From contig JAQUTY010000002.1 of assembly GCA_028694155.1 (NCBI GenBank), positions 160,115 to 224,114 on the forward strand: a DNA stretch of 64,000 bases. Direction: 5' to 3'. Numbering within the stretch: the stretch's first letter is position 1; each line of letters starts with the position of its first letter. Shown here in pieces: positions 1 through 64,000 of the stretch. The notes below the pieces were generated by a model. That model ran no database searches. It had not been told where the DNA came from and saw only the letters and a list, made by a program, of their open reading frames with translations. The position numbers and the translations under genes were made by a program. This DNA is from Eubacteriales bacterium. Lineage in GTDB: Bacteria; Bacillota; Clostridia; Christensenellales; CAG-138.

Positions 1-305
1 ATGCTCAGGCAGGTCAACAGTCCCACGCCCATCAGCAGCATGAATTTGATAAACTCACGGTGATCCTCTTGACTTAGGCGGTGAAAGTGCCACAGCGTTA
101 TTGCGCCAACGGCAATGTACAAAAACCATCCAATGTAAAAAGTGATGAAAAAGGGCACAAAGGGAATACTTGCGTCCCACGGACACCAAACGGAGACGGC
201 AGGTGCATCTATCCAGCTAATAATGAAATAGCCCAATGAGTTTACAAGCCAAGTGGCAATAAACATGAACACATAGCGGTCTAATTTTTTGTAGAACTGT
301 TTCAT
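1..305 (-). CDS. PAP2-superfamily-like integral membrane protein, tandem paralog 3 (N-terminal part only; the gene runs off the left window edge)
   Basis: Hand translation of the reverse strand from the ATG at 305 gives MKQFYKKLDRYVFMFIATWLVNSLGYFIISW...ITLWHFHRLSQEDHREFIKFMLLMGVGLL. This is colinear with the N-termini of the two neighbouring paralogs (shared FYK..DRY, WHFH and EDH blocks). It is missing from the ORF track because the window edge truncates it. Confidence 0.6.
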   Translation of the reverse strand, partial: MKQFYKKLDRYVFMFIATWLVNSLGYFIISWIDAPAVSVWCPWDASIPFVPFFITFYIGWFLYIAVGAITLWHFHRLSQEDHREFIKFMLLMGVGLLTCLS

Positions 306-306
306 T

Positions 307-993
307 TTACTCATTTGTTTGCTTTGTTGGTATGCGGGGGAGGCAGTAAATAAGAACATACAGCACCAAAAACAGACCCAACGCCGCAACACAATCCCAA
401 ACGGAGTGCTGCTTTGTATAGAAGGTCGAAGCGCAGATGAGAACCGACAGAATTATGCTTGCAGGATAAATCCAGTAGCGGTGCTTGCTTTTTTTGAGCG
501 CAGGAGCCTTGACAAAGCCCAGAGCCAGCACCATGGAAATATAGCAATGCTCGCTGGGCAAGGCATTGTTGCGGACGTTGCCGTTATAGACATAGTTCAT
601 CAAATATGCCAGCAGCCCCTTTCCGTTGGACATATCGGGACGTGATGACTTCACTATCGTGGTCGGAAAGATTATGTAGAAGGAAAGGCAGAACAGCAGA
701 CCAAACATCGTTATCAGCAGCAGGCGGATAAACTGGGCATGATCCTCCGAGCTTTTCTTGTGGAAGTGCCAAAAGCACACAAAGCTGACAAGAATGTAGG
801 GAAACCAGATGACATAGGGAATCACAAACGGAAGGCAAAAGGGGATAGCCTCATCAAGCGCACTCCAAATAATTGTGCCGTCACCGTACATATTGCCAAT
901 AACAAAAAAACCTACCGAATTGACAAGCCATCCGATAAGCAGGAAGATCGCATATTTATCGAACTCCTTATAGAAATGCCTCATTTTAGACAT
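307..993 (-). CDS. PAP2-superfamily-like integral membrane protein, tandem paralog 2
   Basis: ORF 307..1026. I moved the start to Met12 (MSKMRHFYKEF), which is colinear with MQKMRHFYKY of the upstream paralog and preceded by GGAAGAAG. The protein has several hydrophobic helices. LPSEHC and YTKQHSVWD resemble the PSGH and HxxxD histidine motifs of PAP2-type phosphatases/phosphotransferases. Confidence 0.6.
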   Translation of the reverse strand: MSKMRHFYKEFDKYAIFLLIGWLVNSVGFFVIGNMYGDGTIIWSALDEAIPFCLPFVIPYVIWFPYILVSFVCFWHFHKKSSEDHAQFIRLLLITMFGLLFCLSFYIIFPTTIVKSSRPDMSNGKGLLAYLMNYVYNGNVRNNALPSEHCYISMVLALGFVKAPALKKSKHRYWIYPASIILSVLICASTFYTKQHSVWDCVAALGLFLVLYVLIYCLPRIPTKQTNE

Positions 994-1669
994 TGCGCTT
1001 CTTCCTCCACGGAATATAATAAACAATTATTGACAGCACGATGAACAAAACGGAAGCGGCAAAGAAATCCAATATGGAATGTTGCTTTGTAAACACGGTT
1101 GCAGCAACTATCGACACGGATAAAAGCACGCTTGCAGGATAGACCCAGAATCTGTGCTTGCTCTTTTTGAGCGCAGGCGCACGCAAAAAACCGAGGCACA
1201 ACACCATCGAAACATAGCAATGCTCGCTGGGCAGAGCGTTGTTGGAGACATTGCGCTGATAGACAAAGTTCATCAGCCAGTTGAACACACCCTTTTGTTG
1301 GGATAAATCGGGTCTGACCTGCTCAAAGGGGATACGAGTTGGATAAATGATGTAGAACACGGCACAGAACAAAAGACCCAACCCCATCAGCCACATGATG
1401 CGGACGAACTCGGAATGATCCTCCGCACTTTGCCTGTGAAAATGCCAAAACGAGATAAACCCTGCCAAAATGTAGAAAAACCAAGTGACATATGGTACTA
1501 CGAACGGCACACAAAAAGGAATGGCATCGTCCAATGCCGACCAAACGATATGTGCATCATCGCTCAAATCGCCGATAATAAAGAAAGCCGCACATTGAAG
1601 GAGGACTCCGATTATGATGCCGACAAGGTAGCGGTCTATGTATTTATAGAAATGGCGCATTTTTTGCAT
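986..1669 (-). CDS. PAP2-superfamily-like integral membrane protein, tandem paralog 1
   Basis: 227-aa ORF with the same architecture and motifs (LPSEHCY, FTKQHSILD). By my hand count, 42 of 57 residues are identical to paralog 2 across the motif block ALPSEHC...TKQHSxxD. Confidence 0.6.
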   Translation of the reverse strand: MQKMRHFYKYIDRYLVGIIIGVLLQCAAFFIIGDLSDDAHIVWSALDDAIPFCVPFVVPYVTWFFYILAGFISFWHFHRQSAEDHSEFVRIMWLMGLGLLFCAVFYIIYPTRIPFEQVRPDLSQQKGVFNWLMNFVYQRNVSNNALPSEHCYVSMVLCLGFLRAPALKKSKHRFWVYPASVLLSVSIVAATVFTKQHSILDFFAASVLFIVLSIIVYYIPWRKKRNV

Positions 1670-1675
1670 GATGGC

Positions 1676-1704
1676 ATTATACCATCTATTTTTTAAGCTG
1701 TCTA
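1676..1704 (-). promoter_or_regulatory. Putative sigma-A promoter of the PAP2-like array, possibly producing a leaderless or near-leaderless mRNA
   Basis: The reverse strand reads TAGACA, a 17-nt spacer, then TGgTATAAT (extended -10). The A of the ATG at 1669 lies 7 nt after the -10 box. No Shine-Dalgarno sequence lies between them. Confidence 0.4.
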
Positions 1705-1805
1705 CAAAAATCGACCAAAACGTGCTATTATGTTCACAGCTTGTTTACTCAAATGTGACACGCTGTTCTAATATTGCTGATACATTACAATGGAGGTGAA
1801 GTACA

Positions 1806-2513
1806 ATGAAGAAAGTGCTATGTATACTGATAATTTGCAGCATACTCCTCTTGCTGCCAAGCTGTGCAGTAAGCGGAAATGTGACCAACAATAACGCAAA
1901 CAGCGAGCCTATTAAGATAGTTGGAAAGACGGAGACGGCTGCGCCTACCTCTGACAACGCCACTCAATCGCCGCAGGTCGCTTCTGTGGAGCCAACCTCT
2001 GCCCCAACGGATTTGCCCACACCTACGCCCACGCCCACGCCCGAACCCACGGCAACGCCTGAGCCTACACCTACACCCACGCCCACGCCCGAACCCACGG
2101 CAACGCCAGTACCCGATGCGGATAAGGCGCAGCAGTTCATTACCTACGCTCAAGAGCAGTTGTCAGTCCCCTATGTGCGAGGCGGAAAAGACCCCGTTGA
2201 GGACGGCGGCTTTGACCCGGGCGGCTTCGTATACTACTGCCTTAGCAAGATGGGCGTTTCCACCTCACGAAAAACCTCAAAGGGCTATTCCGAGGTCGAG
2301 GATTGGCAGAAGATTAACTCCATTGGGGAGCTTGCAGCAGGCGATTTAGTGTTCTTTATGACAGGAACGAACACCGAGGTCAACTGTGTGTGCATCTATC
2401 TTGGCAATGAACGCATGATATATCCATCTACCAGCGAGGGCATGGTGATAATAACGAATATCTCCTCGGACTATTGGACAAACGGTTTCCAATTCGGCAG
2501 GCGAGTATTCTAA
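1806..2513 (+). CDS. Lipoprotein with a Pro/Thr-rich linker and a C-terminal NlpC/P60-like domain whose catalytic residues are substituted
   Basis: Signal peptide plus lipobox (LLLPSCAV). The linker is PTPTPTPEPTATP-type. The C-terminal PYVRGGKDP..GGFDPGGFVYY...GDLVFF...NCVCIYLGNERMIYPS aligns with the NlpC/P60 pattern PYVWGG..GFDCSGFV...GDLVFF...HVGIYxGNGxMIHA. Confidence 0.75.
   Translation: MKKVLCILIICSILLLLPSCAVSGNVTNNNANSEPIKIVGKTETAAPTSDNATQSPQVASVEPTSAPTDLPTPTPTPTPEPTATPEPTPTPTPTPEPTATPVPDADKAQQFITYAQEQLSVPYVRGGKDPVEDGGFDPGGFVYYCLSKMGVSTSRKTSKGYSEVEDWQKINSIGELAAGDLVFFMTGTNTEVNCVCIYLGNERMIYPSTSEGMVIITNISSDYWTNGFQFGRRVF
2019..2114 (+). repeat. In-frame 48-bp tandem duplication (2 units) inside the Pro/Thr linker
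   Basis: acacctacgcccacgcccacgcccgaacccacggcaacgcc (from 2019) recurs nearly identically from 2067. The period is 48 bp, equal to 16 codons. Confidence 0.8.
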
Positions 2514-2550
2514 GCATAGCCGCCGCACGACCTGAACCCTACTTTTTTAT

Positions 2551-2579
2551 TGCACCTTGTCGGCGATTGTGATAAAATA
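2551..2579 (+). promoter_or_regulatory. Putative sigma-A promoter upstream of dagK
   Basis: TTGCAC (2551-2556), 17-nt spacer, TAAAAT (2574-2579). It lies 30 nt upstream of the dagK start and its AAGGTGAGGG ribosome-binding site. Confidence 0.45.
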
Positions 2580-2609
2580 TGTTAAATATTGCATCTAAGG
2601 TGAGGGCAA

Positions 2610-3497
2610 ATGACTGATTATCTGTTGATTCACAATCCTGTTGCGGGAAACGGCGCATCAATCGTTGCGTTAAACAGGGCAAAGGAGCTGCTGGACGCTG
2701 CCAATACTAGCTATGAGGTGTGGGAGAGTCAGTACCCGTTTCACTCAATAGATCTGGCAAAAAAGGCGATTGAGCAGGGCTATCCCTGTATCGTTGCGGT
2801 AGGCGGAGATGGGACGGTTCGTGAGGTAGCAATGTCGCTCATAGAAACGGACATACCGCTGGGCATCATTCCCTGCGGCACCGGCAACGACTATGTGCGC
2901 CCCTTGGGAATACCCACCAACGTTGACAAGGCGGTTGACATTCTGCTAAAAGGCGAGAGGCTGAGAGTTGACACGGGCGAGATTAACGGTCAAAGGTATA
3001 TCAATGTGGCAGGTTTCGGGTTCGATGTCGATGTTTTGGACAGCACCGAAAGATACAAAAAGAAGATTAAAAACGGCAGTCTTGCCTATTTGCGAGGGCT
3101 GATCAATGCGCTCAAGCACCTCAAGATGCGTAAAACACACATTGTTTTGCCCGATAGGGAACTGGATTTTGATGCGCTGCTGTTCACGGCAGGCAATGGC
3201 ACTCACTTTGGTGGTGGCATGAATATCACGCCAAAGGCAAATCCCAACGATGGACTGCTTGACATATGTATAGCGCATGATGTCAACAAGCTGACGGTGC
3301 TGTACATGCTGCCAAAGCTGCTCAAGGGCAAGCATCTTTCCAGCAAGCATGTGACATATTTTAATGCAACCTCGCTGACCGCTGTCTGCGACCCAATTTC
3401 AAGGATAGAGGTCGATGGCGAGGTGATGGAGGGAACACCTATCGATCTTAGGATCGTGCCGCAGTCGTTGACGGTACTGGTAAAGAAGAATGGCTAA
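2610..3497 (+). CDS. dagK: Diacylglycerol kinase-family lipid kinase (DagK/YegS type)
   Basis: The catalytic-domain motifs VAVGGDGTVREV and PCGTGNDY are present. Length is 295 aa. Confidence 0.85.
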   Translation: MTDYLLIHNPVAGNGASIVALNRAKELLDAANTSYEVWESQYPFHSIDLAKKAIEQGYPCIVAVGGDGTVREVAMSLIETDIPLGIIPCGTGNDYVRPLGIPTNVDKAVDILLKGERLRVDTGEINGQRYINVAGFGFDVDVLDSTERYKKKIKNGSLAYLRGLINALKHLKMRKTHIVLPDRELDFDALLFTAGNGTHFGGGMNITPKANPNDGLLDICIAHDVNKLTVLYMLPKLLKGKHLSSKHVTYFNATSLTAVCDPISRIEVDGEVMEGTPIDLRIVPQSLTVLVKKNG

Positions 3498-4599
3498 AAG
3501 GTATAGTGGACAGCTAAATATCAAGCGCATAGTGGCGGTACTCATAGTGCTGCTGGCTGTTGCCGCTGGTGTTTTCGCCTTACTTTGGATTCTCTTTGGA
3601 GACAGCGAGGCCGAGCTGAGCTACAGTCAACTTTCCATTGAAAGCGGCAAGGATTACCGAGTTGGCGATGGGACTATCTCGTATGTGGCGGACAGCAGGC
3701 TGACATACTATTCGGTAAGCGATAAAAAGAGCAGAGCTACTGCGCTCAATGCCGAGGTTGACGGATATGCCGTGCGCAATGACACCATAGTGCTTTACGA
3801 TGGCGGTATGCTGCACATTGAGGGAGCAAACGCCGTTCAGCTTGTTGGCACGGTGCGTGAGGTTCGCATGGGAAAGGACTATATTGCTGCCCTGCACACC
3901 AACGAGCAAGGATTGAACAGCATCGTCATTTTCGATTATCAGGGCAACATGGTCAGCAGCGCGCCCTTGGATTTTTCCGACAGCAAGGTGACAAACTTCG
4001 ATTTCTATACGGAGAACGGCCGTGAGCTTTTGTGGGTAGTGTCGGTGGAAACCGAGCAGAGCACCCCCGTGACGACCGTGAAGATGTATGACTACGGCGC
4101 AGGCGGCTCCATTTCCAACTTGGCACCGTTCTACGACCAGTCGGTTGAAAAGCTCTACTTCACCGAGGACAGCATTTTTGTTGTGGGTACGCAGGACATC
4201 GTGCGATACGCCATCAGCGGAGGCAGAGAAAAGTATCGTGTGAACATCTACGGAAACAAGGTCATCGATATGGTGACAAGCGAGGGGACTGCAACCTTCC
4301 TGCTTGCGCCACGCAACGAGACCACTTGGAATACACTTCGAATTATTCGCACCACGGAAACGGACGAGGCAACCACCACCATTCGCCAATACAGCGTCCC
4401 CGAACCGATTATCGGCGCATATTTGCAGGACAGCGGCATTAGGGCGGTGGGACAGCAGAATGTGTACATCTTCGGATATTCCGGAAAGCTATTGAACACC
4501 TTGCAGCTCAAACACGTTCCGCAGAGGGTGTGCAAGCTAAATGATACGACTTTGCTTCTCATCTGCGAGGACGGGCTGTATCGAACGATTGTAAAATAA
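3490..4599 (+). CDS. Membrane-anchored hypothetical protein (one N-terminal TM helix, beta-rich extracytoplasmic domain)
   Basis: 369-aa ORF overlapping the dagK stop by 8 nt. The N-terminal hydrophobic helix is IVAVLIVLLAVAAGVFALLWILF. I recognise no catalytic motif. Confidence 0.5.
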   Translation: MAKRYSGQLNIKRIVAVLIVLLAVAAGVFALLWILFGDSEAELSYSQLSIESGKDYRVGDGTISYVADSRLTYYSVSDKKSRATALNAEVDGYAVRNDTIVLYDGGMLHIEGANAVQLVGTVREVRMGKDYIAALHTNEQGLNSIVIFDYQGNMVSSAPLDFSDSKVTNFDFYTENGRELLWVVSVETEQSTPVTTVKMYDYGAGGSISNLAPFYDQSVEKLYFTEDSIFVVGTQDIVRYAISGGREKYRVNIYGNKVIDMVTSEGTATFLLAPRNETTWNTLRIIRTTETDEATTTIRQYSVPEPIIGAYLQDSGIRAVGQQNVYIFGYSGKLLNTLQLKHVPQRVCKLNDTTLLLICEDGLYRTIVK

Positions 4600-4619
4600 T
4601 TTATTTTGGGAGCAGCTAC

Positions 4620-5321
4620 ATGGTCGATTTGGTAATACTACTGATACTTGCAATCGCCGTGCTTGCGGGATACTACCGTGGCGTGGTGTATTCGGCTATC
4701 AGTTTGGGGCTGACCATACTGTCTTTCTTCTTGGCTCTGCTGTGCATACCGCTGCTAACAGGCAGCTTTAAGAACCGTGATACAATCTATCCTATGATGC
4801 TCTACTATTTTGAGGGGTACGAATACATCTCAAATACGAGCGTAGAGATGGTGCACTATCCTGTAACGCAGGTCACCGATGATGAGCTGGAGCTGATTGT
4901 GAGCAACGCCGATATGCCAATTCCGCTTGACAGCGCAGTCAAACACAATGTCAAAAGTGAGCAGTATCAGGGGCTTGGGATATACACGCTTGGAGACTAC
5001 TTTAATCAGACCGTAGTCGATGTGGTAATCAACATTCTGTCATTGCTGATTCTGTTTTTGATTATTCGCCTGCTGCTGGGCTTTGGGCTTCACATTACGG
5101 ACTATGCGGTGGGAGGTCTGCCCGTTTTGCAGCGGTTTGACGTTCCCATATCGTTGGGAATAGGCTTTTTGCAGGGCGTAGTGCTGGTATTCATCATTTT
5201 TATGCTCGTGCCGGTGATGCTGTCCGTGGTTCCGCAGATGTCAGAATACATTCAAAACTCAATCCTGGGCAGATTTTTCTATCACGCCAACCTGTTTTTA
5301 AGAATGATTCCGTCACACTAA
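4620..5321 (+). CDS. cvpA: CvpA-family membrane protein
   Basis: The N-terminus MVDLVILLILAIAVLAGYYRGVV... is typical of the CvpA family. Several TM helices are present and GGGAG lies upstream. Confidence 0.65.
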   Translation: MVDLVILLILAIAVLAGYYRGVVYSAISLGLTILSFFLALLCIPLLTGSFKNRDTIYPMMLYYFEGYEYISNTSVEMVHYPVTQVTDDELELIVSNADMPIPLDSAVKHNVKSEQYQGLGIYTLGDYFNQTVVDVVINILSLLILFLIIRLLLGFGLHITDYAVGGLPVLQRFDVPISLGIGFLQGVVLVFIIFMLVPVMLSVVPQMSEYIQNSILGRFFYHANLFLRMIPSH

Positions 5322-5326
5322 ATTCT

Positions 5327-7738
5327 TTATCCGATTATCTTACCTTCAACAACATCGTCATCAAGAACGACAGCAACCAGTATTGAGCCCTTGGACGCAC
5401 GAGGTTCGATGTGGATAGCCTCGGTGTTGAGCGTGGTTTCCGTACCGTGACGCTGAACGAGGGTGAAGTCATAAGGAGAGGTCACCACGGATACGAAGGC
5501 AAGGCGAGAACCGTTTGAGCCATTCTTCTTAAAATCGAAGGTCTTTAGCCCCTTGCCGTTGCGCCCCTGAAGCTCATAATCGAACATGAAGCTGCGTTTT
5601 CCAAAGCCACGATCGGATACGGTCAGCAGCTCGCCCTCATCGCCCGTCTGACGGGCAAACATAACCGCATCATGCTCGTCCAGCTTGATACAGCGAACGC
5701 CCGAGGCGGTGCGCCCCATTGTGGGAACCGTATCTGCAGGGAAACGAATACTCATGCCAAGCTCCGTCACAAGAATTACACTGTCCTCATTGGCACGAAC
5801 CACACAAAGCAGCCTATCCTTGTCCTTAAGCGCAATGGCAGCGGTGCGCTTTGCACGGATTGCATAGTCGGCTGTGGGAGTGCGTTTTGCCATGCCGTTT
5901 TTTGTGAAGAACAGATAATCCCCCTCACAGTCCTCGTTGAAGGCGGAAACAATGGCTTCTCCCTTCTCAAACGGCAGCAGCGATGCAAGGTTTACCGCCT
6001 TGCTCGTGCTTCGGGTTTCGGGTATATCGGACGCCTTGATGGTGAGCATGGAACCGATGTTTGTCATAATTCTCAAACTCTGGTTCGACTTTAGCTCGAC
6101 CACAAAAAGCGGCTTGTCGGCGGAGATTTGCGACAGATTAAACTGCTTTTGAGGGCATTTTCTGATTTTCAGGTCGGCGCAGATGGCAACGGTGACGTCC
6201 TCGACATAGCCTGCGTCCTCGTCCTCAACGACAATTTCGGCATCGCCGGAGATAATCTGGGTGCGGCGTTTCTGTGGAAACATGGCACGAATCTCAAGGA
6301 GTTCACGCTTGATTAGATTCACCAGCTTGCGGTCGGACGCAAGTATTCCTTGAAGCTCCGCTATCAGCTTGACAACGGAGGCGTATTCACGCTCGATAGT
6401 CAACAACTCAAGATTTGTCAGACGCTGCAAGCGAAGGTCCAAAATTGCCTGCGCCTGAATCTCGCTCAGCTTGAAACGCTCCATCAGCTTTTCGCGCGCC
6501 TCCTTGGGCGTTTTGCTGGAACGAATGAGCTTGATGACAAGGTCCACGTTGTCAACGGCGACCATCAAACCTGCCAAGATATGCTCACGCTTCTGTGCGA
6601 CCTCAAGCTCGTTTTGGGTTCTCCTTGTCACAACCTCACGCTGATGGCGAATGTAGTGACCTACGATTTGCTTGAGGTTTAACTGCTGCGGCTTGCCACC
6701 GGCGATGGCGACAAAGTTTGCGCCAAAGGTGCATTGCAGGTCGGAATACTTGAACAGATACTGCAGTATTTTTTCGGCATCGCCGTCCTTTTTGACCTCG
6801 ATAACGGCACGCACACCCGTGCGGTCGCTCTCGTCTCGAATGTCGGACACCGCCGAAAACAGCGACTTTTTCTCCTGTGTGACGGAAAGTATCTTTTCAA
6901 GTGCGCTCGCCTTGTTGACCTGATAGGGAAACTCGGTTACAACAATGCGTGTCTTGCCGTTTTTCATCTCCTCAAAATGGGTTCTTGCACGCATGATGAG
7001 CTTGCCCCTGCCGGTCTGATACGATTGTGCTATCTGGTCGGACTGCAGCAGATAGCCGCCCGTGGGAAAATCGGGGGCAGGCATAATCTGCATTAGCTCG
7101 GAAATGGTAATCTTTGGATTGTCCATCATTGCAATGACCGCATCTATTGCCTCCTGCGGATTGTGCGGCGGAATGTTGGTGGCAAGACCTACGGCTATAC
7201 CGCTTGCTCCATTGATGAGCAAATTCGGAAATCTTCCGGGCAGCAGCTCAGGTTCCTTCAATGTGTCGTCAAAATTCCACATAAAGGGTACGGTGTCACG
7301 GTCAATGTCCCGAAGAAGCTGCATGGCGGCAGGCGTCATGCGTGCCTCGGTGTAACGCATGGCAGCGGCACTGTCGCCGTCCATCGAACCGAAGTTACCG
7401 TGACCGTCCACAAGCGCAAGACCCATGTTGAAGGGCTGCGCCATGCGAACCATCGCATCATATACGGAGGAATCGCCGTGCGGATGATACTTGCCCAGAC
7501 AGTCGCCCACGATACGCGCGCTCTTTCGGTGCGGCTTATCGGGCGAAAGACCAAGTTCGAGCATGGAGTAGAGTATGCGCCGCTGAACGGGCTTAAGACC
7601 GTCCTCAACTCGGGGCAGAGCACGCTCCAAAATGACATGCTCGGCATAGGGCATCATGGACTGGTGCATCACCTCGTCCATGCTGCGCTGCATGATAGTC
7701 TCCAACAGAGTTGGCATATCGGTAGTTTTCTTTGCCAT
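5327..7738 (-). CDS. parC: Type IIA DNA topoisomerase subunit A (ParC-like; GyrA not excluded)
   Basis: [32 protein letters not shown] and the active-site [10 protein letters not shown] motif are present. AGGAG lies upstream. The gene sits downstream of the B subunit, with no dnaA/dnaN/recF context. Confidence 0.85.
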
Positions 7739-7746
7739 ACTAGCTC

Positions 7747-9699
7747 CTATTGACGAATCTTCTCATAAGCGGTGTCACGCTTGTTGAAGTTCGCATACTC
7801 AAAGATGTATTCCTTGCGCGACTGAACCTTGTCGCCCATCAAAACGGTGACAAGATGCTCAACCTCGGCAGCGTCCTCAATGGTCACTTGAACCAAGCGG
7901 CGACCCATGGGGTTCATGGTAGTCTCCCAAAGCTGCTCGGGGTTCATTTCGCCCAAGCCCTTGTAGCGTTGCAGAGTGTAATTTTTGCCAAGGCTCTTTA
8001 ATGCCTGCTTTAGCGCAGGGTCGTCATAGCAGTAAATCGGCTCGCCACCGTTCTTTTGAACCTTATACAGCGGCGGCATACCCATGTAGACGTGTCCGTC
8101 CAAAATCAGCTCACGCATATAGCGGAAAAAGAAGGTCAAAAGAATGGCACGAATGTGCGCTCCGTCCTGGTCGGCGTCCGAAAGAATGATGATTTTATTG
8201 TATTTTAGGTTGTCAAGATTGAAGTCCTCACCGATGCTCGTGCCAAGAGCAGTAATAATTGAGCGAAACTCCTCATTTTGAAGAACCTGCTCCAAACGCT
8301 TCTTTTCCACGTTCAAGGGCTTGCCTCGAAGTGGCAATATCGCCTGAAAACGGCGGTCACGTCCCTGCTTTGCACTTCCGCCTGCGCTGTCGCCCTCGAC
8401 AATGAAAAGCTCGTTTTGGGCATAGTCTCTCCCTGTGCAGCTTGACAGCTTGCCAACCAGCGGTGCGTTCTCCAGCTTGTTTTTCTCCCTTGCAGTCTCC
8501 TTAGCTTTTCGTGCGGCCACACGAACCTTTGCCGCCTTCAATGCCTTTTCAACGATTATGCCTGCTTCCTCGGCGTGCTTGAGATCCTCAAGATAAGGGG
8601 TGAGCATCTGCAGCACAACGGCTTCAACGGCAGGGCGAGCCTCGGTGTTGCCCAGTCTCGTTTTGGTCTGTCCCTCAAACTGAATGGTGTGCATCTTCAA
8701 CGAAACGACAGCGGTGATGCCCTCGCGGAGATCCTCGCCCATCAGCGATGCGTCCTTGTCCTTTAGCGCGCCGACCTTGCGGCAGTAGTCGTTCATCACC
8801 TTTGTGAGCGCAGCCTTGAAGCCCGTTTCGTGCGTGCCGCCCTCGGTGGTGGGAATGTTGTTTACATAGGAAAAGATGTTTTCGGTGAACCCATCGTTGT
8901 GCTGAAGGGCAATCTCAACCAGAATGTCGCCGCTTTTGCCGCTAAAGTGTATGGGCGTAGGATAGAGAGCAGTCTTGTCTTCATTTAGGTAAGACACAAA
9001 ATCGCTCAATCCGCCCGAATACATAAACTCATTGTGACGGTTCTTGCCCCATTCTCGGTTATCGTCGAGCGTCATTTTGACGCCTCTATTGAGATATGCC
9101 AGCTCACGCATACGCTTTGAAACCACGTCATAATTCATGTCCAGCGTTTCAAAAACACGGTCATCGGGCAGGAAGGTCACAACAGTACCCTGCTTGCGTG
9201 TTCTGCCGGTCTCCATCAGCTGATAGCGTGGCTTGCCGGAGATTATTTTGCCGTCCTCATTTTCCTCGCTGGAAAACTCCTGCTTGTATGCCCTGTTGTC
9301 GCAAAAGACCTCCACGCTCACCCACCTAGACAGCGCATTGACCACCGATGCGCCAACGCCGTGCAGACCGCCCGAATAACCGTAGCTGTCGTTGCCGAAC
9401 TTGCCGCCGGCATGTAGCTGAGTAAAGACGACCTCAACGCCCGAAACGCCCATCTTTTGGTGAATACCCACCGGGATTCCACGACCGTTATCGCAGACGG
9501 TCACGCTCTTGTCACGGTTCAATGTCACATTGACCTCGTTTGCGTATCCGTTTGCCGCCTCATCAATGGCGTTGTCAACAATCTCCCACAACAGATGGTG
9601 CAGACCTCGCTGCCCTGTGGAGCCTATGTACATGCCCGGGCGCATTCTTACAGCGTCCAAGCCCTCCATTACTTTAATATTGGAAACGGAATATTCCAC
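7747..9699 (-). CDS. parE: Type IIA DNA topoisomerase subunit B (ParE-like; GyrB not excluded)
   Basis: GHKL ATPase motifs ([45 protein letters not shown]) and Toprim motifs ([32 protein letters not shown]). The track ORF starts at a TTG (9720). I prefer the GTG at 9699, which is preceded by AGGAGA. Confidence 0.85.
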
Positions 9700-9843
9700 T
9701 AAATAATCTCTCCTAATCAAAAATACGGGTTAATATAACCCTCTTTCACCAAATAAATTATACCACAATATCTTGTGTCGTTGCACCCATAAGACCCATA
9801 CATTTACCATTTGTTCAAATTTTACAAAGGAATATCGGCAAAA

Positions 9844-11118
9844 TTAGATGCCCCAATCCGTGACACGCATTTTTGCGGTTAATATTCTGTATACGCTTTG
9901 ATTTAGCCGCTGCTCGCTTATTCTGCCGTCAGCCACCGCCGCATACAGTCCTGATAGAATCTGCCTTTGATAGTCGTGGTTAGCACCGCAGAGAATCAAA
10001 TCGCCGCCTGCCACAATGAACTGCACAGCAGCGTCCTCAAGGGTGTACCTGCCACGAAGCCCGGCCATGCGGAAATCATCGCTCATCACCAGTCCGTCAA
10101 AGCCCATTTGACCACGCAGAACGTCACAAATAAGCACGCTGGACATGGAAGCGATGTTGTCGCTGTCGATGTTGGGATAGTAGATATGTGCAACCATCAC
10201 TCCGTCTACTCCGCCGTTTACCGCCGCTTGGAAGGGAACAAGTTCGTAGCTGCTAAGCTCGTCAAGTGTTTTGTAGACAACAGGCGTGGTTGCATGGCTG
10301 TCCTTGTCGGTTGCGCCGTGTCCGGGGAAATGCTTGACAATCGACAGCGTTCCCGCCGTCTGTAAGCCCTCAATGCAGCTAAGACCTATGTCGGACGCAA
10401 TGCTCGCATCGCTCGAAATGATGCGCTTTTTTAGAAATGTTGAATCGGGGTTGGAAGCCACGTCAAGGCAGGGGGCAAGGTCTACATTGATACCAACGTT
10501 CTTTATGCCCTCACCTATCATTAAAAATTGACTGAACGCACGTTCGGTATCGTTGCTGTTGCCCAGCGTCCGTGCGTGAGTTGGCCAAGAGGGCCACTTG
10601 AAGCGTGTGACATCTCCGCCCTCAACGTCCGTGCTTATAAGCAGCGGAATACTGCTGCTGTTGTGTTCTTTAATATCGTTGGTCAAATTGTCGCATTGGG
10701 AGAAGCCGCCATCGGAATTTGTGCGGGAAATATTCTGTCCGTAAAGAATGACGTTGCCGATGTGATACTCGCTCATGATGGACGCAAACGAGGAAGAAAC
10801 TGAGCTTGTGCCGGAAAATCCGAACATGCAGAGCTGACCGATACGCTCCTCAACGGACATCTTTTCGATGTAGGACATCAGAGGGTCCGAGGGAGCTAAA
10901 AGGGGTGTTGGAGACGGTGTAATTTCTATGGTCGGTTCAGGAGTATCGGCTTGGGTCGGGACGGCAGTTGAAATGGGGGCGTTGGTTGCACCGGTGGTGA
11001 GCTGCACCGACTCAAAGGGCGTGGGGGTAATCACTGTGGGGGGATTTGCCTGTCCGCCTGCAGCCGAACAGCCTATTAACATTGATATAATCAAAAATAA
11101 AGCCGCAATCTTTTTCAT
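9844..11118 (-). CDS. Glycoside hydrolase family 3 N-terminal-domain lipoprotein (beta-N-acetylhexosaminidase/NagZ-like)
   Basis: Lipobox MLIGCSAA and a Thr/Pro linker. The GH3 motif KHFPGHGATDKDSH and GFDGLVMSDD are present. Confidence 0.8.
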   Translation of the reverse strand: MKKIAALFLIISMLIGCSAAGGQANPPTVITPTPFESVQLTTGATNAPISTAVPTQADTPEPTIEITPSPTPLLAPSDPLMSYIEKMSVEERIGQLCMFGFSGTSSVSSSFASIMSEYHIGNVILYGQNISRTNSDGGFSQCDNLTNDIKEHNSSSIPLLISTDVEGGDVTRFKWPSWPTHARTLGNSNDTERAFSQFLMIGEGIKNVGINVDLAPCLDVASNPDSTFLKKRIISSDASIASDIGLSCIEGLQTAGTLSIVKHFPGHGATDKDSHATTPVVYKTLDELSSYELVPFQAAVNGGVDGVMVAHIYYPNIDSDNIASMSSVLICDVLRGQMGFDGLVMSDDFRMAGLRGRYTLEDAAVQFIVAGGDLILCGANHDYQRQILSGLYAAVADGRISEQRLNQSVYRILTAKMRVTDWGI

Positions 11119-11287
11119 GCGGCTATATTACCACAACTTTTGATGGTTTACAAGTTCGAGTCACGTCGATTCCTTGAGGTTGTCCGAAAGTGCCAAAAGC
11201 TTAACAAAATTCCATATTCTTTCCACATTTTGTCCCTTTGCCGTTCAAATTCGTGGTCTATACTAGCGGACATAAGGAGATGAGCTT

Positions 11288-12454
11288 ATGGAATATTATC
11301 AAAACGGAAAGCAAAAAACAGCAGTTGCACTTCCAGTCTTTATTTGTTGCATCGTACTATGCGCCTTGATAGGTTTGGCGTCGGGCTTGCTTTTGATAAA
11401 GGGCAGCAACGGCACGACAGAACCGATTGCACAAGCCGACCAACCTGTCACGACAACTGCGCCGCTTACCCAAGTGTCCTCAGATGCAAGCGCATTTAAG
11501 ACACCCTCCGCAGATGGCGGATATACAAAGGCACAGATAGTTGAGATGTGCGCTCCCTCCGTGGTGGGAATAGACGTTACCGTTATGCAGAGCAGCTACT
11601 ACTATGGCAACTATGAATCAACGGGCAGCGGCAGCGGAGTGATTTTGACCGAGGACGGCTACATTGCCACCTGTGCGCATGTTGTCGATGGGGCAAGCGA
11701 CATAAAAGTAACCCTAAACGATGACACGACCTATCCTGCAACCCTTGTGGGAACAGATTCCAGAAATGATATTGCCATTATCAAGATTGAAGCCGAGGGA
11801 CTTATGGCAGCGACTATCGGGGACTCCGATATGCTGACCGTTGGCGAGGACGTTATTGCAATAGGCAATCCCTTAGGAGAGCTTCGAGGAACGGCAACGG
11901 CAGGCATTATCTCTGCTGTACGGCGCACGGTCGAGGTCGAGGGCGTAGAGATGGAGCTTATCCAAACGGACGCAGCCATCAGTCCGGGCAATTCGGGCGG
12001 CGGTCTGTTCGACAGCAACGGAAATCTTATTGGCATAGTCAACGCCAAGGTCAGCGATTCCGATGCCGAGGGTTTAGGCTTTGCAATTCCTGTCAACAAT
12101 GTTTTTAGCGAGATAAACCAGCTTATGACTCAGGGCTATGTCTCAGGACGTGCGTATTTGGGCGTGTATACCCAGAACGTGACCGTCCGCAACAACGGCG
12201 GTATGTACTTTGGCGGCGCAACCTACTGCGTACAGGTTACATCAATCGTAGCAGGAGGAGCTGCCGAGCAAGCAGGAATACAGGCAGGCGACCTAATTCT
12301 TGCGGTCGATGAAACGAGTATTTCATCGAATACAGACCTTGCCGATGTAATTGCTGCATACAACGCAGGCGACACGGCAACACTAACAATACAGCGGGAC
12401 GGACAGCAGAGCACGGTTACTGTCACCTTCGGAGAAAACGTTCCGCAGAGCTAA
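11288..12454 (+). CDS. HtrA/DegP-family serine protease with an N-terminal membrane anchor and a C-terminal PDZ domain
   Basis: Catalytic triad contexts ATCAHVV, NDIAIIK and GNSGGGLF. The C-terminal part is PDZ-like (GAAEQAGIQAGDLILAVD). AAGGAG lies upstream. Confidence 0.88.
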   Translation: MEYYQNGKQKTAVALPVFICCIVLCALIGLASGLLLIKGSNGTTEPIAQADQPVTTTAPLTQVSSDASAFKTPSADGGYTKAQIVEMCAPSVVGIDVTVMQSSYYYGNYESTGSGSGVILTEDGYIATCAHVVDGASDIKVTLNDDTTYPATLVGTDSRNDIAIIKIEAEGLMAATIGDSDMLTVGEDVIAIGNPLGELRGTATAGIISAVRRTVEVEGVEMELIQTDAAISPGNSGGGLFDSNGNLIGIVNAKVSDSDAEGLGFAIPVNNVFSEINQLMTQGYVSGRAYLGVYTQNVTVRNNGGMYFGGATYCVQVTSIVAGGAAEQAGIQAGDLILAVDETSISSNTDLADVIAAYNAGDTATLTIQRDGQQSTVTVTFGENVPQS

Positions 12455-12665
12455 TCCCCTACACACAATATCCACCATTTTATCGGTGTTTATTGATACC
12501 CTCCCCTTTATAAGTGTCCTGCAAGGCAGGGCGGCATGACGGATACCCCCTTCCGTCCGTCATTGTCAAAAGCATCGTCCACTCCCCCCCGGACGGTGCT
12601 TCTTATTTTTGGACGGCTTTTCAATCCAAGACTGTCCGTTGCATGTGCAGAAAAAGGGTGGTATA

Positions 12666-13226
12666 ATGATAAAAATGGAGGATATTGATATGGAAAGCAA
12701 GAATTTGCGGTTTATACAAAGGGTTTTGAATGTAATTAGGATTTTCAACAAGATTGCCATGATAGTCTGCATCGTGAGCGCAGCGTTGGCTGCCGTGATG
12801 GGGCTGCTGGCACTCATGCCGTGGGCGGCAGATGTCGAAAAAACGATTGTCAAGACCTTTGGAATTGGCGATGCTGTTCCCCATATTTTGGCAGCAAGGT
12901 CTTTGGCGGCAGCGGTCAGTCTGGTGTTCTCCGCCATCATTACGGGACTGATTGATAAATACCTTGTGGCGGAGCGCAAGGACGGAACCCCCTTTACGAT
13001 GGAGGGCGCAAACATGGTAAAGCATCTGGGCATCAGGTGCATCGTTCTTTCGATGGTTGGGGTGATAGTAGCAGCTACAATCTGTGCCATTGCAGGAGCG
13101 AACCAAGTTGATGCGGTATACGGCAGCTATGCAGGAGTTGGAATATGGCTGCTCATCATTACGCCTGTGCTGCGTTACGGTGCGGAGCTGAGAGAAAAGG
13201 CGGAGAAGGCAGACAAGCCCGAATAA
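12666..13226 (+). CDS. Hypothetical polytopic membrane protein (possibly DUF2975-like)
   Basis: ORF 12609..13226. I moved the start to the ATG at 12666, which follows AAGGGTGG. There are four hydrophobic segments and a conserved-looking DGTPFT loop. Confidence 0.5.
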   Translation: MIKMEDIDMESKNLRFIQRVLNVIRIFNKIAMIVCIVSAALAAVMGLLALMPWAADVEKTIVKTFGIGDAVPHILAARSLAAAVSLVFSAIITGLIDKYLVAERKDGTPFTMEGANMVKHLGIRCIVLSMVGVIVAATICAIAGANQVDAVYGSYAGVGIWLLIITPVLRYGAELREKAEKADKPE

Positions 13227-13242
13227 AACCCAATATACAGCT

Positions 13243-13271
13243 AAGAACGCCTAAAGTATCTAGGCGTTCTT
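13243..13271. terminator. Bidirectional hairpin between convergent genes
   Basis: AAGAACGCCTA (13243-13253) and TAGGCGTTCTT (13261-13271) form a perfect 11-bp stem with a 7-nt loop. A T-rich stretch follows. The right arm overlaps the stop codon of the glycosyltransferase gene. Confidence 0.6.
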
Positions 13272-14387
13272 TTGTATGTAGCTGATGATGTTTTGAGAGG
13301 CGTTTGCGGAAACGCACTCACGTTGGGCGGACAGCATACCTTGAATTTGAGCTGTGTTATTGATTAGGCCTAGGGCGACCCTTGCCGCCTCCTTTTCATT
13401 TGTGACCTTGACGGACATTCCGTGGTCGGCATAAAAGCTGGCGGTGTTGGACTCGTTCGATGCCCTAGCGATATGAACGAGGGGAATATTTGCAGCGGCA
13501 GCTTCGGAGCTTGCAAGCCCATCGGGACGCAGAATCATTACGTCCGCCGCATTCATATACAGACAGACCTTCTCGTTGTAGGTGACGGTTCGTATCTTTG
13601 GGGTGCCTAGGTAGCGTCTGTCCAACTCGTCCTTCATGTCATCGTTGCGCCCAACCAACACATAGGCGGTCAAGTCGTTTATCGGGGAGCTTAACAGCTC
13701 ATCACAGATAGCGGCAACGCTTTTGTAGCTGCTTCCAACAGAAGAAATCAGCAACACCTTTTGGCTCTTTGGTATGACAAGATAATTGCGTGCAGCGACC
13801 CTATCGGTGCGCACAAAGAAATTATCGCTTACAGGAACGCCTGTGCAATGGATTCGTGCTGTGGGCACGCCTTTGCCTGCAAGAATGGGTATGAGCGAGG
13901 AGTGCGGAATGAAGTAGCCGTCCAATTTAGCGTCCGAAAAGGAATTGGGGCAGGAATAATCCGTCAAAACTCCGTAGCAGGGAATGGGCAGGGGCGAACG
14001 CTTTTTAGCAACTGACAGGGCTTCTGCGGCATATTCATGCGCACAGATAATTGCATCGAAGCCTCCGCCAACGATATAGGTGTGCATGAGCTTTGCATAT
14101 TGAGAGTTGGCAAAATAAGCCGAATAAGCAAGTCGGGAACGGTTGTAGTAGTAACCCACCTTGCCTATAAAGCTGAATGCGGAGGTCGCCTTTTTGACGC
14201 CGCCATCATACGAACATGAAACTACTTTTCTGACCTTGTCGCTGCCAAATGTGAGAGGATCGACCAGCTCATATGCAACGCCGATTTTTTCCAATGCCTC
14301 TGCTATGGCGTATGCTGCGCTGATATGTCCCCCACCCAAATCACAGCTAAGTATCAGGAGTTTGCCAACTGCCATCTGCTTATCCAA
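13260..14387 (-). CDS. Diacylglycerol glycosyltransferase (MGDG-synthase-type GT28 / UgtP-like)
   Basis: The N-terminal KLLILSCDLGGGHISAAYAIAEAL resembles the MGDG-synthase domain, followed by a GT-B C-terminal half. The gene sits directly after acpP. The real start may be the ATG at 14375. Confidence 0.7.
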   Translation of the reverse strand: MDKQMAVGKLLILSCDLGGGHISAAYAIAEALEKIGVAYELVDPLTFGSDKVRKVVSCSYDGGVKKATSAFSFIGKVGYYYNRSRLAYSAYFANSQYAKLMHTYIVGGGFDAIICAHEYAAEALSVAKKRSPLPIPCYGVLTDYSCPNSFSDAKLDGYFIPHSSLIPILAGKGVPTARIHCTGVPVSDNFFVRTDRVAARNYLVIPKSQKVLLISSVGSSYKSVAAICDELLSSPINDLTAYVLVGRNDDMKDELDRRYLGTPKIRTVTYNEKVCLYMNAADVMILRPDGLASSEAAAANIPLVHIARASNESNTASFYADHGMSVKVTNEKEAARVALGLINNTAQIQGMLSAQRECVSANASQNIISYIQKNA

Positions 14388-14612
14388 TTATTTCTGACTG
14401 TCCAGATAATCGACAATATCCCTAACCTTGCGGAAGCTGGCGAGCTTTTCATCGGGAATGGAAATGCCATATTCTGATTCTACGGACATCAGCAGCTCCA
14501 GCACATCGAGCGAATCTGCGCCCAAGTCTTCGGAAATACTGGAATCAAGAGTGATGCGTTCCTCCTCAATTCGGAGCTGCTCACTAAGCAGTCTTTTTAC
14601 GTTTTCAAACAT
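14388..14612 (-). CDS. acpP: Acyl carrier protein
   Basis: 74 aa with the phosphopantetheine attachment motif LGADSLDVLELLM. AAAGGAGAA lies upstream. Confidence 0.92.
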   Translation of the reverse strand: MFENVKRLLSEQLRIEEERITLDSSISEDLGADSLDVLELLMSVESEYGISIPDEKLASFRKVRDIVDYLDSQK

Positions 14613-14624
14613 TGTTGTTCTCCT

Positions 14625-15644
14625 TTATCTTTTAATGATGGGCAGCTTTTCAATCGCCGCCTCAGCATTTTGAGTGTAGTTTCCTGCATCGGACAGATAG
14701 ACCTGCTCGATACATTTTGCAATACCACGAGCCTTGCTGCTGCCGTGTCCCTTGACTATGACCTTCTTTGCGCCAAGCAGAACGCTGCCGCCATAGTTCT
14801 CGTAGTTCATGAATTCCTTTTCCGCTTTGAACATTTTGCTCATAAGCAGTGCGCCCAGCTTGTTGATAAAGCGTGAGTTAATGTCCTTTTTGAGCTTTTT
14901 GAGCACCTCCAGACACGCTCCCTCGGTGGACTTGATAAGCACGTTGCCCGAAAAGCCGTCACAGACCACAAGGTCGTACTTGCCACTCATCAAATCGCGG
15001 CTCTCCATATTGCCCACAAAGTTTATTCCCTCGGTGGTCAAAAGGCGAGCAAAGGTATCCTTGCGCAGAGTGTCGCCCTTCTCGGTCTCAACGCCTACGT
15101 TCAAAAGAGCCACACGGGGCTTGCTGACGCCGCAAACAAGCTCCATATACAGGCTGCCCATGACCGCAAACTGCTCAAGATAATCGGGGGTACATTCAAC
15201 GTTGGCGCCGCTGTCGCACACGCCCACTACTCCTCCGTTCATCGTGGGCATAACAGGACAGAATGCAGGACGAATAACGCCCCTAAGCCGTCCAATTCTA
15301 AATACTGCGCCTGCAACCAGCGAACCGGTCGCACCCACGGAAACCATTCCTGCGATTGAATCATCGGCACGAAGCGTCTCAATAGCTTTGACCAAGGAGC
15401 TGTCTTTTCTGAGGCGTATGACATCGGTAGGCTTCTCATCGGCTGCAATGACATCGGGTGCGTGAATAATCTCTATTCTTGAGGTGTCGCAGCAAAAGGA
15501 CTTGAGCTTTTCAAAAATGACGTTTTGGTCGCCGGTGAGAATCAAGTTGAGGTCATCGTGGGCGTTAAGTGCTAAAGCTGCTGCCTCAACGTTGGCAAGC
15601 GGACTGTTGTCGCCGCCAAAGCAGTCCAGAATGATTCTAGGCAT
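14625..15644 (-). CDS. plsX: Phosphate acyltransferase PlsX
   Basis: The N-terminal IILDCFGGDNSP and the overall length and pattern match PlsX. The gene is adjacent to acpP. Confidence 0.9.
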   Translation of the reverse strand: MPRIILDCFGGDNSPLANVEAAALALNAHDDLNLILTGDQNVIFEKLKSFCCDTSRIEIIHAPDVIAADEKPTDVIRLRKDSSLVKAIETLRADDSIAGMVSVGATGSLVAGAVFRIGRLRGVIRPAFCPVMPTMNGGVVGVCDSGANVECTPDYLEQFAVMGSLYMELVCGVSKPRVALLNVGVETEKGDTLRKDTFARLLTTEGINFVGNMESRDLMSGKYDLVVCDGFSGNVLIKSTEGACLEVLKKLKKDINSRFINKLGALLMSKMFKAEKEFMNYENYGGSVLLGAKKVIVKGHGSSKARGIAKCIEQVYLSDAGNYTQNAEAAIEKLPIIKR

Positions 15645-16773
15645 TGCTGTCCTCCGTCAACTTTTTTATGTAGGAGCGTCTGCGCTTATGATTGACCGCC
15701 TTGAATCTGCGCCATTGGTTTTGAATGGCGAAGTTGGTTTCAAGATTGAGGTTCGTCTCGGCGTATATGATGCCGTCCTCTTTGAGCATTCTCATCAAGC
15801 CTGCCGACACCGCCGTGCTTATTCCTCTGTTGGCATATTCGGGCGCAACACCCACCAAACCCAAGTCCAGTATCTCAGGCTTCTTGATTGCCTTTAGCAG
15901 ACGGATAAGGGTGGGAATGGTCAGCCTGCCGCCCGACTTTTGCACCGCTTTTGCGATGGAGGGGAAGCAGATTCCAAGGCAAACAAGATTGTCGTCCTTG
16001 TCCAAAATGACAGCAACGTGCTTTATATCCACAATCATTTTGAAACTGCCGATGAGCATTTTCTTTGTGCCTGCCGTGAAAGGAACCGTACCATAGAGGT
16101 CATTATAGGAAATATCCAGAAGGTCAAAGAACTTGTCGGCGTACTTTTTGAGAAAATCGTTGACGTTCTTTGACGGGCCAAAATGCAGCTCATAGCGGTC
16201 GAAGATGAACTCGGTCATCTTATCCAGCTTGTCGTCAGGCTCATCGGGCAGGTAGATTTTGCTTTCAAGCCAGTCTACCTCCTTTTGATAGCCGCAGTTG
16301 GAGATGAGCGTCTGGTAATAGTCTGCGTTGTATTGCTCCTCAAAGGTGGAAAGCTCATCAAAGCCCTCAATCAGCAGACCTTCACGCTCTAAATCGGAAA
16401 AACCGAGTGGGCCGCAGATGGTGTCCATGCCCTTTGAAACGCCCCATTTTTCTACTGCTGCAAACAGAGCGTCTGCGACCTGCTGATCGTTTATGCTGTC
16501 AAATCTGGTGAAGCGAATACGCTTTTGTCCGGTCTTTTCATTGCTTGCCTTTTGCAGAATGCCGGAAATTCGACCGACCATGATGCCGTCCTTGTAGGCA
16601 TTGTAATAGACCGCCTCGCAGGTATCATAATAGACATAATCGGAACGAAACATCTTTTTTTCATCGCCGTAAAGCGGCGGAACGAAGCAGGGGTTGTCCC
16701 GATACAGCTTGAGTGGAAAATTGAGAAAATCCTTCTGGAGCTTTTTGGTTGTAGCCTCGACTATATTTATCAT
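15637..16773 (-). CDS. GNAT-fold acyltransferase-like protein of unknown substrate
   Basis: ORF 15637..16800. I prefer the start at MINIVEATTKK (16773). The C-terminal region LGLVGVAPEYANRGISTAVSAGLMRML resembles GNAT motif A. The stop overlaps the plsX start by 8 nt. Confidence 0.55.
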   Translation of the reverse strand: MINIVEATTKKLQKDFLNFPLKLYRDNPCFVPPLYGDEKKMFRSDYVYYDTCEAVYYNAYKDGIMVGRISGILQKASNEKTGQKRIRFTRFDSINDQQVADALFAAVEKWGVSKGMDTICGPLGFSDLEREGLLIEGFDELSTFEEQYNADYYQTLISNCGYQKEVDWLESKIYLPDEPDDKLDKMTEFIFDRYELHFGPSKNVNDFLKKYADKFFDLLDISYNDLYGTVPFTAGTKKMLIGSFKMIVDIKHVAVILDKDDNLVCLGICFPSIAKAVQKSGGRLTIPTLIRLLKAIKKPEILDLGLVGVAPEYANRGISTAVSAGLMRMLKEDGIIYAETNLNLETNFAIQNQWRRFKAVNHKRRRSYIKKLTEDSNA

Positions 16774-16783
16774 ACTGTCCCCG

Positions 16784-17653
16784 TTATCTATGCTTTGCAT
16801 GGAAGCAAACGCCCATGGAGTTCGGGCCGCAATGGCTTCCTGCCGTGGGGTTTAACAAAAGGCAGTGAATGTCCAGCTTATCGCCGTATTTGGCGGTGAG
16901 CATAGAGATGAACTCCTCTGCAAAATCTCCTGAATCGGCATGGGCAATGAAAACACGATGCTTATCTATGTCCTCACCCAGCTCATCTACATATGCAAGC
17001 AAGCGTTCAAGAGCTTTGACCCTGCCACGCTCCTTGCCGATGCTGACCATCTTGCCGTCTGCATTCATGTAGATTATCGGACGAACGCCAAGCAGCGTGC
17101 CCATCGTTGCGGTAATTCCGCCAACACGACCGCTTCTTTTGAAGAATTTCAAATCATCGGCAAAGTAATAGGTTGCAAATTTGTAGATACCCGTCTTTGC
17201 CCATTCCACAATCTGCTCGGCAGTCTTGCCTTCGTTGCGCATATCGCCAATCTCAAGGGCTATGTTCAATCCTCCAATGCTGATGCAACGGGTGTCGATG
17301 GCGTAGAACTTTCTATCGGGATACTTCTCCAACAAATCCTTTACGGCAGCATCCATGTTGCCAAAGGTCATGCTCATAGCTTTTGAAAAATGGACGTACA
17401 GAATGTCGTTGCCTGCGGCAAACTCCGGCTCAAAGTAGGCTTTGTACTTGTCGATGCCTATTGCGCTTGTGGTGGGGGTAACGCCGCCTCGGAGCATGTC
17501 GTAGAACTCTTTTGACTTAAATTCTTCAAAGTCCTCATAGGGATAGATGGTCTTGCCGTCAATGCTGTAAGGCATACTTATCAGCTTGAAGCCGTGTTCC
17601 TTTGCCAGCTTGGGCGTCATATCACAATCTGTGTCGGCAAATAATGTATACAT
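16784..17653 (-). CDS. DegV-family fatty-acid-binding protein
   Basis: MYTLFADTDCDMTP... and the overall pattern are typical of DegV. The start at 17653 follows AAGGAGG. The track ORF extends to 17680. Confidence 0.85.
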   Translation of the reverse strand: MYTLFADTDCDMTPKLAKEHGFKLISMPYSIDGKTIYPYEDFEEFKSKEFYDMLRGGVTPTTSAIGIDKYKAYFEPEFAAGNDILYVHFSKAMSMTFGNMDAAVKDLLEKYPDRKFYAIDTRCISIGGLNIALEIGDMRNEGKTAEQIVEWAKTGIYKFATYYFADDLKFFKRSGRVGGITATMGTLLGVRPIIYMNADGKMVSIGKERGRVKALERLLAYVDELGEDIDKHRVFIAHADSGDFAEEFISMLTAKYGDKLDIHCLLLNPTAGSHCGPNSMGVCFHAKHR

Positions 17654-17672
17654 TGTGTTCCTCCTTATAAAA

Positions 17673-19331
17673 TCACTCAAAAATGATTATGTAATCATAG
17701 ACCGCCTGCCCGCCATCGAGCAGAATGACCTCGGTGCGCTTGTACTGTGCGCCCAAATCGGCACAAAGCTGCTCCGCTTCCTCAACAGGTGCATCGGAAC
17801 CTCGAACAAGAATCATCACATCACGAGAACCTGCATCCAGCAGCTGACAAAGGTCTGCCACGGCACTCGTTCTGTCGGGCTTTGCACAATGGATTTTTCC
17901 TCGGGCAATGCCTATATACTCACCTGCGCTGACGTGCAAGCCGTTTGAAGAACTGTCCCTAATGGCTCGTGAAATTTCGCCTGTGACAACGCCCTCCATC
18001 GAGCCAATGGCAAGAGCCTCAATCTGGTCTGCATCGCCCGAAGCATCGTCATACATGGAAAGTGCCGCATAGCCGTCTCCGATGGTGCGAGAGGGAATTA
18101 CTCGAATGTCGGACTTGTCATAAAGCTCTGCTGCCTGTCTTGCGGTTAAAAGAATGTTGCCGTTGTTTGGCAAAACAAAGATTGTTTCGGCGTTCACCTC
18201 GTCAAAGGCACGAATGAAGTCCTCGGCAGAGGGGTTCATACATTGACCGCCCTCGACCACATAGCTTGCGCCAAGGTCGGTGAAGGTCTGCTTGATGCCT
18301 GCGCCGCAAGCAACCGCAACGATGCCAAAGGCACGCTTGCGCTCGATTTTTGGGGGCGAAAAACGATTTTGAATGGTGACATCGTTGTGCTGAAGGGTCA
18401 TATTTTCTATCTTTACTGTCAGATACTCGCCGTAGGCTTGTCCAAAGCCCAGCACCACGCCCGGTGTCATCGTGTGGACGTGTACCTTTACGATGCTGCC
18501 GTCCAAAAAGACCACAACGGAATCGCCAATCGAGTTGAGATAGTTTGAAAAATCTGCAATGTCAAAGCTGTCAATGTCGACTTTTGATGATTGAAGCTGC
18601 AAGAGAAATTCTGTGCAGTAACCAAAGGTCATAACGCTGTTCTCGTTAAATGAGGAGGTATCCACGGTCTTGTGCGAAGTGCCGCTTGCCGTATGCTCCT
18701 CAAAGGGGGTGTCAACACCGTCAAGAACGTTTTTCATTCCCTCAATGATGTAGACAAAGCCTGCACCGCCGCTGTCGACCACGCCCGCTTCCTTGAGCAC
18801 CGCCAATAGTTCGGGCGTGCGCTCCAAGGATCTGCGAAGCTCCAAGGTGAAGTTGTTGAAGTATTGATGAAGGGTGCTGTCCTCGGTGACAAGTGAATTG
18901 GCGTAGCGAACGGCGTCCTTGTACACAGTCAATATCGTGCCCTCAATGGGGACGGAGACAGCACCGTAGGCATGGCTTACGCCACGCTCAAAGGCAGCGC
19001 CAAGTGATTTTACATCGGCATTGGGACAGCCCTTGAAACCCTCGGCTATGCCTGCAAAGATTCGTGAAAGTATTACGCCTGAATTTCCTCTTGCTCCAAG
19101 GAGCATTCCGTGTGCCGCAGAAGCGGACACGCTCTCAAGAGAATCGCTGTGCTCCAAGCAGGCGGCGTTGCAGCCAGCCTCGACAGTCATATACATATTG
19201 TCGCCCGTGTCGCCATCCGGAATTGGGAATACATTGAGATCGTTCACAATGGAACGATTCTGCCGAATGTTCAGCGATCCGCCACGCATCATGTTGGCAA
19301 AAAGGTTTCCGTTCAGTCTTTCGGTTTCCAT
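17673..19331 (-). CDS. DAK2 (DhaL-like) domain protein, YloV type
   Basis: The DhaL motif PIPDGDTGDNMYMT is present. The 552-aa two-domain architecture is typical of YloV. Confidence 0.85.
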   Translation of the reverse strand: METERLNGNLFANMMRGGSLNIRQNRSIVNDLNVFPIPDGDTGDNMYMTVEAGCNAACLEHSDSLESVSASAAHGMLLGARGNSGVILSRIFAGIAEGFKGCPNADVKSLGAAFERGVSHAYGAVSVPIEGTILTVYKDAVRYANSLVTEDSTLHQYFNNFTLELRRSLERTPELLAVLKEAGVVDSGGAGFVYIIEGMKNVLDGVDTPFEEHTASGTSHKTVDTSSFNENSVMTFGYCTEFLLQLQSSKVDIDSFDIADFSNYLNSIGDSVVVFLDGSIVKVHVHTMTPGVVLGFGQAYGEYLTVKIENMTLQHNDVTIQNRFSPPKIERKRAFGIVAVACGAGIKQTFTDLGASYVVEGGQCMNPSAEDFIRAFDEVNAETIFVLPNNGNILLTARQAAELYDKSDIRVIPSRTIGDGYAALSMYDDASGDADQIEALAIGSMEGVVTGEISRAIRDSSSNGLHVSAGEYIGIARGKIHCAKPDRTSAVADLCQLLDAGSRDVMILVRGSDAPVEEAEQLCADLGAQYKRTEVILLDGGQAVYDYIIIFE

Positions 19332-19379
19332 AAATCTTTAGAACCTCTAATTGTTGGTTTGTGCGAATTATGACCATTC

Positions 19380-19409
19380 TTGACATATTTCACACTTGTG
19401 TATTATAAT
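19380..19409 (+). promoter_or_regulatory. Putative sigma-A promoter of the TetR / membrane-protein pair
   Basis: TTGACA (19380-19385), 18-nt spacer, TATAAT (19404-19409). A TTCACACT motif lies in the spacer and recurs near 19487 next to a CACACT...AGTGTG inverted repeat. These are candidate TetR operators. Confidence 0.5.
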
Positions 19410-19528
19410 CTAGTTGCGCTAAGAATTGAAGGACACTTTTGTCGGTATTTGGGACTTATTACCCATTTCGACACATTGCGTATAATAATTCACACTCTTG
19501 GCAATTAGTGTGTAAGAAAGGCGAAAAA

Positions 19529-20116
19529 GTGGAGGATACGAGCAAGCGACCCGACAGGAGGGTTATCAAGACCAAAAGGGCGATAAGGAATGCCTTTGCC
19601 GAATTGCTTTCCTTGAGGGATCTTGACCAGATAACCATAAAGGACGTTGCGGACATGGCGGACATCAGCCGCAAGACGTTCTATAATTACTATAATGGAA
19701 TCTATGAGGTCGTGGACGAGATTGAAAATGAGATTGCAGCGGTGTTTGACGCCGAGCTTGGCAGCTTGGACATTCGCAAGGCGATAAACGACCCCTATGT
19801 GATTTTTGTCAATCTCACGGCGATAATCAACAGCGACATGGATTTTTACAGGCATCTTCTCAAGATGAACGGCAACGTGAATCTAATGACAAAGATTGTT
19901 GGGGTGCTCAAGCTCAAAATCAAGACCTCGTTTGCCAATCAGATAGACCTTGAGGAGGAGAAAATTGGAATCATGGTGGAGTACATCATCACCGGAATGT
20001 TGGCGGTGTATCAGAGCTGGTTCAATTCGGACAGAAAACAGTCCATTGAGGAGATTGCAAAGCTGATTGGGACGCTGTGCTTTACGGGAATTGCAGGAGT
20101 AATCGGAGAAAACTGA
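19529..20116 (+). CDS. TetR/AcrR-family transcriptional regulator
   Basis: The HTH region is RRVIKTKRAIRNAFAELL...ITIKDVADMADISRKTFYNYY. The track ORF starts at a TTG (19439). I prefer the GTG at 19529 after AGAAAGG, because the 30 extra residues are atypical for this family. Confidence 0.75.
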   Translation: MEDTSKRPDRRVIKTKRAIRNAFAELLSLRDLDQITIKDVADMADISRKTFYNYYNGIYEVVDEIENEIAAVFDAELGSLDIRKAINDPYVIFVNLTAIINSDMDFYRHLLKMNGNVNLMTKIVGVLKLKIKTSFANQIDLEEEKIGIMVEYIITGMLAVYQSWFNSDRKQSIEEIAKLIGTLCFTGIAGVIGEN

Positions 20117-20170
20117 AAGAATGATTTTGCCGTGCGGTTGTAGCCGCCGCCTAATCTTAGGGAGATAGAT

Positions 20171-20860
20171 TTGAAAACAAAGAGAACATTTTACACAGAG
20201 CTTGCCTATGTATTGGGCGTGGTTGCGCTGACATTTGGAACGGCGTTCATGGAACGTGCCGACTTTGGAATGTCCATGGTCGTTGCGCCCTCGTATTTGA
20301 TATATCTCAAGGTGGCGGAGGTTCTGCCCTTCTTTACGTTTGGAATGGCGGAGTACACGCTGCAGGCGGTGCTGCTCGTTGCGCTGTGCCTGATTATGCG
20401 AAAGTTCAGACGCTCGTATCTGTTTGCGTTTGTGACCGCCGTGTTTTATGGGGTGACGCTGGACGGCGTAATGCTGCTGGTGGGGCTGCTTCCGGGCGGA
20501 ACGATAGCATATAGAATAGCATTCTATGTGTTGGGGCTTATTACCTGTGCCGTGGGCGTGTCGCTGCTGTTCCACACCTATATTTCGCCTGAGGCATATG
20601 AGCTGTTTGTCATGGAGCTGGCGGACAAGACCGGCAAGAGCGTACATAAGGTCAAGACCATATACGACTGTGTAAGCTGCGCTGTGGGCGTAGCCCTGTC
20701 GTTTGCGTTTTTCGGACCGTGGCACTTTGAGGGCGTAAAATGGGGTACGATACTCTGCGCTCTTATCAACGGATTTTTAATAGGAAGATGTACAAAAATC
20801 TTCGAGCATTTTTTCGAGTTTAGGGACGGGCTCCGCTGGCGCACCTTCTTTGAAAAGTAA
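20171..20860 (+). CDS. Polytopic membrane protein (YczE/YitT-like, function unknown)
   Basis: 229 aa with a TTG start after GGGAGA and six or more hydrophobic segments. It lies immediately downstream of the TetR gene. Confidence 0.55.
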   Translation: MKTKRTFYTELAYVLGVVALTFGTAFMERADFGMSMVVAPSYLIYLKVAEVLPFFTFGMAEYTLQAVLLVALCLIMRKFRRSYLFAFVTAVFYGVTLDGVMLLVGLLPGGTIAYRIAFYVLGLITCAVGVSLLFHTYISPEAYELFVMELADKTGKSVHKVKTIYDCVSCAVGVALSFAFFGPWHFEGVKWGTILCALINGFLIGRCTKIFEHFFEFRDGLRWRTFFEK

Positions 20861-20908
20861 GGCATAGCACCACAGAGCTTTTCAAATATTCATATAATAA
20901 TGAAACAA

Positions 20909-21931
20909 TCAGATGCTGTCTGTCGCTAGTGGGCATACGCTGTTGCGGCGAAGAAGGGTCACTGGCATGACAAGCTCTCGGCGTTCGATGGCTTGCTTGG
21001 ACTTCATTCGCTCGATAAGCATATTTGCGGCGCATACGCCCATCTCGGTTGTCGGACGGTCTATGACGGTTATGCTGGGCTGAAGCAGGGATGCGATGGG
21101 CTGATCGTCAAAGGACACCAGCGAGAAGTCGCGCCCAACGGTTAGCCCCAGCTCCTGTGCGGCTACAATCACACCCGAACAGATAAGGTTGTTGCCGGCA
21201 ATGACTGCGGTGGGTCTGTCCGAAAGCTCAAACAGCTTGAGCATCAGGCGATAGCCGTCCTCCTCATACAAATCTCCGCGCGCAATGTATGCCTCGTTGA
21301 CAGGCACATCATAGTCGAGCATCGCCTTACGAAAACCAGCCAAACGCTCACGACCGATGTTCAGACGCTCATCGCCCGTAATAATTGCAATTTTGCGATG
21401 CCCTGCCGTGAGCAATTCCTCCGTCAGCTTATACACGCCTCCAAAGTTGTCCACCAGCACCGTGTCGTATGCGCAGTGGGACATACAGCGGTCGACCAGA
21501 ACGATTGGCTTTTGAAAGGACTCGTACTGCGTTGCATCATTTCCTGTGGGAATGATTATTGCGCCATCTACGGCATAGTCAAGCTGCTTTAGAATGGAGG
21601 CAATCTCGGTATGCTCCTTGTCGCCGGTGGACGTGACCATGGTGGAATAGCCTGCATCTCGCAAGGCTCGTTCTGCGCCCTGAATCACTGAGCCAAAGAA
21701 CCCGTTGATAAAGTCGGGAACGACAATAAGAATCAGCTTTGTCTGACCCGTCACAAGGAAAACGGCAAAATTATTTTGCACGAACCCCAGCTCGTCAACA
21801 GCCTGAAGAACCTTTTCTCTTGTTTGGGGACTGACCTTGTCCAGATTGTTCATCACACGAGACACGGTGGAAACGGCGACACCCGCCCTCTTTGCTATAT
21901 CTTTAATCGTTATCGGTTTGTTATCGGCCAC
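20909..21931 (-). CDS. LacI-family transcriptional regulator (monocistronic, divergent from the operon at 22.3 kb)
   Basis: N-terminal HTH ITIKDIAKRAGVAVSTVSRVMNN and a periplasmic-binding-protein-like sugar-sensor domain. Confidence 0.88.
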   Translation of the reverse strand: MADNKPITIKDIAKRAGVAVSTVSRVMNNLDKVSPQTREKVLQAVDELGFVQNNFAVFLVTGQTKLILIVVPDFINGFFGSVIQGAERALRDAGYSTMVTSTGDKEHTEIASILKQLDYAVDGAIIIPTGNDATQYESFQKPIVLVDRCMSHCAYDTVLVDNFGGVYKLTEELLTAGHRKIAIITGDERLNIGRERLAGFRKAMLDYDVPVNEAYIARGDLYEEDGYRLMLKLFELSDRPTAVIAGNNLICSGVIVAAQELGLTVGRDFSLVSFDDQPIASLLQPSITVIDRPTTEMGVCAANMLIERMKSKQAIERRELVMPVTLLRRNSVCPLATDSI

Positions 21932-22141
21932 AGTTAGCTTCTTTCATATTTCATTCTATGTAATAAGTATACGCTACGGATTAACGCCTGTCAATCGACT
22001 GAACACCGATTTCTTCCATATTCTCCAAATTATTTCTGAACAAATGATGGGCAAAAGGTGGGTCAAAAAAGTCGCATTTACTAAATTTTCGCTGAATTAT
22101 AGGGAAAATTCAGAAAACTGCAAAAAAATGTAGAAAAATCG

Positions 22142-22209
22142 AAACGTTTTTATTGACAAACGAAATTCCACATGCTATATTCATAACATACAAAAGGAAA
22201 AACGTTTTT
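22142..22209 (+). promoter_or_regulatory. Consensus-like promoter bracketed by two AAACGTTT-core palindromes (candidate LacI-family operators)
   Basis: TTGACA (22153-22158), 17-nt spacer, TATATT (22176-22181). Palindrome AAACGTTT lies at 22142-22149 and AAAAACGTTTTT at 22198-22209. A central CG flanked by A/T arms is the usual LacI/CcpA operator design. Confidence 0.6.
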
Positions 22210-22318
22210 ATGCAATAATTATGCAGCGGAGCAATCCGCTTGCAGACATCACAGGACGCCGTGCCAAGCGAAGGTGCGGCAAAAAAAATTATTAGTAAAG
22301 CGTTTTATCAGGAGGGGT

Positions 22319-23353
22319 ATGATGCGAGCGACGATCAAGGACGTAGCCAAGCGGGCGAACTGCTCGATCACCGCAGTCTCCTTTGCCTTCAATGGGAAGG
22401 CGGACAAGATTTCCGAGGAGACGCTGCATCACATTCAAACGGCGGCAAAGGATTTGGACTATCGACCAAACAAGCTGGCGGCAGGGCTTGCAACGGGGCA
22501 ATCACGCACGATTGGGTTAATTATTCCCGATAATCGGAATCCGTTCTTTGGGACGATTCTAAACTATGTGGAGGATTACGCCGACAAAGCAGGATTTCGG
22601 GTCATTTCGGGAAATACGGGAGACTGCATTGCAAAAGACTTGGAATACATTGACGCATTGCTCAGCTATTGCACGGCAGGATTGGTGATTGTTCGGTCAA
22701 ATTCGGGGTCGTCGGAGGAGCAGGAACGATTACTAAACAGGATTAGGCACCTGTCAATCCCCACCGTTGCAATCGACCGCAGGATTGTGGGAAGCGACAT
22801 ACCCACCTTTGTGGTGGACAATCGCTTGGGAGGGTATCTGGCGACAGAACACCTTTTGAAACTGGGTCATCGGCGCATTGGATGCTATTCGGGGCCACTG
22901 TATGCGCTAAGCGCACAGATGCGGCTGGAGGGGTACAAAAACGCCTTGGAGGAATACGGAGTTCCTTTTTGTGAGGAGCTGGTGTTCGAGGGCAACTATC
23001 AGATTTCATCGGACGATGCACCGAGTCGCTTCTTTTTTGAACGTGGGGTAACGGCGGTATTTGCACACAACGATATGCAGGCATACGGTTTGTACAGATA
23101 CGCACAGGCATATGGGCAGAGAATTCCCCAAAACCTTTCGATAGTGGGCTTTGACGATTTGGATTTCAGCACGATTCTTACACCCACGCTAACGAGCATT
23201 CGTTATCCGCTGGAGACACTCACAAAAGATGCGGTACAGCATTTAATTAACCTTATTGGCAACGGCGGTAAAGAGGGAAACGCCACGGAGCATTACACAA
23301 AGTACGCACCCGAGCTGGTTGTTCGTCAAAGCGTGCAGAGGCTGAACGGATAA
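22319..23353 (+). CDS. LacI-family transcriptional regulator, first gene of the ten-gene operon
   Basis: HTH ATIKDVAKRANCSITAVSFAFNG. The start at 22319 (MMRATIKD) follows AGGAGGGG. The track ORF starts at 22274. Confidence 0.85.
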   Translation: MMRATIKDVAKRANCSITAVSFAFNGKADKISEETLHHIQTAAKDLDYRPNKLAAGLATGQSRTIGLIIPDNRNPFFGTILNYVEDYADKAGFRVISGNTGDCIAKDLEYIDALLSYCTAGLVIVRSNSGSSEEQERLLNRIRHLSIPTVAIDRRIVGSDIPTFVVDNRLGGYLATEHLLKLGHRRIGCYSGPLYALSAQMRLEGYKNALEEYGVPFCEELVFEGNYQISSDDAPSRFFFERGVTAVFAHNDMQAYGLYRYAQAYGQRIPQNLSIVGFDDLDFSTILTPTLTSIRYPLETLTKDAVQHLINLIGNGGKEGNATEHYTKYAPELVVRQSVQRLNG

Positions 23354-23428
23354 AAAAGCCTCATTGATTTCGGTGTTACATGTGGGAGAGCATGTGCATA
23401 AATAACACAACACAAAGGAGAAGAAACA

Positions 23429-24253
23429 ATGAAAAAAGTCTTAGCAACTATTATGGCACTCGCACTTATGGTTGCCTGTCTGGCAGGCTGCGCAGGCGGA
23501 AACACTGCAACAACGGCAACGGAAGCTGTCAACTCTTATGACAGAATCCAAAAGAACGGATACATGACCGTTGGTATCGATCCTACAATCGAGAACATCA
23601 TCTTCACCGAGGCGGGAGAAACAGAGCCCACCGGCTTTATCCCTGACATCGTTCGCGGATTTGCAGAGCAGTTGGGCGTTGAAGTACGCTGGGAAATTCT
23701 GGAGTGGTCCGCCATGCTGACCGCTGTCAATACCGGCAAGGTTGACTTCATTGCAGCAAACATGAACATGCGTCTTGACCGTGAAGCCGCCATCGACTTC
23801 TCTGATCCGTGGCTGGTCGACTCGGCAATGTGGTGCGTTGCAAAGGATTCCAAGTATCAGACTGTTGAAGACCTCCAAGAGCCCGGCACAAAGTTTGGTA
23901 TCGCTTCCGGTTCGGTCTACGAAGCATTGATTGCGGAGCAGTTCCCGAATGCACAGATCGTCGTTTTGCCGTTGGGCACATGGCAGGAGTCATTGGCATC
24001 AGGCGTCATTGATGTATCCATGGATGACAGCATCGTGTTTGCAGGCCCCATGACAGAGAACGAGAACCTGCGCCTCTTGGCGGATCGTGGCGAGTCCTAC
24101 CTGTACGGCTTTGCATTTGCAAGTGGCGACAAGACCGTCGAAGTATTCAATCTGTATCTGACAAAGCTCAAGGCATTCGGAACCTATGCACAGCTGTTTA
24201 AGACATGGATGGGCTTTGACTGGGCACCCATCACCGCAGGCGTTGCTTATTAA
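23429..24253 (+). CDS. Polar-amino-acid-type ABC transporter substrate-binding lipoprotein (SBP family 3)
   Basis: Lipobox LAGCAGG. GKVDFIAANMNMRLDREAAIDFSDPW matches the family-3 pattern GKxDxxxxxMxxTxERxxxxDFSxPY. Confidence 0.85.
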   Translation: MKKVLATIMALALMVACLAGCAGGNTATTATEAVNSYDRIQKNGYMTVGIDPTIENIIFTEAGETEPTGFIPDIVRGFAEQLGVEVRWEILEWSAMLTAVNTGKVDFIAANMNMRLDREAAIDFSDPWLVDSAMWCVAKDSKYQTVEDLQEPGTKFGIASGSVYEALIAEQFPNAQIVVLPLGTWQESLASGVIDVSMDDSIVFAGPMTENENLRLLADRGESYLYGFAFASGDKTVEVFNLYLTKLKAFGTYAQLFKTWMGFDWAPITAGVAY

Positions 24254-24272
24254 TTAAGCATTAAGGCATCAA

Positions 24273-24312
24273 GAGGGACGATTAGCGTCCACATGGATTG
24301 CAATCGTCCCTC
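24273..24312 (+). promoter_or_regulatory. Intra-operon stem-loop after the binding-protein gene
   Basis: GAGGGACGATT (24273-24283) and AATCGTCCCTC (24302-24312) form a perfect 11-bp stem with an 18-nt loop. No clear U-tract follows. This would fit an mRNA stabiliser or partial attenuator giving excess binding protein. Confidence 0.5.
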
Positions 24313-24391
24313 GCAATTTGAAGTACTTGCACAGATACGGCGCGTGAGTCCATGCGTCTGAGAATCCTTTTAGAACAAGGAGCGTAAAAGA

Positions 24392-25084
24392 ATGAATTTC
24401 GGAGTCATAATCAAGTATTGGCCAAGACTCTGGAGCGGCTTGCAGCTTACCTTGCTGTACTCTGCTATTGCGATTGTACTTGCAATAGTATGGGGCGTTC
24501 TGATCGGGGCGATCAGTTATCGCAAACCGCCGGTAATCGGTCAAATCACAAGAGCATATGTGTGCTTCTTTAGGGAAACACCCCTGCTCGTCCAGCTATA
24601 CTTTCTATTTTATGGAGTCTCTCGCTATATATCCGTACCGGCAGGTTTTATCGGAGTATTGGCATTGGTTCTCAACGATGGCGCGTTCATTGCTGAGATT
24701 GTGCGCGGAGGTCTGCAGAGCCTAGACCCCGGGCAAAGAGAGGCGGCCCTTTCATTGGGCTTTAATGAGTTTCAAACCATGATCTACTTCCTTATACCGC
24801 AGGCATGGAAGAAGGTTTTGGACTCCTTGATAAACATGATGTCAATCATCATCAAGGACACTTCGATGCTGATGTGGATTACAATTTGTGAATTGAACTA
24901 TCAGTGTAACCAAGTCAACATTTACAGCTTCGATCCAATCAGCGCATACATGTTTGGCGCAGCAGTTTACCTTGCGCTGTTCCTCATAGTGCAGGGAGTG
25001 CGCAGACTTATCAAGGTGCGCAGCAATCGGATCGACAAGCGCCTTAATATGAAAACTAATAAGGAGGAGGTGCTAAACGTATGA
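24392..25084 (+). CDS. Amino acid ABC transporter permease (HisM/GlnP type)
   Basis: Polytopic, with the EAA loop REAALSLGFNEFQTMIYFLIPQA. Confidence 0.85.
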   Translation: MNFGVIIKYWPRLWSGLQLTLLYSAIAIVLAIVWGVLIGAISYRKPPVIGQITRAYVCFFRETPLLVQLYFLFYGVSRYISVPAGFIGVLALVLNDGAFIAEIVRGGLQSLDPGQREAALSLGFNEFQTMIYFLIPQAWKKVLDSLINMMSIIIKDTSMLMWITICELNYQCNQVNIYSFDPISAYMFGAAVYLALFLIVQGVRRLIKVRSNRIDKRLNMKTNKEEVLNV

Positions 25085-25731
25085 CGTGGGAAGAACGTTT
25101 CTTAGTTCTAAAGACGATGTTTGTACAGGGAATGCCAATGACGCTTAAACTCATTGGAGCATCACTCCTATTTGCCTTATTGATAGGCATTGTCCTAGGC
25201 ACTGTCCGCAGCATGAAAATCCCCGTGGTAGACCAGATATTGGGCGCATACGCCCTAATCTGTCGTGGCATACCCACCATCATTATCCTGCTGTTCTTCT
25301 ACGCCTACTTCACCCGTGGAACACAGTTTTGGATATCCGTACTCGCCATCTCGATGGTGGAGGGTGCGTACATGATGGAGATTGTAAAGGGCGGATATTT
25401 GTCAGTTGACAAGGGACAATGGGAGGCGGCAGATTCGGTGGGGCTTCCACGCCTGTACACGATTACTCGCATTGTGCTTCCTCAGGTCATGCTGGTCATT
25501 GTGCCTGCTTTGATGGGACAGATTGTCATGCTGGTCAAGGGCACTTGCGTTGCGGCAACAATCGGCTGCATGGACGTATTGCGCAGGGCGCAGCTCCTGT
25601 TGCCTAAATATTCGTATCCGCTTGAGATATACGCATACATTCTGGTCATCTTCTTTGTAATGTGCCATTTCCTTACTTGGCTTGGAAAGAAGCTCGAGCG
25701 AACTGTAGTCAAAAGAATTATTGGAGATTGA
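25081..25731 (+). CDS. Amino acid ABC transporter permease (second subunit)
   Basis: Polytopic, with the EAA loop WEAADSVGLPRLYTITRIVLPQV. It overlaps the previous gene by 4 nt. Confidence 0.85.
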   Translation: MTWEERFLVLKTMFVQGMPMTLKLIGASLLFALLIGIVLGTVRSMKIPVVDQILGAYALICRGIPTIIILLFFYAYFTRGTQFWISVLAISMVEGAYMMEIVKGGYLSVDKGQWEAADSVGLPRLYTITRIVLPQVMLVIVPALMGQIVMLVKGTCVAATIGCMDVLRRAQLLLPKYSYPLEIYAYILVIFFVMCHFLTWLGKKLERTVVKRIIGD

Positions 25732-25734
25732 GTT

Positions 25735-26481
25735 ATGGAAAATAATGACAGAGAAATTGTCGTTTCCTTGCAAAATGTTGTAAAAAAGTTCGGACACCTT
25801 ACGGTGCTTGACGACATGAGCTTGGATGTGTACGAGCATGAAACGGTGGTTCTGTGCGGCCCGTCAGGCGGCGGCAAGAGCACTCTTTTGAGAACCATCA
25901 ACGGGTTGGAGCGCATTAACAGCGGAAAGATTATCTACCGTGGCACCGAGGTGACACACAGAAACATTCACTCCATTCGCAAGCACATTGGCATGGTGTT
26001 TCAGTCGTTCAACCTTTTCAGCAATCTGTCGGTAAAAGACAATCTGCTGATTGCGCCCTGCAAAACTTTGGGCAAGGACAAAAAAGAGATGCTCAAAAAG
26101 GCGAGCGATTACCTTGAGCTGTTTGGAGTGGCGGACAAGATGGACGCCTATCCTCATCAGCTTTCGGGCGGACAGAAGCAAAGAATTGCCATCGTGCGTT
26201 CTTTGATGATGGAGCCGGATTTAATGCTCTTTGACGAGCCAACCTCTGCGCTCGACCCCGAAATGATAAAGGAAGTACTGGATGCCATTCGCAGACTGTC
26301 CCAGCAGGGCATGACGATGATTATCGTCACCCACGAGATGGGGTTTGCCCGAGAGGTTGCTTCCCGAATCTGCTTCCTCGAAAGTGCCAAGATTCGTGTC
26401 GATACAGATACAAAGAGCTTCTTTGGCGACACGCAGGACGAGAGATTGCAACAGTTCTTATCGGTGATTTTGCACCACTGA
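25735..26481 (+). CDS. Amino acid ABC transporter ATP-binding protein (GlnQ type)
   Basis: Walker A GPSGGGKST, signature LSGGQKQR and Walker B LMLFDEPTSALD. Confidence 0.9.
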   Translation: MENNDREIVVSLQNVVKKFGHLTVLDDMSLDVYEHETVVLCGPSGGGKSTLLRTINGLERINSGKIIYRGTEVTHRNIHSIRKHIGMVFQSFNLFSNLSVKDNLLIAPCKTLGKDKKEMLKKASDYLELFGVADKMDAYPHQLSGGQKQRIAIVRSLMMEPDLMLFDEPTSALDPEMIKEVLDAIRRLSQQGMTMIIVTHEMGFAREVASRICFLESAKIRVDTDTKSFFGDTQDERLQQFLSVILHH

Positions 26482-26497
26482 GAAAGGCAAGAACGAC

Positions 26498-27649
26498 ATG
26501 CTTAACGAGCAATTAAGAACGGCATGGATCGAGATTGACAAGGAGCGTCTAAACGGCAATATTGCTGCGGTCAAACAGCGTGTGGGCAGCAGCAAGATTA
26601 TCGGAGTAGTTAAGGCAAACGCCTATGGACACGGTGCCGTAGGCGTTGCCACAGCGTACTTGGACGCAGGAGTCGATATTCTGGCGGTGGCTACTCTGTC
26701 CGAAGCGGAGCAGCTGCGTCAAGCAGGAATACGCTGCCGCATAGTGATGATGGGACTGGTTCCCGACGAGCTTGCTCAGGCTGCTGCAAGGATTGATGTA
26801 ATTCCTCTGATTTCGACCCTATCCTGTGCCGAAGCCTTTTCCAAAATCGGAGTGGAACAGAAGCGAGTAATTGAGCTGATGATTACGGTGGACACGGGCA
26901 TGGGACGCATCGGATTTCTTCCCAATGAAGAAGCGGTGGACGAAGTGGCGAAGATTGCCAAACTGCCAAATGTGTGCTTGTATGGCTTGATGACACACTT
27001 TTCATCGGCAGATATGGAAGATTTGGCGTATACCTACTACCAGAAGGAACGGTTCGACACATTCTACGGAATGTTGAAGGCACGAGGAATAAACATTCCG
27101 CTTAGGACGGCCGCCAACAGTCCGACCGTATTTCGACTGCCGGACGCCTTTTACGAGGCGGTGCGCCCCGGAACAATTATTTGGGGCTGCTATCCTGCCT
27201 GCGTTAAAGACCATGACACGGTTAAGGTCAAGCCGATAATGTCGGTCAAATGCAAGGTGATTTACGTCAAGACCGTTCCGCAGGGGACTGCAATCAGCTA
27301 CGGCCGCAAATTTGTGACCGAGCGTGAAAGCGTCATTGCAACATTGCCGTTGGGCTATGCGGACGGCTACACCAGAACGCTGCTCAATAAGAGCCGTGTA
27401 CTTATCCACGGAGAGTATGCTCCTGTTCTTGGCACAATCTGCATGGATCAGATAATGGTGGACGTGACGGATATTCCAAATGTGGGTATCGGTGACGAAG
27501 CCGTAATTTTAGGCAGACAGGGCGCGCGAGAGATACCCGTTGAGGAGCTGGAAAGGGCGTCTGGGCTATGTTCGGGAGAGCTGTTTTTCGGCTTTTCCTG
27601 CCGACTGCCGATTAGATTTGTAACCAATAAAGAGAATGATTTGCTCTAA
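26498..27649 (+). CDS. alr: Alanine racemase-family PLP enzyme embedded in the operon
   Basis: The PLP-lysine motif VVKANAYGHGA is present. LPLGYADGY and GTICMDQIMVD match the Alr family. Confidence 0.85.
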   Translation: MLNEQLRTAWIEIDKERLNGNIAAVKQRVGSSKIIGVVKANAYGHGAVGVATAYLDAGVDILAVATLSEAEQLRQAGIRCRIVMMGLVPDELAQAAARIDVIPLISTLSCAEAFSKIGVEQKRVIELMITVDTGMGRIGFLPNEEAVDEVAKIAKLPNVCLYGLMTHFSSADMEDLAYTYYQKERFDTFYGMLKARGINIPLRTAANSPTVFRLPDAFYEAVRPGTIIWGCYPACVKDHDTVKVKPIMSVKCKVIYVKTVPQGTAISYGRKFVTERESVIATLPLGYADGYTRTLLNKSRVLIHGEYAPVLGTICMDQIMVDVTDIPNVGIGDEAVILGRQGAREIPVEELERASGLCSGELFFGFSCRLPIRFVTNKENDLL

Positions 27650-27673
27650 GAGCAATAAATATAAGGAGGATTT

Positions 27674-28870
27674 ATGAAAAAGCGTATATCAAGGGCAGGG
27701 TCCTGTCTGGAACGTTCATCTATTCGACTGTTTTTTGAAAAGCAGTGCCGCATCGCCGCAACCTGTGACGATGTCATCTCTTTCACCATTGGAGAACCCG
27801 ATTTCATCACACCGCCAAACATTCGTCAGGCGTGCATTGATGCAATCAACGCCGGCAAGACCAAGTATGCACCCAATGCAGGATTGACCGAGCTGAAGCA
27901 AGCCGTCTCCCGTTCGGTGAAAAAGATATACGGACGTGATTACGATGCCGAGACCGAGATTGTAATTACCAACAGCGGCATGGACTCCTTGCGCTTGACC
28001 TTTGCAGCCATTTTGGACGAGGGCGATGAGGTTTTGATGGGCGACCCTGCTTGGGCAAACCACCCCAACCACCCCGTTTTGGCAGGTGGTGTGTCGGTGC
28101 GTGTACCTCTGTATGAGGAGAACAACTTCACCTATCGCATTGAGGATTTGGAAAAGGCACTCACACCTCGCACAAAGGCAATTCTGCTCAACTACCCCAA
28201 CAATCCCACCGGTGCAGTATTGCGCTATGAGGATTTGGTGAAAATCTGCGATTTTGCAAAGGAGCATGACCTGTACGTTATTTCCGATGACGCATATTAC
28301 CGCATCATCTTTGACAATGAGAAGTATTGGAGCCCCGTCATGCTGGAGGGCATGAAGGAGCGCACCCTGATTTTACAGACATTCTCAAAGACCTATGCCA
28401 TGACCGGTTGGCGTTTGGGCTATATTGCCGGCCCGGCAGACCTGATTGAAGCCATTGGCAAGATTAACGAGAACTCCTGCTCCTGCGTAAATACCATGGT
28501 GCAGTGGGCAGGCATTGAAGCTCTTGAGGGCAAGGACACCCCTGCCGAGGTGGAGGCAATGGTAAGGGAGTTTCAGCACCGCAGGGATATAGTGTTCGAT
28601 ATGATTAACAAGATTCCGGGGCTGTCCTGTGCAAAGCCGCGCGGAGCGTTCTATGCGTTTATCAATATCAAAGAGACTGGCATTAAGTCCGCTGATTTCT
28701 CCAATCATCTGCTTGAAAAATACCATGTGGGAATGACCCCCGGGACAGGCTTTGGCGCAAGCGGCGAGGGCTATGTGCGCATGTCGTACGCTACCTCCAC
28801 CGACAAGATAATCGAGGGAATAAACCGCATTGCCGCCTTCGTAAAAGAAGAAACAAAGAACAACGACTGA
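27674..28870 (+). CDS. Class I/II pyridoxal-phosphate aminotransferase (AspC-like)
   Basis: FTIGEPDF, the Y-A-P-N-A-G context and the PLP-lysine motif SFSKTYAMTGWRLGY are present. Confidence 0.85.
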   Translation: MKKRISRAGSCLERSSIRLFFEKQCRIAATCDDVISFTIGEPDFITPPNIRQACIDAINAGKTKYAPNAGLTELKQAVSRSVKKIYGRDYDAETEIVITNSGMDSLRLTFAAILDEGDEVLMGDPAWANHPNHPVLAGGVSVRVPLYEENNFTYRIEDLEKALTPRTKAILLNYPNNPTGAVLRYEDLVKICDFAKEHDLYVISDDAYYRIIFDNEKYWSPVMLEGMKERTLILQTFSKTYAMTGWRLGYIAGPADLIEAIGKINENSCSCVNTMVQWAGIEALEGKDTPAEVEAMVREFQHRRDIVFDMINKIPGLSCAKPRGAFYAFINIKETGIKSADFSNHLLEKYHVGMTPGTGFGASGEGYVRMSYATSTDKIIEGINRIAAFVKEETKNND

Positions 28871-28885
28871 CAAAAGGAGAAAGCC

Positions 28886-29791
28886 ATGAAACATCTTAAT
28901 GATATAGTGATTCCGATTATTACTCCCCTTACCGAGAACGACACCATTGATGTACCTTCTTTGGAGCGTCTTACCGAGTACATGATAAGCAAGGGCGTTG
29001 ACTGCCTGTACCCCTGCGGCACGACAGGCGAAATGGTCTATCTGACGGACGAGGAGAGAATGTTGGTTACGGAAACTGTCGTTCGCACGGCAAAGGGCAG
29101 GGTAACTGTCTTTGCACAGGTGGGTGCTGCCAATACTGCTTCTACCATCAAACTGGCGCAGCACGCAGTAGCCTGCGGAGCAGACGGCATAGGCGTTGTG
29201 ACACCTTGGTATTTCCAGCTTTCCGACAAGGCGTTGGTTGATTATTACTGTGAAGTGAGCCAAAGCGTTCCCGATGACTTCCCCATATACCTTTATTCCA
29301 TACCGCAGAACGCAGTCAACGATATCAATGCCGATACAGCAGAAAAGATTGCACAAAAGTGCAAAAACGTGCTGGGCATAAAGTACAGCTATCCCAACAT
29401 GACCCGCTTGCAGGAAATGATGACCGTGCGTGGCGGAGATTTTGACGTGCTTGTCGGGCCGGACCATCTCTATGAGGCTCTGGTTGCAGTTGGCGGCAAG
29501 GGTGTTGTATCGGGCAATGCCATGATTATCCCCGAGCATTACATTGCGGTGCGTGATGCCATGGCAAAGGGCGATTGGCAGACAGCAACCAAAGCGCAAC
29601 GCCGCACCAACATACTCAATTCAATTCTCTGCGCAAAGAACAACATCGGCTGCTATAAGGTTGTGCTCAAGGATTTGGGTGTAATATCCACCACGAAGAT
29701 GAGAAAGCCGATGGAGGAGGTCTCTGCGGACGATGCAAAGAAGCTGCTTGCAGATTTGTGTCTGGCAGACTATAAAAACGTGCGCCTGTGA
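28886..29791 (+). CDS. DapA/NanA-family class I pyruvate aldolase-like enzyme (probably not a dihydrodipicolinate synthase)
   Basis: The family motifs CGTTGEM and the Schiff-base lysine context LGIKYSYP are present. The DHDPS motif YN(V/I)PxRT reads YSIPQNA here, so the substrate-binding Arg is replaced by Asn. Confidence 0.75.
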   Translation: MKHLNDIVIPIITPLTENDTIDVPSLERLTEYMISKGVDCLYPCGTTGEMVYLTDEERMLVTETVVRTAKGRVTVFAQVGAANTASTIKLAQHAVACGADGIGVVTPWYFQLSDKALVDYYCEVSQSVPDDFPIYLYSIPQNAVNDINADTAEKIAQKCKNVLGIKYSYPNMTRLQEMMTVRGGDFDVLVGPDHLYEALVAVGGKGVVSGNAMIIPEHYIAVRDAMAKGDWQTATKAQRRTNILNSILCAKNNIGCYKVVLKDLGVISTTKMRKPMEEVSADDAKKLLADLCLADYKNVRL

Positions 29792-29837
29792 GCTATACGC
29801 CGGTAGATTTTAGCACAGAAGCAACGGAGGTGGACAT

Positions 29838-30830
29838 ATGAACCGCAAACCAAAGATTTTAGTCGTGGGCAGCTTTGTCATGGATCATTTTGCTTTGACA
29901 CGGGTGTTTCCCAAACAGGGAGAAACCGTGCTGGGTGAAACCATGCGAAAGGCACCCGGCGGCAAGGGCGCAAATCAGGCAGTGCAGGCAGCACGCCTTG
30001 GCGCACAAGTAACCATGATAGGCAAGCTGGGACGTAATGCGGACGGAGACAATATGCGCATCGCCTGTCAGAATGCAGGCATCGACACAAGCCATATCGT
30101 GTATGACGACAAGGCAGCTACCGCATGTTCGTTTATCATTTTAGAGCCGCTTGCCGATGGTTCAATAGCCAACCGAATCATTGTTATACCTGGTGCGAAT
30201 ATGACAATAAAGGCATCGGAGATTGAGCATCTCAAAGATAGCATCGGTCAGTATGACATGGTAATTTTGCAGCTTGAGATACCCATGGAGATAAACTGCC
30301 TTGTTGCCGAATATGCGGCCGCTGCAGGAGTACCCGTGATGCTCAACCCTGCACCCAGCGATGAGCTGCCACCAAAGCTGATCCAAAAGCTGACATACAT
30401 TTCGCCCAACGAGCACGAAGCGTGCAGCATGACGGGGGTAGAGATACCAAATGAGACGGACAACTTCTCCCTTGACAGCGCACAGGCGGCGGCGCAGGTG
30501 CTGCGTGACAGAGGCGCAAGCGATGTAATAATCACGCTTGGCGGAAGTGGTGCTGTGGACCTAAACGACAAGGGCTTGCACTATTCCCCCTGCGTGCCAA
30601 ATACTCGCTCTGTCGATCCCACTGCAGCAGGAGATTCCTTTGTGGCGGCATTCTGCTGTGCAACCTGCATCGGCATGGAAGCGGAAGATGCGCTGTGCTT
30701 TGCAAACCACACGGCGTCCATCACGGTATCAAGACCGGGAGCAATGCCCTCTCTGCCAACGCTTGACGAGGTGGAACAGCATTTGCAAGCAAAGGGGAAG
30801 CATCTGCCTTATTTGGACAGACTTCGCTGA
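29838..30830 (+). CDS. Ribokinase-like PfkB-family sugar kinase
   Basis: GSFVMDHF...FPKQGETVLGE...APGGKGANQAVQAARLG, SPNEHEA and DPTAAGDSFVAAF are colinear with the RbsK motifs. Confidence 0.8.
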   Translation: MNRKPKILVVGSFVMDHFALTRVFPKQGETVLGETMRKAPGGKGANQAVQAARLGAQVTMIGKLGRNADGDNMRIACQNAGIDTSHIVYDDKAATACSFIILEPLADGSIANRIIVIPGANMTIKASEIEHLKDSIGQYDMVILQLEIPMEINCLVAEYAAAAGVPVMLNPAPSDELPPKLIQKLTYISPNEHEACSMTGVEIPNETDNFSLDSAQAAAQVLRDRGASDVIITLGGSGAVDLNDKGLHYSPCVPNTRSVDPTAAGDSFVAAFCCATCIGMEAEDALCFANHTASITVSRPGAMPSLPTLDEVEQHLQAKGKHLPYLDRLR

Positions 30831-30841
30831 AGGAGACGGAC

Positions 30842-31453
30842 ATGGATAAGGAACGCAAAGTGCTGCTGGAAAACTATCTAAAGACAGCACAGGAAGAATT
30901 TAACAGCATCATTGCGTCTGTTGATGAGAATGCGCTAAATGAGGCGGCGGAGCTGATTCGCCTTGCCCAACGTGACGGCAAGCGACTGCACGTTTCGGGC
31001 ATTGGCAAGCCGGCGCACATAGCAGGCTATGCTGCATCGCTGCTTTCATCGACAGGGACGCCGACCTATTTTTTGCACGGAACGGAAGCGGTACATGGCT
31101 CCTGCGGACAACTGGTTGAGGGAGATGTGGTGATTTTCATTTCCAACAGCGGAGAAACGGCAGAGATGCGAGCAACGGTCGATGCAATCAAGAATAACGG
31201 CTGCAAAGTGATTGGAATAACTCGTGATGCGTCCTCGTGGCTGGCAAAAAAGAGTGACGTGCATCTGACGGCACACGCAAGTCAAGAGGGCGGGCCGCTT
31301 AATCGGGCACCAAGAATGTCTATAATTGCCGAAACGCTTGTGCTTCAGGCGCTGAGCATTGTTTTGCAGGCAGATATAGATTTGACCCCAAAGCAATACA
31401 TCAAGTGGCATCCCGGCGGAAAGCTGGGAGAGCTTCGGAAGGAGGAAACATAA
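30842..31453 (+). CDS. Single-SIS-domain sugar-phosphate isomerase, KdsD/KpsF (arabinose-5-phosphate isomerase)-like, without CBS domains
   Basis: GIGKPAHIAGYAASLLSSTGTPTYFLHGTEAVHGSCG...FISNSGET...WHPGGKLG is colinear with my recollection of E. coli KdsD ([37 protein letters not shown]...SNSGES...SHPGGALG). The protein ends about 10 residues after HPGG. Confidence 0.7.
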   Translation: MDKERKVLLENYLKTAQEEFNSIIASVDENALNEAAELIRLAQRDGKRLHVSGIGKPAHIAGYAASLLSSTGTPTYFLHGTEAVHGSCGQLVEGDVVIFISNSGETAEMRATVDAIKNNGCKVIGITRDASSWLAKKSDVHLTAHASQEGGPLNRAPRMSIIAETLVLQALSIVLQADIDLTPKQYIKWHPGGKLGELRKEET

Positions 31454-31863
31454 TGCTGACAACTCAATGTATACACCCTCAGATAATGGCGACTCTTGCA
31501 CATTGCGGACACGGAAGCAAGATTCTCATTGCGGACGGTAATTATCCGGTCAAGGAGAAAAGCGGCGATGCCGAAAAGGTATATTTGGGTCTTAGCCGTG
31601 GAATACCTACTGCTACCGATGTACTATCCGCACTTCATACGGTTGTAGAGTTTGAGAGCGCAACAGTAATGACTCCCAATGAAGGACCTGAACCCGAAGT
31701 CTTTGAGGAGTTTAGAAAAGAATTGAACGGAATGAGCTTGAGCACATTGGATCGTTACGCATTCTATGAGGCATGCATGGAGCAGGGCGCAGTAGCATTG
31801 GCTATCAGCACGGGCGAACAGCGCACCTTTTCCTGCATTCTGCTGACGATTGCCTGCGCTTAA
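31453..31863 (+). CDS. RbsD/FucU-family sugar mutarotase/pyranase
   Basis: MLTTQCIHPQIMATLAHCGHGSKILIADGNYP and RYAFYEA...STGEQRTFSCILL parallel FucU (LAEMGHGDEIIFSDAHFP, RFAFYERA...TGERAKYGNILL). The ATG overlaps the upstream TAA (TAATG) after AGGAGG. The track ORF starts at 31405. Confidence 0.75.
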   Translation: MLTTQCIHPQIMATLAHCGHGSKILIADGNYPVKEKSGDAEKVYLGLSRGIPTATDVLSALHTVVEFESATVMTPNEGPEPEVFEEFRKELNGMSLSTLDRYAFYEACMEQGAVALAISTGEQRTFSCILLTIACA

Positions 31864-31953
31864 AACGTTCATCAACCTTGCCAAGTGCGATTTTTTAGAT
31901 TCCTTCCCTTAAACATCTAATTGAACATCGCATTTGGCAGATCCCCCCCAATT

Positions 31954-31992
31954 TCGACCTCCACGGCGTATACAAAGCGGCGTGGAGGTCGA
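31954..31992 (+). terminator. Strong hairpin at the end of the ten-gene operon (no U-tract)
   Basis: TCGACCTCCACG (31954-31965) and CGTGGAGGTCGA (31981-31992) form a perfect 12-bp stem with a 15-nt loop. The following sequence is ACAACAAAG, so an intrinsic-terminator role is uncertain. Confidence 0.4.
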
Positions 31993-32014
31993 ACAACAAA
32001 GAAAGGCGGACTGA

Positions 32015-32266
32015 ATGGGCTTCTTTGACGGAAGAAGAAAAGATGATGACAGCGGAGAGCAGCTTGCGGTGGGCATGGAACTCCCTCGTGTCTATTACCT
32101 GCTAGGGCCACCCGAAGAGCGAATAGACAATGCAGACGGATTCACAATGGTTTGGGTAAAGACAAATTTGGCAGGAGTGTTCCGTGGCAGCATTAAAAAG
32201 AAGGTAACACGAGTAGTATTTAAGGAAAAACGCGTTGTCTCGTGGACTGTTGAGGGCGACGACTAG
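32015..32266 (+). CDS. Small hypothetical protein (BamE/SmpA-like fold suspected)
   Basis: 83 aa with GAAAGGCGGA upstream. GMELPRVYYLLGPPEE...VVFKEKRVVSW resembles the small beta-meander pattern GMTxxQVxxLLGxP...FxNGKVxS. Confidence 0.4.
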   Translation: MGFFDGRRKDDDSGEQLAVGMELPRVYYLLGPPEERIDNADGFTMVWVKTNLAGVFRGSIKKKVTRVVFKEKRVVSWTVEGDD

Positions 32267-32604
32267 CGCATCGCCTCAAGGAGACTTGCTACTTCATCGG
32301 CACTCAATACTTTTCCGTAGGATATAACCTTGTCGTCCACTACGAGAGCAGGGGTGGTCATAACCCCGTATGCCGCTATTTTGGCAAAATCCGTTACATG
32401 GTCAATCGCCGTGTCCATACCAAGACGCCCCAAGGCGTCCCTTGTCGCCGCTTCCAAAGCGTTGCATTTTTTACAGCCTGAGCCAAGAATTTTCACCCTT
32501 GCGCCCTCTCCTTTAGATTCTGACGCCTCCGCCATGCTTTTTGCATCGAAGTTGCTGCAGCACGCAGGGCGTTCCTCTTTCTTTCTTTTTCCAAACAGAG
32601 CCAT
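32263..32604 (-). CDS. Thioredoxin-fold protein (redox-active disulfide protein 2 type) with a Cys-Cys N-terminal extension
   Basis: VKILGSGCKKCNALEA...MTTPALVVDDKV is the Thioredoxin_3-type CxxC core. A roughly 35-aa N-terminal extension carries the vicinal cysteines PACCSNF. Confidence 0.7.
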   Translation of the reverse strand: MALFGKRKKEERPACCSNFDAKSMAEASESKGEGARVKILGSGCKKCNALEAATRDALGRLGMDTAIDHVTDFAKIAAYGVMTTPALVVDDKVISYGKVLSADEVASLLEAMR

Positions 32605-32643
32605 TTTTCTTTCTCCTTAATATTAGTTATACTTATTACATCG

Positions 32644-33639
32644 TCACAGCAACGGCTGCAAAAGGTTGAACAGATAACCCACAAGTATTATGCCCACCGT
32701 GCATATGCCTATAAACAACGCCAACAGTCGTGGCTTGACCGCTTTTTTGAGCATGACCATGGACGGAAGCGACAGAGTTGTCACCGCCATCATAAATGAC
32801 AGCACCACACCAAGCAAGGCTCCTTTTCCCAAAAGTGCCTCCGCTATTGGGATGGTGCCGAATATATCGGCGTACATGGGAACACCCAGAATGGTCGCAA
32901 GTACCACGCCAAAGGGATTGCTGCTTCCAAGCACAGACACCACCCATTCCTGCGGAATCCAGTTGTGAATGACTGCACCGATACCGACCCCGATAAGAAT
33001 GTAAGGCAGAACCTTCAAAAAGGTTGAGCGCATCTGATCCTTAGCATATATGAGCCGTTCCCGTTGCGTAAGCGTGGTCGATTGAATATCCACTCGGCTT
33101 GCCGACAGGATAAAGCTCTCCACATAACGTTCCATGCGGAGCTTTTCGATGAGTGTACCGCCAATAACGGCAACCACCAGCCCCACAAAGATATATAACA
33201 GAGCAACCTTCCACCCGAAAATGCTCATCAGCAGCATGAGTGAACCCAAATCGACCATGGGTGAGGAGATGAGAAATGAGAACGTTACGCCAACGGGCAG
33301 ACCGGCACTTGAAAAGCCAATAAAAAGAGGAATGGACGAGCAGGAACAAAAGGGCGTCACCGTGCCCAGCAAGGCAGCGATGCAGTTTGCGCCTATGCCC
33401 CTAAAGCGACCCAAAATTTTTCTGCTCCGTTCAGGCGGAAAATAGCTCTGAATGTAGCTGATTACATATATCAGCAGGCATAGCAGCACGGTGATTTTTA
33501 TGGTGTCGTACAGGAAAAAACGTGCGCTGCCCACCCACCTGTTGGAAAGGTCAAAACCTAGGGCGGACAGTCCCATGCCGATTAAATCGTTGAGCCATTG
33601 CATTCCCAGCACCTGATTTTGAAAGAAATCCCAAATCAT
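32644..33639 (-). CDS. ArsP/YraQ-type permease (DUF318 family)
   Basis: Polytopic, with the hallmark VTPFCSCSSIPLF motif. The start at 33639 forms an ATGA overlap with the arsR-like stop. The track ORF extends to 33672. Confidence 0.7.
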   Translation of the reverse strand: MIWDFFQNQVLGMQWLNDLIGMGLSALGFDLSNRWVGSARFFLYDTIKITVLLCLLIYVISYIQSYFPPERSRKILGRFRGIGANCIAALLGTVTPFCSCSSIPLFIGFSSAGLPVGVTFSFLISSPMVDLGSLMLLMSIFGWKVALLYIFVGLVVAVIGGTLIEKLRMERYVESFILSASRVDIQSTTLTQRERLIYAKDQMRSTFLKVLPYILIGVGIGAVIHNWIPQEWVVSVLGSSNPFGVVLATILGVPMYADIFGTIPIAEALLGKGALLGVVLSFMMAVTTLSLPSMVMLKKAVKPRLLALFIGICTVGIILVGYLFNLLQPLL

Positions 33640-33941
33640 CTGCAACCGCAACCCTTCTTTGAAGAACCACACGACAGGCCTGCAACAAACTGTGCAAATT
33701 CATTCAGCGTGTGACAGTTGAGCGAGTAATGGTTCCACTTGCCGTCCTTGCGTGCAAGAACAAGACCGCAGGCGCAGAGGGTCTTCATGTGGTGCGACAG
33801 CGTTGGCTGCGAAATATCAAACGCCTCCAGCAGCTTGCAGGCGCATTTCTCCCCATCGGCAAGAAGCAGCACAATTTTCAGTCTGTTGTCATCGCTCAAT
33901 GCCTTTGAAATCGCGGCGACATCAAATAAATCCATATTCAC
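33636..33941 (-). CDS. ArsR/SmtB-family metalloregulator
   Basis: KALSDDNRLKIVLLLADGEKCACKLLEAFDISQPTLSHHMKTL carries the CxC sensing motif and a winged HTH. The tail SCGSSKKGCGCR is Cys-rich. Confidence 0.88.
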   Translation of the reverse strand: MNMDLFDVAAISKALSDDNRLKIVLLLADGEKCACKLLEAFDISQPTLSHHMKTLCACGLVLARKDGKWNHYSLNCHTLNEFAQFVAGLSCGSSKKGCGCR

Positions 33942-33947
33942 ACCTCA

Positions 33948-34000
33948 CATTGATAATTGTCTATGTAACATTATAGCGCATAGATAGATGATTGTCAATG
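33948..34000 (-). promoter_or_regulatory. Consensus promoter of the arsR-like operon overlapped by a nested inverted repeat (candidate ArsR operator)
   Basis: The reverse strand reads TTGACA (33998-33993), a 17-nt spacer and TATAAT (33975-33970). The inverted-repeat arms are CATTGATAAT (33948-33957) and ATTGTCAATG (33991-34000), with inner arms CTATG and CATAG. Confidence 0.65.
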
Positions 34001-34039
34001 TGTTTTTACATTGAGCATAATGCAACTTCGATAAGGTTT

Positions 34040-34900
34040 CTATCTGTCCAACAGCTTAATCCAGTAGCCTCCCTGTCGGGTTCTGATGAAGCGTGTAAAG
34101 CCAAAGAGGTGCTTTGGCGGACGAGGAGCGTATGCGCCCGGGACGGCGATAATTTTGAAAAGCTCGCTGCCACGCTTCCATTCGCCCTCAAGATGCGGCA
34201 TTACACCCTCACCGCTGACCGCTGTCCATGTGGAGTTTGGAAAGGTGTTCGGAAAGGGATTGCCAACGACAGACGGTGGGACGGTGGTTGCTTTAGCACC
34301 CTTTAGAAGCGTGTCTATCTCGTTGAGCCAGTCGTTAGCAGAGCTTACATTTGGCGGCTTGGGCGCAGGCGCAGGCGCAGGCACAGCAAGCGGCTCAGTG
34401 AGTGCAGGGTGGTGCATGGGCTGATGCTGTGTGTCGATGCGCTCATAGACGGCATTTGCACGATGAAGCAGCGCAGAGAATGATGCCGTGGCTGCCTCCG
34501 TATCGTGTACATCGGGGTGGGCGTAAGGCTCGCTTTGTTGAGACATAATTGCACCATCATCTGGCTCAGGCTCGTCAACCTGCTCAAGTTCAGGCTCGGG
34601 AATTACTACGCTCTTGGTGCGATTTTGGGACAAGAGCGACCAAAGCTGTTGCCGTGTCAAATTGCAATTTGGCGCAACGCCGTGGCAAGTGAGCCTGTCG
34701 TCATCTACCACGGCAACGGCACGAAAAGTGCCGACCAGTTTCAGCGGAGTGTTCGCAAAAATCGGCAAGGTTTGTTCATCGGTTACGACAAAGCATTTGC
34801 CCGACATGGGACGCTTTGTTTTGAGCATAGCCACGTCATCTGTGATGTTCAGGCTGCCCACGGGTTCTCCTACAGAAGTTTTTAGGGGTACATAAAGCAT
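34040..34900 (-). CDS. Hypothetical protein: two globular ends joined by an acidic, Pro-rich linker
   Basis: 286-aa ORF with AGGAAAGAGG upstream. The linker contains PEPELEQVDEPEPDD and PAPAPAPKPP. I recognise no family motif. Confidence 0.45.
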   Translation of the reverse strand: MLYVPLKTSVGEPVGSLNITDDVAMLKTKRPMSGKCFVVTDEQTLPIFANTPLKLVGTFRAVAVVDDDRLTCHGVAPNCNLTRQQLWSLLSQNRTKSVVIPEPELEQVDEPEPDDGAIMSQQSEPYAHPDVHDTEAATASFSALLHRANAVYERIDTQHQPMHHPALTEPLAVPAPAPAPKPPNVSSANDWLNEIDTLLKGAKATTVPPSVVGNPFPNTFPNSTWTAVSGEGVMPHLEGEWKRGSELFKIIAVPGAYAPRPPKHLFGFTRFIRTRQGGYWIKLLDR

Positions 34901-34976
34901 AAAATCACCTCTTTCCTATTGTATAAAGCACGAAAAGAGAGTATGATATGATAAGTGAATTATCGGAGGTTGAATT

Positions 34977-35792
34977 ATGACTATTTGGCTGGCGTTACTG
35001 CTGGGTATTGTTCAGGGCGTGTGCGAGTTTTTGCCAATTTCCAGTTCGGGGCATCTGCTGATGCTGCAAACGATGTTCGGTCTTAGCGAACCTACGGCAT
35101 CGCTTTTCACGGTGATGCTGCACGTTGCCACGCTTGTTGCAGTCTGCGTTGTGTATAGAAAGCTGCTGTGGAAGCTCATCAAGCACCCCATACAAAAGAC
35201 GGTGGGACTGTTGATACTTGCCACCATTCCAACGGTGCTGTTTGCGCTGATAATGAAGAAGGTTTCGCCGCTTGACGGTTTTTATGCGGACGCAGAGCTT
35301 GGAAAATATCTCGGCGTGGGTTTCATTTTAACGTCCGTTCTGCTGGTTGTGAGCGATATGCTGCTCAACAAGCTCCAAAAGCGTGACATGAAGAGCATGA
35401 AGGTTAAAGATGCGCTTGTCGTTGGAGGAATGCAGTGCTTGGGCGTATTTCCGGGCGTTTCACGTTCCGGCTCGACCATTACAGGCGCACTTTTGACAGG
35501 CTTGGATCGCAAGTCGGCAGCGGATTTCTCATTTTTGATGTCCATTCCCGCTATCTTGGGCGCAACGGTACTCGAAGCGGCGGACACGATAAAGGAGGGC
35601 ATCACGCTTGCAGGCAGCGACATAGTTTACATTGTCGTGGGAATGATTGCAGCTGGAGTAACGGGCTACTTTGCCATTAGGTTCATGATAAAACTCATCA
35701 CAAAACGCCGTCTGTGGGGATTTGCAGTCTACACGGGAGTGCTTGGCGTATTTGTGATTTTGAGTCAAATATTTGGATGGGCAGGTTTTTGA
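34977..35792 (+). CDS. uppP: Undecaprenyl-diphosphate phosphatase
   Basis: GIVQGVCEFLPISSSGHL and GVSRSGSTITG are UppP/BacA signature regions. Confidence 0.92.
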   Translation: MTIWLALLLGIVQGVCEFLPISSSGHLLMLQTMFGLSEPTASLFTVMLHVATLVAVCVVYRKLLWKLIKHPIQKTVGLLILATIPTVLFALIMKKVSPLDGFYADAELGKYLGVGFILTSVLLVVSDMLLNKLQKRDMKSMKVKDALVVGGMQCLGVFPGVSRSGSTITGALLTGLDRKSAADFSFLMSIPAILGATVLEAADTIKEGITLAGSDIVYIVVGMIAAGVTGYFAIRFMIKLITKRRLWGFAVYTGVLGVFVILSQIFGWAGF

Positions 35793-35793
35793 G

Positions 35794-36042
35794 ATGAGAT
35801 TGGATAAGTTTTTGAAGGTGTCCCGAATGATTAAGCGGCGCAGCGTTGCAAACGAGGCGGCAGGCGCAGGGCGCATTGCAATCAACGGAAAAGTTGCAAA
35901 GCCGGCTTCCGATGTAAAGGTGGGCGACGAGCTGGATATTCTTCTGGGTGGCAAGCACATGATTGTCAGGGTCAACGCCACACCCGAATTTACAAAAAAA
36001 GAGGACGCAGACAGTATGTATTCTATTTTGGAGGCACAATAA
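35794..36042 (+). CDS. S4-domain RNA-binding protein
   Basis: [35 protein letters not shown] is an S4 motif. The start moves to 35794 from the track ORF start at 35773. Confidence 0.75.
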
Positions 36043-37136
36043 TGAGAGTAGTTGGTATTCTTTTGTGCGCAGGCAGCGCAGAACGAATGGGCTTTGACAA
36101 GCTCACAAAGTCTATTGGCGGCAAGACAGCGATTCAAAGAAGTGCGCAGGCATTGATTCGAGGTGGAGTGGACGAGCTGATTTGCGTTGTTTCGGAGTCG
36201 ACCAAGCAGGAGGCAAAGAAGCTGCAGGGCAATGTCAGCATTGTTGACGGAGGAAAAACCAGACAGGAATCGGTCAAAAATGGACTTGCGGCTGCAAGTG
36301 GCGATATTGCGGTAATCCACGATGCGGCACGGTGCTTTGTCAAGCCTGCGCTCGTCAAGGCGACCATCGACAGCGCAATTCGATACGGCAGCGGAGTTGC
36401 CGCACTTCCGGTTACGGATACGATATTGCGTGAGGGCGACAAGCCGGAGCCTGTCAAGCGTGACGGACTTTGGAGAATGCAGACACCGCAGAGCTTCAAC
36501 CTTGAGAAGATTCGAGCCGCATACAAAAACTCAATTCGTGCCACCGATGATGCGACTTTGTATCTTGCCGCAGGGCAGAAGGTTTATTTCGTTGTTGGCA
36601 GCGAGGACAACCGCAAGCTGACCACACTTGCCGACTGGGACTGGGCAAAGGCGAAGTATTCACGCTACGGCACGGGGTTCGACACCCATGCGCTGGTTGA
36701 AAACAGACCCTTGATTATCGGCGGAGTAAACATTCCCTTTGCAAAGGGGCTTATGGGACATTCGGACGCAGATGTTTTGCTTCACGCCATCATGGATGCG
36801 ATGCTAGGAGCTTGTGCGCTTGGCGATATTGGCTCGAATTTCCCCGATAATGATGCTGCATATGAGAATGCGGACAGTCGGGAACTGCTTGTCAGGTGCG
36901 TCAGGATGGTTCAGCAGCACGATAAGTCGATTCAAAACGTGGACGCAACCGTGATTTGCCAAGAGCCAAAGCTCGCACCGTACATCATGGATATGCGACA
37001 GAATATCGCCAAGGACTGCGGACTGCCGTTGGATAGAGTCTCGGTCAAGGCGACCACGACAGAGAAAATGAATGATGAAGGAAAGGGCTTGTGCATTTCG
37101 GCACAGGCGGTAGTATCGGTAACAGACAGAGCATGA
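36042..37136 (+). CDS. ispDF: Bifunctional IspD/IspF (MEP cytidylyltransferase / MEcPP synthase fusion)
   Basis: The N-terminal half [13 protein letters not shown]...VIHDAARCF is IspD-like. The C-terminal half GTGFDTHA...[19 protein letters not shown]...ATTTEKMN is IspF-like. Confidence 0.88.
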
Positions 37137-39949
37137 AGGACATAGTAATTAAAGGAGCAAGGGAGCATAATCTCAAAAATATAGATTTAGTCGTACCAAG
37201 AAATAAGCTGGTGGTGTTCACGGGCTTGTCAGGCAGCGGAAAGTCAAGCCTTGCGTTTGACACAATATACGCTGAGGGGCAGCGCAGGTACATGGAGAGC
37301 CTGTCCTCATATGCACGGCAATTTCTGGGACAGATGGAAAAGCCTGATGTGGACAGCATTGAGGGGCTGTCGCCTGCAATCTCCATCGATCAAAAGGGTG
37401 CGGGGCATAATCCTCGGTCGACTGTCGGCACGGTAACGGAAATACATGATTACCTGCGCCTGCTTTATGCACGCTGTGGCATACCACACTGCCCAAATTG
37501 CGGACGTGTTATCGAAAAGCAGAGCATAGACGTGGTGGTTGACAGAGTGATGCAGTTGAGCGAGGGAACGAAAATTCTCGTTGTCGCACCATGCGTTCGC
37601 GCACGAAAGGGAGAGCATCAAAAGGTGCTGGACAGGCTCAAATCAGAGGGCTTTGTTCGTGTTCGTGTTGACGGCGAGATACTCGATATTGAGAATGTTC
37701 CTGCGCTTGATAAGAAGCTTAGACATACCATTGATGCGGTCATTGACCGCCTAATTGTCAAAAAAGGAATTGAGGGCAGACTTGCCGATTCGCTTGAAAC
37801 TGCATTTCGTTTGGGCGAAAAGCTTGCAAAGGTAGTTGTGGTGGACGGCGAAGAAACGCTGTACTCGCAAGATTTTGCCTGTCCCGATTGCGGAATTAGT
37901 ATCGAGGAGCTGACGCCTCGTGCGTTTTCCTTCAACAATCCCTTCGGAGCCTGCCCGACCTGTTCGGGTCTTGGAATCCAAATGAAGATTGATCCCCAGC
38001 TTGTCGTTCCCAATCCGGCCCTTTCGCTGTCGGAGGGTGCTATAAGCGTCAACGGCTGGTCGAGCGCATCAAGCGGCACTATGGCAGAGATGTATTTTGA
38101 CGGCATCTGCGCTCACTATGGCGTATCGCAAAGGACTCCCTTTGAGGAGCTGCCAAAGAAGGTTCAGGACGCTATCCTGTATGGAACCGGAAGTACGAAG
38201 ATAACTTTGTCCTATCAAAAGGAATATGGCGGCGGCATCTACAAGGCTCCTTTTGAGGGAGTAATCACCAACATGGAACGGCGATATCGTGAGTCGCAGA
38301 GCGAATGGAGCAAGGCGGATTTGGAGGCGTATATGTCGCACAACCCCTGCCCCGATTGCCACGGAGACAGGCTCAAGCCCACCAGCCTTGCCGTAACGGT
38401 TGGCGGAATGAACATCGCTGAGCTATCAAGGCTTCCTGTCTATAAGGCTCGTGATTTTTTGCGAGCAATGGAGCTTAATGCAACCCACAAAAAGATTGCC
38501 GAGCAGATTTTGCGTGAGCTGGACGCAAGACTGAGCTTTTTGTGCAATGTAGGGCTTGGATACCTCACGCTGGCCCGTGGTGCGGTCACGCTATCCGGAG
38601 GCGAATCGCAGCGCATAAGGCTTGCAACGCAGATTGGCAGCGGACTGGTGGGCGTGCTGTATATTTTGGACGAGCCCAGCATTGGCTTGCACCAAAGGGA
38701 TAACGCAAAGCTGCTAAAGACGCTCAAGGAGCTTAGGGACTTGGGCAATACGCTCATCGTGGTCGAGCATGACGAGGAAACGATGCTAAATGCAGACTAT
38801 ATTGTGGACATTGGACCGGGTCCCGGAGTACATGGGGGACAGGTTATTGCGGCAGGTACTCCACAGGAGGTCATGGCAAATGAGAACTCCCTGACAGGCA
38901 AATATCTTTCAAAGAAGCTAACCATACCCGTTCCCGAAAAACGGAGAGAGGGCAACGGCAAGTTTTTGACGGTGCGTGGCGCAAGAGCGAACAATCTAAA
39001 GAATGTGACCGTGAAGGTTCCTCTGGGCGAGCTGGTGTGCGTTACGGGCGTGAGTGGTTCGGGCAAATCGAGCCTTGTCAATGAGGTGATTAAAAAGTCG
39101 CTTTTAAGAACGCTCAACCGTGCAAGAACCAAGCCTGCCGATCACGATGGAATAGACGGCGTTTGGGAGCTTGACAAAGTTATCGACATCGACCAAAGCC
39201 CCATCGGACGCACGCCACGAAGCAATCCTGCAACGTACACGGGACTGTTCGATATAATCCGAACGCTGTATGCACAGACGCCTGACGCAAAAATTCGTGG
39301 ATATAACGGCGGAAGATTCAGCTTTAATGTTGCAGGCGGACGCTGCGAGCATTGCAAGGGCGATGGCATAATCAAAATAGAAATGCACTTCATGTCGGAC
39401 GTTTACGTTCCCTGCGAGGTCTGCCACGGCAAGCGATATAATCGGGAAACGCTGGAGGTTCACTATCGTGGAAAGAGCATTTTTGACGTTCTGGATATGA
39501 CCGTGGAGGACGCTTTGGAGTTTTTCAAGGCGCAGCCGAAGATAAAAAACAAGCTGCAAACCCTCATGGACGTTGGACTTGGCTACATCAAGCTGGGACA
39601 ACCGTCCACAACGCTGTCGGGCGGCGAAGCACAGAGAATAAAGCTGGCGACCGAGCTGTCAAGACGAGACACGGGGCGCACACTGTACATTTTGGACGAG
39701 CCAACCACGGGCCTGCACTCTGACGATGTGAAGCGACTTTTGTCGATACTCGAACGACTTTGCGAGGGCGGCAACTCAGTCTTGGTGATTGAACATAACC
39801 TAGATGTAATCAAAACTGCGGACTATATAATCGATCTTGGGCCGGAGGGCGGAGACGGCGGCGGTCAAATCATTGCCGTGGGGACGCCCGAACAGGTCGC
39901 AAAGGTGGACGATAGCGCAACGGGACAGTTTTTAAGGAGGCTGCTGTGA
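37133..39949 (+). CDS. uvrA: Excinuclease ABC subunit A
   Basis: [17 protein letters not shown], two ABC modules ([40 protein letters not shown]) and zinc modules ([27 protein letters not shown]). The start forms an ATGA overlap with ispDF. Confidence 0.95.
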
Positions 39950-40695
39950 AAACCATGAGAATTGTGTTGATAGTAGTTGGTGCGTTTTTGGTACTGGATT
40001 CTGCGTTTGCAGCAACTCGCTGCAACATGAATTTGGGCGTCATTCTTCCTGCGATACTTGGACTGCCGTTGCTGTTGCTTGGTGTGTTTTTGCCGCAGGC
40101 ACAACACGGAATACTGATGGTCATAAAGTGGATTCTGGTTGCAGGCTATGGAATTGGGCTGGTTATCTTCATCGTTTGCGGCGTTTTGATGGTTACAGCT
40201 ATTTCGGACAAGGAGAACACCGAGGCTGACGCAGTAATTGTGCTGGGAGCAGCTCTTCATGGGGACAGGGTGACATGGGTGCTGTCCAACAGACTGGATA
40301 CTGCAATAGAGTATTCCCTGCTGCACCCCGATGCCGTGATAGTGGTATCGGGCGGACAGGGCAGCGGCGAAACACGCCCCGAGGCGGACGCCATGGCGGA
40401 TTATCTGGTGGCGCACGGCGTTGACAGCCAGAGGATTCTCATTGAAAACAGGTCAACCAACACCACCGAGAATTTCTTGTACTCGCTGGAGCTTATTGGA
40501 AGTAAGTTGGGTGAGGACGCCACCATTGCCTATATCACAACCGATTTTCATGTCTATCGTGCCGGAAGGGTCGCAAAGTCGCTGGGACTTGAAGCCAAAG
40601 GCATTGCCGCTGACGACGTTTGGTACATACGCATAAACAATTTCATGCGTGAGAGCGTGGGCATAACCATGTATTGGCTGCAGGGAAAAATATAG
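39946..40695 (+). CDS. DUF218 (YdcF/SanA/ElyC-like) membrane-anchored protein
   Basis: N-terminal TM helices are followed by [27 protein letters not shown] and TNTTENF, typical of DUF218. A GTGA overlap joins it to uvrA. Confidence 0.75.
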
Positions 40696-40711
40696 ATTAG
40701 GGGGAGAGAAA

Positions 40712-41233
40712 ATGCGGCTGTTTATAGCTGTTCCGCTTCAAAAGGACGTTCAAAGGAGCGTGTACGCATACCAGAGCAAAATTGAACAGGTCAGCTCGCA
40801 GGGACGGTTCGTGCCCTTGGGAAATCATCACATTACGTTGCGTTTTCTGGGCCAGAGCGATGCGCTCTATGATATTACCTCCGCCATGCACGAGGCAGTC
40901 AAGGACGCAAGACCGTTTTTGCTGCATCTTGGCGAATATGGATATTTTACTCACGGCGGTGCAAGGACAAGCTATCTCACGGTGACGGGAGAATTGGAGG
41001 AGATGTACCGAATACACACCATCCTCGAAACCGAGCTGTGGGAGCGTGGCTTTGACAAGGGCAAGGGCAGACTCAAACCGCACATTACACTTGCAAGAGG
41101 GGTCGAGCATGGCGACATTGGCGACATACAAATACCCAACGATGGGTTTAGGATTGGCAGCATAGTTTTATGCGAAAGTCAGAACCAAAGAGGGCGGCAG
41201 ATTTACACACCAATACACACCGAGAGCTTCTAG
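40712..41233 (+). CDS. thpR: RNA 2',3'-cyclic phosphodiesterase (2H phosphoesterase, ThpR/LigT)
   Basis: Two HxTx motifs are present, HITLRFLG and HITLARG. Length is 173 aa. Confidence 0.85.
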   Translation: MRLFIAVPLQKDVQRSVYAYQSKIEQVSSQGRFVPLGNHHITLRFLGQSDALYDITSAMHEAVKDARPFLLHLGEYGYFTHGGARTSYLTVTGELEEMYRIHTILETELWERGFDKGKGRLKPHITLARGVEHGDIGDIQIPNDGFRIGSIVLCESQNQRGRQIYTPIHTESF

Positions 41234-41242
41234 GAGGTCAAG

Positions 41243-44200
41243 ATGGGACGGCTATGTATCGTAATGGGGCGTGCAAACACAGGCAAGAGTGAAATTTTGA
41301 TTGAACGGCTGCATCAATGTATGCACCAAGGCGAACACGGTCTGTATATTGTGCCCGAGCAATACACCTTTGAGGCGGAGCGTGCCATTGCATACGCTTT
41401 TTCGGGAATGTTGGGCGTTCAGGTGTTGAGCTTCTCACGCCTTGCCGAACGCATACTATCGCAATCTGGGCGCACGCTGCCGTTTCTGTCCAAGCAGGGG
41501 CGAGCCATGGTCGTGCGCAGAGCCGTGTATCAGAAGCAAAAGGAGCTGATAATGTATTCGGGTGCGGCGCAAAGACCAGATTTTGCAAATAGAATGGATA
41601 TGCTCATCTCGCAGTTTAAGCAGAGTGGCATAGAGCCGCATCAGCTAAAGACTGCGCTTGACAAATTGGATTCCGATTCACTTCTATATCAGAAGCTGCA
41701 CGATATTTACATAATCTATCAAACGAGCGAGAGCTATCTTGCAAGCAGATATTTAACCACAAACGACATTCAAAGGACGGCAAGAGAGAGAATAAAGTAT
41801 TCGTTCGTCAAGGACAGCCATGTGTTTATTGACGGGTTCGACAATCCCTCAAATGAGCTGTATTCGTTCTTTGAGGAGATGTTGGTACACGCAAAGAGCG
41901 TGACAATCACAATGAGACAGGATAAAGAAAGCCATAGGGGACTGTTCGAGCCGGATAGCAGGGCGATGCAGCGGATATGCGAGATTGCGGCGCGAAACGG
42001 AATACCCGTCATGCAACGCATATGTTCAAAGGCAAAGGGCAACACCGCACTTGCTCATCTTGATGACCTGCTGTTTAGCCAATCGTTGGAGGTCTTTGAC
42101 AAGCAGACCGATGAAATACGCATTTTTACCTTGCCGGACAGAAGAGCAGAGGCGGAGCATCTTGCCGACATGGTGCTTGAACGTGCTGCCCAGGGAATAA
42201 GGTTTCGTGACATGGCGGTAATCTGTCCCGACTTGAAGCTGTACGGCTCGTTGGTAAAAAGGGCATTCGCACGGCGCAACATTCCACTTTTCTTTGATGC
42301 AAAAAGACCCATATCAGGACAGGCGGCAACATCATATCTGCTTAACTCAATTCGTGCGGCAACGGGGGGATACTCGGTCAACAACGTGCTGGCGGTGCTC
42401 AAAAGCGGTTATTCCGATGCAGACGAGGGAGATATAGAGATATTTGAGAATTATCTATTGAGATACGGTGTGTATGGAAGCTCCCTTACCGCACCGCTGA
42501 CCTTCGGAGAGGTTCCTGATGAAGCAGAGAGGGTGCGTTTATGCACCATGCAACCGTTGATGCAGTTGCATGAAAATCTCAAGGGGACAGATGCGACAAA
42601 AAAGTCGCAAGCAATTATCGACTACTTGACTCAAACCAAGTTGAATGAGAGACTGACCGCAGAGGCGAATACTCTAATGAGTGAGGGACGGGACGCAGAG
42701 GCACAGGTAATTTTGCAGTTATATCCCACCTTTGAGGAGCTTCTAAATCAGATAGGGCTAATCATGGGCGACAGCCCACTGTCCATGGCGGAGTTCACTG
42801 CGCTCATAGAGGAGGGAGTTGCTGCCTACCAAATCGGCTCTATTCCGTCCAACGCCGACCAGGTGATGCTGGGCGACCTTGAGAGAAGCAAGATAAAGAA
42901 AGTCGATTCGCTGTTTTTAATCGGCTGCAACGAGGGCTTGATACCACGCATACCTGAGACTGGCACGGTTCTAAACGACAGCGAGCTTAAAAAGATGGAC
43001 GCCTGCGGACTTACGGTTTGGTCTGACAGCAAGATGCAGATGCAGAGCGATCGATTGGAGCTATATTCAATTTTGACAAAGGCACGCAACAGGCTGTATC
43101 TGTCCTTTGCGTGTTCTGCGGAGGGCGCACAGCTTTCGCCATCGCCCCTTGTGGAGCGAATAAGAAAATTATTCCCCATGCTTAGGGTGGAAAGCAATCT
43201 TGATGAGCCATCTTCCTTGCCTTCATGCGAACAGACGGGCTTTTCACGGCTGGTATACGAGTTTAGAATGTTTGGACAGGAGGGGACGCACACCCAGCTG
43301 CTGCCGGCACTTGTGGCGGTATACAATAATAGACCCGCATACGCCCAAAAGCTAAGGCAGATATTGGACGGTGAGGCAAGGAAAAACTCACCCTCGCCGC
43401 TGGATTATCAGATTGCCAAGCAGCTATACGGTCAGAACGTGAGAATGAGTGCGAGCAGACTGGAAACATTCAACAAGTGTCCGTTTGAGCATATGGAGAG
43501 CTACGGACTCAAAGCGAAGCCACGCAAGGAGGCGAAGGAGGAAGCTAGCGACATAGGCACCTTGATTCATGACGTGCTGGACTCTTTTGTGCGATATGTG
43601 CAGCAGGAGGGGACGGACTGGCTTGAGATGGATTCCAAACGGTCAGATGACATAGTCGATAAGATTCTTCCTGAATGTATCGCACGGCACAATGACGGTA
43701 TATTCCTTAGCAACGTGCGATTGCGTGAGTCTTTGTTCCTGCTGGAGATACGGATAAAGCTGGCGTGCAGGTCAATTACAAAGCAGGTTCAGCTGGGAGA
43801 ATTTCGACCCGAATGTACGGAAATGAACTTTGGATTGGACTATCCGCCCGTGAAGCTCATCACAGATAATGGGACAGAGGTGGAGCTTAGGGGACTGATT
43901 GACCGAGTTGACAGCGCAAATGTGGAGGGCGACAAGCTGCTAAGGGTGGTAGATTATAAGCTGGGCGCACGGAAGCTGGAGCCGGAGCGCATTCAAAGCG
44001 GAGAAACGTTGCAGCTGCCACTGTATTTGGAGGCTGCAAAGGCGTTGTGCGGTCAAGGCGTTGCGATGTATTATATGCCGTTGGGGCAGCCAATTCCCGA
44101 TGAGGAGCAGGTCGAGGACGATATTCACAAGCTGTACGGCGTCACAGCAGACGATTCTGCGGTAGCCACTGCCACGGAGAAGGAATCTTCGGACAGGTCG

Positions 44201-44476
44201 GCATACATAAAGGGAGTAAAATACAAGGACGGCAAGGCGGTGGGAGCGACCTGTTCGCGCGCGGAGCTTGAAGCGATTGTCACGCTTGCAAAGCGTGTTG
44301 CATGCAAGACGATTGAGCGAATGTATGCAGGTGAAGCGGAGGTATTCCCAACGGCGAACTCGTGTGATTATTGCGATTTTCGGAGTGTGTGCCGCTTTGA
44401 CAAGCAGCTTGGAAATAAAGTGAGAAGCATACCCAAAAGGAGCATCAAGGAGCTTGGAGAGGGGGTGCTGCTATGA
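41243..44476 (+). CDS. addB: Helicase-exonuclease AddAB, subunit B
   Basis: N-terminal GRANTGKS. The C-terminal RecB-type nuclease carries the Fe-S cysteine cluster (FNKCPFEH ... CDYCDFRSVC). The gene lies upstream of and overlaps addA. Confidence 0.9.
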   Translation: MGRLCIVMGRANTGKSEILIERLHQCMHQGEHGLYIVPEQYTFEAERAIAYAFSGMLGVQVLSFSRLAERILSQSGRTLPFLSKQGRAMVVRRAVYQKQKELIMYSGAAQRPDFANRMDMLISQFKQSGIEPHQLKTALDKLDSDSLLYQKLHDIYIIYQTSESYLASRYLTTNDIQRTARERIKYSFVKDSHVFIDGFDNPSNELYSFFEEMLVHAKSVTITMRQDKESHRGLFEPDSRAMQRICEIAARNGIPVMQRICSKAKGNTALAHLDDLLFSQSLEVFDKQTDEIRIFTLPDRRAEAEHLADMVLERAAQGIRFRDMAVICPDLKLYGSLVKRAFARRNIPLFFDAKRPISGQAATSYLLNSIRAATGGYSVNNVLAVLKSGYSDADEGDIEIFENYLLRYGVYGSSLTAPLTFGEVPDEAERVRLCTMQPLMQLHENLKGTDATKKSQAIIDYLTQTKLNERLTAEANTLMSEGRDAEAQVILQLYPTFEELLNQIGLIMGDSPLSMAEFTALIEEGVAAYQIGSIPSNADQVMLGDLERSKIKKVDSLFLIGCNEGLIPRIPETGTVLNDSELKKMDACGLTVWSDSKMQMQSDRLELYSILTKARNRLYLSFACSAEGAQLSPSPLVERIRKLFPMLRVESNLDEPSSLPSCEQTGFSRLVYEFRMFGQEGTHTQLLPALVAVYNNRPAYAQKLRQILDGEARKNSPSPLDYQIAKQLYGQNVRMSASRLETFNKCPFEHMESYGLKAKPRKEAKEEASDIGTLIHDVLDSFVRYVQQEGTDWLEMDSKRSDDIVDKILPECIARHNDGIFLSNVRLRESLFLLEIRIKLACRSITKQVQLGEFRPECTEMNFGLDYPPVKLITDNGTEVELRGLIDRVDSANVEGDKLLRVVDYKLGARKLEPERIQSGETLQLPLYLEAAKALCGQGVAMYYMPLGQPIPDEEQVEDDIHKLYGVTADDSAVATATEKESSDRSAYIKGVKYKDGKAVGATCSRAELEAIVTLAKRVACKTIERMYAGEAEVFPTANSCDYCDFRSVCRFDKQLGNKVRSIPKRSIKELGEGVLL

Positions 44477-47400
44477 ATTGGACAGAGGCGCAGAGCCAAG
44501 CAATCGAACTAAACGGAGAGGGGATAGTGTCGGCGGCAGCAGGAGCAGGAAAGACTGCGGTGCTGACGGCTCGTGTTGTGCGGCTATGCAAAGAGGGAAT
44601 GTCGCTTGACAATATGCTTGTGCTGACCTTCACGCGCGCAGCCGCGTCCGAGATGAAAGGGCGCATTGCATCTGCGCTTCAAAAGGCGGCCCAGACGGAG
44701 CCTGACAAGGAAATAAAAGATTTTCTCTATGAACAGGCGGACAGCATTTCCGGCGCAAACATATCCACAATACACTCGTTTTGCAAGCGCATAATCACAC
44801 GGCACTTTCACAGCGAGGATATTTCTCCATCGGACAGGACGATGGACGAGACTGAAAGTGCAGTTTTGAAGCGTGAGGCAATGGACAGGTCGCTGCTGGT
44901 GTTTGCCATGGAGAAAGCAGACCAGTACAAGCTCATTGTGGGCGCATTCGACAGCGAGGCGGCGGCTTCTGCTGCAACCATGAAGCTCCGTGAGTTTTTG
45001 ACGGCGCAGGCAGATGCGGAAGGGTGGCTAGACAGAGCGATTGAACGCCTTGACACTATTTCGGGCACAGAGCAGGATATGGAGCATCTGCGGCGTTTGC
45101 TGCAGGAGGAGCTTAGATATGCGGTCGATGATATGCAGCTTGAATTTTTTAAGCATCGCTACGGCGGCAACAATCCGCTGCCATATTATCAGCTCAAAAC
45201 AACCCTCAAGGAGACTCTAAACGAGAATGAACCGCACATTATACAGCTTGACAATGAGATGTCAAGACTTCGTGCAACGCTCATTCAGCCAACGTGGAAT
45301 GCCTATTCAGAGGCGTTGAGCAGCATATCCTTTAGCACCCTGCGTTTTCCAAAGGGCACGGCGGACGAGGATAAAAAACCACTTCAGGACGCAAGAAAAA
45401 ATGTCAAAGACCACATTGCCAATCAGCAGGATCTGCTGGCGCAGTCCTATTCGGATATAGCAAGACTGCAAAAACAGTCGGCAGAGATACTAAAGGCGAT
45501 GAGGTTGCTGCTTGTGCTGTTTGAGACGGTATATTCGGATCTCAAAAAGCAAAAATCGGCCATGGACTATTCCGACTTGGAGCATCTTGCGCTAAAGGCG
45601 TTGAAGGACGAGCGTGTAAAAAGCGAGTATCGCCAACAGATTAAAGCGATAATCGTTGACGAGTATCAGGACAGCAACCGTGTTCAGGAGGCAATTTTGC
45701 AGGCGGTCAGTTCGGGTAACAACATCTTTTTGGTAGGAGATGTAAAGCAGTCCATTTACGGATTCCGACTTGCCGAGCCGACCCTATTTTTGGAAAAATG
45801 CGGGACTTATCCTAGAATTAACCTGTCGCATAACTTTAGAAGCAGCAACGAGGTGCTGGATTTGGTCAATCACATTTTTGCAAAGCTGATGAGAAAGCCG
45901 CTATCGTCCGTTGACTATGATGACGATGCCATGCTCAAAGCCGGCTGCGAGCAACAGACGGGCAATGTTGAGCTTCATGTGATAGAGAGAAACAGTTCGG
46001 ACGATGAAGAGGATATTGAGGACAGCGAGTGCCAAGCACGTTTGGTTGCCCAGCAGATAAAGCTGAAAATGATTGACGGTCGGTATAAGTATTCCGACTT
46101 TGTGATTCTGATGCGCACCATTGGCGATGCAAGGCTGTGGGCGCAGACGCTTGCGCTCAACGGCATACCCTGCTATGCACAGACCTCAGGCGGATATTTC
46201 GATTCAATCGAGGTCATGGTGGTGCTCAACGTGCTGCGCCTGATAGACAACAGACGGCAGGACATACCCCTTCTGTCGGTTATGCGTTCGTCATTTATCG
46301 GCTACACGGACGAGCAGATTGCTATGCTGAGGATTGCCTGTCCCAAGGGCGATATTCTGGATTGCGTGCTTTCCGCCGTTGAGAGGGGAGACGAGCAGGC
46401 AAAGGGGTTTTTGGACTTTATTGCTCATTGGCAAAAGGAGAGCCGAGTGAACTCTTTGGAGGATCTCATTGCGATGTTGCTCGAACAAACGGCGTTTTAC
46501 GACCAGATGGGGGCTGTGCAAGGGGGCGGACAGCGGCAGGCGAACCTCGATGCGCTTATCGACAAGGCGTCGGCGTTCGAGGCACTGGGCGACAGCAACA
46601 TTCATAGCTTTTTAACCTATATGGACGATGTGAAGGCAAATGCCAAGATGGGGGCAACCCAAATGGCACAGGCGAACGTGGTGAGCCTGCTCACCATACA
46701 CAAGTCAAAGGGACTGGAGTACCCCGTTGTATTCATTGGAAACACGGAAAGACGCTTTACGACACGAGATCTTAGCGAACCGCTGCAGTTGCACGGACGC
46801 TACGGTGCGGCATTGCGGTTTGTTGACACGTCATGCCGAGTAAGGCGTGACACGCTAAAACACAACATACTGCGCAGGGAACTTAGGCGAGAATCGATGC
46901 AAGAGGAGATGCGTGTGCTGTATGTTGCACTGACCAGGGCAAAGCGAGAGCTAATAATGGTCGGCAGTCTCAAAAATGCCGAGGACAAAATAATTAAACA
47001 TTCTGTTGCATCGCTGGGGCGGTTGAGCAATGCCAAGAGCTTTCTTGAATGGCTGCTTATGACAACGGCGGACTACATACCTGCACAACTGCATAGCAAA
47101 ACGGAGTTCGCCTCCAATTCCGATACGCCTTTGACAGCGGAATTGACCGCAGATAAATCGCTTGTCGAACGGATTAACGCCAAGTTTGAGTGGAGATACC
47201 CCTATATCGAAGCGTTGGGCATACCGCAAAAGACCTCCATCACCGCACTGACTAGGGATAGCAAACCGCAGGTTGTTCCCCAATCGCTGATTGCGGCGGA
47301 GGGCGATGCACTTCAAAGAGGTACGGCTACGCACACACTTTTGCAGCGAGCGGGAGTACAGAGCCTCGATTTGGCAAAGCTGCGGGACATTGCCAATAAC

Positions 47401-47784
47401 GATGAGACGATGAAGGGCGCATTGGTGGAGGACGTGGCATGGTTTTTGCAGTCCCAGCTTGCCGAGCGCATGAGAAAATCCAAACGTTGCGAGATAGAAT
47501 TGCCCTTCTGCTATGCTGCCGACACCGAGCGACTCTTGGGGATAAAGAGCAACGAGCGAGTGCTTTTGCAGGGCGTGATTGATGCGTGCTTTGTGGAGGA
47601 CGGCGGTTGGGTGCTGCTGGATTACAAGACGGATTATGTTGGAAACGGCGATGCAAACGAGGCGGCACAGAAGCATCGCAAGCAGATTGATGCCTATTGC
47701 GACGCTCTTTTGATGCTGTCAAAAATGCCTGTAAAGGAACGCTATGCGGTGATGCTGCGAGCGCATGAGGCGGTGAGGCTATGA
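44473..47784 (+). CDS. addA: Helicase-exonuclease AddAB, subunit A
   Basis: UvrD-type motifs AAAGAGKT, DEYQDSN, VGDVKQSIYGFR and YVALTRAK. The C-terminal nuclease motif is GVIDACF..LLDYKTD. Confidence 0.93.
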   Translation: MNWTEAQSQAIELNGEGIVSAAAGAGKTAVLTARVVRLCKEGMSLDNMLVLTFTRAAASEMKGRIASALQKAAQTEPDKEIKDFLYEQADSISGANISTIHSFCKRIITRHFHSEDISPSDRTMDETESAVLKREAMDRSLLVFAMEKADQYKLIVGAFDSEAAASAATMKLREFLTAQADAEGWLDRAIERLDTISGTEQDMEHLRRLLQEELRYAVDDMQLEFFKHRYGGNNPLPYYQLKTTLKETLNENEPHIIQLDNEMSRLRATLIQPTWNAYSEALSSISFSTLRFPKGTADEDKKPLQDARKNVKDHIANQQDLLAQSYSDIARLQKQSAEILKAMRLLLVLFETVYSDLKKQKSAMDYSDLEHLALKALKDERVKSEYRQQIKAIIVDEYQDSNRVQEAILQAVSSGNNIFLVGDVKQSIYGFRLAEPTLFLEKCGTYPRINLSHNFRSSNEVLDLVNHIFAKLMRKPLSSVDYDDDAMLKAGCEQQTGNVELHVIERNSSDDEEDIEDSECQARLVAQQIKLKMIDGRYKYSDFVILMRTIGDARLWAQTLALNGIPCYAQTSGGYFDSIEVMVVLNVLRLIDNRRQDIPLLSVMRSSFIGYTDEQIAMLRIACPKGDILDCVLSAVERGDEQAKGFLDFIAHWQKESRVNSLEDLIAMLLEQTAFYDQMGAVQGGGQRQANLDALIDKASAFEALGDSNIHSFLTYMDDVKANAKMGATQMAQANVVSLLTIHKSKGLEYPVVFIGNTERRFTTRDLSEPLQLHGRYGAALRFVDTSCRVRRDTLKHNILRRELRRESMQEEMRVLYVALTRAKRELIMVGSLKNAEDKIIKHSVASLGRLSNAKSFLEWLLMTTADYIPAQLHSKTEFASNSDTPLTAELTADKSLVERINAKFEWRYPYIEALGIPQKTSITALTRDSKPQVVPQSLIAAEGDALQRGTATHTLLQRAGVQSLDLAKLRDIANNDETMKGALVEDVAWFLQSQLAERMRKSKRCEIELPFCYAADTERLLGIKSNERVLLQGVIDACFVEDGGWVLLDYKTDYVGNGDANEAAQKHRKQIDAYCDALLMLSKMPVKERYAVMLRAHEAVRL

Positions 47785-48980
47785 TGATGCTCCCAAAGGA
47801 ATACATCCAAAGAATGCAAGAGCAGTTGGGGAGCGAGTTTTCCGCCTATCTTGCAGCTATGAAGGAGCCGTCAGGACGAAGCATCAGAATAAATACACTT
47901 AGGGCGAGTGTGGAGCGTGCAAAGGAGCTGTTGGGTGTAACTAAGAGCAATGGCGTTGTTGCCCAGGGCTTCATGGCGACAGATGAACTGGACGGCAAAA
48001 ACGTCTACCATGCGTGTGGGCTGTACTATATTCAAGAAGCATCGGCACAGCTTCCTGCAAGCCTGCTTGACGTTAAAAAGGGCATGGCGGTGCTGGATTT
48101 GTGCGCCGCACCCGGAGGGAAATCGACTCAACTGGCGGCATATCTAGGCGGCACGGGCGTGCTGGTGGCAAACGAGATAGTACCTAAGCGTGCGCAGATA
48201 TTGACTTCAAATATTGAGCGCATGGGAATTACCAACGCTATTGTTACAAACATGACGCCACGGGAGCTGTGTTCTAAATTGCACGGCTGCTTTGATGCGG
48301 TATTGGTTGATGCACCATGCGCAGGCGAGGGAATGTTCAGAAAGGACGAACGTGCAATATTGGAGTGGTCAAGGGAGCACGTTTTATCGTGTGCGGACAG
48401 GCAAAGGGAAATTCTTTCGAGCGCACAGACCGCCCTAAAGGACGGCGGAAGGCTGGTGTACTCGACCTGCTCGTTCTCAAAAGAGGAAAATGAGGACGTG
48501 GCTAGTTGGTTTGTTGATAAGTACCCCGAATTTGAGCTTGTTGAGACACGCAGACTGTATCCGCACAACTCCAAGGGCGAGGGACAGTTCGCGGCTGTGT
48601 TTATAAAGCGTGGAATATTGAGCCAAAGCACTTTGCTTGACGAGCAAAAACGAACGTTGCCCGATGGACGGGAGCTGATAATTCCAAAGACGCCGTTTAG
48701 GCTGGACGGGCTGCACATAATCAGGGCAGGATTGCTTGTTGGAGAACAAAGAAACAAGGTGTTCGTTCCCTCACACGCAATGGCGATGGCGGACAGGCTT
48801 GACAATCGTGTCGAACTGTGCCAAAGCGAGATGACAAGCTATCTGCACGGCGAGGTAATTTTTAAGCAGGCAGACCGAGGCTGGTGTACCATGAGGTATA
48901 ACGGCTTTCCGTTGGGGCTTGGAAAATCGACCTTCGAAGGCATAAAGAATCATTTGCCCAAAGGTCTATTGCTCATGTAA
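47781..48980 (+). CDS. RsmB/RsmF (NOL1/NOP2/Sun)-family RNA m5C methyltransferase
   Basis: AAPGGKSTQLA, DAPCAGEGMFRKD and YSTCSFSKEENE are present, with a C-terminal PUA-like extension. Confidence 0.85.
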   Translation: MMMLPKEYIQRMQEQLGSEFSAYLAAMKEPSGRSIRINTLRASVERAKELLGVTKSNGVVAQGFMATDELDGKNVYHACGLYYIQEASAQLPASLLDVKKGMAVLDLCAAPGGKSTQLAAYLGGTGVLVANEIVPKRAQILTSNIERMGITNAIVTNMTPRELCSKLHGCFDAVLVDAPCAGEGMFRKDERAILEWSREHVLSCADRQREILSSAQTALKDGGRLVYSTCSFSKEENEDVASWFVDKYPEFELVETRRLYPHNSKGEGQFAAVFIKRGILSQSTLLDEQKRTLPDGRELIIPKTPFRLDGLHIIRAGLLVGEQRNKVFVPSHAMAMADRLDNRVELCQSEMTSYLHGEVIFKQADRGWCTMRYNGFPLGLGKSTFEGIKNHLPKGLLLM

Positions 48981-49082
48981 CAATCTCAGTTTGAGCAATA
49001 TTTGAATTTTTGATACATTTTGTGTGCAACCTATTTGAGTACCGCAAGGTATTAGAAGTATTGCATGAAAGGAAATAATGAA

Positions 49083-49781
49083 ATGAAAAAAATACTAATC
49101 GTTATGTTGGCAGTAGTTATGCTGCTGAGCATCGTGGCTTGTAAAAAGAAGACACCGGCAAATCCCAATGATGGTGCCAGTGCTTCACCTACACAGTCTG
49201 CGACAAACAAACCATCGGACGAGCCCAGCACGAAGCCCAGTGCGAGTCCCGATGTTGATGCGAGTGCTAATCCCAGCACAAGCCCTGATGTTGACACGAG
49301 CGCAGATCCGAGCATGAGCCCCGATGTTGACACAAGCGCAGAGCCGCAGAGTGAGCTTGCAAAGGAGCTTGAGACCATACTTGCTGACGCTACCGCAGTT
49401 GAGGTAATGCTCGTGCCTGTTACCGCCATCGACCTAAAGGACGCCGATGCTGTGAACTATTTCTTGGGACTTGACAGCGTTGCGGGCATCCGTGAGGCAG
49501 TATATGCCGAGCCAATGATGAGCAGCATCGCATTTTCGGCGATACTCATTCAGCTTGAGGACGGCGCAGATGTCGAGAAGTTCAAAGCAGATGTTGTTGA
49601 GAAGGTTAATGAAAGAAAATGGATTTGTGTTGGCGCAGATAAAATAATGGCTAACAACTCAGGTTCATTGGTTATGTTCGTTATGTCCGATGCCATGCTT
49701 GCAGATTCCGTAATGGCGGCGTTTGTAGGTCAGCACGAGGGCGACGTTGGCGTTCAAATCGAGCGTATCATCACCGAATAA
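49083..49781 (+). CDS. Lipoprotein with a repeat linker (DUF4358-like)
   Basis: MKKILIVMLAVVMLLSIVACKK is a lipobox. The start at 49083 follows AAAGGAAAT; the track ORF starts at 49065. The gene lies upstream of MBOAT and DHHW genes. Confidence 0.6.
   Translation: MKKILIVMLAVVMLLSIVACKKKTPANPNDGASASPTQSATNKPSDEPSTKPSASPDVDASANPSTSPDVDTSADPSMSPDVDTSAEPQSELAKELETILADATAVEVMLVPVTAIDLKDADAVNYFLGLDSVAGIREAVYAEPMMSSIAFSAILIQLEDGADVEKFKADVVEKVNERKWICVGADKIMANNSGSLVMFVMSDAMLADSVMAAFVGQHEGDVGVQIERIITE
49245..49352 (+). repeat. Three in-frame 36-bp tandem units inside the lipoprotein linker
   Basis: Units start at 49245, 49281 and 49317. They encode SPDVDASANPST, SPDVDTSADPSM and SPDVDTSAEPQS. Confidence 0.8.
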
Positions 49782-49800
49782 CACTTTGTAGGGGGCGCAC

Positions 49801-51189
49801 ATGCTGTTTTCGTCTATCAGCTTTTTGTACTACTTTTTGCCAATAGTGCTTGTGGTGTATTTTGCTGTACCATTTAAGGCAAAAAATCTTGTGCTTCTCC
49901 TCTTCTCGCTAATTTTCTATTTTTACGGCGGGCCGAACTATCTTATACTGCTGGTAGCAAGTGCGCTTGTAGGGTGGGGCTTCGGTCTGCTGATAGACAG
50001 ATTTCGCGGCAGGACAGGCGGCAAGGTATTCCTGTGCCTGTCGCTTATCTCAAGTTTGGGAGTGCTGGGCGTGTTCAAGTATGCGGATTTTGCCATCGGC
50101 AACTTCAACGCTGTCTTTGGAGCAAGTCTGCCACTTTCGGGGCTGGTGCTGCCAATTGGAATCAGCTTTTACACCTTCCAGATTATGAGCTACACCATTG
50201 ATGTGTATCGTGGCGATGCGAGGGTGCAAAAAAATCCGCTTACGCTGCTCACCTATGTTGCGCTGTTTCCCCAACTGATTGCAGGCCCAATCGTTCGATA
50301 TTCAACAATAGAGGGCGAGCTTGAAAAGCGCACGCACAGCTTTGGCAATGCTGCATACGGTGCGCAACGCTTTGTGCTGGGACTTGCAAAGAAGGTGCTC
50401 ATTGCCAATGCACTGGGCGAGTTTTGCGCGCTGTTTAGGCAGACCAACGAGCCGTCCGTGCTGTTTTACTGGCTGTATGCAATCGCATTCTCTCTTCAGA
50501 TTTATTTTGATTTTTCGGGTTACTCGGATATGGCAATCGGGCTTGGGCGCATCTTCGGATTTCACTTTTTGGAGAACTTCAACTATCCGTTCATCTCAAA
50601 GAGCATAACGGAGTTTTGGCGCAGATGGCATATCTCGCTTGGAACTTGGTTTAGAGACTACCTCTATATTCCCATGGGCGGCAATCGAGTGAAAAAGTGG
50701 CGGTGGCTTGTAAACATAGCGGTGGTGTGGATGCTCACAGGCTTGTGGCACGGTGCAAGCTGGAACTTTGTGCTTTGGGGCGCATACTTTGCGGTGTTTC
50801 TCATAATTGAGAAGCTGTTTTTGGGCAAGCTGCTCGAACGAATGCCAAAGGTCGTATCCCACCTGTACCTGATAGTCACGGTGCTTTTGAGCTTCGTGCT
50901 GTTCAATGCGGAAACACTCCAGCAATGTATATCCGATATAGGGGCAATGTTTGGGGCAGGCGGTATTCCGTTTGTGACGGCGCAAACGCTGTACTACCTA
51001 AGAAGCTATGCCGTGCTGCTTGTTGTTGCCATAGTAGGGGCAACACCTCTTGCTAAATGGCTGGTGCAAAAGGTCAAGCTCGACAAAACGTTTGTCATTG
51101 CTCCGCTTGCGCTTGCGGCGTTGCTCATCGTAGTTACCGCCTATCTTGTCGATGGCGGCTTCAATCCCTTCCTGTATTTTAGGTTTTAG
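49801..51189 (+). CDS. MBOAT-family membrane O-acyltransferase (AlgI/DltB-like)
   Basis: Polytopic 462-aa protein. FYTFQ, SITEFWRRWHISL and the catalytic-His region GLWHGASWNF are present. Confidence 0.88.
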   Translation: MLFSSISFLYYFLPIVLVVYFAVPFKAKNLVLLLFSLIFYFYGGPNYLILLVASALVGWGFGLLIDRFRGRTGGKVFLCLSLISSLGVLGVFKYADFAIGNFNAVFGASLPLSGLVLPIGISFYTFQIMSYTIDVYRGDARVQKNPLTLLTYVALFPQLIAGPIVRYSTIEGELEKRTHSFGNAAYGAQRFVLGLAKKVLIANALGEFCALFRQTNEPSVLFYWLYAIAFSLQIYFDFSGYSDMAIGLGRIFGFHFLENFNYPFISKSITEFWRRWHISLGTWFRDYLYIPMGGNRVKKWRWLVNIAVVWMLTGLWHGASWNFVLWGAYFAVFLIIEKLFLGKLLERMPKVVSHLYLIVTVLLSFVLFNAETLQQCISDIGAMFGAGGIPFVTAQTLYYLRSYAVLLVVAIVGATPLAKWLVQKVKLDKTFVIAPLALAALLIVVTAYLVDGGFNPFLYFRF

Positions 51190-51191
51190 CT

Positions 51192-52283
51192 ATGAAAGAG
51201 AAGATAAAAAACATCATAGCGGTCGCATTGCTTGGCGGACTTCTGCTTTTAGGAGCCGCATGGTGCATTCTTAAACCTGCGGACGCCCTATCGGTTGCCG
51301 AAAGACGCACGCTCAAGCAGTTCCCCACGCTCAAATGGAACGACTTAATTTTAGGCGAGTGGATGGAGGACTTTGACAGCTATACCTTGGATCAGTTTCC
51401 GATAAGACAACAGTTGCGCACCGTCAAGGCTTGGGTGAGCTACAACTTGCTTGGACAGATGGACAACAACGGAATATACTTGGCGGACGGGAGCGTTGGC
51501 AAGCTGGAGTATCCCCTAAAGGAAAACTCCATTATAAAGGCTGCCGACAAGCTCAACGCAATAAGAGATAAGTATTTGGACGGCTGCAAGGTCTACTATG
51601 CGATTATTCCCGACAAGAACTACTATATTGCAGCGCAGAACGGCTATCCTTCCATGGACTATGTGCGTTTGGAAGAATTGTTTGACGGGCGCATCACAGG
51701 TATGCAAAAGATTGCTCTGTGGGACTGCTTAGACATTTGGGATTACTATACTACGGACACGCATTGGAGGCAGGAGAGGCTTGAGCGTGTTGTAAACAGA
51801 CTGGCGCAGGCGATGGACTTTGAGCTTGGTTCGGGGTACGAGCAGGAAACACTGACGCCTTTTTATGGCGTGTACTATGGGCAGGCGGCACTTCCGCTGG
51901 AGCCTGATGCAATAAATTACCTGCATAATTCCACCATAGATGAAGCCACGGTCTACAATTTTGAAACAGGCAAATCGGGCGGCGTTTACGATATTGAAAA
52001 GTTTGAGGGAATGGACGGCTACGATGTGTTTCTGTCGGGCGCATGTCCTCTGCTTACAATAGAGAACCCCAACGCAAAAACGGACAAGGAGCTGATAATC
52101 TTCCGTGATTCATTCGGCTCGTCCCTAGCTCCGCTGATGATTGACGGATATAAAAAGATTACACTTGTAGATATCCGCTACATAGTGAGCGATTATGTTG
52201 GTCAATTCATTCAATTTGGCAATCAGGACGTGCTGTTTCTCTATTCCACGTTAATTCTAAACAGCAGCGATACATTGAGATAG
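51192..52283 (+). CDS. DHHW-family protein (AlgJ/AlgX-like SGNH partner of MBOAT)
   Basis: N-terminal anchor. YTTDTHW is the signature DTHW motif and FRDSFG is GDSL-like. Confidence 0.75.
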   Translation: MKEKIKNIIAVALLGGLLLLGAAWCILKPADALSVAERRTLKQFPTLKWNDLILGEWMEDFDSYTLDQFPIRQQLRTVKAWVSYNLLGQMDNNGIYLADGSVGKLEYPLKENSIIKAADKLNAIRDKYLDGCKVYYAIIPDKNYYIAAQNGYPSMDYVRLEELFDGRITGMQKIALWDCLDIWDYYTTDTHWRQERLERVVNRLAQAMDFELGSGYEQETLTPFYGVYYGQAALPLEPDAINYLHNSTIDEATVYNFETGKSGGVYDIEKFEGMDGYDVFLSGACPLLTIENPNAKTDKELIIFRDSFGSSLAPLMIDGYKKITLVDIRYIVSDYVGQFIQFGNQDVLFLYSTLILNSSDTLR

Positions 52284-52305
52284 ACCCACAGCAACAGGCA
52301 TAGTA

Positions 52306-52335
52306 GGGGCGAACTGAGTTCGCCCTTTCATCTTT
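52306..52335 (+). terminator. Rho-independent terminator after the DHHW gene
   Basis: GGGCGAAC (52307-52314) and GTTCGCCC (52318-52325) form the stem with a 3-nt loop, followed by TTTCATCTTT. Confidence 0.75.
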
Positions 52336-52444
52336 GGTACCACTCGTTCTTTTTATGCTGTCAATCATATAAATTCGGCAAAAAGGTTGCATTTTTGGCA
52401 AAAAAGATGCACAATAAGATGAGGGTATGTGGGAGGATGAATAG

Positions 52445-54256
52445 TTGATTTCCGTATCGCAGATATTAAGATTGATCATGGGGCTTGTGTTCACCCTTTT
52501 TGGGATGAATCAGATGAGTCACGGGCTGGAACGTCTGTCGGGCGGAACGCTCGAACGTGTTTTAGAAACGGCAACCTCGACCAAATCAAAGTATCCCATA
52601 ATCGGACGCATCAAGGGAATGTTCGTGGGCTGCGGCATCACCGCACTCGTTCAGTCCAGCGCATCCACTACCGTAATGACGGTCGGCTTTGTCAATTCGG
52701 GCATGATGAAGCTCGAACAGGCAATTGGCATAATCATGGGTGCCAACATCGGCACGACCATCACTCTTTGGATACTAGCTCTTTCCGGAATTGGAGACGG
52801 CGCATGGTATCTGCAAATATTCAAGCCTGCAAACTTTGCTCCCGTAATAGCCTTACTTGGGCTTGTTCTGCTTCTCTTTTCGAAGAAAACTCGCCGCCGT
52901 GACATCGGCGCAACGCTTGTTACCTTCTCCATCATGCTCTTTGGTGTTCTGTTGATGCGCGAGACCTGCGAGAGTATGCACCTTGAAACCAATCAGGCTG
53001 TAATTGACGTGTTCGCCGCTTTGCAAAATCCGTTCTTGGGCGTCATTGTAGGAGCAGCATTCACCGCACTCATTCAGTCGTCCACGGCTGCTGTCAGTAT
53101 CGTTCAGGCGCTGTCAGCGGGCGGCCTTATCACCTATGGTTCTGCAATTCCAATCATCATAGGAACCAACATCGGCACCTGCGTGACCGCATTGATTTCC
53201 TGCATCGGCGCATCGAAAAATGCAAAACGTACCGCCGTGGTTCACCTTTACTTCAACTGCATCGGCTGCATTGTGTTCCTATCGCTGTTCTACGGGCTCA
53301 AGGCAATATTCGGCTTTGAGAGCATGATGTCAATGGAGCTCAATGCGTTCAATATTGCCATTATACATACTGTATTCAACGTTGCAGGTACGATGCTGCT
53401 GCTGCCTATGGGCGGCTGGCTTGCAAAGCTTGCTCGTCTCACAATCCCCGACAAGCCCGAAACTCGGGACGTTCCCACCACCCTTTTGGACGATAGATTC
53501 CTAAACACGCCGGGATTTGCGGTCGAGCAATGCTCCACCGTTACCGACAAGATGGCGCACGTTGCAAAGGAGACAATTTTTGCTGCGCTCACCATTCTTG
53601 ATAAATGGGACGAGGGGCTGGCGCAAACAATCGTTGACAATGAGGAACATCTCGACCGATATGAGGACAAGCTGGGAACCTACCTTGTCAAGCTGTCCGA
53701 GCAATCGCTCAATGCTGCGGAGTCGAAGCGCATTAACCAACTGCTGCATGTAATCGGAGATTTTGAGCGCATCGGCGATCACGCATTGAACATACTCGAT
53801 TCGGCTCGTGAAATGAAGGAAAAGAACCTGTCCTTCTCCAACGATGCAAGACGTGAGCTAAATGTAATGACTTCCGCATTAAAAGAGATTTTGGAGCTGT
53901 CGTTCGCTTCATATTTTGATAACGATATTGAAACCGCAGGGCGTGTTGAGCCGCTTGAGGATGTTATTGATGCCTTGCAGCTTGAGCTAAAGAGCCGCCA
54001 TGTCAACCGATTGCAGAAGGGCGAATGTACAATTCAGCTAGGCTTTGTGTTCAACGATTTAATCTCGAACTTCGAGCGTGTTTCCGACCATTGCTCCAAC
54101 ATTGCAGTAGACTTAATCGAAGTGACGCAATCCAAGTTCGACACGCATAAGTATCTAAATGCGCTAAAGCAAGCACCCACCGAGAGATACAGCGCATATG
54201 TGGCTGAATATACGGAACGTTTTGGCTTGCAAAAGGACGAACCGACCCTGTTTTAA
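52445..54256 (+). CDS. Na+/phosphate cotransporter-family protein with a C-terminal PhoU-like domain
   Basis: Duplicated QSSSA/T-type motifs (ALVQSSASTTVM, ALIQSSTAAVSI). The C-terminal helical repeat contains GDHALNI and SDHCSNIA. The start is a TTG, so the true N-terminus is uncertain. Confidence 0.85.
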   Translation: MISVSQILRLIMGLVFTLFGMNQMSHGLERLSGGTLERVLETATSTKSKYPIIGRIKGMFVGCGITALVQSSASTTVMTVGFVNSGMMKLEQAIGIIMGANIGTTITLWILALSGIGDGAWYLQIFKPANFAPVIALLGLVLLLFSKKTRRRDIGATLVTFSIMLFGVLLMRETCESMHLETNQAVIDVFAALQNPFLGVIVGAAFTALIQSSTAAVSIVQALSAGGLITYGSAIPIIIGTNIGTCVTALISCIGASKNAKRTAVVHLYFNCIGCIVFLSLFYGLKAIFGFESMMSMELNAFNIAIIHTVFNVAGTMLLLPMGGWLAKLARLTIPDKPETRDVPTTLLDDRFLNTPGFAVEQCSTVTDKMAHVAKETIFAALTILDKWDEGLAQTIVDNEEHLDRYEDKLGTYLVKLSEQSLNAAESKRINQLLHVIGDFERIGDHALNILDSAREMKEKNLSFSNDARRELNVMTSALKEILELSFASYFDNDIETAGRVEPLEDVIDALQLELKSRHVNRLQKGECTIQLGFVFNDLISNFERVSDHCSNIAVDLIEVTQSKFDTHKYLNALKQAPTERYSAYVAEYTERFGLQKDEPTLF

Positions 54257-54303
54257 TTGACACATAATTAAGTTGCGCCTAAACCGTCTCCCTTATCACT
54301 TGT

Positions 54304-54497
54304 GGCTCACTCTGACGAGGGAGCTGTCGCCGTGCAGCATATATCACTTCTGGGCTGAGGGAGCTGTCGCCGTGCAGCATATATCACTTCTGGGCTCCCT
54401 CTGATGAGGGAGCTGTCACCGTGCAGCATATATCACTTCTGGGCTCCCTCTGACGAGGGAGCTGTCGCCGCAGGTGACTGAGGGAGAGAACATTTAA
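54304..54497 (+). repeat. Tandem array of partial palindromic-repeat modules (4 units of 40-49 bp)
   Basis: GAGGGAGCTGTC(G/A)CCGTGCAGCATATATCACTTCTGGGCT occurs at 54317, 54357 and 54406. Units 2-3 and 3-4 are joined by CCCTCTGA(T/C). A fourth unit from 54455 ends GAGGGAGCTGTCGCCGCAGGTGACTGAGGGAGAGAACATTTAAC. Confidence 0.9.
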
Positions 54498-54529
54498 CAT
54501 CACAGCGATTCAAGACCGTTGACACACCC

Positions 54530-54676
54530 CTTATCTCTCCCTCCGAGCGCTTCGCGCCCACCTCCCTCATCAGAGGGAGGCAAGAGTGCTACCCTCCCTC
54601 ATTATCTACCAAGTTGGGCTCCCTCTGATGAGGGAGCTGTCGCCGCAGGTGACTGAGGGAGAGAACATTTAACCGC
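54530..54676 (+). repeat. Copy 1 of a 147-bp MITE-like composite palindromic element
   Basis: CTTATCTCTCCCTCCGAGCGCTTCGCGCCCACCTCCCTCATCAGAGGGAGG...GGGCTCCCTCTGATGAGGGAGCTGTCGCCGCAGGTGACTGAGGGAGAGAACATTTAACCGC. The ends TCTCTCCCTC and GAGGGAGAGA are inverted repeats. Internal 8-bp hairpins are CCTCCCTC/GAGGGAGG and GCTCCCTC/GAGGGAGC. Confidence 0.9.
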
Positions 54677-55009
54677 AAAATCTATTGCTTCACACGCTTG
54701 ATAGAAATTTCTGTCAATGTCAAGATTGCAAAGCCTAATCAGTTTGAGATTCATTTTTTCGAGTTCGGCGGTTCTTATGGCGTCCTTTGCAAGCTGCTTT
54801 TCCTCGTAATGCCCTCCGCCATCAAGCTCGACTACAAGTCGGGCTTTTGCACAGTAAAAATCAACAATGTAGTTGCCGATTGCCTTTTGGCGTTGAAACC
54901 GAACGGGATAGCTTCGCAAAAATTCATACCACAGTTTTCGCTCCCATGGCGTCATGTTTTTGCGCAAGGCTTTTGCAAGAGGGATATTGTTTTTGTTGTA
55001 GTCTTTCAC
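54602..55009 (-). CDS. DUF559 (Vsr-like / PD-(D/E)xK) endonuclease-domain protein
   Basis: LRKNMTPWERKLWYEFL and NYIVDFYCAKARLVVELDGGGH are typical of DUF559. The GTG start at 55009 comes directly after an in-frame TAA. The upstream GGAGGGAGAG and the last ~25 codons (SLPQSPAATAPSSEGAQLGR) are encoded by the flanking repeat copies. Confidence 0.8.
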   Translation of the reverse strand: MKDYNKNNIPLAKALRKNMTPWERKLWYEFLRSYPVRFQRQKAIGNYIVDFYCAKARLVVELDGGGHYEEKQLAKDAIRTAELEKMNLKLIRLCNLDIDRNFYQACEAIDFAVKCSLPQSPAATAPSSEGAQLGR

Positions 55010-55155
55010 TTATCTCTCCCTCCGAGCGCTTCGCGCCCACCTCCCTCATCAGAGGGAGGCAAGAGTGCTACCCTCCCTCATCATTTGCCAAACTTGGCTC
55101 CCTCTGATGAGGGAGCTGTCGCCGAAGGTGACTGAGGGAGAGAACATTTTACCGC
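55009..55155 (+). repeat. Copy 2 of the 147-bp MITE-like composite element (direct repeat of copy 1)
   Basis: Near-identical to 54530-54676. Differences cluster in the central spacer (CATTATCTACCAAGTTG versus CATCATTTGCCAAACTT-), plus GCAGG versus GAAGG in the second-hairpin loop and TTTAACCGC versus TTTTACCGC at the 3' end. Confidence 0.9.
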
Positions 55156-55159
55156 TAAC

Positions 55160-55690
55160 TCAGCTTGCTTTGGTATCGACGATGTACTCGCCTGTGCTGA
55201 GCGTGAGCGTGTTTCCGCTTACGTCAACGAGCGTACCCACACCCTCAAACAGGGTGACAATTTGACCGTCAAGACGGAACACATAGGTATAGTCAATGTC
55301 ATCTGTTTGAGCAACGCAAAGCACTAGCTCGATGAAGCTGTCGCTCGTGTCCATGTCGAGCTGAACCAAGGAGCGTGGCGCAACAAACGGCGCAATGAGA
55401 GCGTAGTTCATGTCAATGTGGAAATAGGCAAAGCCGTCACCCTCATCATAGTAAAGCCCAAAGGCGTTTTGTTGTGTTGGTGATTCAAGGTTGGCTCGGT
55501 ACAGAAGCGCACTTTCAACTTCGAGCCAAACAGGTTCATCGCTGTCGACCATATCAATCGATTCAATATCGACAAAGGAAGGGGTAATCTTTGGTTCTTG
55601 GGTGACAGAAGGGGCAACGTCGGGCTTTGCCTTGCAGCCTGATGCCAAGAGCAGCACCATCGAAATAAAAGTAATGCAGAATATTCTCAT
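55160..55690 (-). CDS. Hypothetical lipoprotein
   Basis: MRIFCITFISMVLLLASGCKAK is a signal peptide plus lipobox. I recognise no family motif. Confidence 0.55.
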   Translation of the reverse strand: MRIFCITFISMVLLLASGCKAKPDVAPSVTQEPKITPSFVDIESIDMVDSDEPVWLEVESALLYRANLESPTQQNAFGLYYDEGDGFAYFHIDMNYALIAPFVAPRSLVQLDMDTSDSFIELVLCVAQTDDIDYTYVFRLDGQIVTLFEGVGTLVDVSGNTLTLSTGEYIVDTKAS

Positions 55691-55719
55691 CTAGGGGGTC
55701 TCCGTTTCAGGCGTATACG

Positions 55720-56442
55720 CTATTTGACTCGCTTTATAAGCTCCTTTGCAACAGCAAAGGCAGTCTCCTTGTTGTCATCGGCGACTTGGTCGATGCTCTG
55801 GTCGGTAAAGTCAATGCTGATTCCCGTAGCATAGTTGCATATTACGCCGATGGACGCATATCGCATACCCAGCTCACGAGCAAGACTGACCTCCGGCACA
55901 AGTGCCATGCCCAAAACCTGCGCTCCCAGCATTCGCATCATGCGCACCTCGCTTGCAGTTTCAAAGCGTGGCCCGTTGGCGCAGGCGTAGATTACCCTGC
56001 CTGCGTACGGAATACAGAACTTTTGAATCAGATGTTCGAGCGCATCATTGAGGCGGGGATCGAAAGCGTCCTCCATGCCTGCGTGCGCTTCGACACGGTC
56101 CTCCCTTCGGAAGCTGTCCTCACGATCGTGCGTAAAGTCGATAAAATCGTTTATCAGGCAAAATGTTCCGAGCTTGTGAGCATAGTCGCAGGTTCCAACC
56201 GATGAGATGGAAACGATGTCCGTAACTCCGAGCATTTTGAGTGCGTATATGTTGGCTCGATAGTTCGTATCACGAGCATCGTGACTGTCGCTGAAGCCGT
56301 GGCGAGAGAGGAACACAAAGTCCCTTCCGTCCTCAGTCAGCATATCGACCGCTGCCGAACCGTATGGAGTATCAATAATTTCGCTTTTTGAGTCGAACAG
56401 AGTGCGATAGGTGCTTCGTCCGCCGATAATTGCAAATTTCAT
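55720..56442 (-). CDS. mtnP: MTAP-type (PNP family 2) nucleoside phosphorylase, 5'-methylthioadenosine phosphorylase-like
   Basis: MKFAIIGG..., FLSRHG, NYRANIYALKMLGV, NGPRFET and GMALVPE are colinear with the MTAP family. The start at 56442 follows GGAGG; the track ORF extends to 56457. Confidence 0.7.
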   Translation of the reverse strand: MKFAIIGGRSTYRTLFDSKSEIIDTPYGSAAVDMLTEDGRDFVFLSRHGFSDSHDARDTNYRANIYALKMLGVTDIVSISSVGTCDYAHKLGTFCLINDFIDFTHDREDSFRREDRVEAHAGMEDAFDPRLNDALEHLIQKFCIPYAGRVIYACANGPRFETASEVRMMRMLGAQVLGMALVPEVSLARELGMRYASIGVICNYATGISIDFTDQSIDQVADDNKETAFAVAKELIKRVK

Positions 56443-56529
56443 ATATCCAACCTCCAATATTCTTCAAATATAGGATAGCATAAAATGACTTTTTTGTGTA
56501 TACTTAATTGAGAATTGGAGGAAACAATT

Positions 56530-57561
56530 TTGACCAACGATCACGATTTGGCATTTTTGCTTAAATATCGCAATGTGGCATGGTATGAGGACGGCGCAGT
56601 TCGCATTCTTGACCGCCGAGTATATCCACGCAAGAAGGTATTTGTCACCTGCCGCACCCATCAGGAGGTAGCCGAGGCTATCAGGGATATGGTGACACAG
56701 AGCTACGGGCCGTTTCAGGCGGCTTCCGTTGGCATGGCTCTTGCAGCGCATCAGTGTGCGGACAAGCCCAAGGACGAGCAGATTGCCTACCTTCAACAAG
56801 CAGCGACCCGCCTTGCAACCGCCCGTCCGACCACCGAGAAGAAGATGCGGCTCATCACCGATGGTGCGGAGCTGGCAGCAAAGAATGCGCTTGACGCAAA
56901 CCAAGACGCCGCCGATGCCATCATGGACTATACTCTGGGTTTTCTTGAGGACAAGTATTATCGCATCGCCAAGATTGGTCATTATCTTGCAGAGCGAATA
57001 CCTAAAAATGGCACGGTGATGACACAGTGCTATGCCGATTGCGATTTGGGCATGATGCTCCGTGCCTGCAAAGAGCGACAAAACGAGATAAAGCTGATTG
57101 TGCCCGAAACACGCCCCTATCTTCAGGGCGCACGCCTGACCGCCTCCGTCATTTATGATATGGGGTTCGATGTGACGCTCATCACCGATAATATGCCTGC
57201 ATTCACCATGCTGACAAAGCATGTGGATGTATTTACAACCGCAGCGGACGTTATCTGTGTGGACGGTCACATAGTCAACAAGGTGGGAACCTATCAGATT
57301 GCCATTGCAGCAAAGCGTCACGGCATACCCTACTATTGCACGGGCAATCCCAATTCCGTTCACCCCTCAATCCATTCGGTGCATATTGAGGAGCGCAACC
57401 CCGATGAGGTTCTGTGTGCCATGGGCAGAAGAACCGCAAAAAAAGGGGTCAAGGGCTACTATCCTGCGTTTGACATCACGCCGCCCGATTTGGTCACGGG
57501 TGTAGTGACCGACAAGGGAATTTTGGGGCCGTATGAGCTTCAAAACTATTATGTGATGTAG
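56530..57561 (+). CDS. eIF-2B alpha/beta/delta-family isomerase (MtnA / 5-deoxyribose-1-phosphate isomerase-like)
   Basis: AVRILDRRVYP at the N-terminus and VNKVGTYQIAIAAKRHGIPYY match the family. I prefer the TTG at 56530 after GGAGGA; the track ORF starts at 56515. The canonical THCNxGALAT block reads TQCYADCDLGMM. Confidence 0.6.
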   Translation: MTNDHDLAFLLKYRNVAWYEDGAVRILDRRVYPRKKVFVTCRTHQEVAEAIRDMVTQSYGPFQAASVGMALAAHQCADKPKDEQIAYLQQAATRLATARPTTEKKMRLITDGAELAAKNALDANQDAADAIMDYTLGFLEDKYYRIAKIGHYLAERIPKNGTVMTQCYADCDLGMMLRACKERQNEIKLIVPETRPYLQGARLTASVIYDMGFDVTLITDNMPAFTMLTKHVDVFTTAADVICVDGHIVNKVGTYQIAIAAKRHGIPYYCTGNPNSVHPSIHSVHIEERNPDEVLCAMGRRTAKKGVKGYYPAFDITPPDLVTGVVTDKGILGPYELQNYYVM

Positions 57562-57594
57562 CGCAAGCGCATACAAACTATATCAATCACAAAC

Positions 57595-57635
57595 AAATTC
57601 GTCTATTCAGGGTCAGACCCCAAATAGACGAATTT
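57595..57635. terminator. Bidirectional rho-independent terminator between convergent genes
   Basis: AAATTCGTCTATT (57595-57607) and AATAGACGAATTT (57623-57635) form a perfect 13-bp stem, extended by an inner GGGT/ACCC pairing. The flanks are A-rich on the left and T-rich on the right. Confidence 0.8.
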
Positions 57636-57651
57636 TGTATGTGCGGTGCGA

Positions 57652-58719
57652 TTATGCTAAGGTCATTGTCCAGTTATGCTCGTCAAAAATGCGCCCCGTC
57701 TGTATTCCGGTCAGCGTATCATACATGAACTGGGAGATGGGCCCAATGTCATTGCCCAGTGTCATCACCTGATCTTTGAACACCATTTCTCCGATGGGTG
57801 ATATGACCGCAGCAGTGCCTGTACCAAACGCCTCGGTGAGCTTGCCGACCTTGTAGGCATCGAGCAGCTCATACACCGAAATCTGCCTCTCCTCCACAGG
57901 AATACCCTTGTCACGAGCAAGCTGAAGCACCGAATCACGGGTGATTCCCGCAAGAATACTGCCCGAAAGCGAAGGCGTGATGAGCTTGCCATCAATGATG
58001 AATGCCACATTCATTGCGCCAACCTCCTCAACGTAGCGGTTCTTCTTGCCGTCCAGCCAAAGCACCTGGTCGAAGCCGTGCTTTTTGGCGTCCTCTGCGG
58101 CACGAAGCGAGCAGGCATAGTTGCCGCCCGTTTTGGCTCCACCGGTTCCGCCCTTGACGGAGCGAACATAGTTTGGCTCAATGTGAATCTTTATCGGCGC
58201 AAGTCCATGCTCATAGTACGCACCCGATGGTGAGCAAATGATGAAATATATGTAGCGAGGTGCGGCGTGTACGCCAAGCGTGTTTCCCTCGGCAATTATG
58301 GTGGGTCTTAGATACAACGAGGTGCCCTTGCTCTTTGGAACCCAGTCCTTTTCGACCTCTACGATTTTCTTGATTGCTTCAAGCTGTATATCTGGGTCAA
58401 GCGGAGGAATGCACATACGCTCTGCGCTTCTGTTCATGCGCTTTGCGTTTTCCATCGGACGGAACAGACCGATGCGCCCGTCCTCATAGCGATATGCCTT
58501 CATGCCCTCAAATATCTCCTGAGCATAGTGCAGCACAGGCGAGGCAGGGTCAATCTGCAGTGGGCCGTACGGCTGAATACGAGCATTCTGCCAACCGTCA
58601 TTTTCGTTATACTCCATAATGAACATGTGGTCGGTGAAACGCTTGCAAAAGCCCAACCCTGCTTCGGATTGTGGCTTTGCCTTGGGATTTTGTGTGCGAA
58701 GTACAGGAATATCCATCAT
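57652..58719 (-). CDS. ilvE: Branched-chain amino acid aminotransferase (class IV)
   Basis: EGMKAYR, RPMENAKRM and GGTGGAKTGGNYA are present. The start at 58719 (MMDIPVL) follows AAGGAGG; the track ORF extends to 58764. Confidence 0.88.
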   Translation of the reverse strand: MMDIPVLRTQNPKAKPQSEAGLGFCKRFTDHMFIMEYNENDGWQNARIQPYGPLQIDPASPVLHYAQEIFEGMKAYRYEDGRIGLFRPMENAKRMNRSAERMCIPPLDPDIQLEAIKKIVEVEKDWVPKSKGTSLYLRPTIIAEGNTLGVHAAPRYIYFIICSPSGAYYEHGLAPIKIHIEPNYVRSVKGGTGGAKTGGNYACSLRAAEDAKKHGFDQVLWLDGKKNRYVEEVGAMNVAFIIDGKLITPSLSGSILAGITRDSVLQLARDKGIPVEERQISVYELLDAYKVGKLTEAFGTGTAAVISPIGEMVFKDQVMTLGNDIGPISQFMYDTLTGIQTGRIFDEHNWTMTLA

Positions 58720-58726
58720 ATCCTCC

Positions 58727-59263
58727 TTATTTGATACATGCGGCGCCACGGCGCAGCGCTTCAATGTTCAATTCGACAAGAGCCGCCTTGGGGCCTGTGA
58801 ACATATGCACGAGCATCTCTCGAATTGTCTCTACGCTCACTACCTTTGTAGCCTCAATGTACGCTCCAAGCATAACCATGTTTGCTACCTTCAGATTGCC
58901 TAGCTCTGTGGCTATCTCAAGGCAGGGAATATATGCGCTTGTCACATCTGTTCTTGTTGTCTTAATCTCAATAATCGAGCTGTTGACAAGGATAAGTCCC
59001 CCTGCCGTTACAGCAGGTTCGAACTTTATAAGCGATGGCTTGTTCATGGCAATAAGCTCTGTGGGATTCTGCACCAGCGGAGAAATAATGGGATTATGGG
59101 AGAGAACCACGGAGCAATTAGCCGTGCCGCCACGCATCTCAGGTCCATAGCTTGGAAGCCACGAAACGTCCATGCCCTCCTTCATTCCTGCCTCGGCTAT
59201 GGACTTGCCAATAGCCATGACGCCCTGACCTCCAAAGCCCGAAATAATTATTTCATGTGTCAT
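58727..59263 (-). CDS. 2-oxoacid:ferredoxin oxidoreductase, gamma subunit
   Basis: MTHEIIISGFGGQGVMAIGK is the typical gamma-subunit N-terminus. An ATGA overlap joins it to the beta subunit. Confidence 0.85.
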   Translation of the reverse strand: MTHEIIISGFGGQGVMAIGKSIAEAGMKEGMDVSWLPSYGPEMRGGTANCSVVLSHNPIISPLVQNPTELIAMNKPSLIKFEPAVTAGGLILVNSSIIEIKTTRTDVTSAYIPCLEIATELGNLKVANMVMLGAYIEATKVVSVETIREMLVHMFTGPKAALVELNIEALRRGAACIK

Positions 59264-60009
59264 TTTGCTTCCTCCGTTCTGTTGGCATATACGCCAAGAG
59301 GATAGTAAGGTATCATGTTGTCCTTGAGCCAATCAATCGCTTTTAGCGGTGACAGTCCCCAGTTGGTGGGACAGGTTGACAGCACCTCCACAAAGGTGAA
59401 GCCTGCGCCCTGCTGCTGAAGTGTAAACGCCTTTTTAATCGCCTTCTTTGCCTTGACAACGTTTGCAACGTCCGTAACCGTGACACGCTCGGCATAGGTG
59501 CAGCCGTCAATGGTGGACAGCATTTCACACATGCGTATGGGCGAGCCGTAATGCTCCTTCTGCCTGCCATATGGTGCGGTGGTCGCCTTCTGACCTACAA
59601 GCGTAGTGGGGGCCATCTGTCCGCCTGTCATTCCGTAGATTGCATTGTTGACAAAGATTGTTGTAATCTTTTCTCCACGCATTGCGGCGTGAACAATCTC
59701 TGCCGTTCCGATAGCGGCAAGGTCGCCATCGCCCTGATAGGTGAACACGCTAAGATCGGGATGAGTGCGCTTCACGCCTGTTGCAACTGCGGGAGCTCTG
59801 CCGTGAGCCGCTTCCATCATGTCGCAGGTGAAGTAGTTGTAAGCAAACACCGAACAGCCCACAGGAGCGATGCCCACGGTCGTACCGATGATGCCAAGCT
59901 CCTCCAGCGTTTCGGCTACCAGCTTGTGAATGATGCCGTGCGTACAGCCGGGGCAATAGTGCAGCTCGGCGTCCGTCAATGCCTTGGATTTTTGATAAAC
60001 AATAGCCAT
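59260..60009 (-). CDS. 2-oxoacid:ferredoxin oxidoreductase, beta (TPP-binding) subunit
   Basis: HYCPGCTHG, the TPP motif GDGDLAAIG and IFVNNAIYGMTGGQ are present. The start is at MAIVYQKS. Confidence 0.88.
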   Translation of the reverse strand: MAIVYQKSKALTDAELHYCPGCTHGIIHKLVAETLEELGIIGTTVGIAPVGCSVFAYNYFTCDMMEAAHGRAPAVATGVKRTHPDLSVFTYQGDGDLAAIGTAEIVHAAMRGEKITTIFVNNAIYGMTGGQMAPTTLVGQKATTAPYGRQKEHYGSPIRMCEMLSTIDGCTYAERVTVTDVANVVKAKKAIKKAFTLQQQGAGFTFVEVLSTCPTNWGLSPLKAIDWLKDNMIPYYPLGVYANRTEEAK

Positions 60010-60010
60010 A

Positions 60011-61075
60011 CTATTTACCTCCCACCACTGTAACAATCTTTTGAACTATCTGCTGCGGTGTGGGTATCGTGCCGCCGCCCGTTCCGAAGAACTCAACAGG
60101 CTTAATGCCGTTGACCGCAATTTTTACGTCATCTACCATCTGACCCATGCTCATCTCTACTGTGACGACAGCCTTTACAGAGGGCTTTTGCGCCTCGTCA
60201 TGCAGGGCCTTTTCGGGGAAGGGCCACAGAGTAATGGGGCGGAACAGCGATGCCTTGATGCCCTTTTCCTTTAGCTGAATGCAGGCGGCTCTTGCAATGC
60301 GGCTTGTCGTGCCGTATGCAACCAGTACCACCTCGGGCTCCTCATCTCCGCTTAAATCGTAGCGAATCTCGTTTTGAGTAATCGCGCGGTATTTCTCCTC
60401 CAGCTTCTTGTTCTGAACCGTGCAGTCGCCGGCATCAATGAACAGAGAATTGATGATATTATGCTCACGCTTGTCAAATGTGCCGTTTGCAGCCCATGTC
60501 TTTTGGGGCAGCTCACGCTTTTTGGGATCACGCCATTCGATTGCTTCCATCATCTGACCTATCATACCGTCTGCAAGTACAACGACAGGGTTGCGATAGT
60601 AATCGGCTATATCAAACGCCTCTTGAACAAGGTCGGCAGCCTCCTGAATGGTCGCAGGAGCAAGCACAACGGTGCGGTAGTCGCCGTTTCCTCCGCCTCT
60701 GGTGGCCTGAAAATAATCCGCCTGCGAGGGTGCGATATTGCCAAGACCGGGGCCGCCACGCATCATGTTGACTATGACGGCAGGCAACTCTGCACAAGCG
60801 ATATAGGTGATGCCCTCCTGCTTGAGACTTATGCCGGGGGACGAGGACGAGGTCATCACTCGTGCGCCGCTTCCTGCTGCGCCATAGACCATGTTGATGG
60901 CCGCAATCTCGCTCTCCGCCTGAATGAAGCAACCGCCTACCAATGGCAGATGCTTAGAAAAATACTCTGGGATTTCATTTTGCGGCGTGATAGGATAGCC
61001 GAAAAAGTACTTGCAGCCTGCTCGAATTGCCGCCTGTGCGACCGCCTCATTGCCTTTCCACAGTTCCTTTGCCAT
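60011..61075 (-). CDS. 2-oxoacid:ferredoxin oxidoreductase, alpha subunit
   Basis: MAKELWKGNEAVAQAAIRAGC..FGYPITPQNEI...QAESEIAAINMVYGAA is typical of KorA/VorB-type alpha subunits. Confidence 0.88.
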   Translation of the reverse strand: MAKELWKGNEAVAQAAIRAGCKYFFGYPITPQNEIPEYFSKHLPLVGGCFIQAESEIAAINMVYGAAGSGARVMTSSSSPGISLKQEGITYIACAELPAVIVNMMRGGPGLGNIAPSQADYFQATRGGGNGDYRTVVLAPATIQEAADLVQEAFDIADYYRNPVVVLADGMIGQMMEAIEWRDPKKRELPQKTWAANGTFDKREHNIINSLFIDAGDCTVQNKKLEEKYRAITQNEIRYDLSGDEEPEVVLVAYGTTSRIARAACIQLKEKGIKASLFRPITLWPFPEKALHDEAQKPSVKAVVTVEMSMGQMVDDVKIAVNGIKPVEFFGTGGGTIPTPQQIVQKIVTVVGGK

Positions 61076-61077
61076 AG

Positions 61078-61293
61078 CTATATCCCCCTTTCTACGGTGA
61101 TGATTGAGTCGGGACACATCCTTGCGCAGCTTGCACAACCCGTGCATTGGCTCATGTCAAGAACCGTTGCAGGATGATACCCCTTTCGGTTTGTGGACAC
61201 ACCATCGATGGACACGATGTGCTTGGGACACGCCGAGACGCAGAGCTCACAGCCCTTGCATCTGTCCCTGTCAAATGTCACTTTTGCTGCCAT
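61078..61293 (-). CDS. 4Fe-4S ferredoxin-type delta subunit
   Basis: Two cluster motifs are present, CKGCELCVSACP and CTGCASCARMCP. GGGAGGAAG lies upstream. Confidence 0.88.
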   Translation of the reverse strand: MAAKVTFDRDRCKGCELCVSACPKHIVSIDGVSTNRKGYHPATVLDMSQCTGCASCARMCPDSIITVERGI

Positions 61294-61945
61294 TAAATTC
61301 TTCCTCCCATGGTTTATTCATGAAAATATCCATCAAAAACAGGTCGCCGATGTTTTGCGCCTGCTTCAACAGCCTTCGTGGAGCTGTATTGTATCTCAAC
61401 GGAATGCCCGTGATGCTTGCAACCTTTTTTGAAAGGTCTGCGCCACGCATTATATCCTCTATGCTCGTGTCGCCCAGCAGATGAGTATTGTTGACAAGTC
61501 CCGTGACAATTAGATGCGAGCTTTGCTCGATTGCACCAATGTAGTCAATCGCTCGTTCAACCGTGCCAACCTCAGGACGATTGAAGTTCAAAACACACAA
61601 TAACTCATGCGGCGTTCGGGCAAAATCCTTTTCGTATCTTGCAAGAACCCTTGCGCCCACGGAATCGCCGCCAACGTCCATAATTCCGCACACATTATCT
61701 TCAAACATCGTCAGTATCTCCGCAGGCAGCGCAGGAATATCAATCTGCATTCCGCCCAAAGATACAATTACGCGCAAGCCAAGCTCCTCCAAGGTCTGCT
61801 TGCGCTCACGCGTACAAAAATATGGATTGACAATATCAAGGTCGGCAATGGTGACGGGTAACCCCTCTGCCCGTTTTGACAGGGCGTAGTTGATGGCAAA
61901 TTCGGTTTTTCCGCAGCCATAGTGTCCCGTTATCGCCGTAAGCAT
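61271..61945 (-). CDS. P-loop NTPase of unknown function, encoded between buk and the oxidoreductase genes
   Basis: Walker A is GHYGCGKT. DLDIVNPYF and the DVGGD (Walker B-like) motif are present. Length is 224 aa. Its 3' end overlaps the delta-subunit start by 23 nt, and its start overlaps the buk stop. Confidence 0.6.
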   Translation of the reverse strand: MLTAITGHYGCGKTEFAINYALSKRAEGLPVTIADLDIVNPYFCTRERKQTLEELGLRVIVSLGGMQIDIPALPAEILTMFEDNVCGIMDVGGDSVGARVLARYEKDFARTPHELLCVLNFNRPEVGTVERAIDYIGAIEQSSHLIVTGLVNNTHLLGDTSIEDIMRGADLSKKVASITGIPLRYNTAPRRLLKQAQNIGDLFLMDIFMNKPWEEEFNGSKSDI

Positions 61946-63009
61946 CAGTAGACTAACGCCTCCTCTTCATGGTTAAGCACTCTTAGTGTCGCTTCCACAA
62001 GGGCTATCATCTCGTCCTCGCCCGGAATGACTACCGCAGGTGCAATGTAGCTGGTGCGCTCGGATATCCAGTCGGTGATGAGCTTATCATAGGCAAGTCC
62101 GCCCGTTAGGATTATTGCGTCCACCTCGCCTTTTAGCACGGTTGCTGCCGCCCCAATCTCCTTTGCGGTCTGATAGGCAAGCCCCTCATATATTAAACGT
62201 GCCTTTTGGTCGCCTCTTTCAACCATCTGGCTCACGGTTTTTCCATCGTTGGTACCAAGATACCCTGCCAATCCGCCCTTTGTAATAAAGTAGCGCATGA
62301 CCTTCTGTGGTGTGTCGAACCTGCCGTCAAAGCAGATATTGATTATATCCCTTGCAGGAAGCGAACCGCAGCGTTCGGCAGAGTATGGGCCATCGCCGTG
62401 CAGCCCGTTGTTGCAGTCCACAACCTTGCCCTTTTTATGTGCGCCCACGGTAACGCCTCCGCCCATGTGCGCCACGATTAAATTCAGCTCGTTATAGCTG
62501 CGTCCGATTGATTTTGCATAACGCTTTGATACCGCCTTCTGGTTTAGAACATGAAATACCGCTACACGTTCAACCTCAGGCAGTCCCGACAGCCGTGCCA
62601 GCGGCTCGAACTCATCGGATACAGGCGGATCGGCGATATAGGCAGGAATGCCGAACTGATTGCCGATGGTTTTTGCTATGTCTGCGGCAAGATTGCAGGC
62701 GTGGTCGCCATACTTGCAGGAGCGCAAATCCTTTATCATCGCATCGTTTACGATGTAAGTTCCGCTGATTAGCGGACGTGTCAGTCCGCCCCTGCCCACA
62801 ACGGCATCCAAATCAGCAGGCGATACACCATGCTCGCTAAGTGCTTGTTCAATCACCCGTGTTCTGAATTTGAAAGCGATTATGTTGTCCGTACAATCTG
62901 CAAGCTCCTCTGCACTGTGATGCAGACTCAGCTTGAAAATGGGAGTGGTATCGTCATAAACGGCAATCTTTGTGGAGGTGGAGCCGGGGTTTATTGCAAG
63001 TATTTTCAT
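61945..63009 (-). CDS. buk: Butyrate (branched-chain fatty acid) kinase
   Basis: MKILAINPGSTSTKIAVY and the ASKHA-fold acetate/butyrate kinase pattern are present. It overlaps ptb by 4 nt. Confidence 0.9.
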   Translation of the reverse strand: MKILAINPGSTSTKIAVYDDTTPIFKLSLHHSAEELADCTDNIIAFKFRTRVIEQALSEHGVSPADLDAVVGRGGLTRPLISGTYIVNDAMIKDLRSCKYGDHACNLAADIAKTIGNQFGIPAYIADPPVSDEFEPLARLSGLPEVERVAVFHVLNQKAVSKRYAKSIGRSYNELNLIVAHMGGGVTVGAHKKGKVVDCNNGLHGDGPYSAERCGSLPARDIINICFDGRFDTPQKVMRYFITKGGLAGYLGTNDGKTVSQMVERGDQKARLIYEGLAYQTAKEIGAAATVLKGEVDAIILTGGLAYDKLITDWISERTSYIAPAVVIPGEDEMIALVEATLRVLNHEEEALVY

Positions 63010-63923
63010 TGTTGTGTCCTCTCCATAAGAGCTATTTTAATGGCAAGTGCGATGGAGTTTATTTTTGTGTCCTCGAGGTCGGAACGTGAGGTAAGTATGA
63101 CCGGCACCTTTGCGCCCACCACTACGCCTGCATTGCGAGCCTTTGCAAGATGAACAAGGCTCTTGTAGAGCACGTTGCCCGTTTCGATGTTGGGCATCAA
63201 AAGAATGTTCGCCCTGCCTGCCAAAGGATCGGTTATGCCCTTGTGCTGGGCTGCTTCCCAAAAAAGCGCATTGTCCAGAGCCAACGGCCCCGTAACTTGG
63301 CACCCACTAATGATGCCCTCGGCGTTTCGCCTTTGCAGCTCCGTTGCGTCCACGGTGGGCGGCATTTTGGGGTTGAGCTTTTCAATAGCGCACACGCAAG
63401 CAACGATGGGATTTTCAATCTCCAACGCCCTTGCTACGACCAATGAATTTTCGATTATGGTTTGCTTCTGATCAACGTCGGGATACATGTTCAACGCAAC
63501 GTCGCTCACGGTGATCAGATTTTCATATGTGGGAGCTTCAAAAACGCTGACGTGCGACAGCATCGGGGCTTCTCGAATACCCGCTTCCTTGTCCAATACT
63601 GCTCTTAGATATACCGAGGTGTCCACCAAGCCCTTCATTACGACCTGTGTCTTGCCCTCTTTTGCAAGCAGGACTGCATGCTTGCACGCTTCGGCTTTGT
63701 CTGGTACGTCAATGATTGTAAATCCATCAAGGGATATGCCCTTCTCGAATGAGATGCGCTCTATCTCGGATCTGCTTCCGACTATAATTGCTGAACAAAC
63801 GCCAATGTCAACGGCTTTTCTCAATGCCCCAAGAACGTACTCATCCTCGGCTGCTGCTACGGATATCGTTGGACTCCAAGTGGACAGAACTGCATCAAGC
63901 AGGGAATCAAAGCTGTTTATCAC
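63006..63923 (-). CDS. ptb: Phosphate butyryltransferase (phosphotransacylase family)
   Basis: The 305-aa PTA/PTB-family pattern is present (VMKGLVDT, NAGVVVGAKVPVILTSRSD). The gene sits directly upstream of buk. Confidence 0.88.
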   Translation of the reverse strand: MINSFDSLLDAVLSTWSPTISVAAAEDEYVLGALRKAVDIGVCSAIIVGSRSEIERISFEKGISLDGFTIIDVPDKAEACKHAVLLAKEGKTQVVMKGLVDTSVYLRAVLDKEAGIREAPMLSHVSVFEAPTYENLITVSDVALNMYPDVDQKQTIIENSLVVARALEIENPIVACVCAIEKLNPKMPPTVDATELQRRNAEGIISGCQVTGPLALDNALFWEAAQHKGITDPLAGRANILLMPNIETGNVLYKSLVHLAKARNAGVVVGAKVPVILTSRSDLEDTKINSIALAIKIALMERTQQ

Positions 63924-64000
63924 GGCAAACTCCTTATTTCTACGTTGTCTGAGAAATCACTACTTGTCTGATGTCAGTATATCTGATATAATACAATATG

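What the first reader, a model, noticed from the sequence alone, without database searches (positions are those of the whole stretch)
22142..31992. Ten-gene LacI-headed operon joining an amino-acid import/racemase/aminotransferase module to an aldolase/pentose-kinase/A5P-isomerase/mutarotase module: candidate undescribed catabolic pathway
**Seen in sequence.** One promoter (22153-22181) is followed by ten same-strand genes with gaps of 75, 138, -4, 3, 16, 24, 15, 46, 11 and -1 nt, ending at a 12-bp hairpin. The order is:
- LacI regulator
- family-3 (polar amino acid) binding lipoprotein
- two permeases and an ATPase
- Alr-type racemase (KANAYGHG)
- class I aminotransferase (SFSKTYAMTGWRLGY)
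- DapA/NanA-family aldolase lacking the DHDPS arginine
- ribokinase-like kinase
- CBS-less KdsD/KpsF-like SIS isomerase
- FucU/RbsD mutarotase

I know of no characterised pathway with this set.

**Model A (inference).** A gamma-hydroxylated, sugar-derived alpha-amino acid is imported and racemised to the L-form. It is transaminated to a 4-hydroxy-2-oxo acid and cleaved by the class I aldolase to pyruvate plus a pentose. The same logic is established for 4-hydroxyglutamate, which goes to 4-hydroxy-2-oxoglutarate and then to a DapA-family HOGA aldolase. The pentose is then anomerised, phosphorylated and isomerised into the pentose-phosphate pathway.

**Model B (inference).** The sugar half salvages KDO or D-arabinose. 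KDO aldolase chemistry gives D-arabinose plus pyruvate. D-arabinose is a known structural analog of L-fucose, which fits a FucU-type mutarotase. A ribokinase-like enzyme would make arabinose-5-P and the KdsD-like isomerase would yield ribulose-5-P.

**Alternative.** Amadori (glycated amino acid) use is possible. The known deglycases are double-SIS proteins, unlike this one.
Basis: partly seen in the sequence, partly recalled or inferred. Interest (0 to 1): 0.72.

Follow-up and report, generated by a model that had tools for sequence, protein, structure and literature searches.

The report
Operon for a sugar-like amino acid
A gut Clostridia bacterium carries an 11-gene operon that most likely imports an unidentified sugar-derived amino acid, strips its amino group, splits it into pyruvate plus a five-carbon sugar (probably D-arabinose), and feeds that sugar into central metabolism; no described pathway matches it.

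Summary
There are eleven same-strand genes (22322-31863): LacI plus ten others. All ten stated gaps are exact. The promoter, the family assignments and a terminal hairpin are confirmed; the hairpin has no T-tract.

The same 11-gene order recurs at 49-94% identity in at least four other lineages with different flanks, so it is one selected unit.

Comparative genomics resolves it into two parts joined at the aldolase:
- **Front end:** amino-acid importer, aminotransferase and DHDPS-family aldolase. This core also occurs with LivK-type importers. In one such case it is followed by a different sugar back end: FucI-like isomerase, Dak kinases and RpiB.
- **Back end:** ribokinase-like kinase, single-SIS arabinose-5-P isomerase and RbsD. 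This module is widespread in gut Clostridia, usually behind TRAP or sugar importers and DHDPS-family aldolases.

The "alanine racemase" lacks the two residues that restrict Alr to alanine. The binding protein keeps the alpha-amino-acid clamp. The SIS protein keeps all five KdsD catalytic residues.

**Best reading:** a D/L 2-amino-4-hydroxy polyol acid (an amino analogue of Kdo) is converted to a 2-keto-3-deoxy acid. That acid is cleaved to pyruvate plus D-arabinose, which goes to A5P and then Ru5P.

The parts
22153..22181 (+). Sigma-70-type promoter: TTGACA, 17 nt, TG-extended TATATT
   Evidence: Scores 11/12 in the promoter scan; sequence read.
22141..22151 (.). Operator-like half-palindrome with an AAACGTTT core, abutting the -35 box (candidate LacI site O1)
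   Evidence: AAACGTTT occurs only 3 times in 64 kb, and two of those flank this promoter.
22198..22209 (.). Perfect 12-bp palindrome AAAAACGTTTTT just downstream of the -10 box (candidate LacI site O2)
   Evidence: The same motif lies upstream of the orthologous clusters L017, L009 and L014; the consensus is about GTAAAACGTTTTAC.
22295..22308 (.). GTAAAGCGTTTTAT, a third operator-like site just before the LacI ribosome-binding site
   Evidence: It is present twice in L017.
22322..23353 (+). LacI-family repressor, 343 aa
   Evidence: PF00356 plus Peripla_BP_1/3. The best NCBIfam hits (RbsR, PurR, CytR) are all far below cutoff. 81%, 52% and 49% identical in L017, L009 and L014.
23429..24253 (+). 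Family-3 (polar amino acid type) substrate-binding lipoprotein
   Evidence: PF00497. Keeps the equivalents of GlnBP R75 and D157, the alpha-carboxylate/alpha-ammonium clamp. The pocket is polar (N68, N70, D156, W50) and invariant in orthologues. No solved close relative with an informative ligand.
24273..24312 (+). Strong stem-loop directly after the SBP stop codon, with no T-tract; probably an mRNA-stabilising or partly attenuating hairpin
   Evidence: RNA fold of 24254-24391: -45.6 kcal/mol, z = -3.87, 0 of 200 shuffles fold as well. The function is inferred.
24392..25084 (+). ABC permease 1 (HEQRo 3-TM type)
   Evidence: PF00528. TIGR01726 scores 80.7, above its cutoff of 42.2.
25081..25731 (+). 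ABC permease 2
   Evidence: PF00528. TIGR01726 scores 52.7, above its cutoff of 42.2.
25735..26481 (+). ABC ATPase (GlnQ/EhuA-like)
   Evidence: PF00005. GlnQ scores 271 bits, below its cutoff of 379.
26498..27649 (+). Fold-type III PLP racemase of the Alr family with an enlarged side-chain pocket
   Evidence: PF01168 plus PF00842; TIGR00492 scores 333, above its cutoff of 168. K39, Y265, R136, R219 and H166 are kept. K129 is T/A and Y354 is G in all five cluster orthologues.
27674..28870 (+). Class I (subgroup Ib-like) PLP aminotransferase
   Evidence: PF00155. The best solved relative is the P. horikoshii Asp/aromatic aminotransferase, E 2e-97. The Lys that binds the distal carboxylate in Thermus-type AspAT is Met here (GMD motif), conserved in all architectures.
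28886..29791 (+). DHDPS/NanA-family class I pyruvate aldolase; the hinge between the two halves
   Evidence: PF00701. dapA scores 192, below its cutoff of 206. GTTGE, Y133 and the Schiff-base K161 are kept; R138 is N across the whole clade. Homologues at 60-68% identity sit with TRAP, 2-hydroxyacid dehydrogenase, ILVD_EDD, Dak, FucI or aminotransferase genes.
29838..30830 (+). Ribokinase-like PfkB kinase of a distinct subfamily; proposed D-arabinose 5-kinase
   Evidence: TIGR02152 scores 278, below its cutoff of 299.65. Position N14 of RbsK is V in 54 of 59 family members and I251 is T in 59 of 59; the other ribose and ATP residues are kept. A kinase lies next to the SIS gene in 74 of 80 loci.
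30842..31453 (+). Single-SIS, CBS-less arabinose-5-phosphate-isomerase-like protein
   Evidence: PF01380. KpsF, KdsD and GutQ models match only over the SIS domain. The best solved match is 5uqi, E 1e-29. KdsD K59, H88, E111, E152 and H193 are conserved here and in 55 of 55 relatives.
31453..31863 (+). RbsD/FucU-family pyranase/mutarotase
   Evidence: PF05025. Weak matches to both the D-ribose pyranase and the L-fucose mutarotase equivalogs: 38 and 32 bits against cutoffs of 93 and 141.
31879..31993 (+). Two stem-loops that close the operon (31879-31939, and 31953-31993 with a 13-bp G+C-rich stem); no T-tract follows
   Evidence: Sequence. Fold: -55 kcal/mol, z = -7.4. Not called by the terminator scan.

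Best explanation
This is a LacI-repressed catabolic operon for an imported, polyhydroxylated alpha-amino acid that exists in both D and L forms.

**Proposed steps (all inferred, none assayed)**
1. A family-3 ABC system takes up the amino acid.
2. An Alr-fold racemase with a widened pocket converts the D form to the L form.
3. A class I aminotransferase turns it into a 4-hydroxy-2-oxo (2-keto-3-deoxy) sugar acid.
4. The DHDPS-family class I aldolase cleaves this to pyruvate plus a free aldopentose, most likely D-arabinose. That would make the oxo-acid Kdo-like and the nutrient its 2-amino analogue, a 2-amino-2,3-dideoxy-octonic acid.
5. RbsD/FucU supplies the furanose form.
6. The ribokinase-like kinase makes D-arabinose 5-phosphate.
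7. The single-SIS isomerase converts that to D-ribulose 5-phosphate for the pentose-phosphate pathway.

**What the sequence shows directly**
- gene order and spacing
- the family of each protein
- retention of catalytic residues
- conservation of the cluster as a unit
- modular reuse of its two halves

**What is inferred**
- the identity of the substrate
- the identity of the pentose
- the direction of flux
- the role of the operator-like sites
For: **1. One unit.** The 11 genes occur in the same order in L017 (81-94% identity), L009-L011 (52-84%) and L014 (49-82%). L012 carries the racemase-to-RbsD part, cut by the contig end (80-94%). The flanks are unrelated, and in L009-L011 the cluster sits in a mobile-element context.

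**2. The front-end core is real.**
- Aminotransferase orthologues (62-67% identity) sit next to an aldolase of this family behind LivK-type amino-acid ABC importers and a PucR regulator. This is seen in Ca. Egerieimonas (aldolase 60% identical to the window's) and, with a more distant aldolase (42%), in Lientehia NSJ-141.
- In L102 the aminotransferase (55%) sits next to the orthologous family-3 ABC system, whose SBP is 58% identical.

**3. The aldolase product is a sugar.**
- In L103/L104 the importer-aminotransferase-aldolase set runs straight on into Dak1, Dak2, RpiB-like, FucI-like and another Dak gene.
- An isomerase-plus-kinase route from D-arabinose to Ru5P is proposed for a D-arabinan gene cluster (PMC10509167).

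**4. The back end is an autonomous module tied to aldolases.**
- Of 80 loci found with the SIS protein, 74 have the kinase adjacent and 42 have RbsD.
- 34 have a DHDPS-family gene within 9 kb, often with TRAP or sugar ABC importers, YhcH/DUF386 or BNR_2. Three have GH172, a family that includes exo-alpha-D-arabinofuranosidases.
- L046 joins a TRAP system, an aldolase 63% identical to the window's, the kinase and the SIS protein.

**5. Residues.**
- The SIS protein keeps all five KdsD catalytic residues, and its best solved relative is a single-SIS isomerase.
- The aldolase keeps the Schiff-base Lys and the Tyr/Thr triad but lacks R138.
- The racemase keeps its catalytic residues. It has T/A in place of carbamylated K129 and G in place of the gatekeeper Y354 in all orthologues.
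- The SBP keeps the alpha-amino-acid clamp, and its pocket is rich in Asn, Asp and Trp.
- The aminotransferase lacks the AspAT distal-carboxylate Lys, so a dicarboxylic substrate such as 4-hydroxyglutamate is less likely.

**6. Regulation.** Operator-like palindromes flank the promoter and recur upstream of orthologous clusters.
Against: - No natural 2-amino-2,3-dideoxy-aldonic acid is known to me, and none turned up in the literature searches.
- The cluster is rare. The exact aldolase is on 3 contigs, and the JGI metagenome scan found no relatives.
- The sugar-half genes of the different cluster versions are only 58-66% identical. That is barely closer than copies from unrelated clusters, so the halves may have been joined or exchanged more than once.
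- The L099/L101 clusters have no sugar genes, so their aldehyde product may be small.
- L040 joins a family-3 ABC system directly to kinase-SIS-RbsD with no racemase, aminotransferase or aldolase. The model does not explain this.
- The assignment of D-arabinose rather than D-ribose or a tetrose rests on family resemblance and context, not on specificity data.
- The L103 RpiB-like protein also resembles D-erythrulose-4-P isomerase.
- Class I aminotransferase-fold enzymes can be lyases rather than transaminases.
Confidence: 0.45

Rival explanations
1. Two separate functions share one transcript. The importer, racemase, aminotransferase and aldolase degrade a gamma-hydroxy amino acid to pyruvate plus a small aldehyde such as glyoxylate, glycolaldehyde or acetaldehyde. 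The kinase, SIS and RbsD genes independently salvage a free pentose (D-arabinose or D-ribose) that enters by another transporter.
For: - Each half exists on its own elsewhere: aminotransferase plus aldolase without sugar genes in L099/L101, and kinase-SIS-RbsD without amino-acid genes in most of 80 loci.
- Between cluster versions the two halves differ in conservation: 72-84% for the front end against 58-66% for the back end.
Against: - All eleven genes stay together, in order and tightly spaced, in at least four other lineages with different flanks. One of these is cargo of a mobile element.
- A second, unrelated sugar back end follows aminotransferase-aldolase in L103/L104.
- DHDPS-family aldolases sit within 9 kb of the kinase-SIS module in 34 of 80 loci, so the aldolase belongs to both halves.
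- The operon encodes no sugar transporter.
Confidence: 0.2
2. The chemistry is the same from the 2-keto-3-deoxy acid onward, but the nutrient is a 2-amino-2-deoxy-aldonic (glycosaminic) acid. The 'aminotransferase' is in fact a PLP ammonia-lyase that eliminates the 3-hydroxyl and the amino group, as in D-glucosaminate catabolism. The racemase epimerises C2, because acids derived from natural amino sugars have the D-amino-acid configuration.
For: - Glycosaminic acids are real natural alpha-amino acids with polyol side chains and D configuration at C2. This would explain both the racemase and the polar SBP pocket.
- The class I aminotransferase fold includes beta-lyases, and weak Beta_elim_lyase and Cys_Met_Meta_PP hits are present.
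- That D-glucosaminate goes to KDG and then to an aldolase is established chemistry (my knowledge; not checked here).
Against: - The common glycosaminic acids are C6. They would yield glyceraldehyde, not a pentose, which leaves kinase, SIS and RbsD without a role.
- The protein's closest relatives are true transaminases.
- No characterised glucosaminate lyase belongs to this family, as far as I know.
Confidence: 0.12
3. The operon uses a glycated (Amadori-type) amino acid. The family-3 system imports a ketosyl-amino acid. RbsD opens the pyranose, the kinase phosphorylates it, and the SIS protein acts as a deglycase that releases a sugar phosphate and the amino acid. The racemase, aminotransferase and aldolase then degrade that amino acid.
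For: - Frl/Fra systems use a PfkB kinase plus a SIS-fold deglycase, and family-3 binding proteins are known to bind Amadori opines (my knowledge).
- L040 couples a family-3 ABC system, whose SBP keeps the Arg/Asp clamp, directly to kinase-SIS-RbsD.
Against: - The SIS protein has a single domain. It keeps all KdsD catalytic residues and gives no FrlB-type hit.
- The kinase scores 64 bits on the fructoselysine 6-kinase model (cutoff 247) against 278 bits on ribokinase.
- Orthologous kinase-SIS pairs lie in TRAP, aldolase, GH172 and sugar-ABC contexts with no amino-acid link.
- The aldolase would have no evident substrate.
Confidence: 0.08
4. This is Model B as written: Kdo itself (or another ulosonic acid) is the imported substrate. 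The racemase and aminotransferase only handle alanine and pyruvate, converting the pyruvate released by the aldolase to L- and D-alanine or the reverse.
For: - The downstream half fits Kdo going to pyruvate plus D-arabinose, then A5P, then Ru5P.
- The racemase passes the alr equivalog cutoff.
Against: - The racemase lacks K129 and Y354, the residues that shape the alanine pocket.
- The SBP keeps the alpha-ammonium-binding Asp.
- The aminotransferase travels with amino-acid importers in four architectures.
- Clusters that look like real ulosonic-acid users employ TRAP or sugar ABC importers instead.
Confidence: 0.07

Closest known systems
4-hydroxyglutamate to 4-hydroxy-2-oxoglutarate to pyruvate plus glyoxylate (the last steps of hydroxyproline catabolism; the HOGA1 aldolase is a DHDPS-family enzyme, PMC3188589)
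   Same: It has the same two-step logic: a class I aminotransferase makes a 4-hydroxy-2-oxo acid from a gamma-hydroxy amino acid, and a DHDPS-fold Schiff-base aldolase releases pyruvate.
   Different: - Here the aminotransferase lacks the Lys that binds the distal carboxylate.
- The aldolase clade is otherwise linked to sugar-acid genes.
- The operon adds a racemase and a three-gene pentose module, so the aldehyde is expected to be a sugar, not glyoxylate.
Single-SIS arabinose-5-phosphate isomerases: PDB 5uqi (I believe this is E. coli CFT073 c3406), B. fragilis 3etn, and the C. tetani enzyme of Cech et al. 2017
   Same: The protein is about 200 aa with one SIS domain and no CBS pair. All KdsD catalytic residues are kept. 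5uqi is the best solved match at E 1e-29.
   Different: The physiological role of those enzymes is, to my knowledge, unsettled. Here the gene sits in a fixed kinase-SIS-RbsD catabolic module. The two primary papers could not be read.
D-arabinose catabolism through L-fucose isomerase plus a kinase (E. coli fuc enzymes; D-arabinan gene clusters, PMC10115798 and PMC10509167)
   Same: The presumed input (free D-arabinose) and output (a pentulose phosphate) are the same. The related cluster L103/L104 uses exactly this type of back end behind the same aminotransferase and aldolase.
   Different: The window operon phosphorylates first and isomerises afterwards (aldose to aldose-5-P to ketose-5-P). 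It uses a ribokinase-like kinase and an A5P isomerase instead of FucI plus a ketose kinase.
Sialic acid (nan) clusters: transporter, NanA aldolase, sugar kinase, sugar-phosphate converting enzyme, YhcH
   Same: The architecture matches: import an acid, cleave it with a DHDPS/NanA-family aldolase to pyruvate plus an aldose, then phosphorylate and convert the aldose. Sister clusters of the back-end module even carry TRAP, YhcH and BNR_2 genes.
   Different: - The aldolase is below the NanA cutoffs.
- The kinase is PfkB, not ROK.
- The converting enzyme is a SIS isomerase, not NanE.
- The importer is for amino acids, and a racemase and aminotransferase precede the aldolase.
Ribose operon rbsDACBK-rbsR
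   Same: It combines a LacI-family repressor (the best NCBIfam hit is RbsR), an RbsD-family pyranase and a ribokinase-family kinase.
   Different: - All three proteins score below the equivalog cutoffs.
- Position N14 of RbsK is Val.
- There is no RbsABC sugar transporter.
- An A5P-type isomerase is added, which ribose use does not need.
Amadori-compound systems (E. coli frlABCD, Salmonella fra, B. subtilis frl)
   Same: They pair a PfkB kinase with a SIS-fold enzyme, together with uptake of an amino-acid conjugate.
   Different: The deglycases are double-SIS proteins of about 330 aa. Here the SIS protein has a single domain with API residues, and the kinase is far closer to ribokinase.

Membership tests
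4-hydroxy-tetrahydrodipicolinate synthase (DapA) | Reaches the equivalog score TIGR00674 | tested here: not met
   192.0 bits against a cutoff of 206.15.
4-hydroxy-tetrahydrodipicolinate synthase (DapA) | Arg138 (E. coli numbering), which binds aspartate semialdehyde | tested here: not met
   Asn in the window protein and in all 60-87% homologues.
DHDPS/NanA class I pyruvate aldolase superfamily | Schiff-base Lys161, Tyr133 and Thr44/Thr45 (the GTTGE motif) | tested here: met
   All are conserved. PF00701 matches at E 9e-62.
N-acetylneuraminate lyase (NanA) | Reaches the equivalog scores NF003164 / TIGR00683 | tested here: not met
   143.8 bits against 281, and 122.6 bits against 382.
Alanine racemase (Alr) | Equivalog score TIGR00492 and the catalytic Lys39/Tyr265 pair | tested here: met
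   333 bits against a cutoff of 168. K39, Y265, R136, R219 and H166 are conserved.
Alanine racemase (Alr) | Residues that shape the alanine-sized pocket: carbamylated Lys129 and Tyr354 (G. stearothermophilus numbering) | tested here: not met
   K129 is T/A and Y354 is G in all five cluster orthologues. Replacement of these positions is typical of non-alanine or broad-spectrum racemases (my knowledge).
Ribokinase (RbsK) | Reaches the equivalog score TIGR02152 and has the full set of ribose-contact residues | tested here: not met
   278.4 bits against a cutoff of 299.65. N14 is V and I251 is T across the subfamily. D16, K43, N46, E143 and D255 are kept.
Arabinose-5-phosphate isomerase, KdsD/GutQ/KpsF type | SIS domain followed by a tandem CBS pair; equivalog scores | tested here: not met
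   The protein is 203 aa with a SIS domain only. It scores 112 bits against 505 (KdsD), 101 against 481 (GutQ) and 121 against 204 (KpsF).
Arabinose-5-phosphate isomerase, single-SIS type (c3406 / B. fragilis / C. tetani) | About 200 aa, SIS domain only, with the KdsD catalytic residues K59, H88, E111, E152 and H193 | tested here: met
   All five residues are conserved here and in 55 of 55 relatives. Best solved matches are 5uqi (E 1e-29) and 3etn (E 5e-23). The activity itself is not testable with these tools.
Fructosamine deglycase / kinase (FrlB/FraB, FrlD) | A double-SIS deglycase and a kinase that reaches the fructoselysine 6-kinase model | tested here: not met
   The SIS protein has a single domain and gives no FrlB-type hit among 18 NCBIfam matches. 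The kinase scores 64.5 bits against a cutoff of 247 on NF007321.
Polar amino acid ABC importer (PAAT; family-3 SBP) | SBP_bac_3 fold with the Arg/Asp alpha-amino-acid clamp, and HEQRo-type permeases | tested here: met
   PF00497. TIGR01726 is above cutoff for both permeases. The equivalents of GlnBP R75 and D157 are kept. No specific equivalog is reached, so the ligand cannot be assigned.
LacI/GalR repressor with palindromic operator | HTH_LacI plus a periplasmic-binding-protein-like effector domain, and a CG-centred palindrome at the regulated promoter | tested here: met
   PF00356, PF00532 and PF13377. AAAAACGTTTTT and related sites lie at the promoter and upstream of orthologous clusters. 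Binding was not tested.
Aspartate aminotransferase, subgroup Ib | Equivalog score, and the Lys (Thermus K109) that binds the distal carboxylate | tested here: not met
   The best NCBIfam models are all below cutoff, for example 364 bits against 550. The position is Met, in the conserved GMD motif.

The most novel reading that the evidence does not exclude
Gut Clostridia catabolise a so far unrecognised class of nutrients: D/L 2-amino-3-deoxy sugar acids such as the 2-amino analogue of Kdo. They do so by racemisation, transamination and aldol cleavage. The kinase / single-SIS isomerase / RbsD trio found here and in dozens of gut genera is a missing phosphorylate-first D-arabinose route (D-arabinose to A5P to Ru5P). 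That route would also serve an undescribed Kdo catabolic pathway. If so, it would give gene identities to the orphan Kdo aldolase (EC 4.1.2.23) and a physiological role to the puzzling A5P isomerases of Gram-positive bacteria.
Probability: 0.3. Interest if true: 0.82.

Novelty: new variant of a known kind. Interest (0 to 1): 0.66.

Why it matters
If the model is right, three things follow.

1. **A new nutrient class.** It points to a kind of compound nobody has looked for in the gut: sugar-derived alpha-amino acids with both configurations at C2. These could be of chemical (food-processing) or microbial origin. The binding protein can be used directly to fish for the ligand.
2. **A role for Gram-positive A5P isomerases.** It explains why bacteria without LPS carry arabinose-5-phosphate isomerases. 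It also defines a compact, widespread D-arabinose module.
3. **Candidate genes for Kdo breakdown.** The sister clusters combine TRAP or ABC importers, a DHDPS-like aldolase, YhcH, BNR_2 and the same module. They are strong candidates for Kdo breakdown, that is, recycling of a universal LPS and pectin sugar by commensals. To my knowledge no genes have been assigned to this.

Every step is cheaply testable with purified proteins. If it is wrong, this is still a conserved, mobile, 11-gene operon of unknown substrate.

Tried and rejected
**Searches that led nowhere**
- The JGI metagenome scan with the aminotransferase found only two unrelated hits at 20-23% identity.
- Literature searches returned nothing at gene level. 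I searched for Kdo aldolase and catabolism, Kdo with TRAP, D-arabinose with A5P and ribokinase, gamma-hydroxy amino acid with DHDPS, and polyhydroxy amino acid with aldolase.
- Two searches failed on syntax.
- The papers on c3406 and the C. tetani isomerase are not held.
- PDB sequence searches gave no ligand clue for the SBP and no close aldolase relative.
- The inverted-repeat tool missed the A/T-rich operators.

**Ideas considered and dropped**
- Reverse diaminopimelate/lysine pathway: there is no DapB or DapF, and R138 is absent.
- Ectoine/hydroxyectoine use: only the transporter resembles Ehu, and it scores below cutoff.
- Opine use: there is no oxidase or dehydrogenase.
- S-ribosylhomocysteine or nucleoside-amino acids: there is no hydrolase, and C5 is blocked.
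- Sialic acid: the kinase and converter types are wrong.
- The divergent second LacI (20909-21931) as a co-regulator: it is not conserved with the cluster.

**Not attempted**
- Structure prediction and fold search were not run. No expected outcome would have discriminated between the models.
- A test of whether the sugar-half genes of the different cluster versions form one clade was inconclusive. Their best hits are only marginally each other.

Full report
**1. The observation**

The window holds eleven consecutive + strand genes between 22322 and 31863. In order they are a LacI-family regulator, a family-3 binding lipoprotein, two permeases, an ABC ATPase, an Alr-type racemase, a class I aminotransferase, a DHDPS-family protein, a PfkB kinase, a single-SIS protein and an RbsD/FucU protein.

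The title undercounts by one: it is LacI plus ten genes.

The promoter at 22153-22181 scores 11 of 12 with a TG extension. Promoter-like sites are not enriched over shuffles (20 against 16.3 +/- 4.4), so internal promoters are neither shown nor excluded.

Pfam and NCBIfam confirm every family. Apart from the generic permease subfamily-domain model TIGR01726, only the racemase reaches a curated NCBIfam cutoff (alr, an equivalog: 333 against 168). Ribokinase (278 against 300) and DapA (192 against 206) fall just short.

The terminal hairpin exists at 31953-31993 with a 13-bp stem, preceded by a second stem-loop. The region folds with z = -7.4. No T-tract follows, and the terminator scan did not call it. 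A strong hairpin also follows the SBP gene (24273-24312, z = -3.9).

**2. It is one conserved unit**

The exact aldolase is on only three contigs. However, the same eleven genes in the same order occur elsewhere:
- L017, an Oscillospiraceae MAG, at 81-94% protein identity;
- L009-L011, human gut assemblies, at 52-84%;
- L014, at 49-82%;
- L012, as far as the contig reaches.

The flanks differ in every case. In the window they are housekeeping genes. In L009-L011 the cluster lies between serine recombinases and ParA/ParB plus a giant helicase, so it is cargo of a mobile element.

A CG-centred palindrome (consensus about GTAAAACGTTTTAC) flanks the window promoter at 22141-22151, 22198-22209 and 22295-22308. 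It recurs upstream of the orthologous clusters. This fits regulation by the LacI protein.

**3. The back end is an autonomous, widespread module**

A scan of one genome per species with the SIS protein gave 80 loci, mostly Oscillospiraceae, Lachnospiraceae, other Clostridia and Treponema. Counts:
- 74 have the ribokinase-like kinase directly adjacent.
- 42 have RbsD.
- Only L017 has the amino-acid genes.

The recurrent partners are informative:
- 34 of 80 loci have a DHDPS-family gene within 9 kb.
- 15 combine a second type of DHDPS-like protein with a TRAP system or a sugar ABC importer.
- 11 carry YhcH/DUF386 and 6 carry a BNR_2 sialidase-like protein.
- 9 carry a D-2-hydroxyacid dehydrogenase.
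- 3 carry GH172. GH172 includes exo-alpha-D-arabinofuranosidases (PMC10115798, PMC10509167).

The SIS protein keeps all five catalytic residues of E. coli KdsD, as do 55 of 55 relatives. Its best solved match is a single-SIS phosphosugar isomerase, 5uqi, at E 1e-29.

The kinase family keeps the ribokinase catalytic and ATP residues. It differs constantly at two sugar-pocket positions: N14 is V and I251 is T.

The simplest reading is a route from free D-arabinose to its furanose form, then to D-arabinose 5-phosphate, then to D-ribulose 5-phosphate. On that reading the TRAP, YhcH, BNR_2 and aldolase clusters look like Kdo-type ulosonic-acid catabolism. I found no gene-level description of either. 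My literature access was limited.

**4. The front end is a real core, and the aldolase is the hinge**

Aldolase homologues at 60-68% identity sit with TRAP importers, 2-hydroxyacid dehydrogenases, an ILVD_EDD sugar-acid dehydratase, Dak kinases and FucI/FGGY genes. The clade therefore handles 2-keto-3-deoxy sugar acids. It keeps the Schiff-base Lys, Tyr133 and GTTGE, but has Asn for the DapA arginine.

Aminotransferase orthologues show four further contexts:
- 67% identity, in Ca. Egerieimonas: next to an aldolase 60% identical to the window's, behind a LivK-type amino-acid ABC importer and a PucR regulator.
- 62% identity, in Lientehia NSJ-141: the same arrangement, but with a more distant DHDPS-family aldolase (42% identical to the window's).
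- 55% identity, L102: next to the orthologous family-3 ABC system, whose SBP is 58% identical.
- 67% identity, L103/L104: importer, aminotransferase and aldolase (66%) run straight into Dak1, Dak2, an RpiB-like isomerase, a FucI-like isomerase and another Dak gene.

The last case is a second, unrelated way of processing a free aldose. A fucose isomerase is the dominant carbohydrate-active enzyme of Dysgonomonas grown on D-arabinan. An isomerase-plus-kinase route to Ru5P is proposed for a D-arabinan gene cluster. Two independent back ends behind the same aminotransferase-aldolase pair thus both fit D-arabinose.

**5. Residue-level clues to the substrate**

- **Racemase.** It keeps K39, Y265, R136, R219 and H166. 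It has Thr/Ala for the carbamylated Lys129 and Gly for the gatekeeper Tyr354 in all five cluster versions. It is a racemase, but not one built for alanine.
- **Binding protein.** It keeps the Arg and Asp that clamp the alpha-carboxylate and alpha-ammonium groups in GlnBP. Its pocket is lined with Asn, Asp and Trp and is invariant among orthologues. That fits an alpha-amino acid with a hydroxylated side chain.
- **Aminotransferase.** It has Met where Thermus-type AspAT has the Lys that binds the distal carboxylate. This GMD motif is conserved in all architectures. It argues against 4-hydroxyglutamate.

**6. Most likely mechanism, and what remains open**

The proposed sequence is:
1. import of a D/L polyhydroxy alpha-amino acid;
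2. racemisation to the L form;
3. transamination to a 2-keto-3-deoxy (4-hydroxy-2-oxo) acid;
4. aldol cleavage to pyruvate plus D-arabinose;
5. conversion to the furanose, phosphorylation to A5P and isomerisation to Ru5P.

Weak points:
- No such natural compound is known to me.
- The cluster is rare.
- The sugar-half genes of different cluster versions are hardly closer to each other than to copies elsewhere.
- L040 couples a family-3 importer directly to kinase-SIS-RbsD.
- The L103 RpiB-like protein also resembles D-erythrulose-4-P isomerase, so chain length may vary between clusters.

Rivals are: two co-transcribed but separate functions; a glycosaminic-acid route with a lyase instead of a transaminase; Amadori-compound use; and import of Kdo itself. 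Each is scored in its own section of this report. I put the main model at 0.45.

**7. Comparison with known systems, and novelty**

The front end works like 4-hydroxyglutamate to HOG to HOGA (PMC3188589). The whole operon is laid out like a nan cluster. The back end combines rbs-like parts with a c3406-type isomerase.

The proteins fail the membership tests for DapA, NanA, RbsK, KdsD/GutQ/KpsF, AspAT Ib and FrlB/FrlD. They pass only for the broad superfamilies and for the single-SIS isomerase type.

All parts are known enzyme kinds. The combination, the predicted substrate class and the phosphorylate-first D-arabinose route are not described, as far as I could find. I therefore call it a new variant of a known kind, with moderately high interest. 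The claim is cheaply testable with purified proteins and with cultured carriers of the two modules.

Noticed in passing
L042, L043, L049, L058, L062, L064, L078, L087 (TRAP type); L029, L052, L065, L083, L084, L093 (ABC type); each about 3-10 kb upstream of position 10001: These are recurrent clusters with one of two layouts:
- IclR, TRAP DctPQM, a divergent DHDPS-like protein (motif CQSSE instead of GTTGE), kinase, SIS, RbsD; or
- DHDPS-like protein, SBP_bac_1 ABC importer, BNR_2 sialidase-like protein, YhcH/DUF386, kinase, SIS, RbsD.

They look like an undescribed Kdo-type ulosonic-acid catabolic system in gut Clostridia and Treponema. They are candidates for the orphan Kdo aldolase.
   Followed up: partly
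L075, L076, L092: genes just upstream of the kinase (cluster c25, about 797 aa): A large protein with no Pfam match recurs directly upstream of the kinase-SIS pair. It may be an unrecognised glycoside hydrolase that releases the sugar the module uses.
   Followed up: partly
L009-L011, positions 1-3200 and 13600-20900: In these human-gut contigs the full 11-gene cluster lies between serine recombinases with a HepT/MNT toxin-antitoxin pair on one side and, in L009, ParA/ParB, LPD28, YodL and a 2641-aa SNF2-type helicase on the other. The operon therefore travels as cargo of a mobile element.
   Followed up: no
L040, 154-5393: A family-3 binding protein that keeps the Arg/Asp clamp, two permeases and an ATPase are followed after 95 nt by kinase, SIS and RbsD. 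No racemase, aminotransferase or aldolase is present. The main model does not explain this, and it is the best single argument for an amino-acid-sugar conjugate.
   Followed up: partly
window 32015-32266 (+): An 83-aa ORF with no Pfam or NCBIfam hit starts 22 nt after the terminal hairpin. An ORF of 84 aa occupies the same position after the cluster in L012, but none does in L009 or L014. It may be a small accessory gene of the closest cluster versions.
   Followed up: partly
window 20909-21931 (-), with a promoter-like site at 21994-21966: A second LacI-family regulator is transcribed divergently from the operon promoter. It is about 30% identical to the operon's LacI and does not accompany the cluster in L017, L009 or L014, so it is probably unrelated. 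TetR (19439-20116) and DUF6198 (20171-20860) genes lie beyond it.
   Followed up: partly
window 23390-23420: The 75-nt LacI-SBP spacer contains TTACAT, 16 nt, ATAAAT. This is conserved in L017 and may be a second, operator-free promoter for the structural genes. In L009 and L014 the operator-like sites lie in this spacer rather than upstream of LacI.
   Followed up: no
window 32263-33941 (-): An ArsR-family regulator, an ArsP_1-type permease and a small Thioredoxin_3 protein form a compact minus-strand unit just downstream of the operon.
   Followed up: no
L004 (Petroclostridium sp. X23), 6984-16242: The gene order is TRAP DctPQM, an aldolase 63% identical to the window's, a 2-hydroxyacid dehydrogenase, PfkB, a full-length L-fucose isomerase and an FGGY kinase. 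This is another candidate route from a 2-hydroxy or 2-keto-3-deoxy acid to a fucose- or D-arabinose-like aldose, and it sits in a cultured, fully sequenced strain.
   Followed up: no
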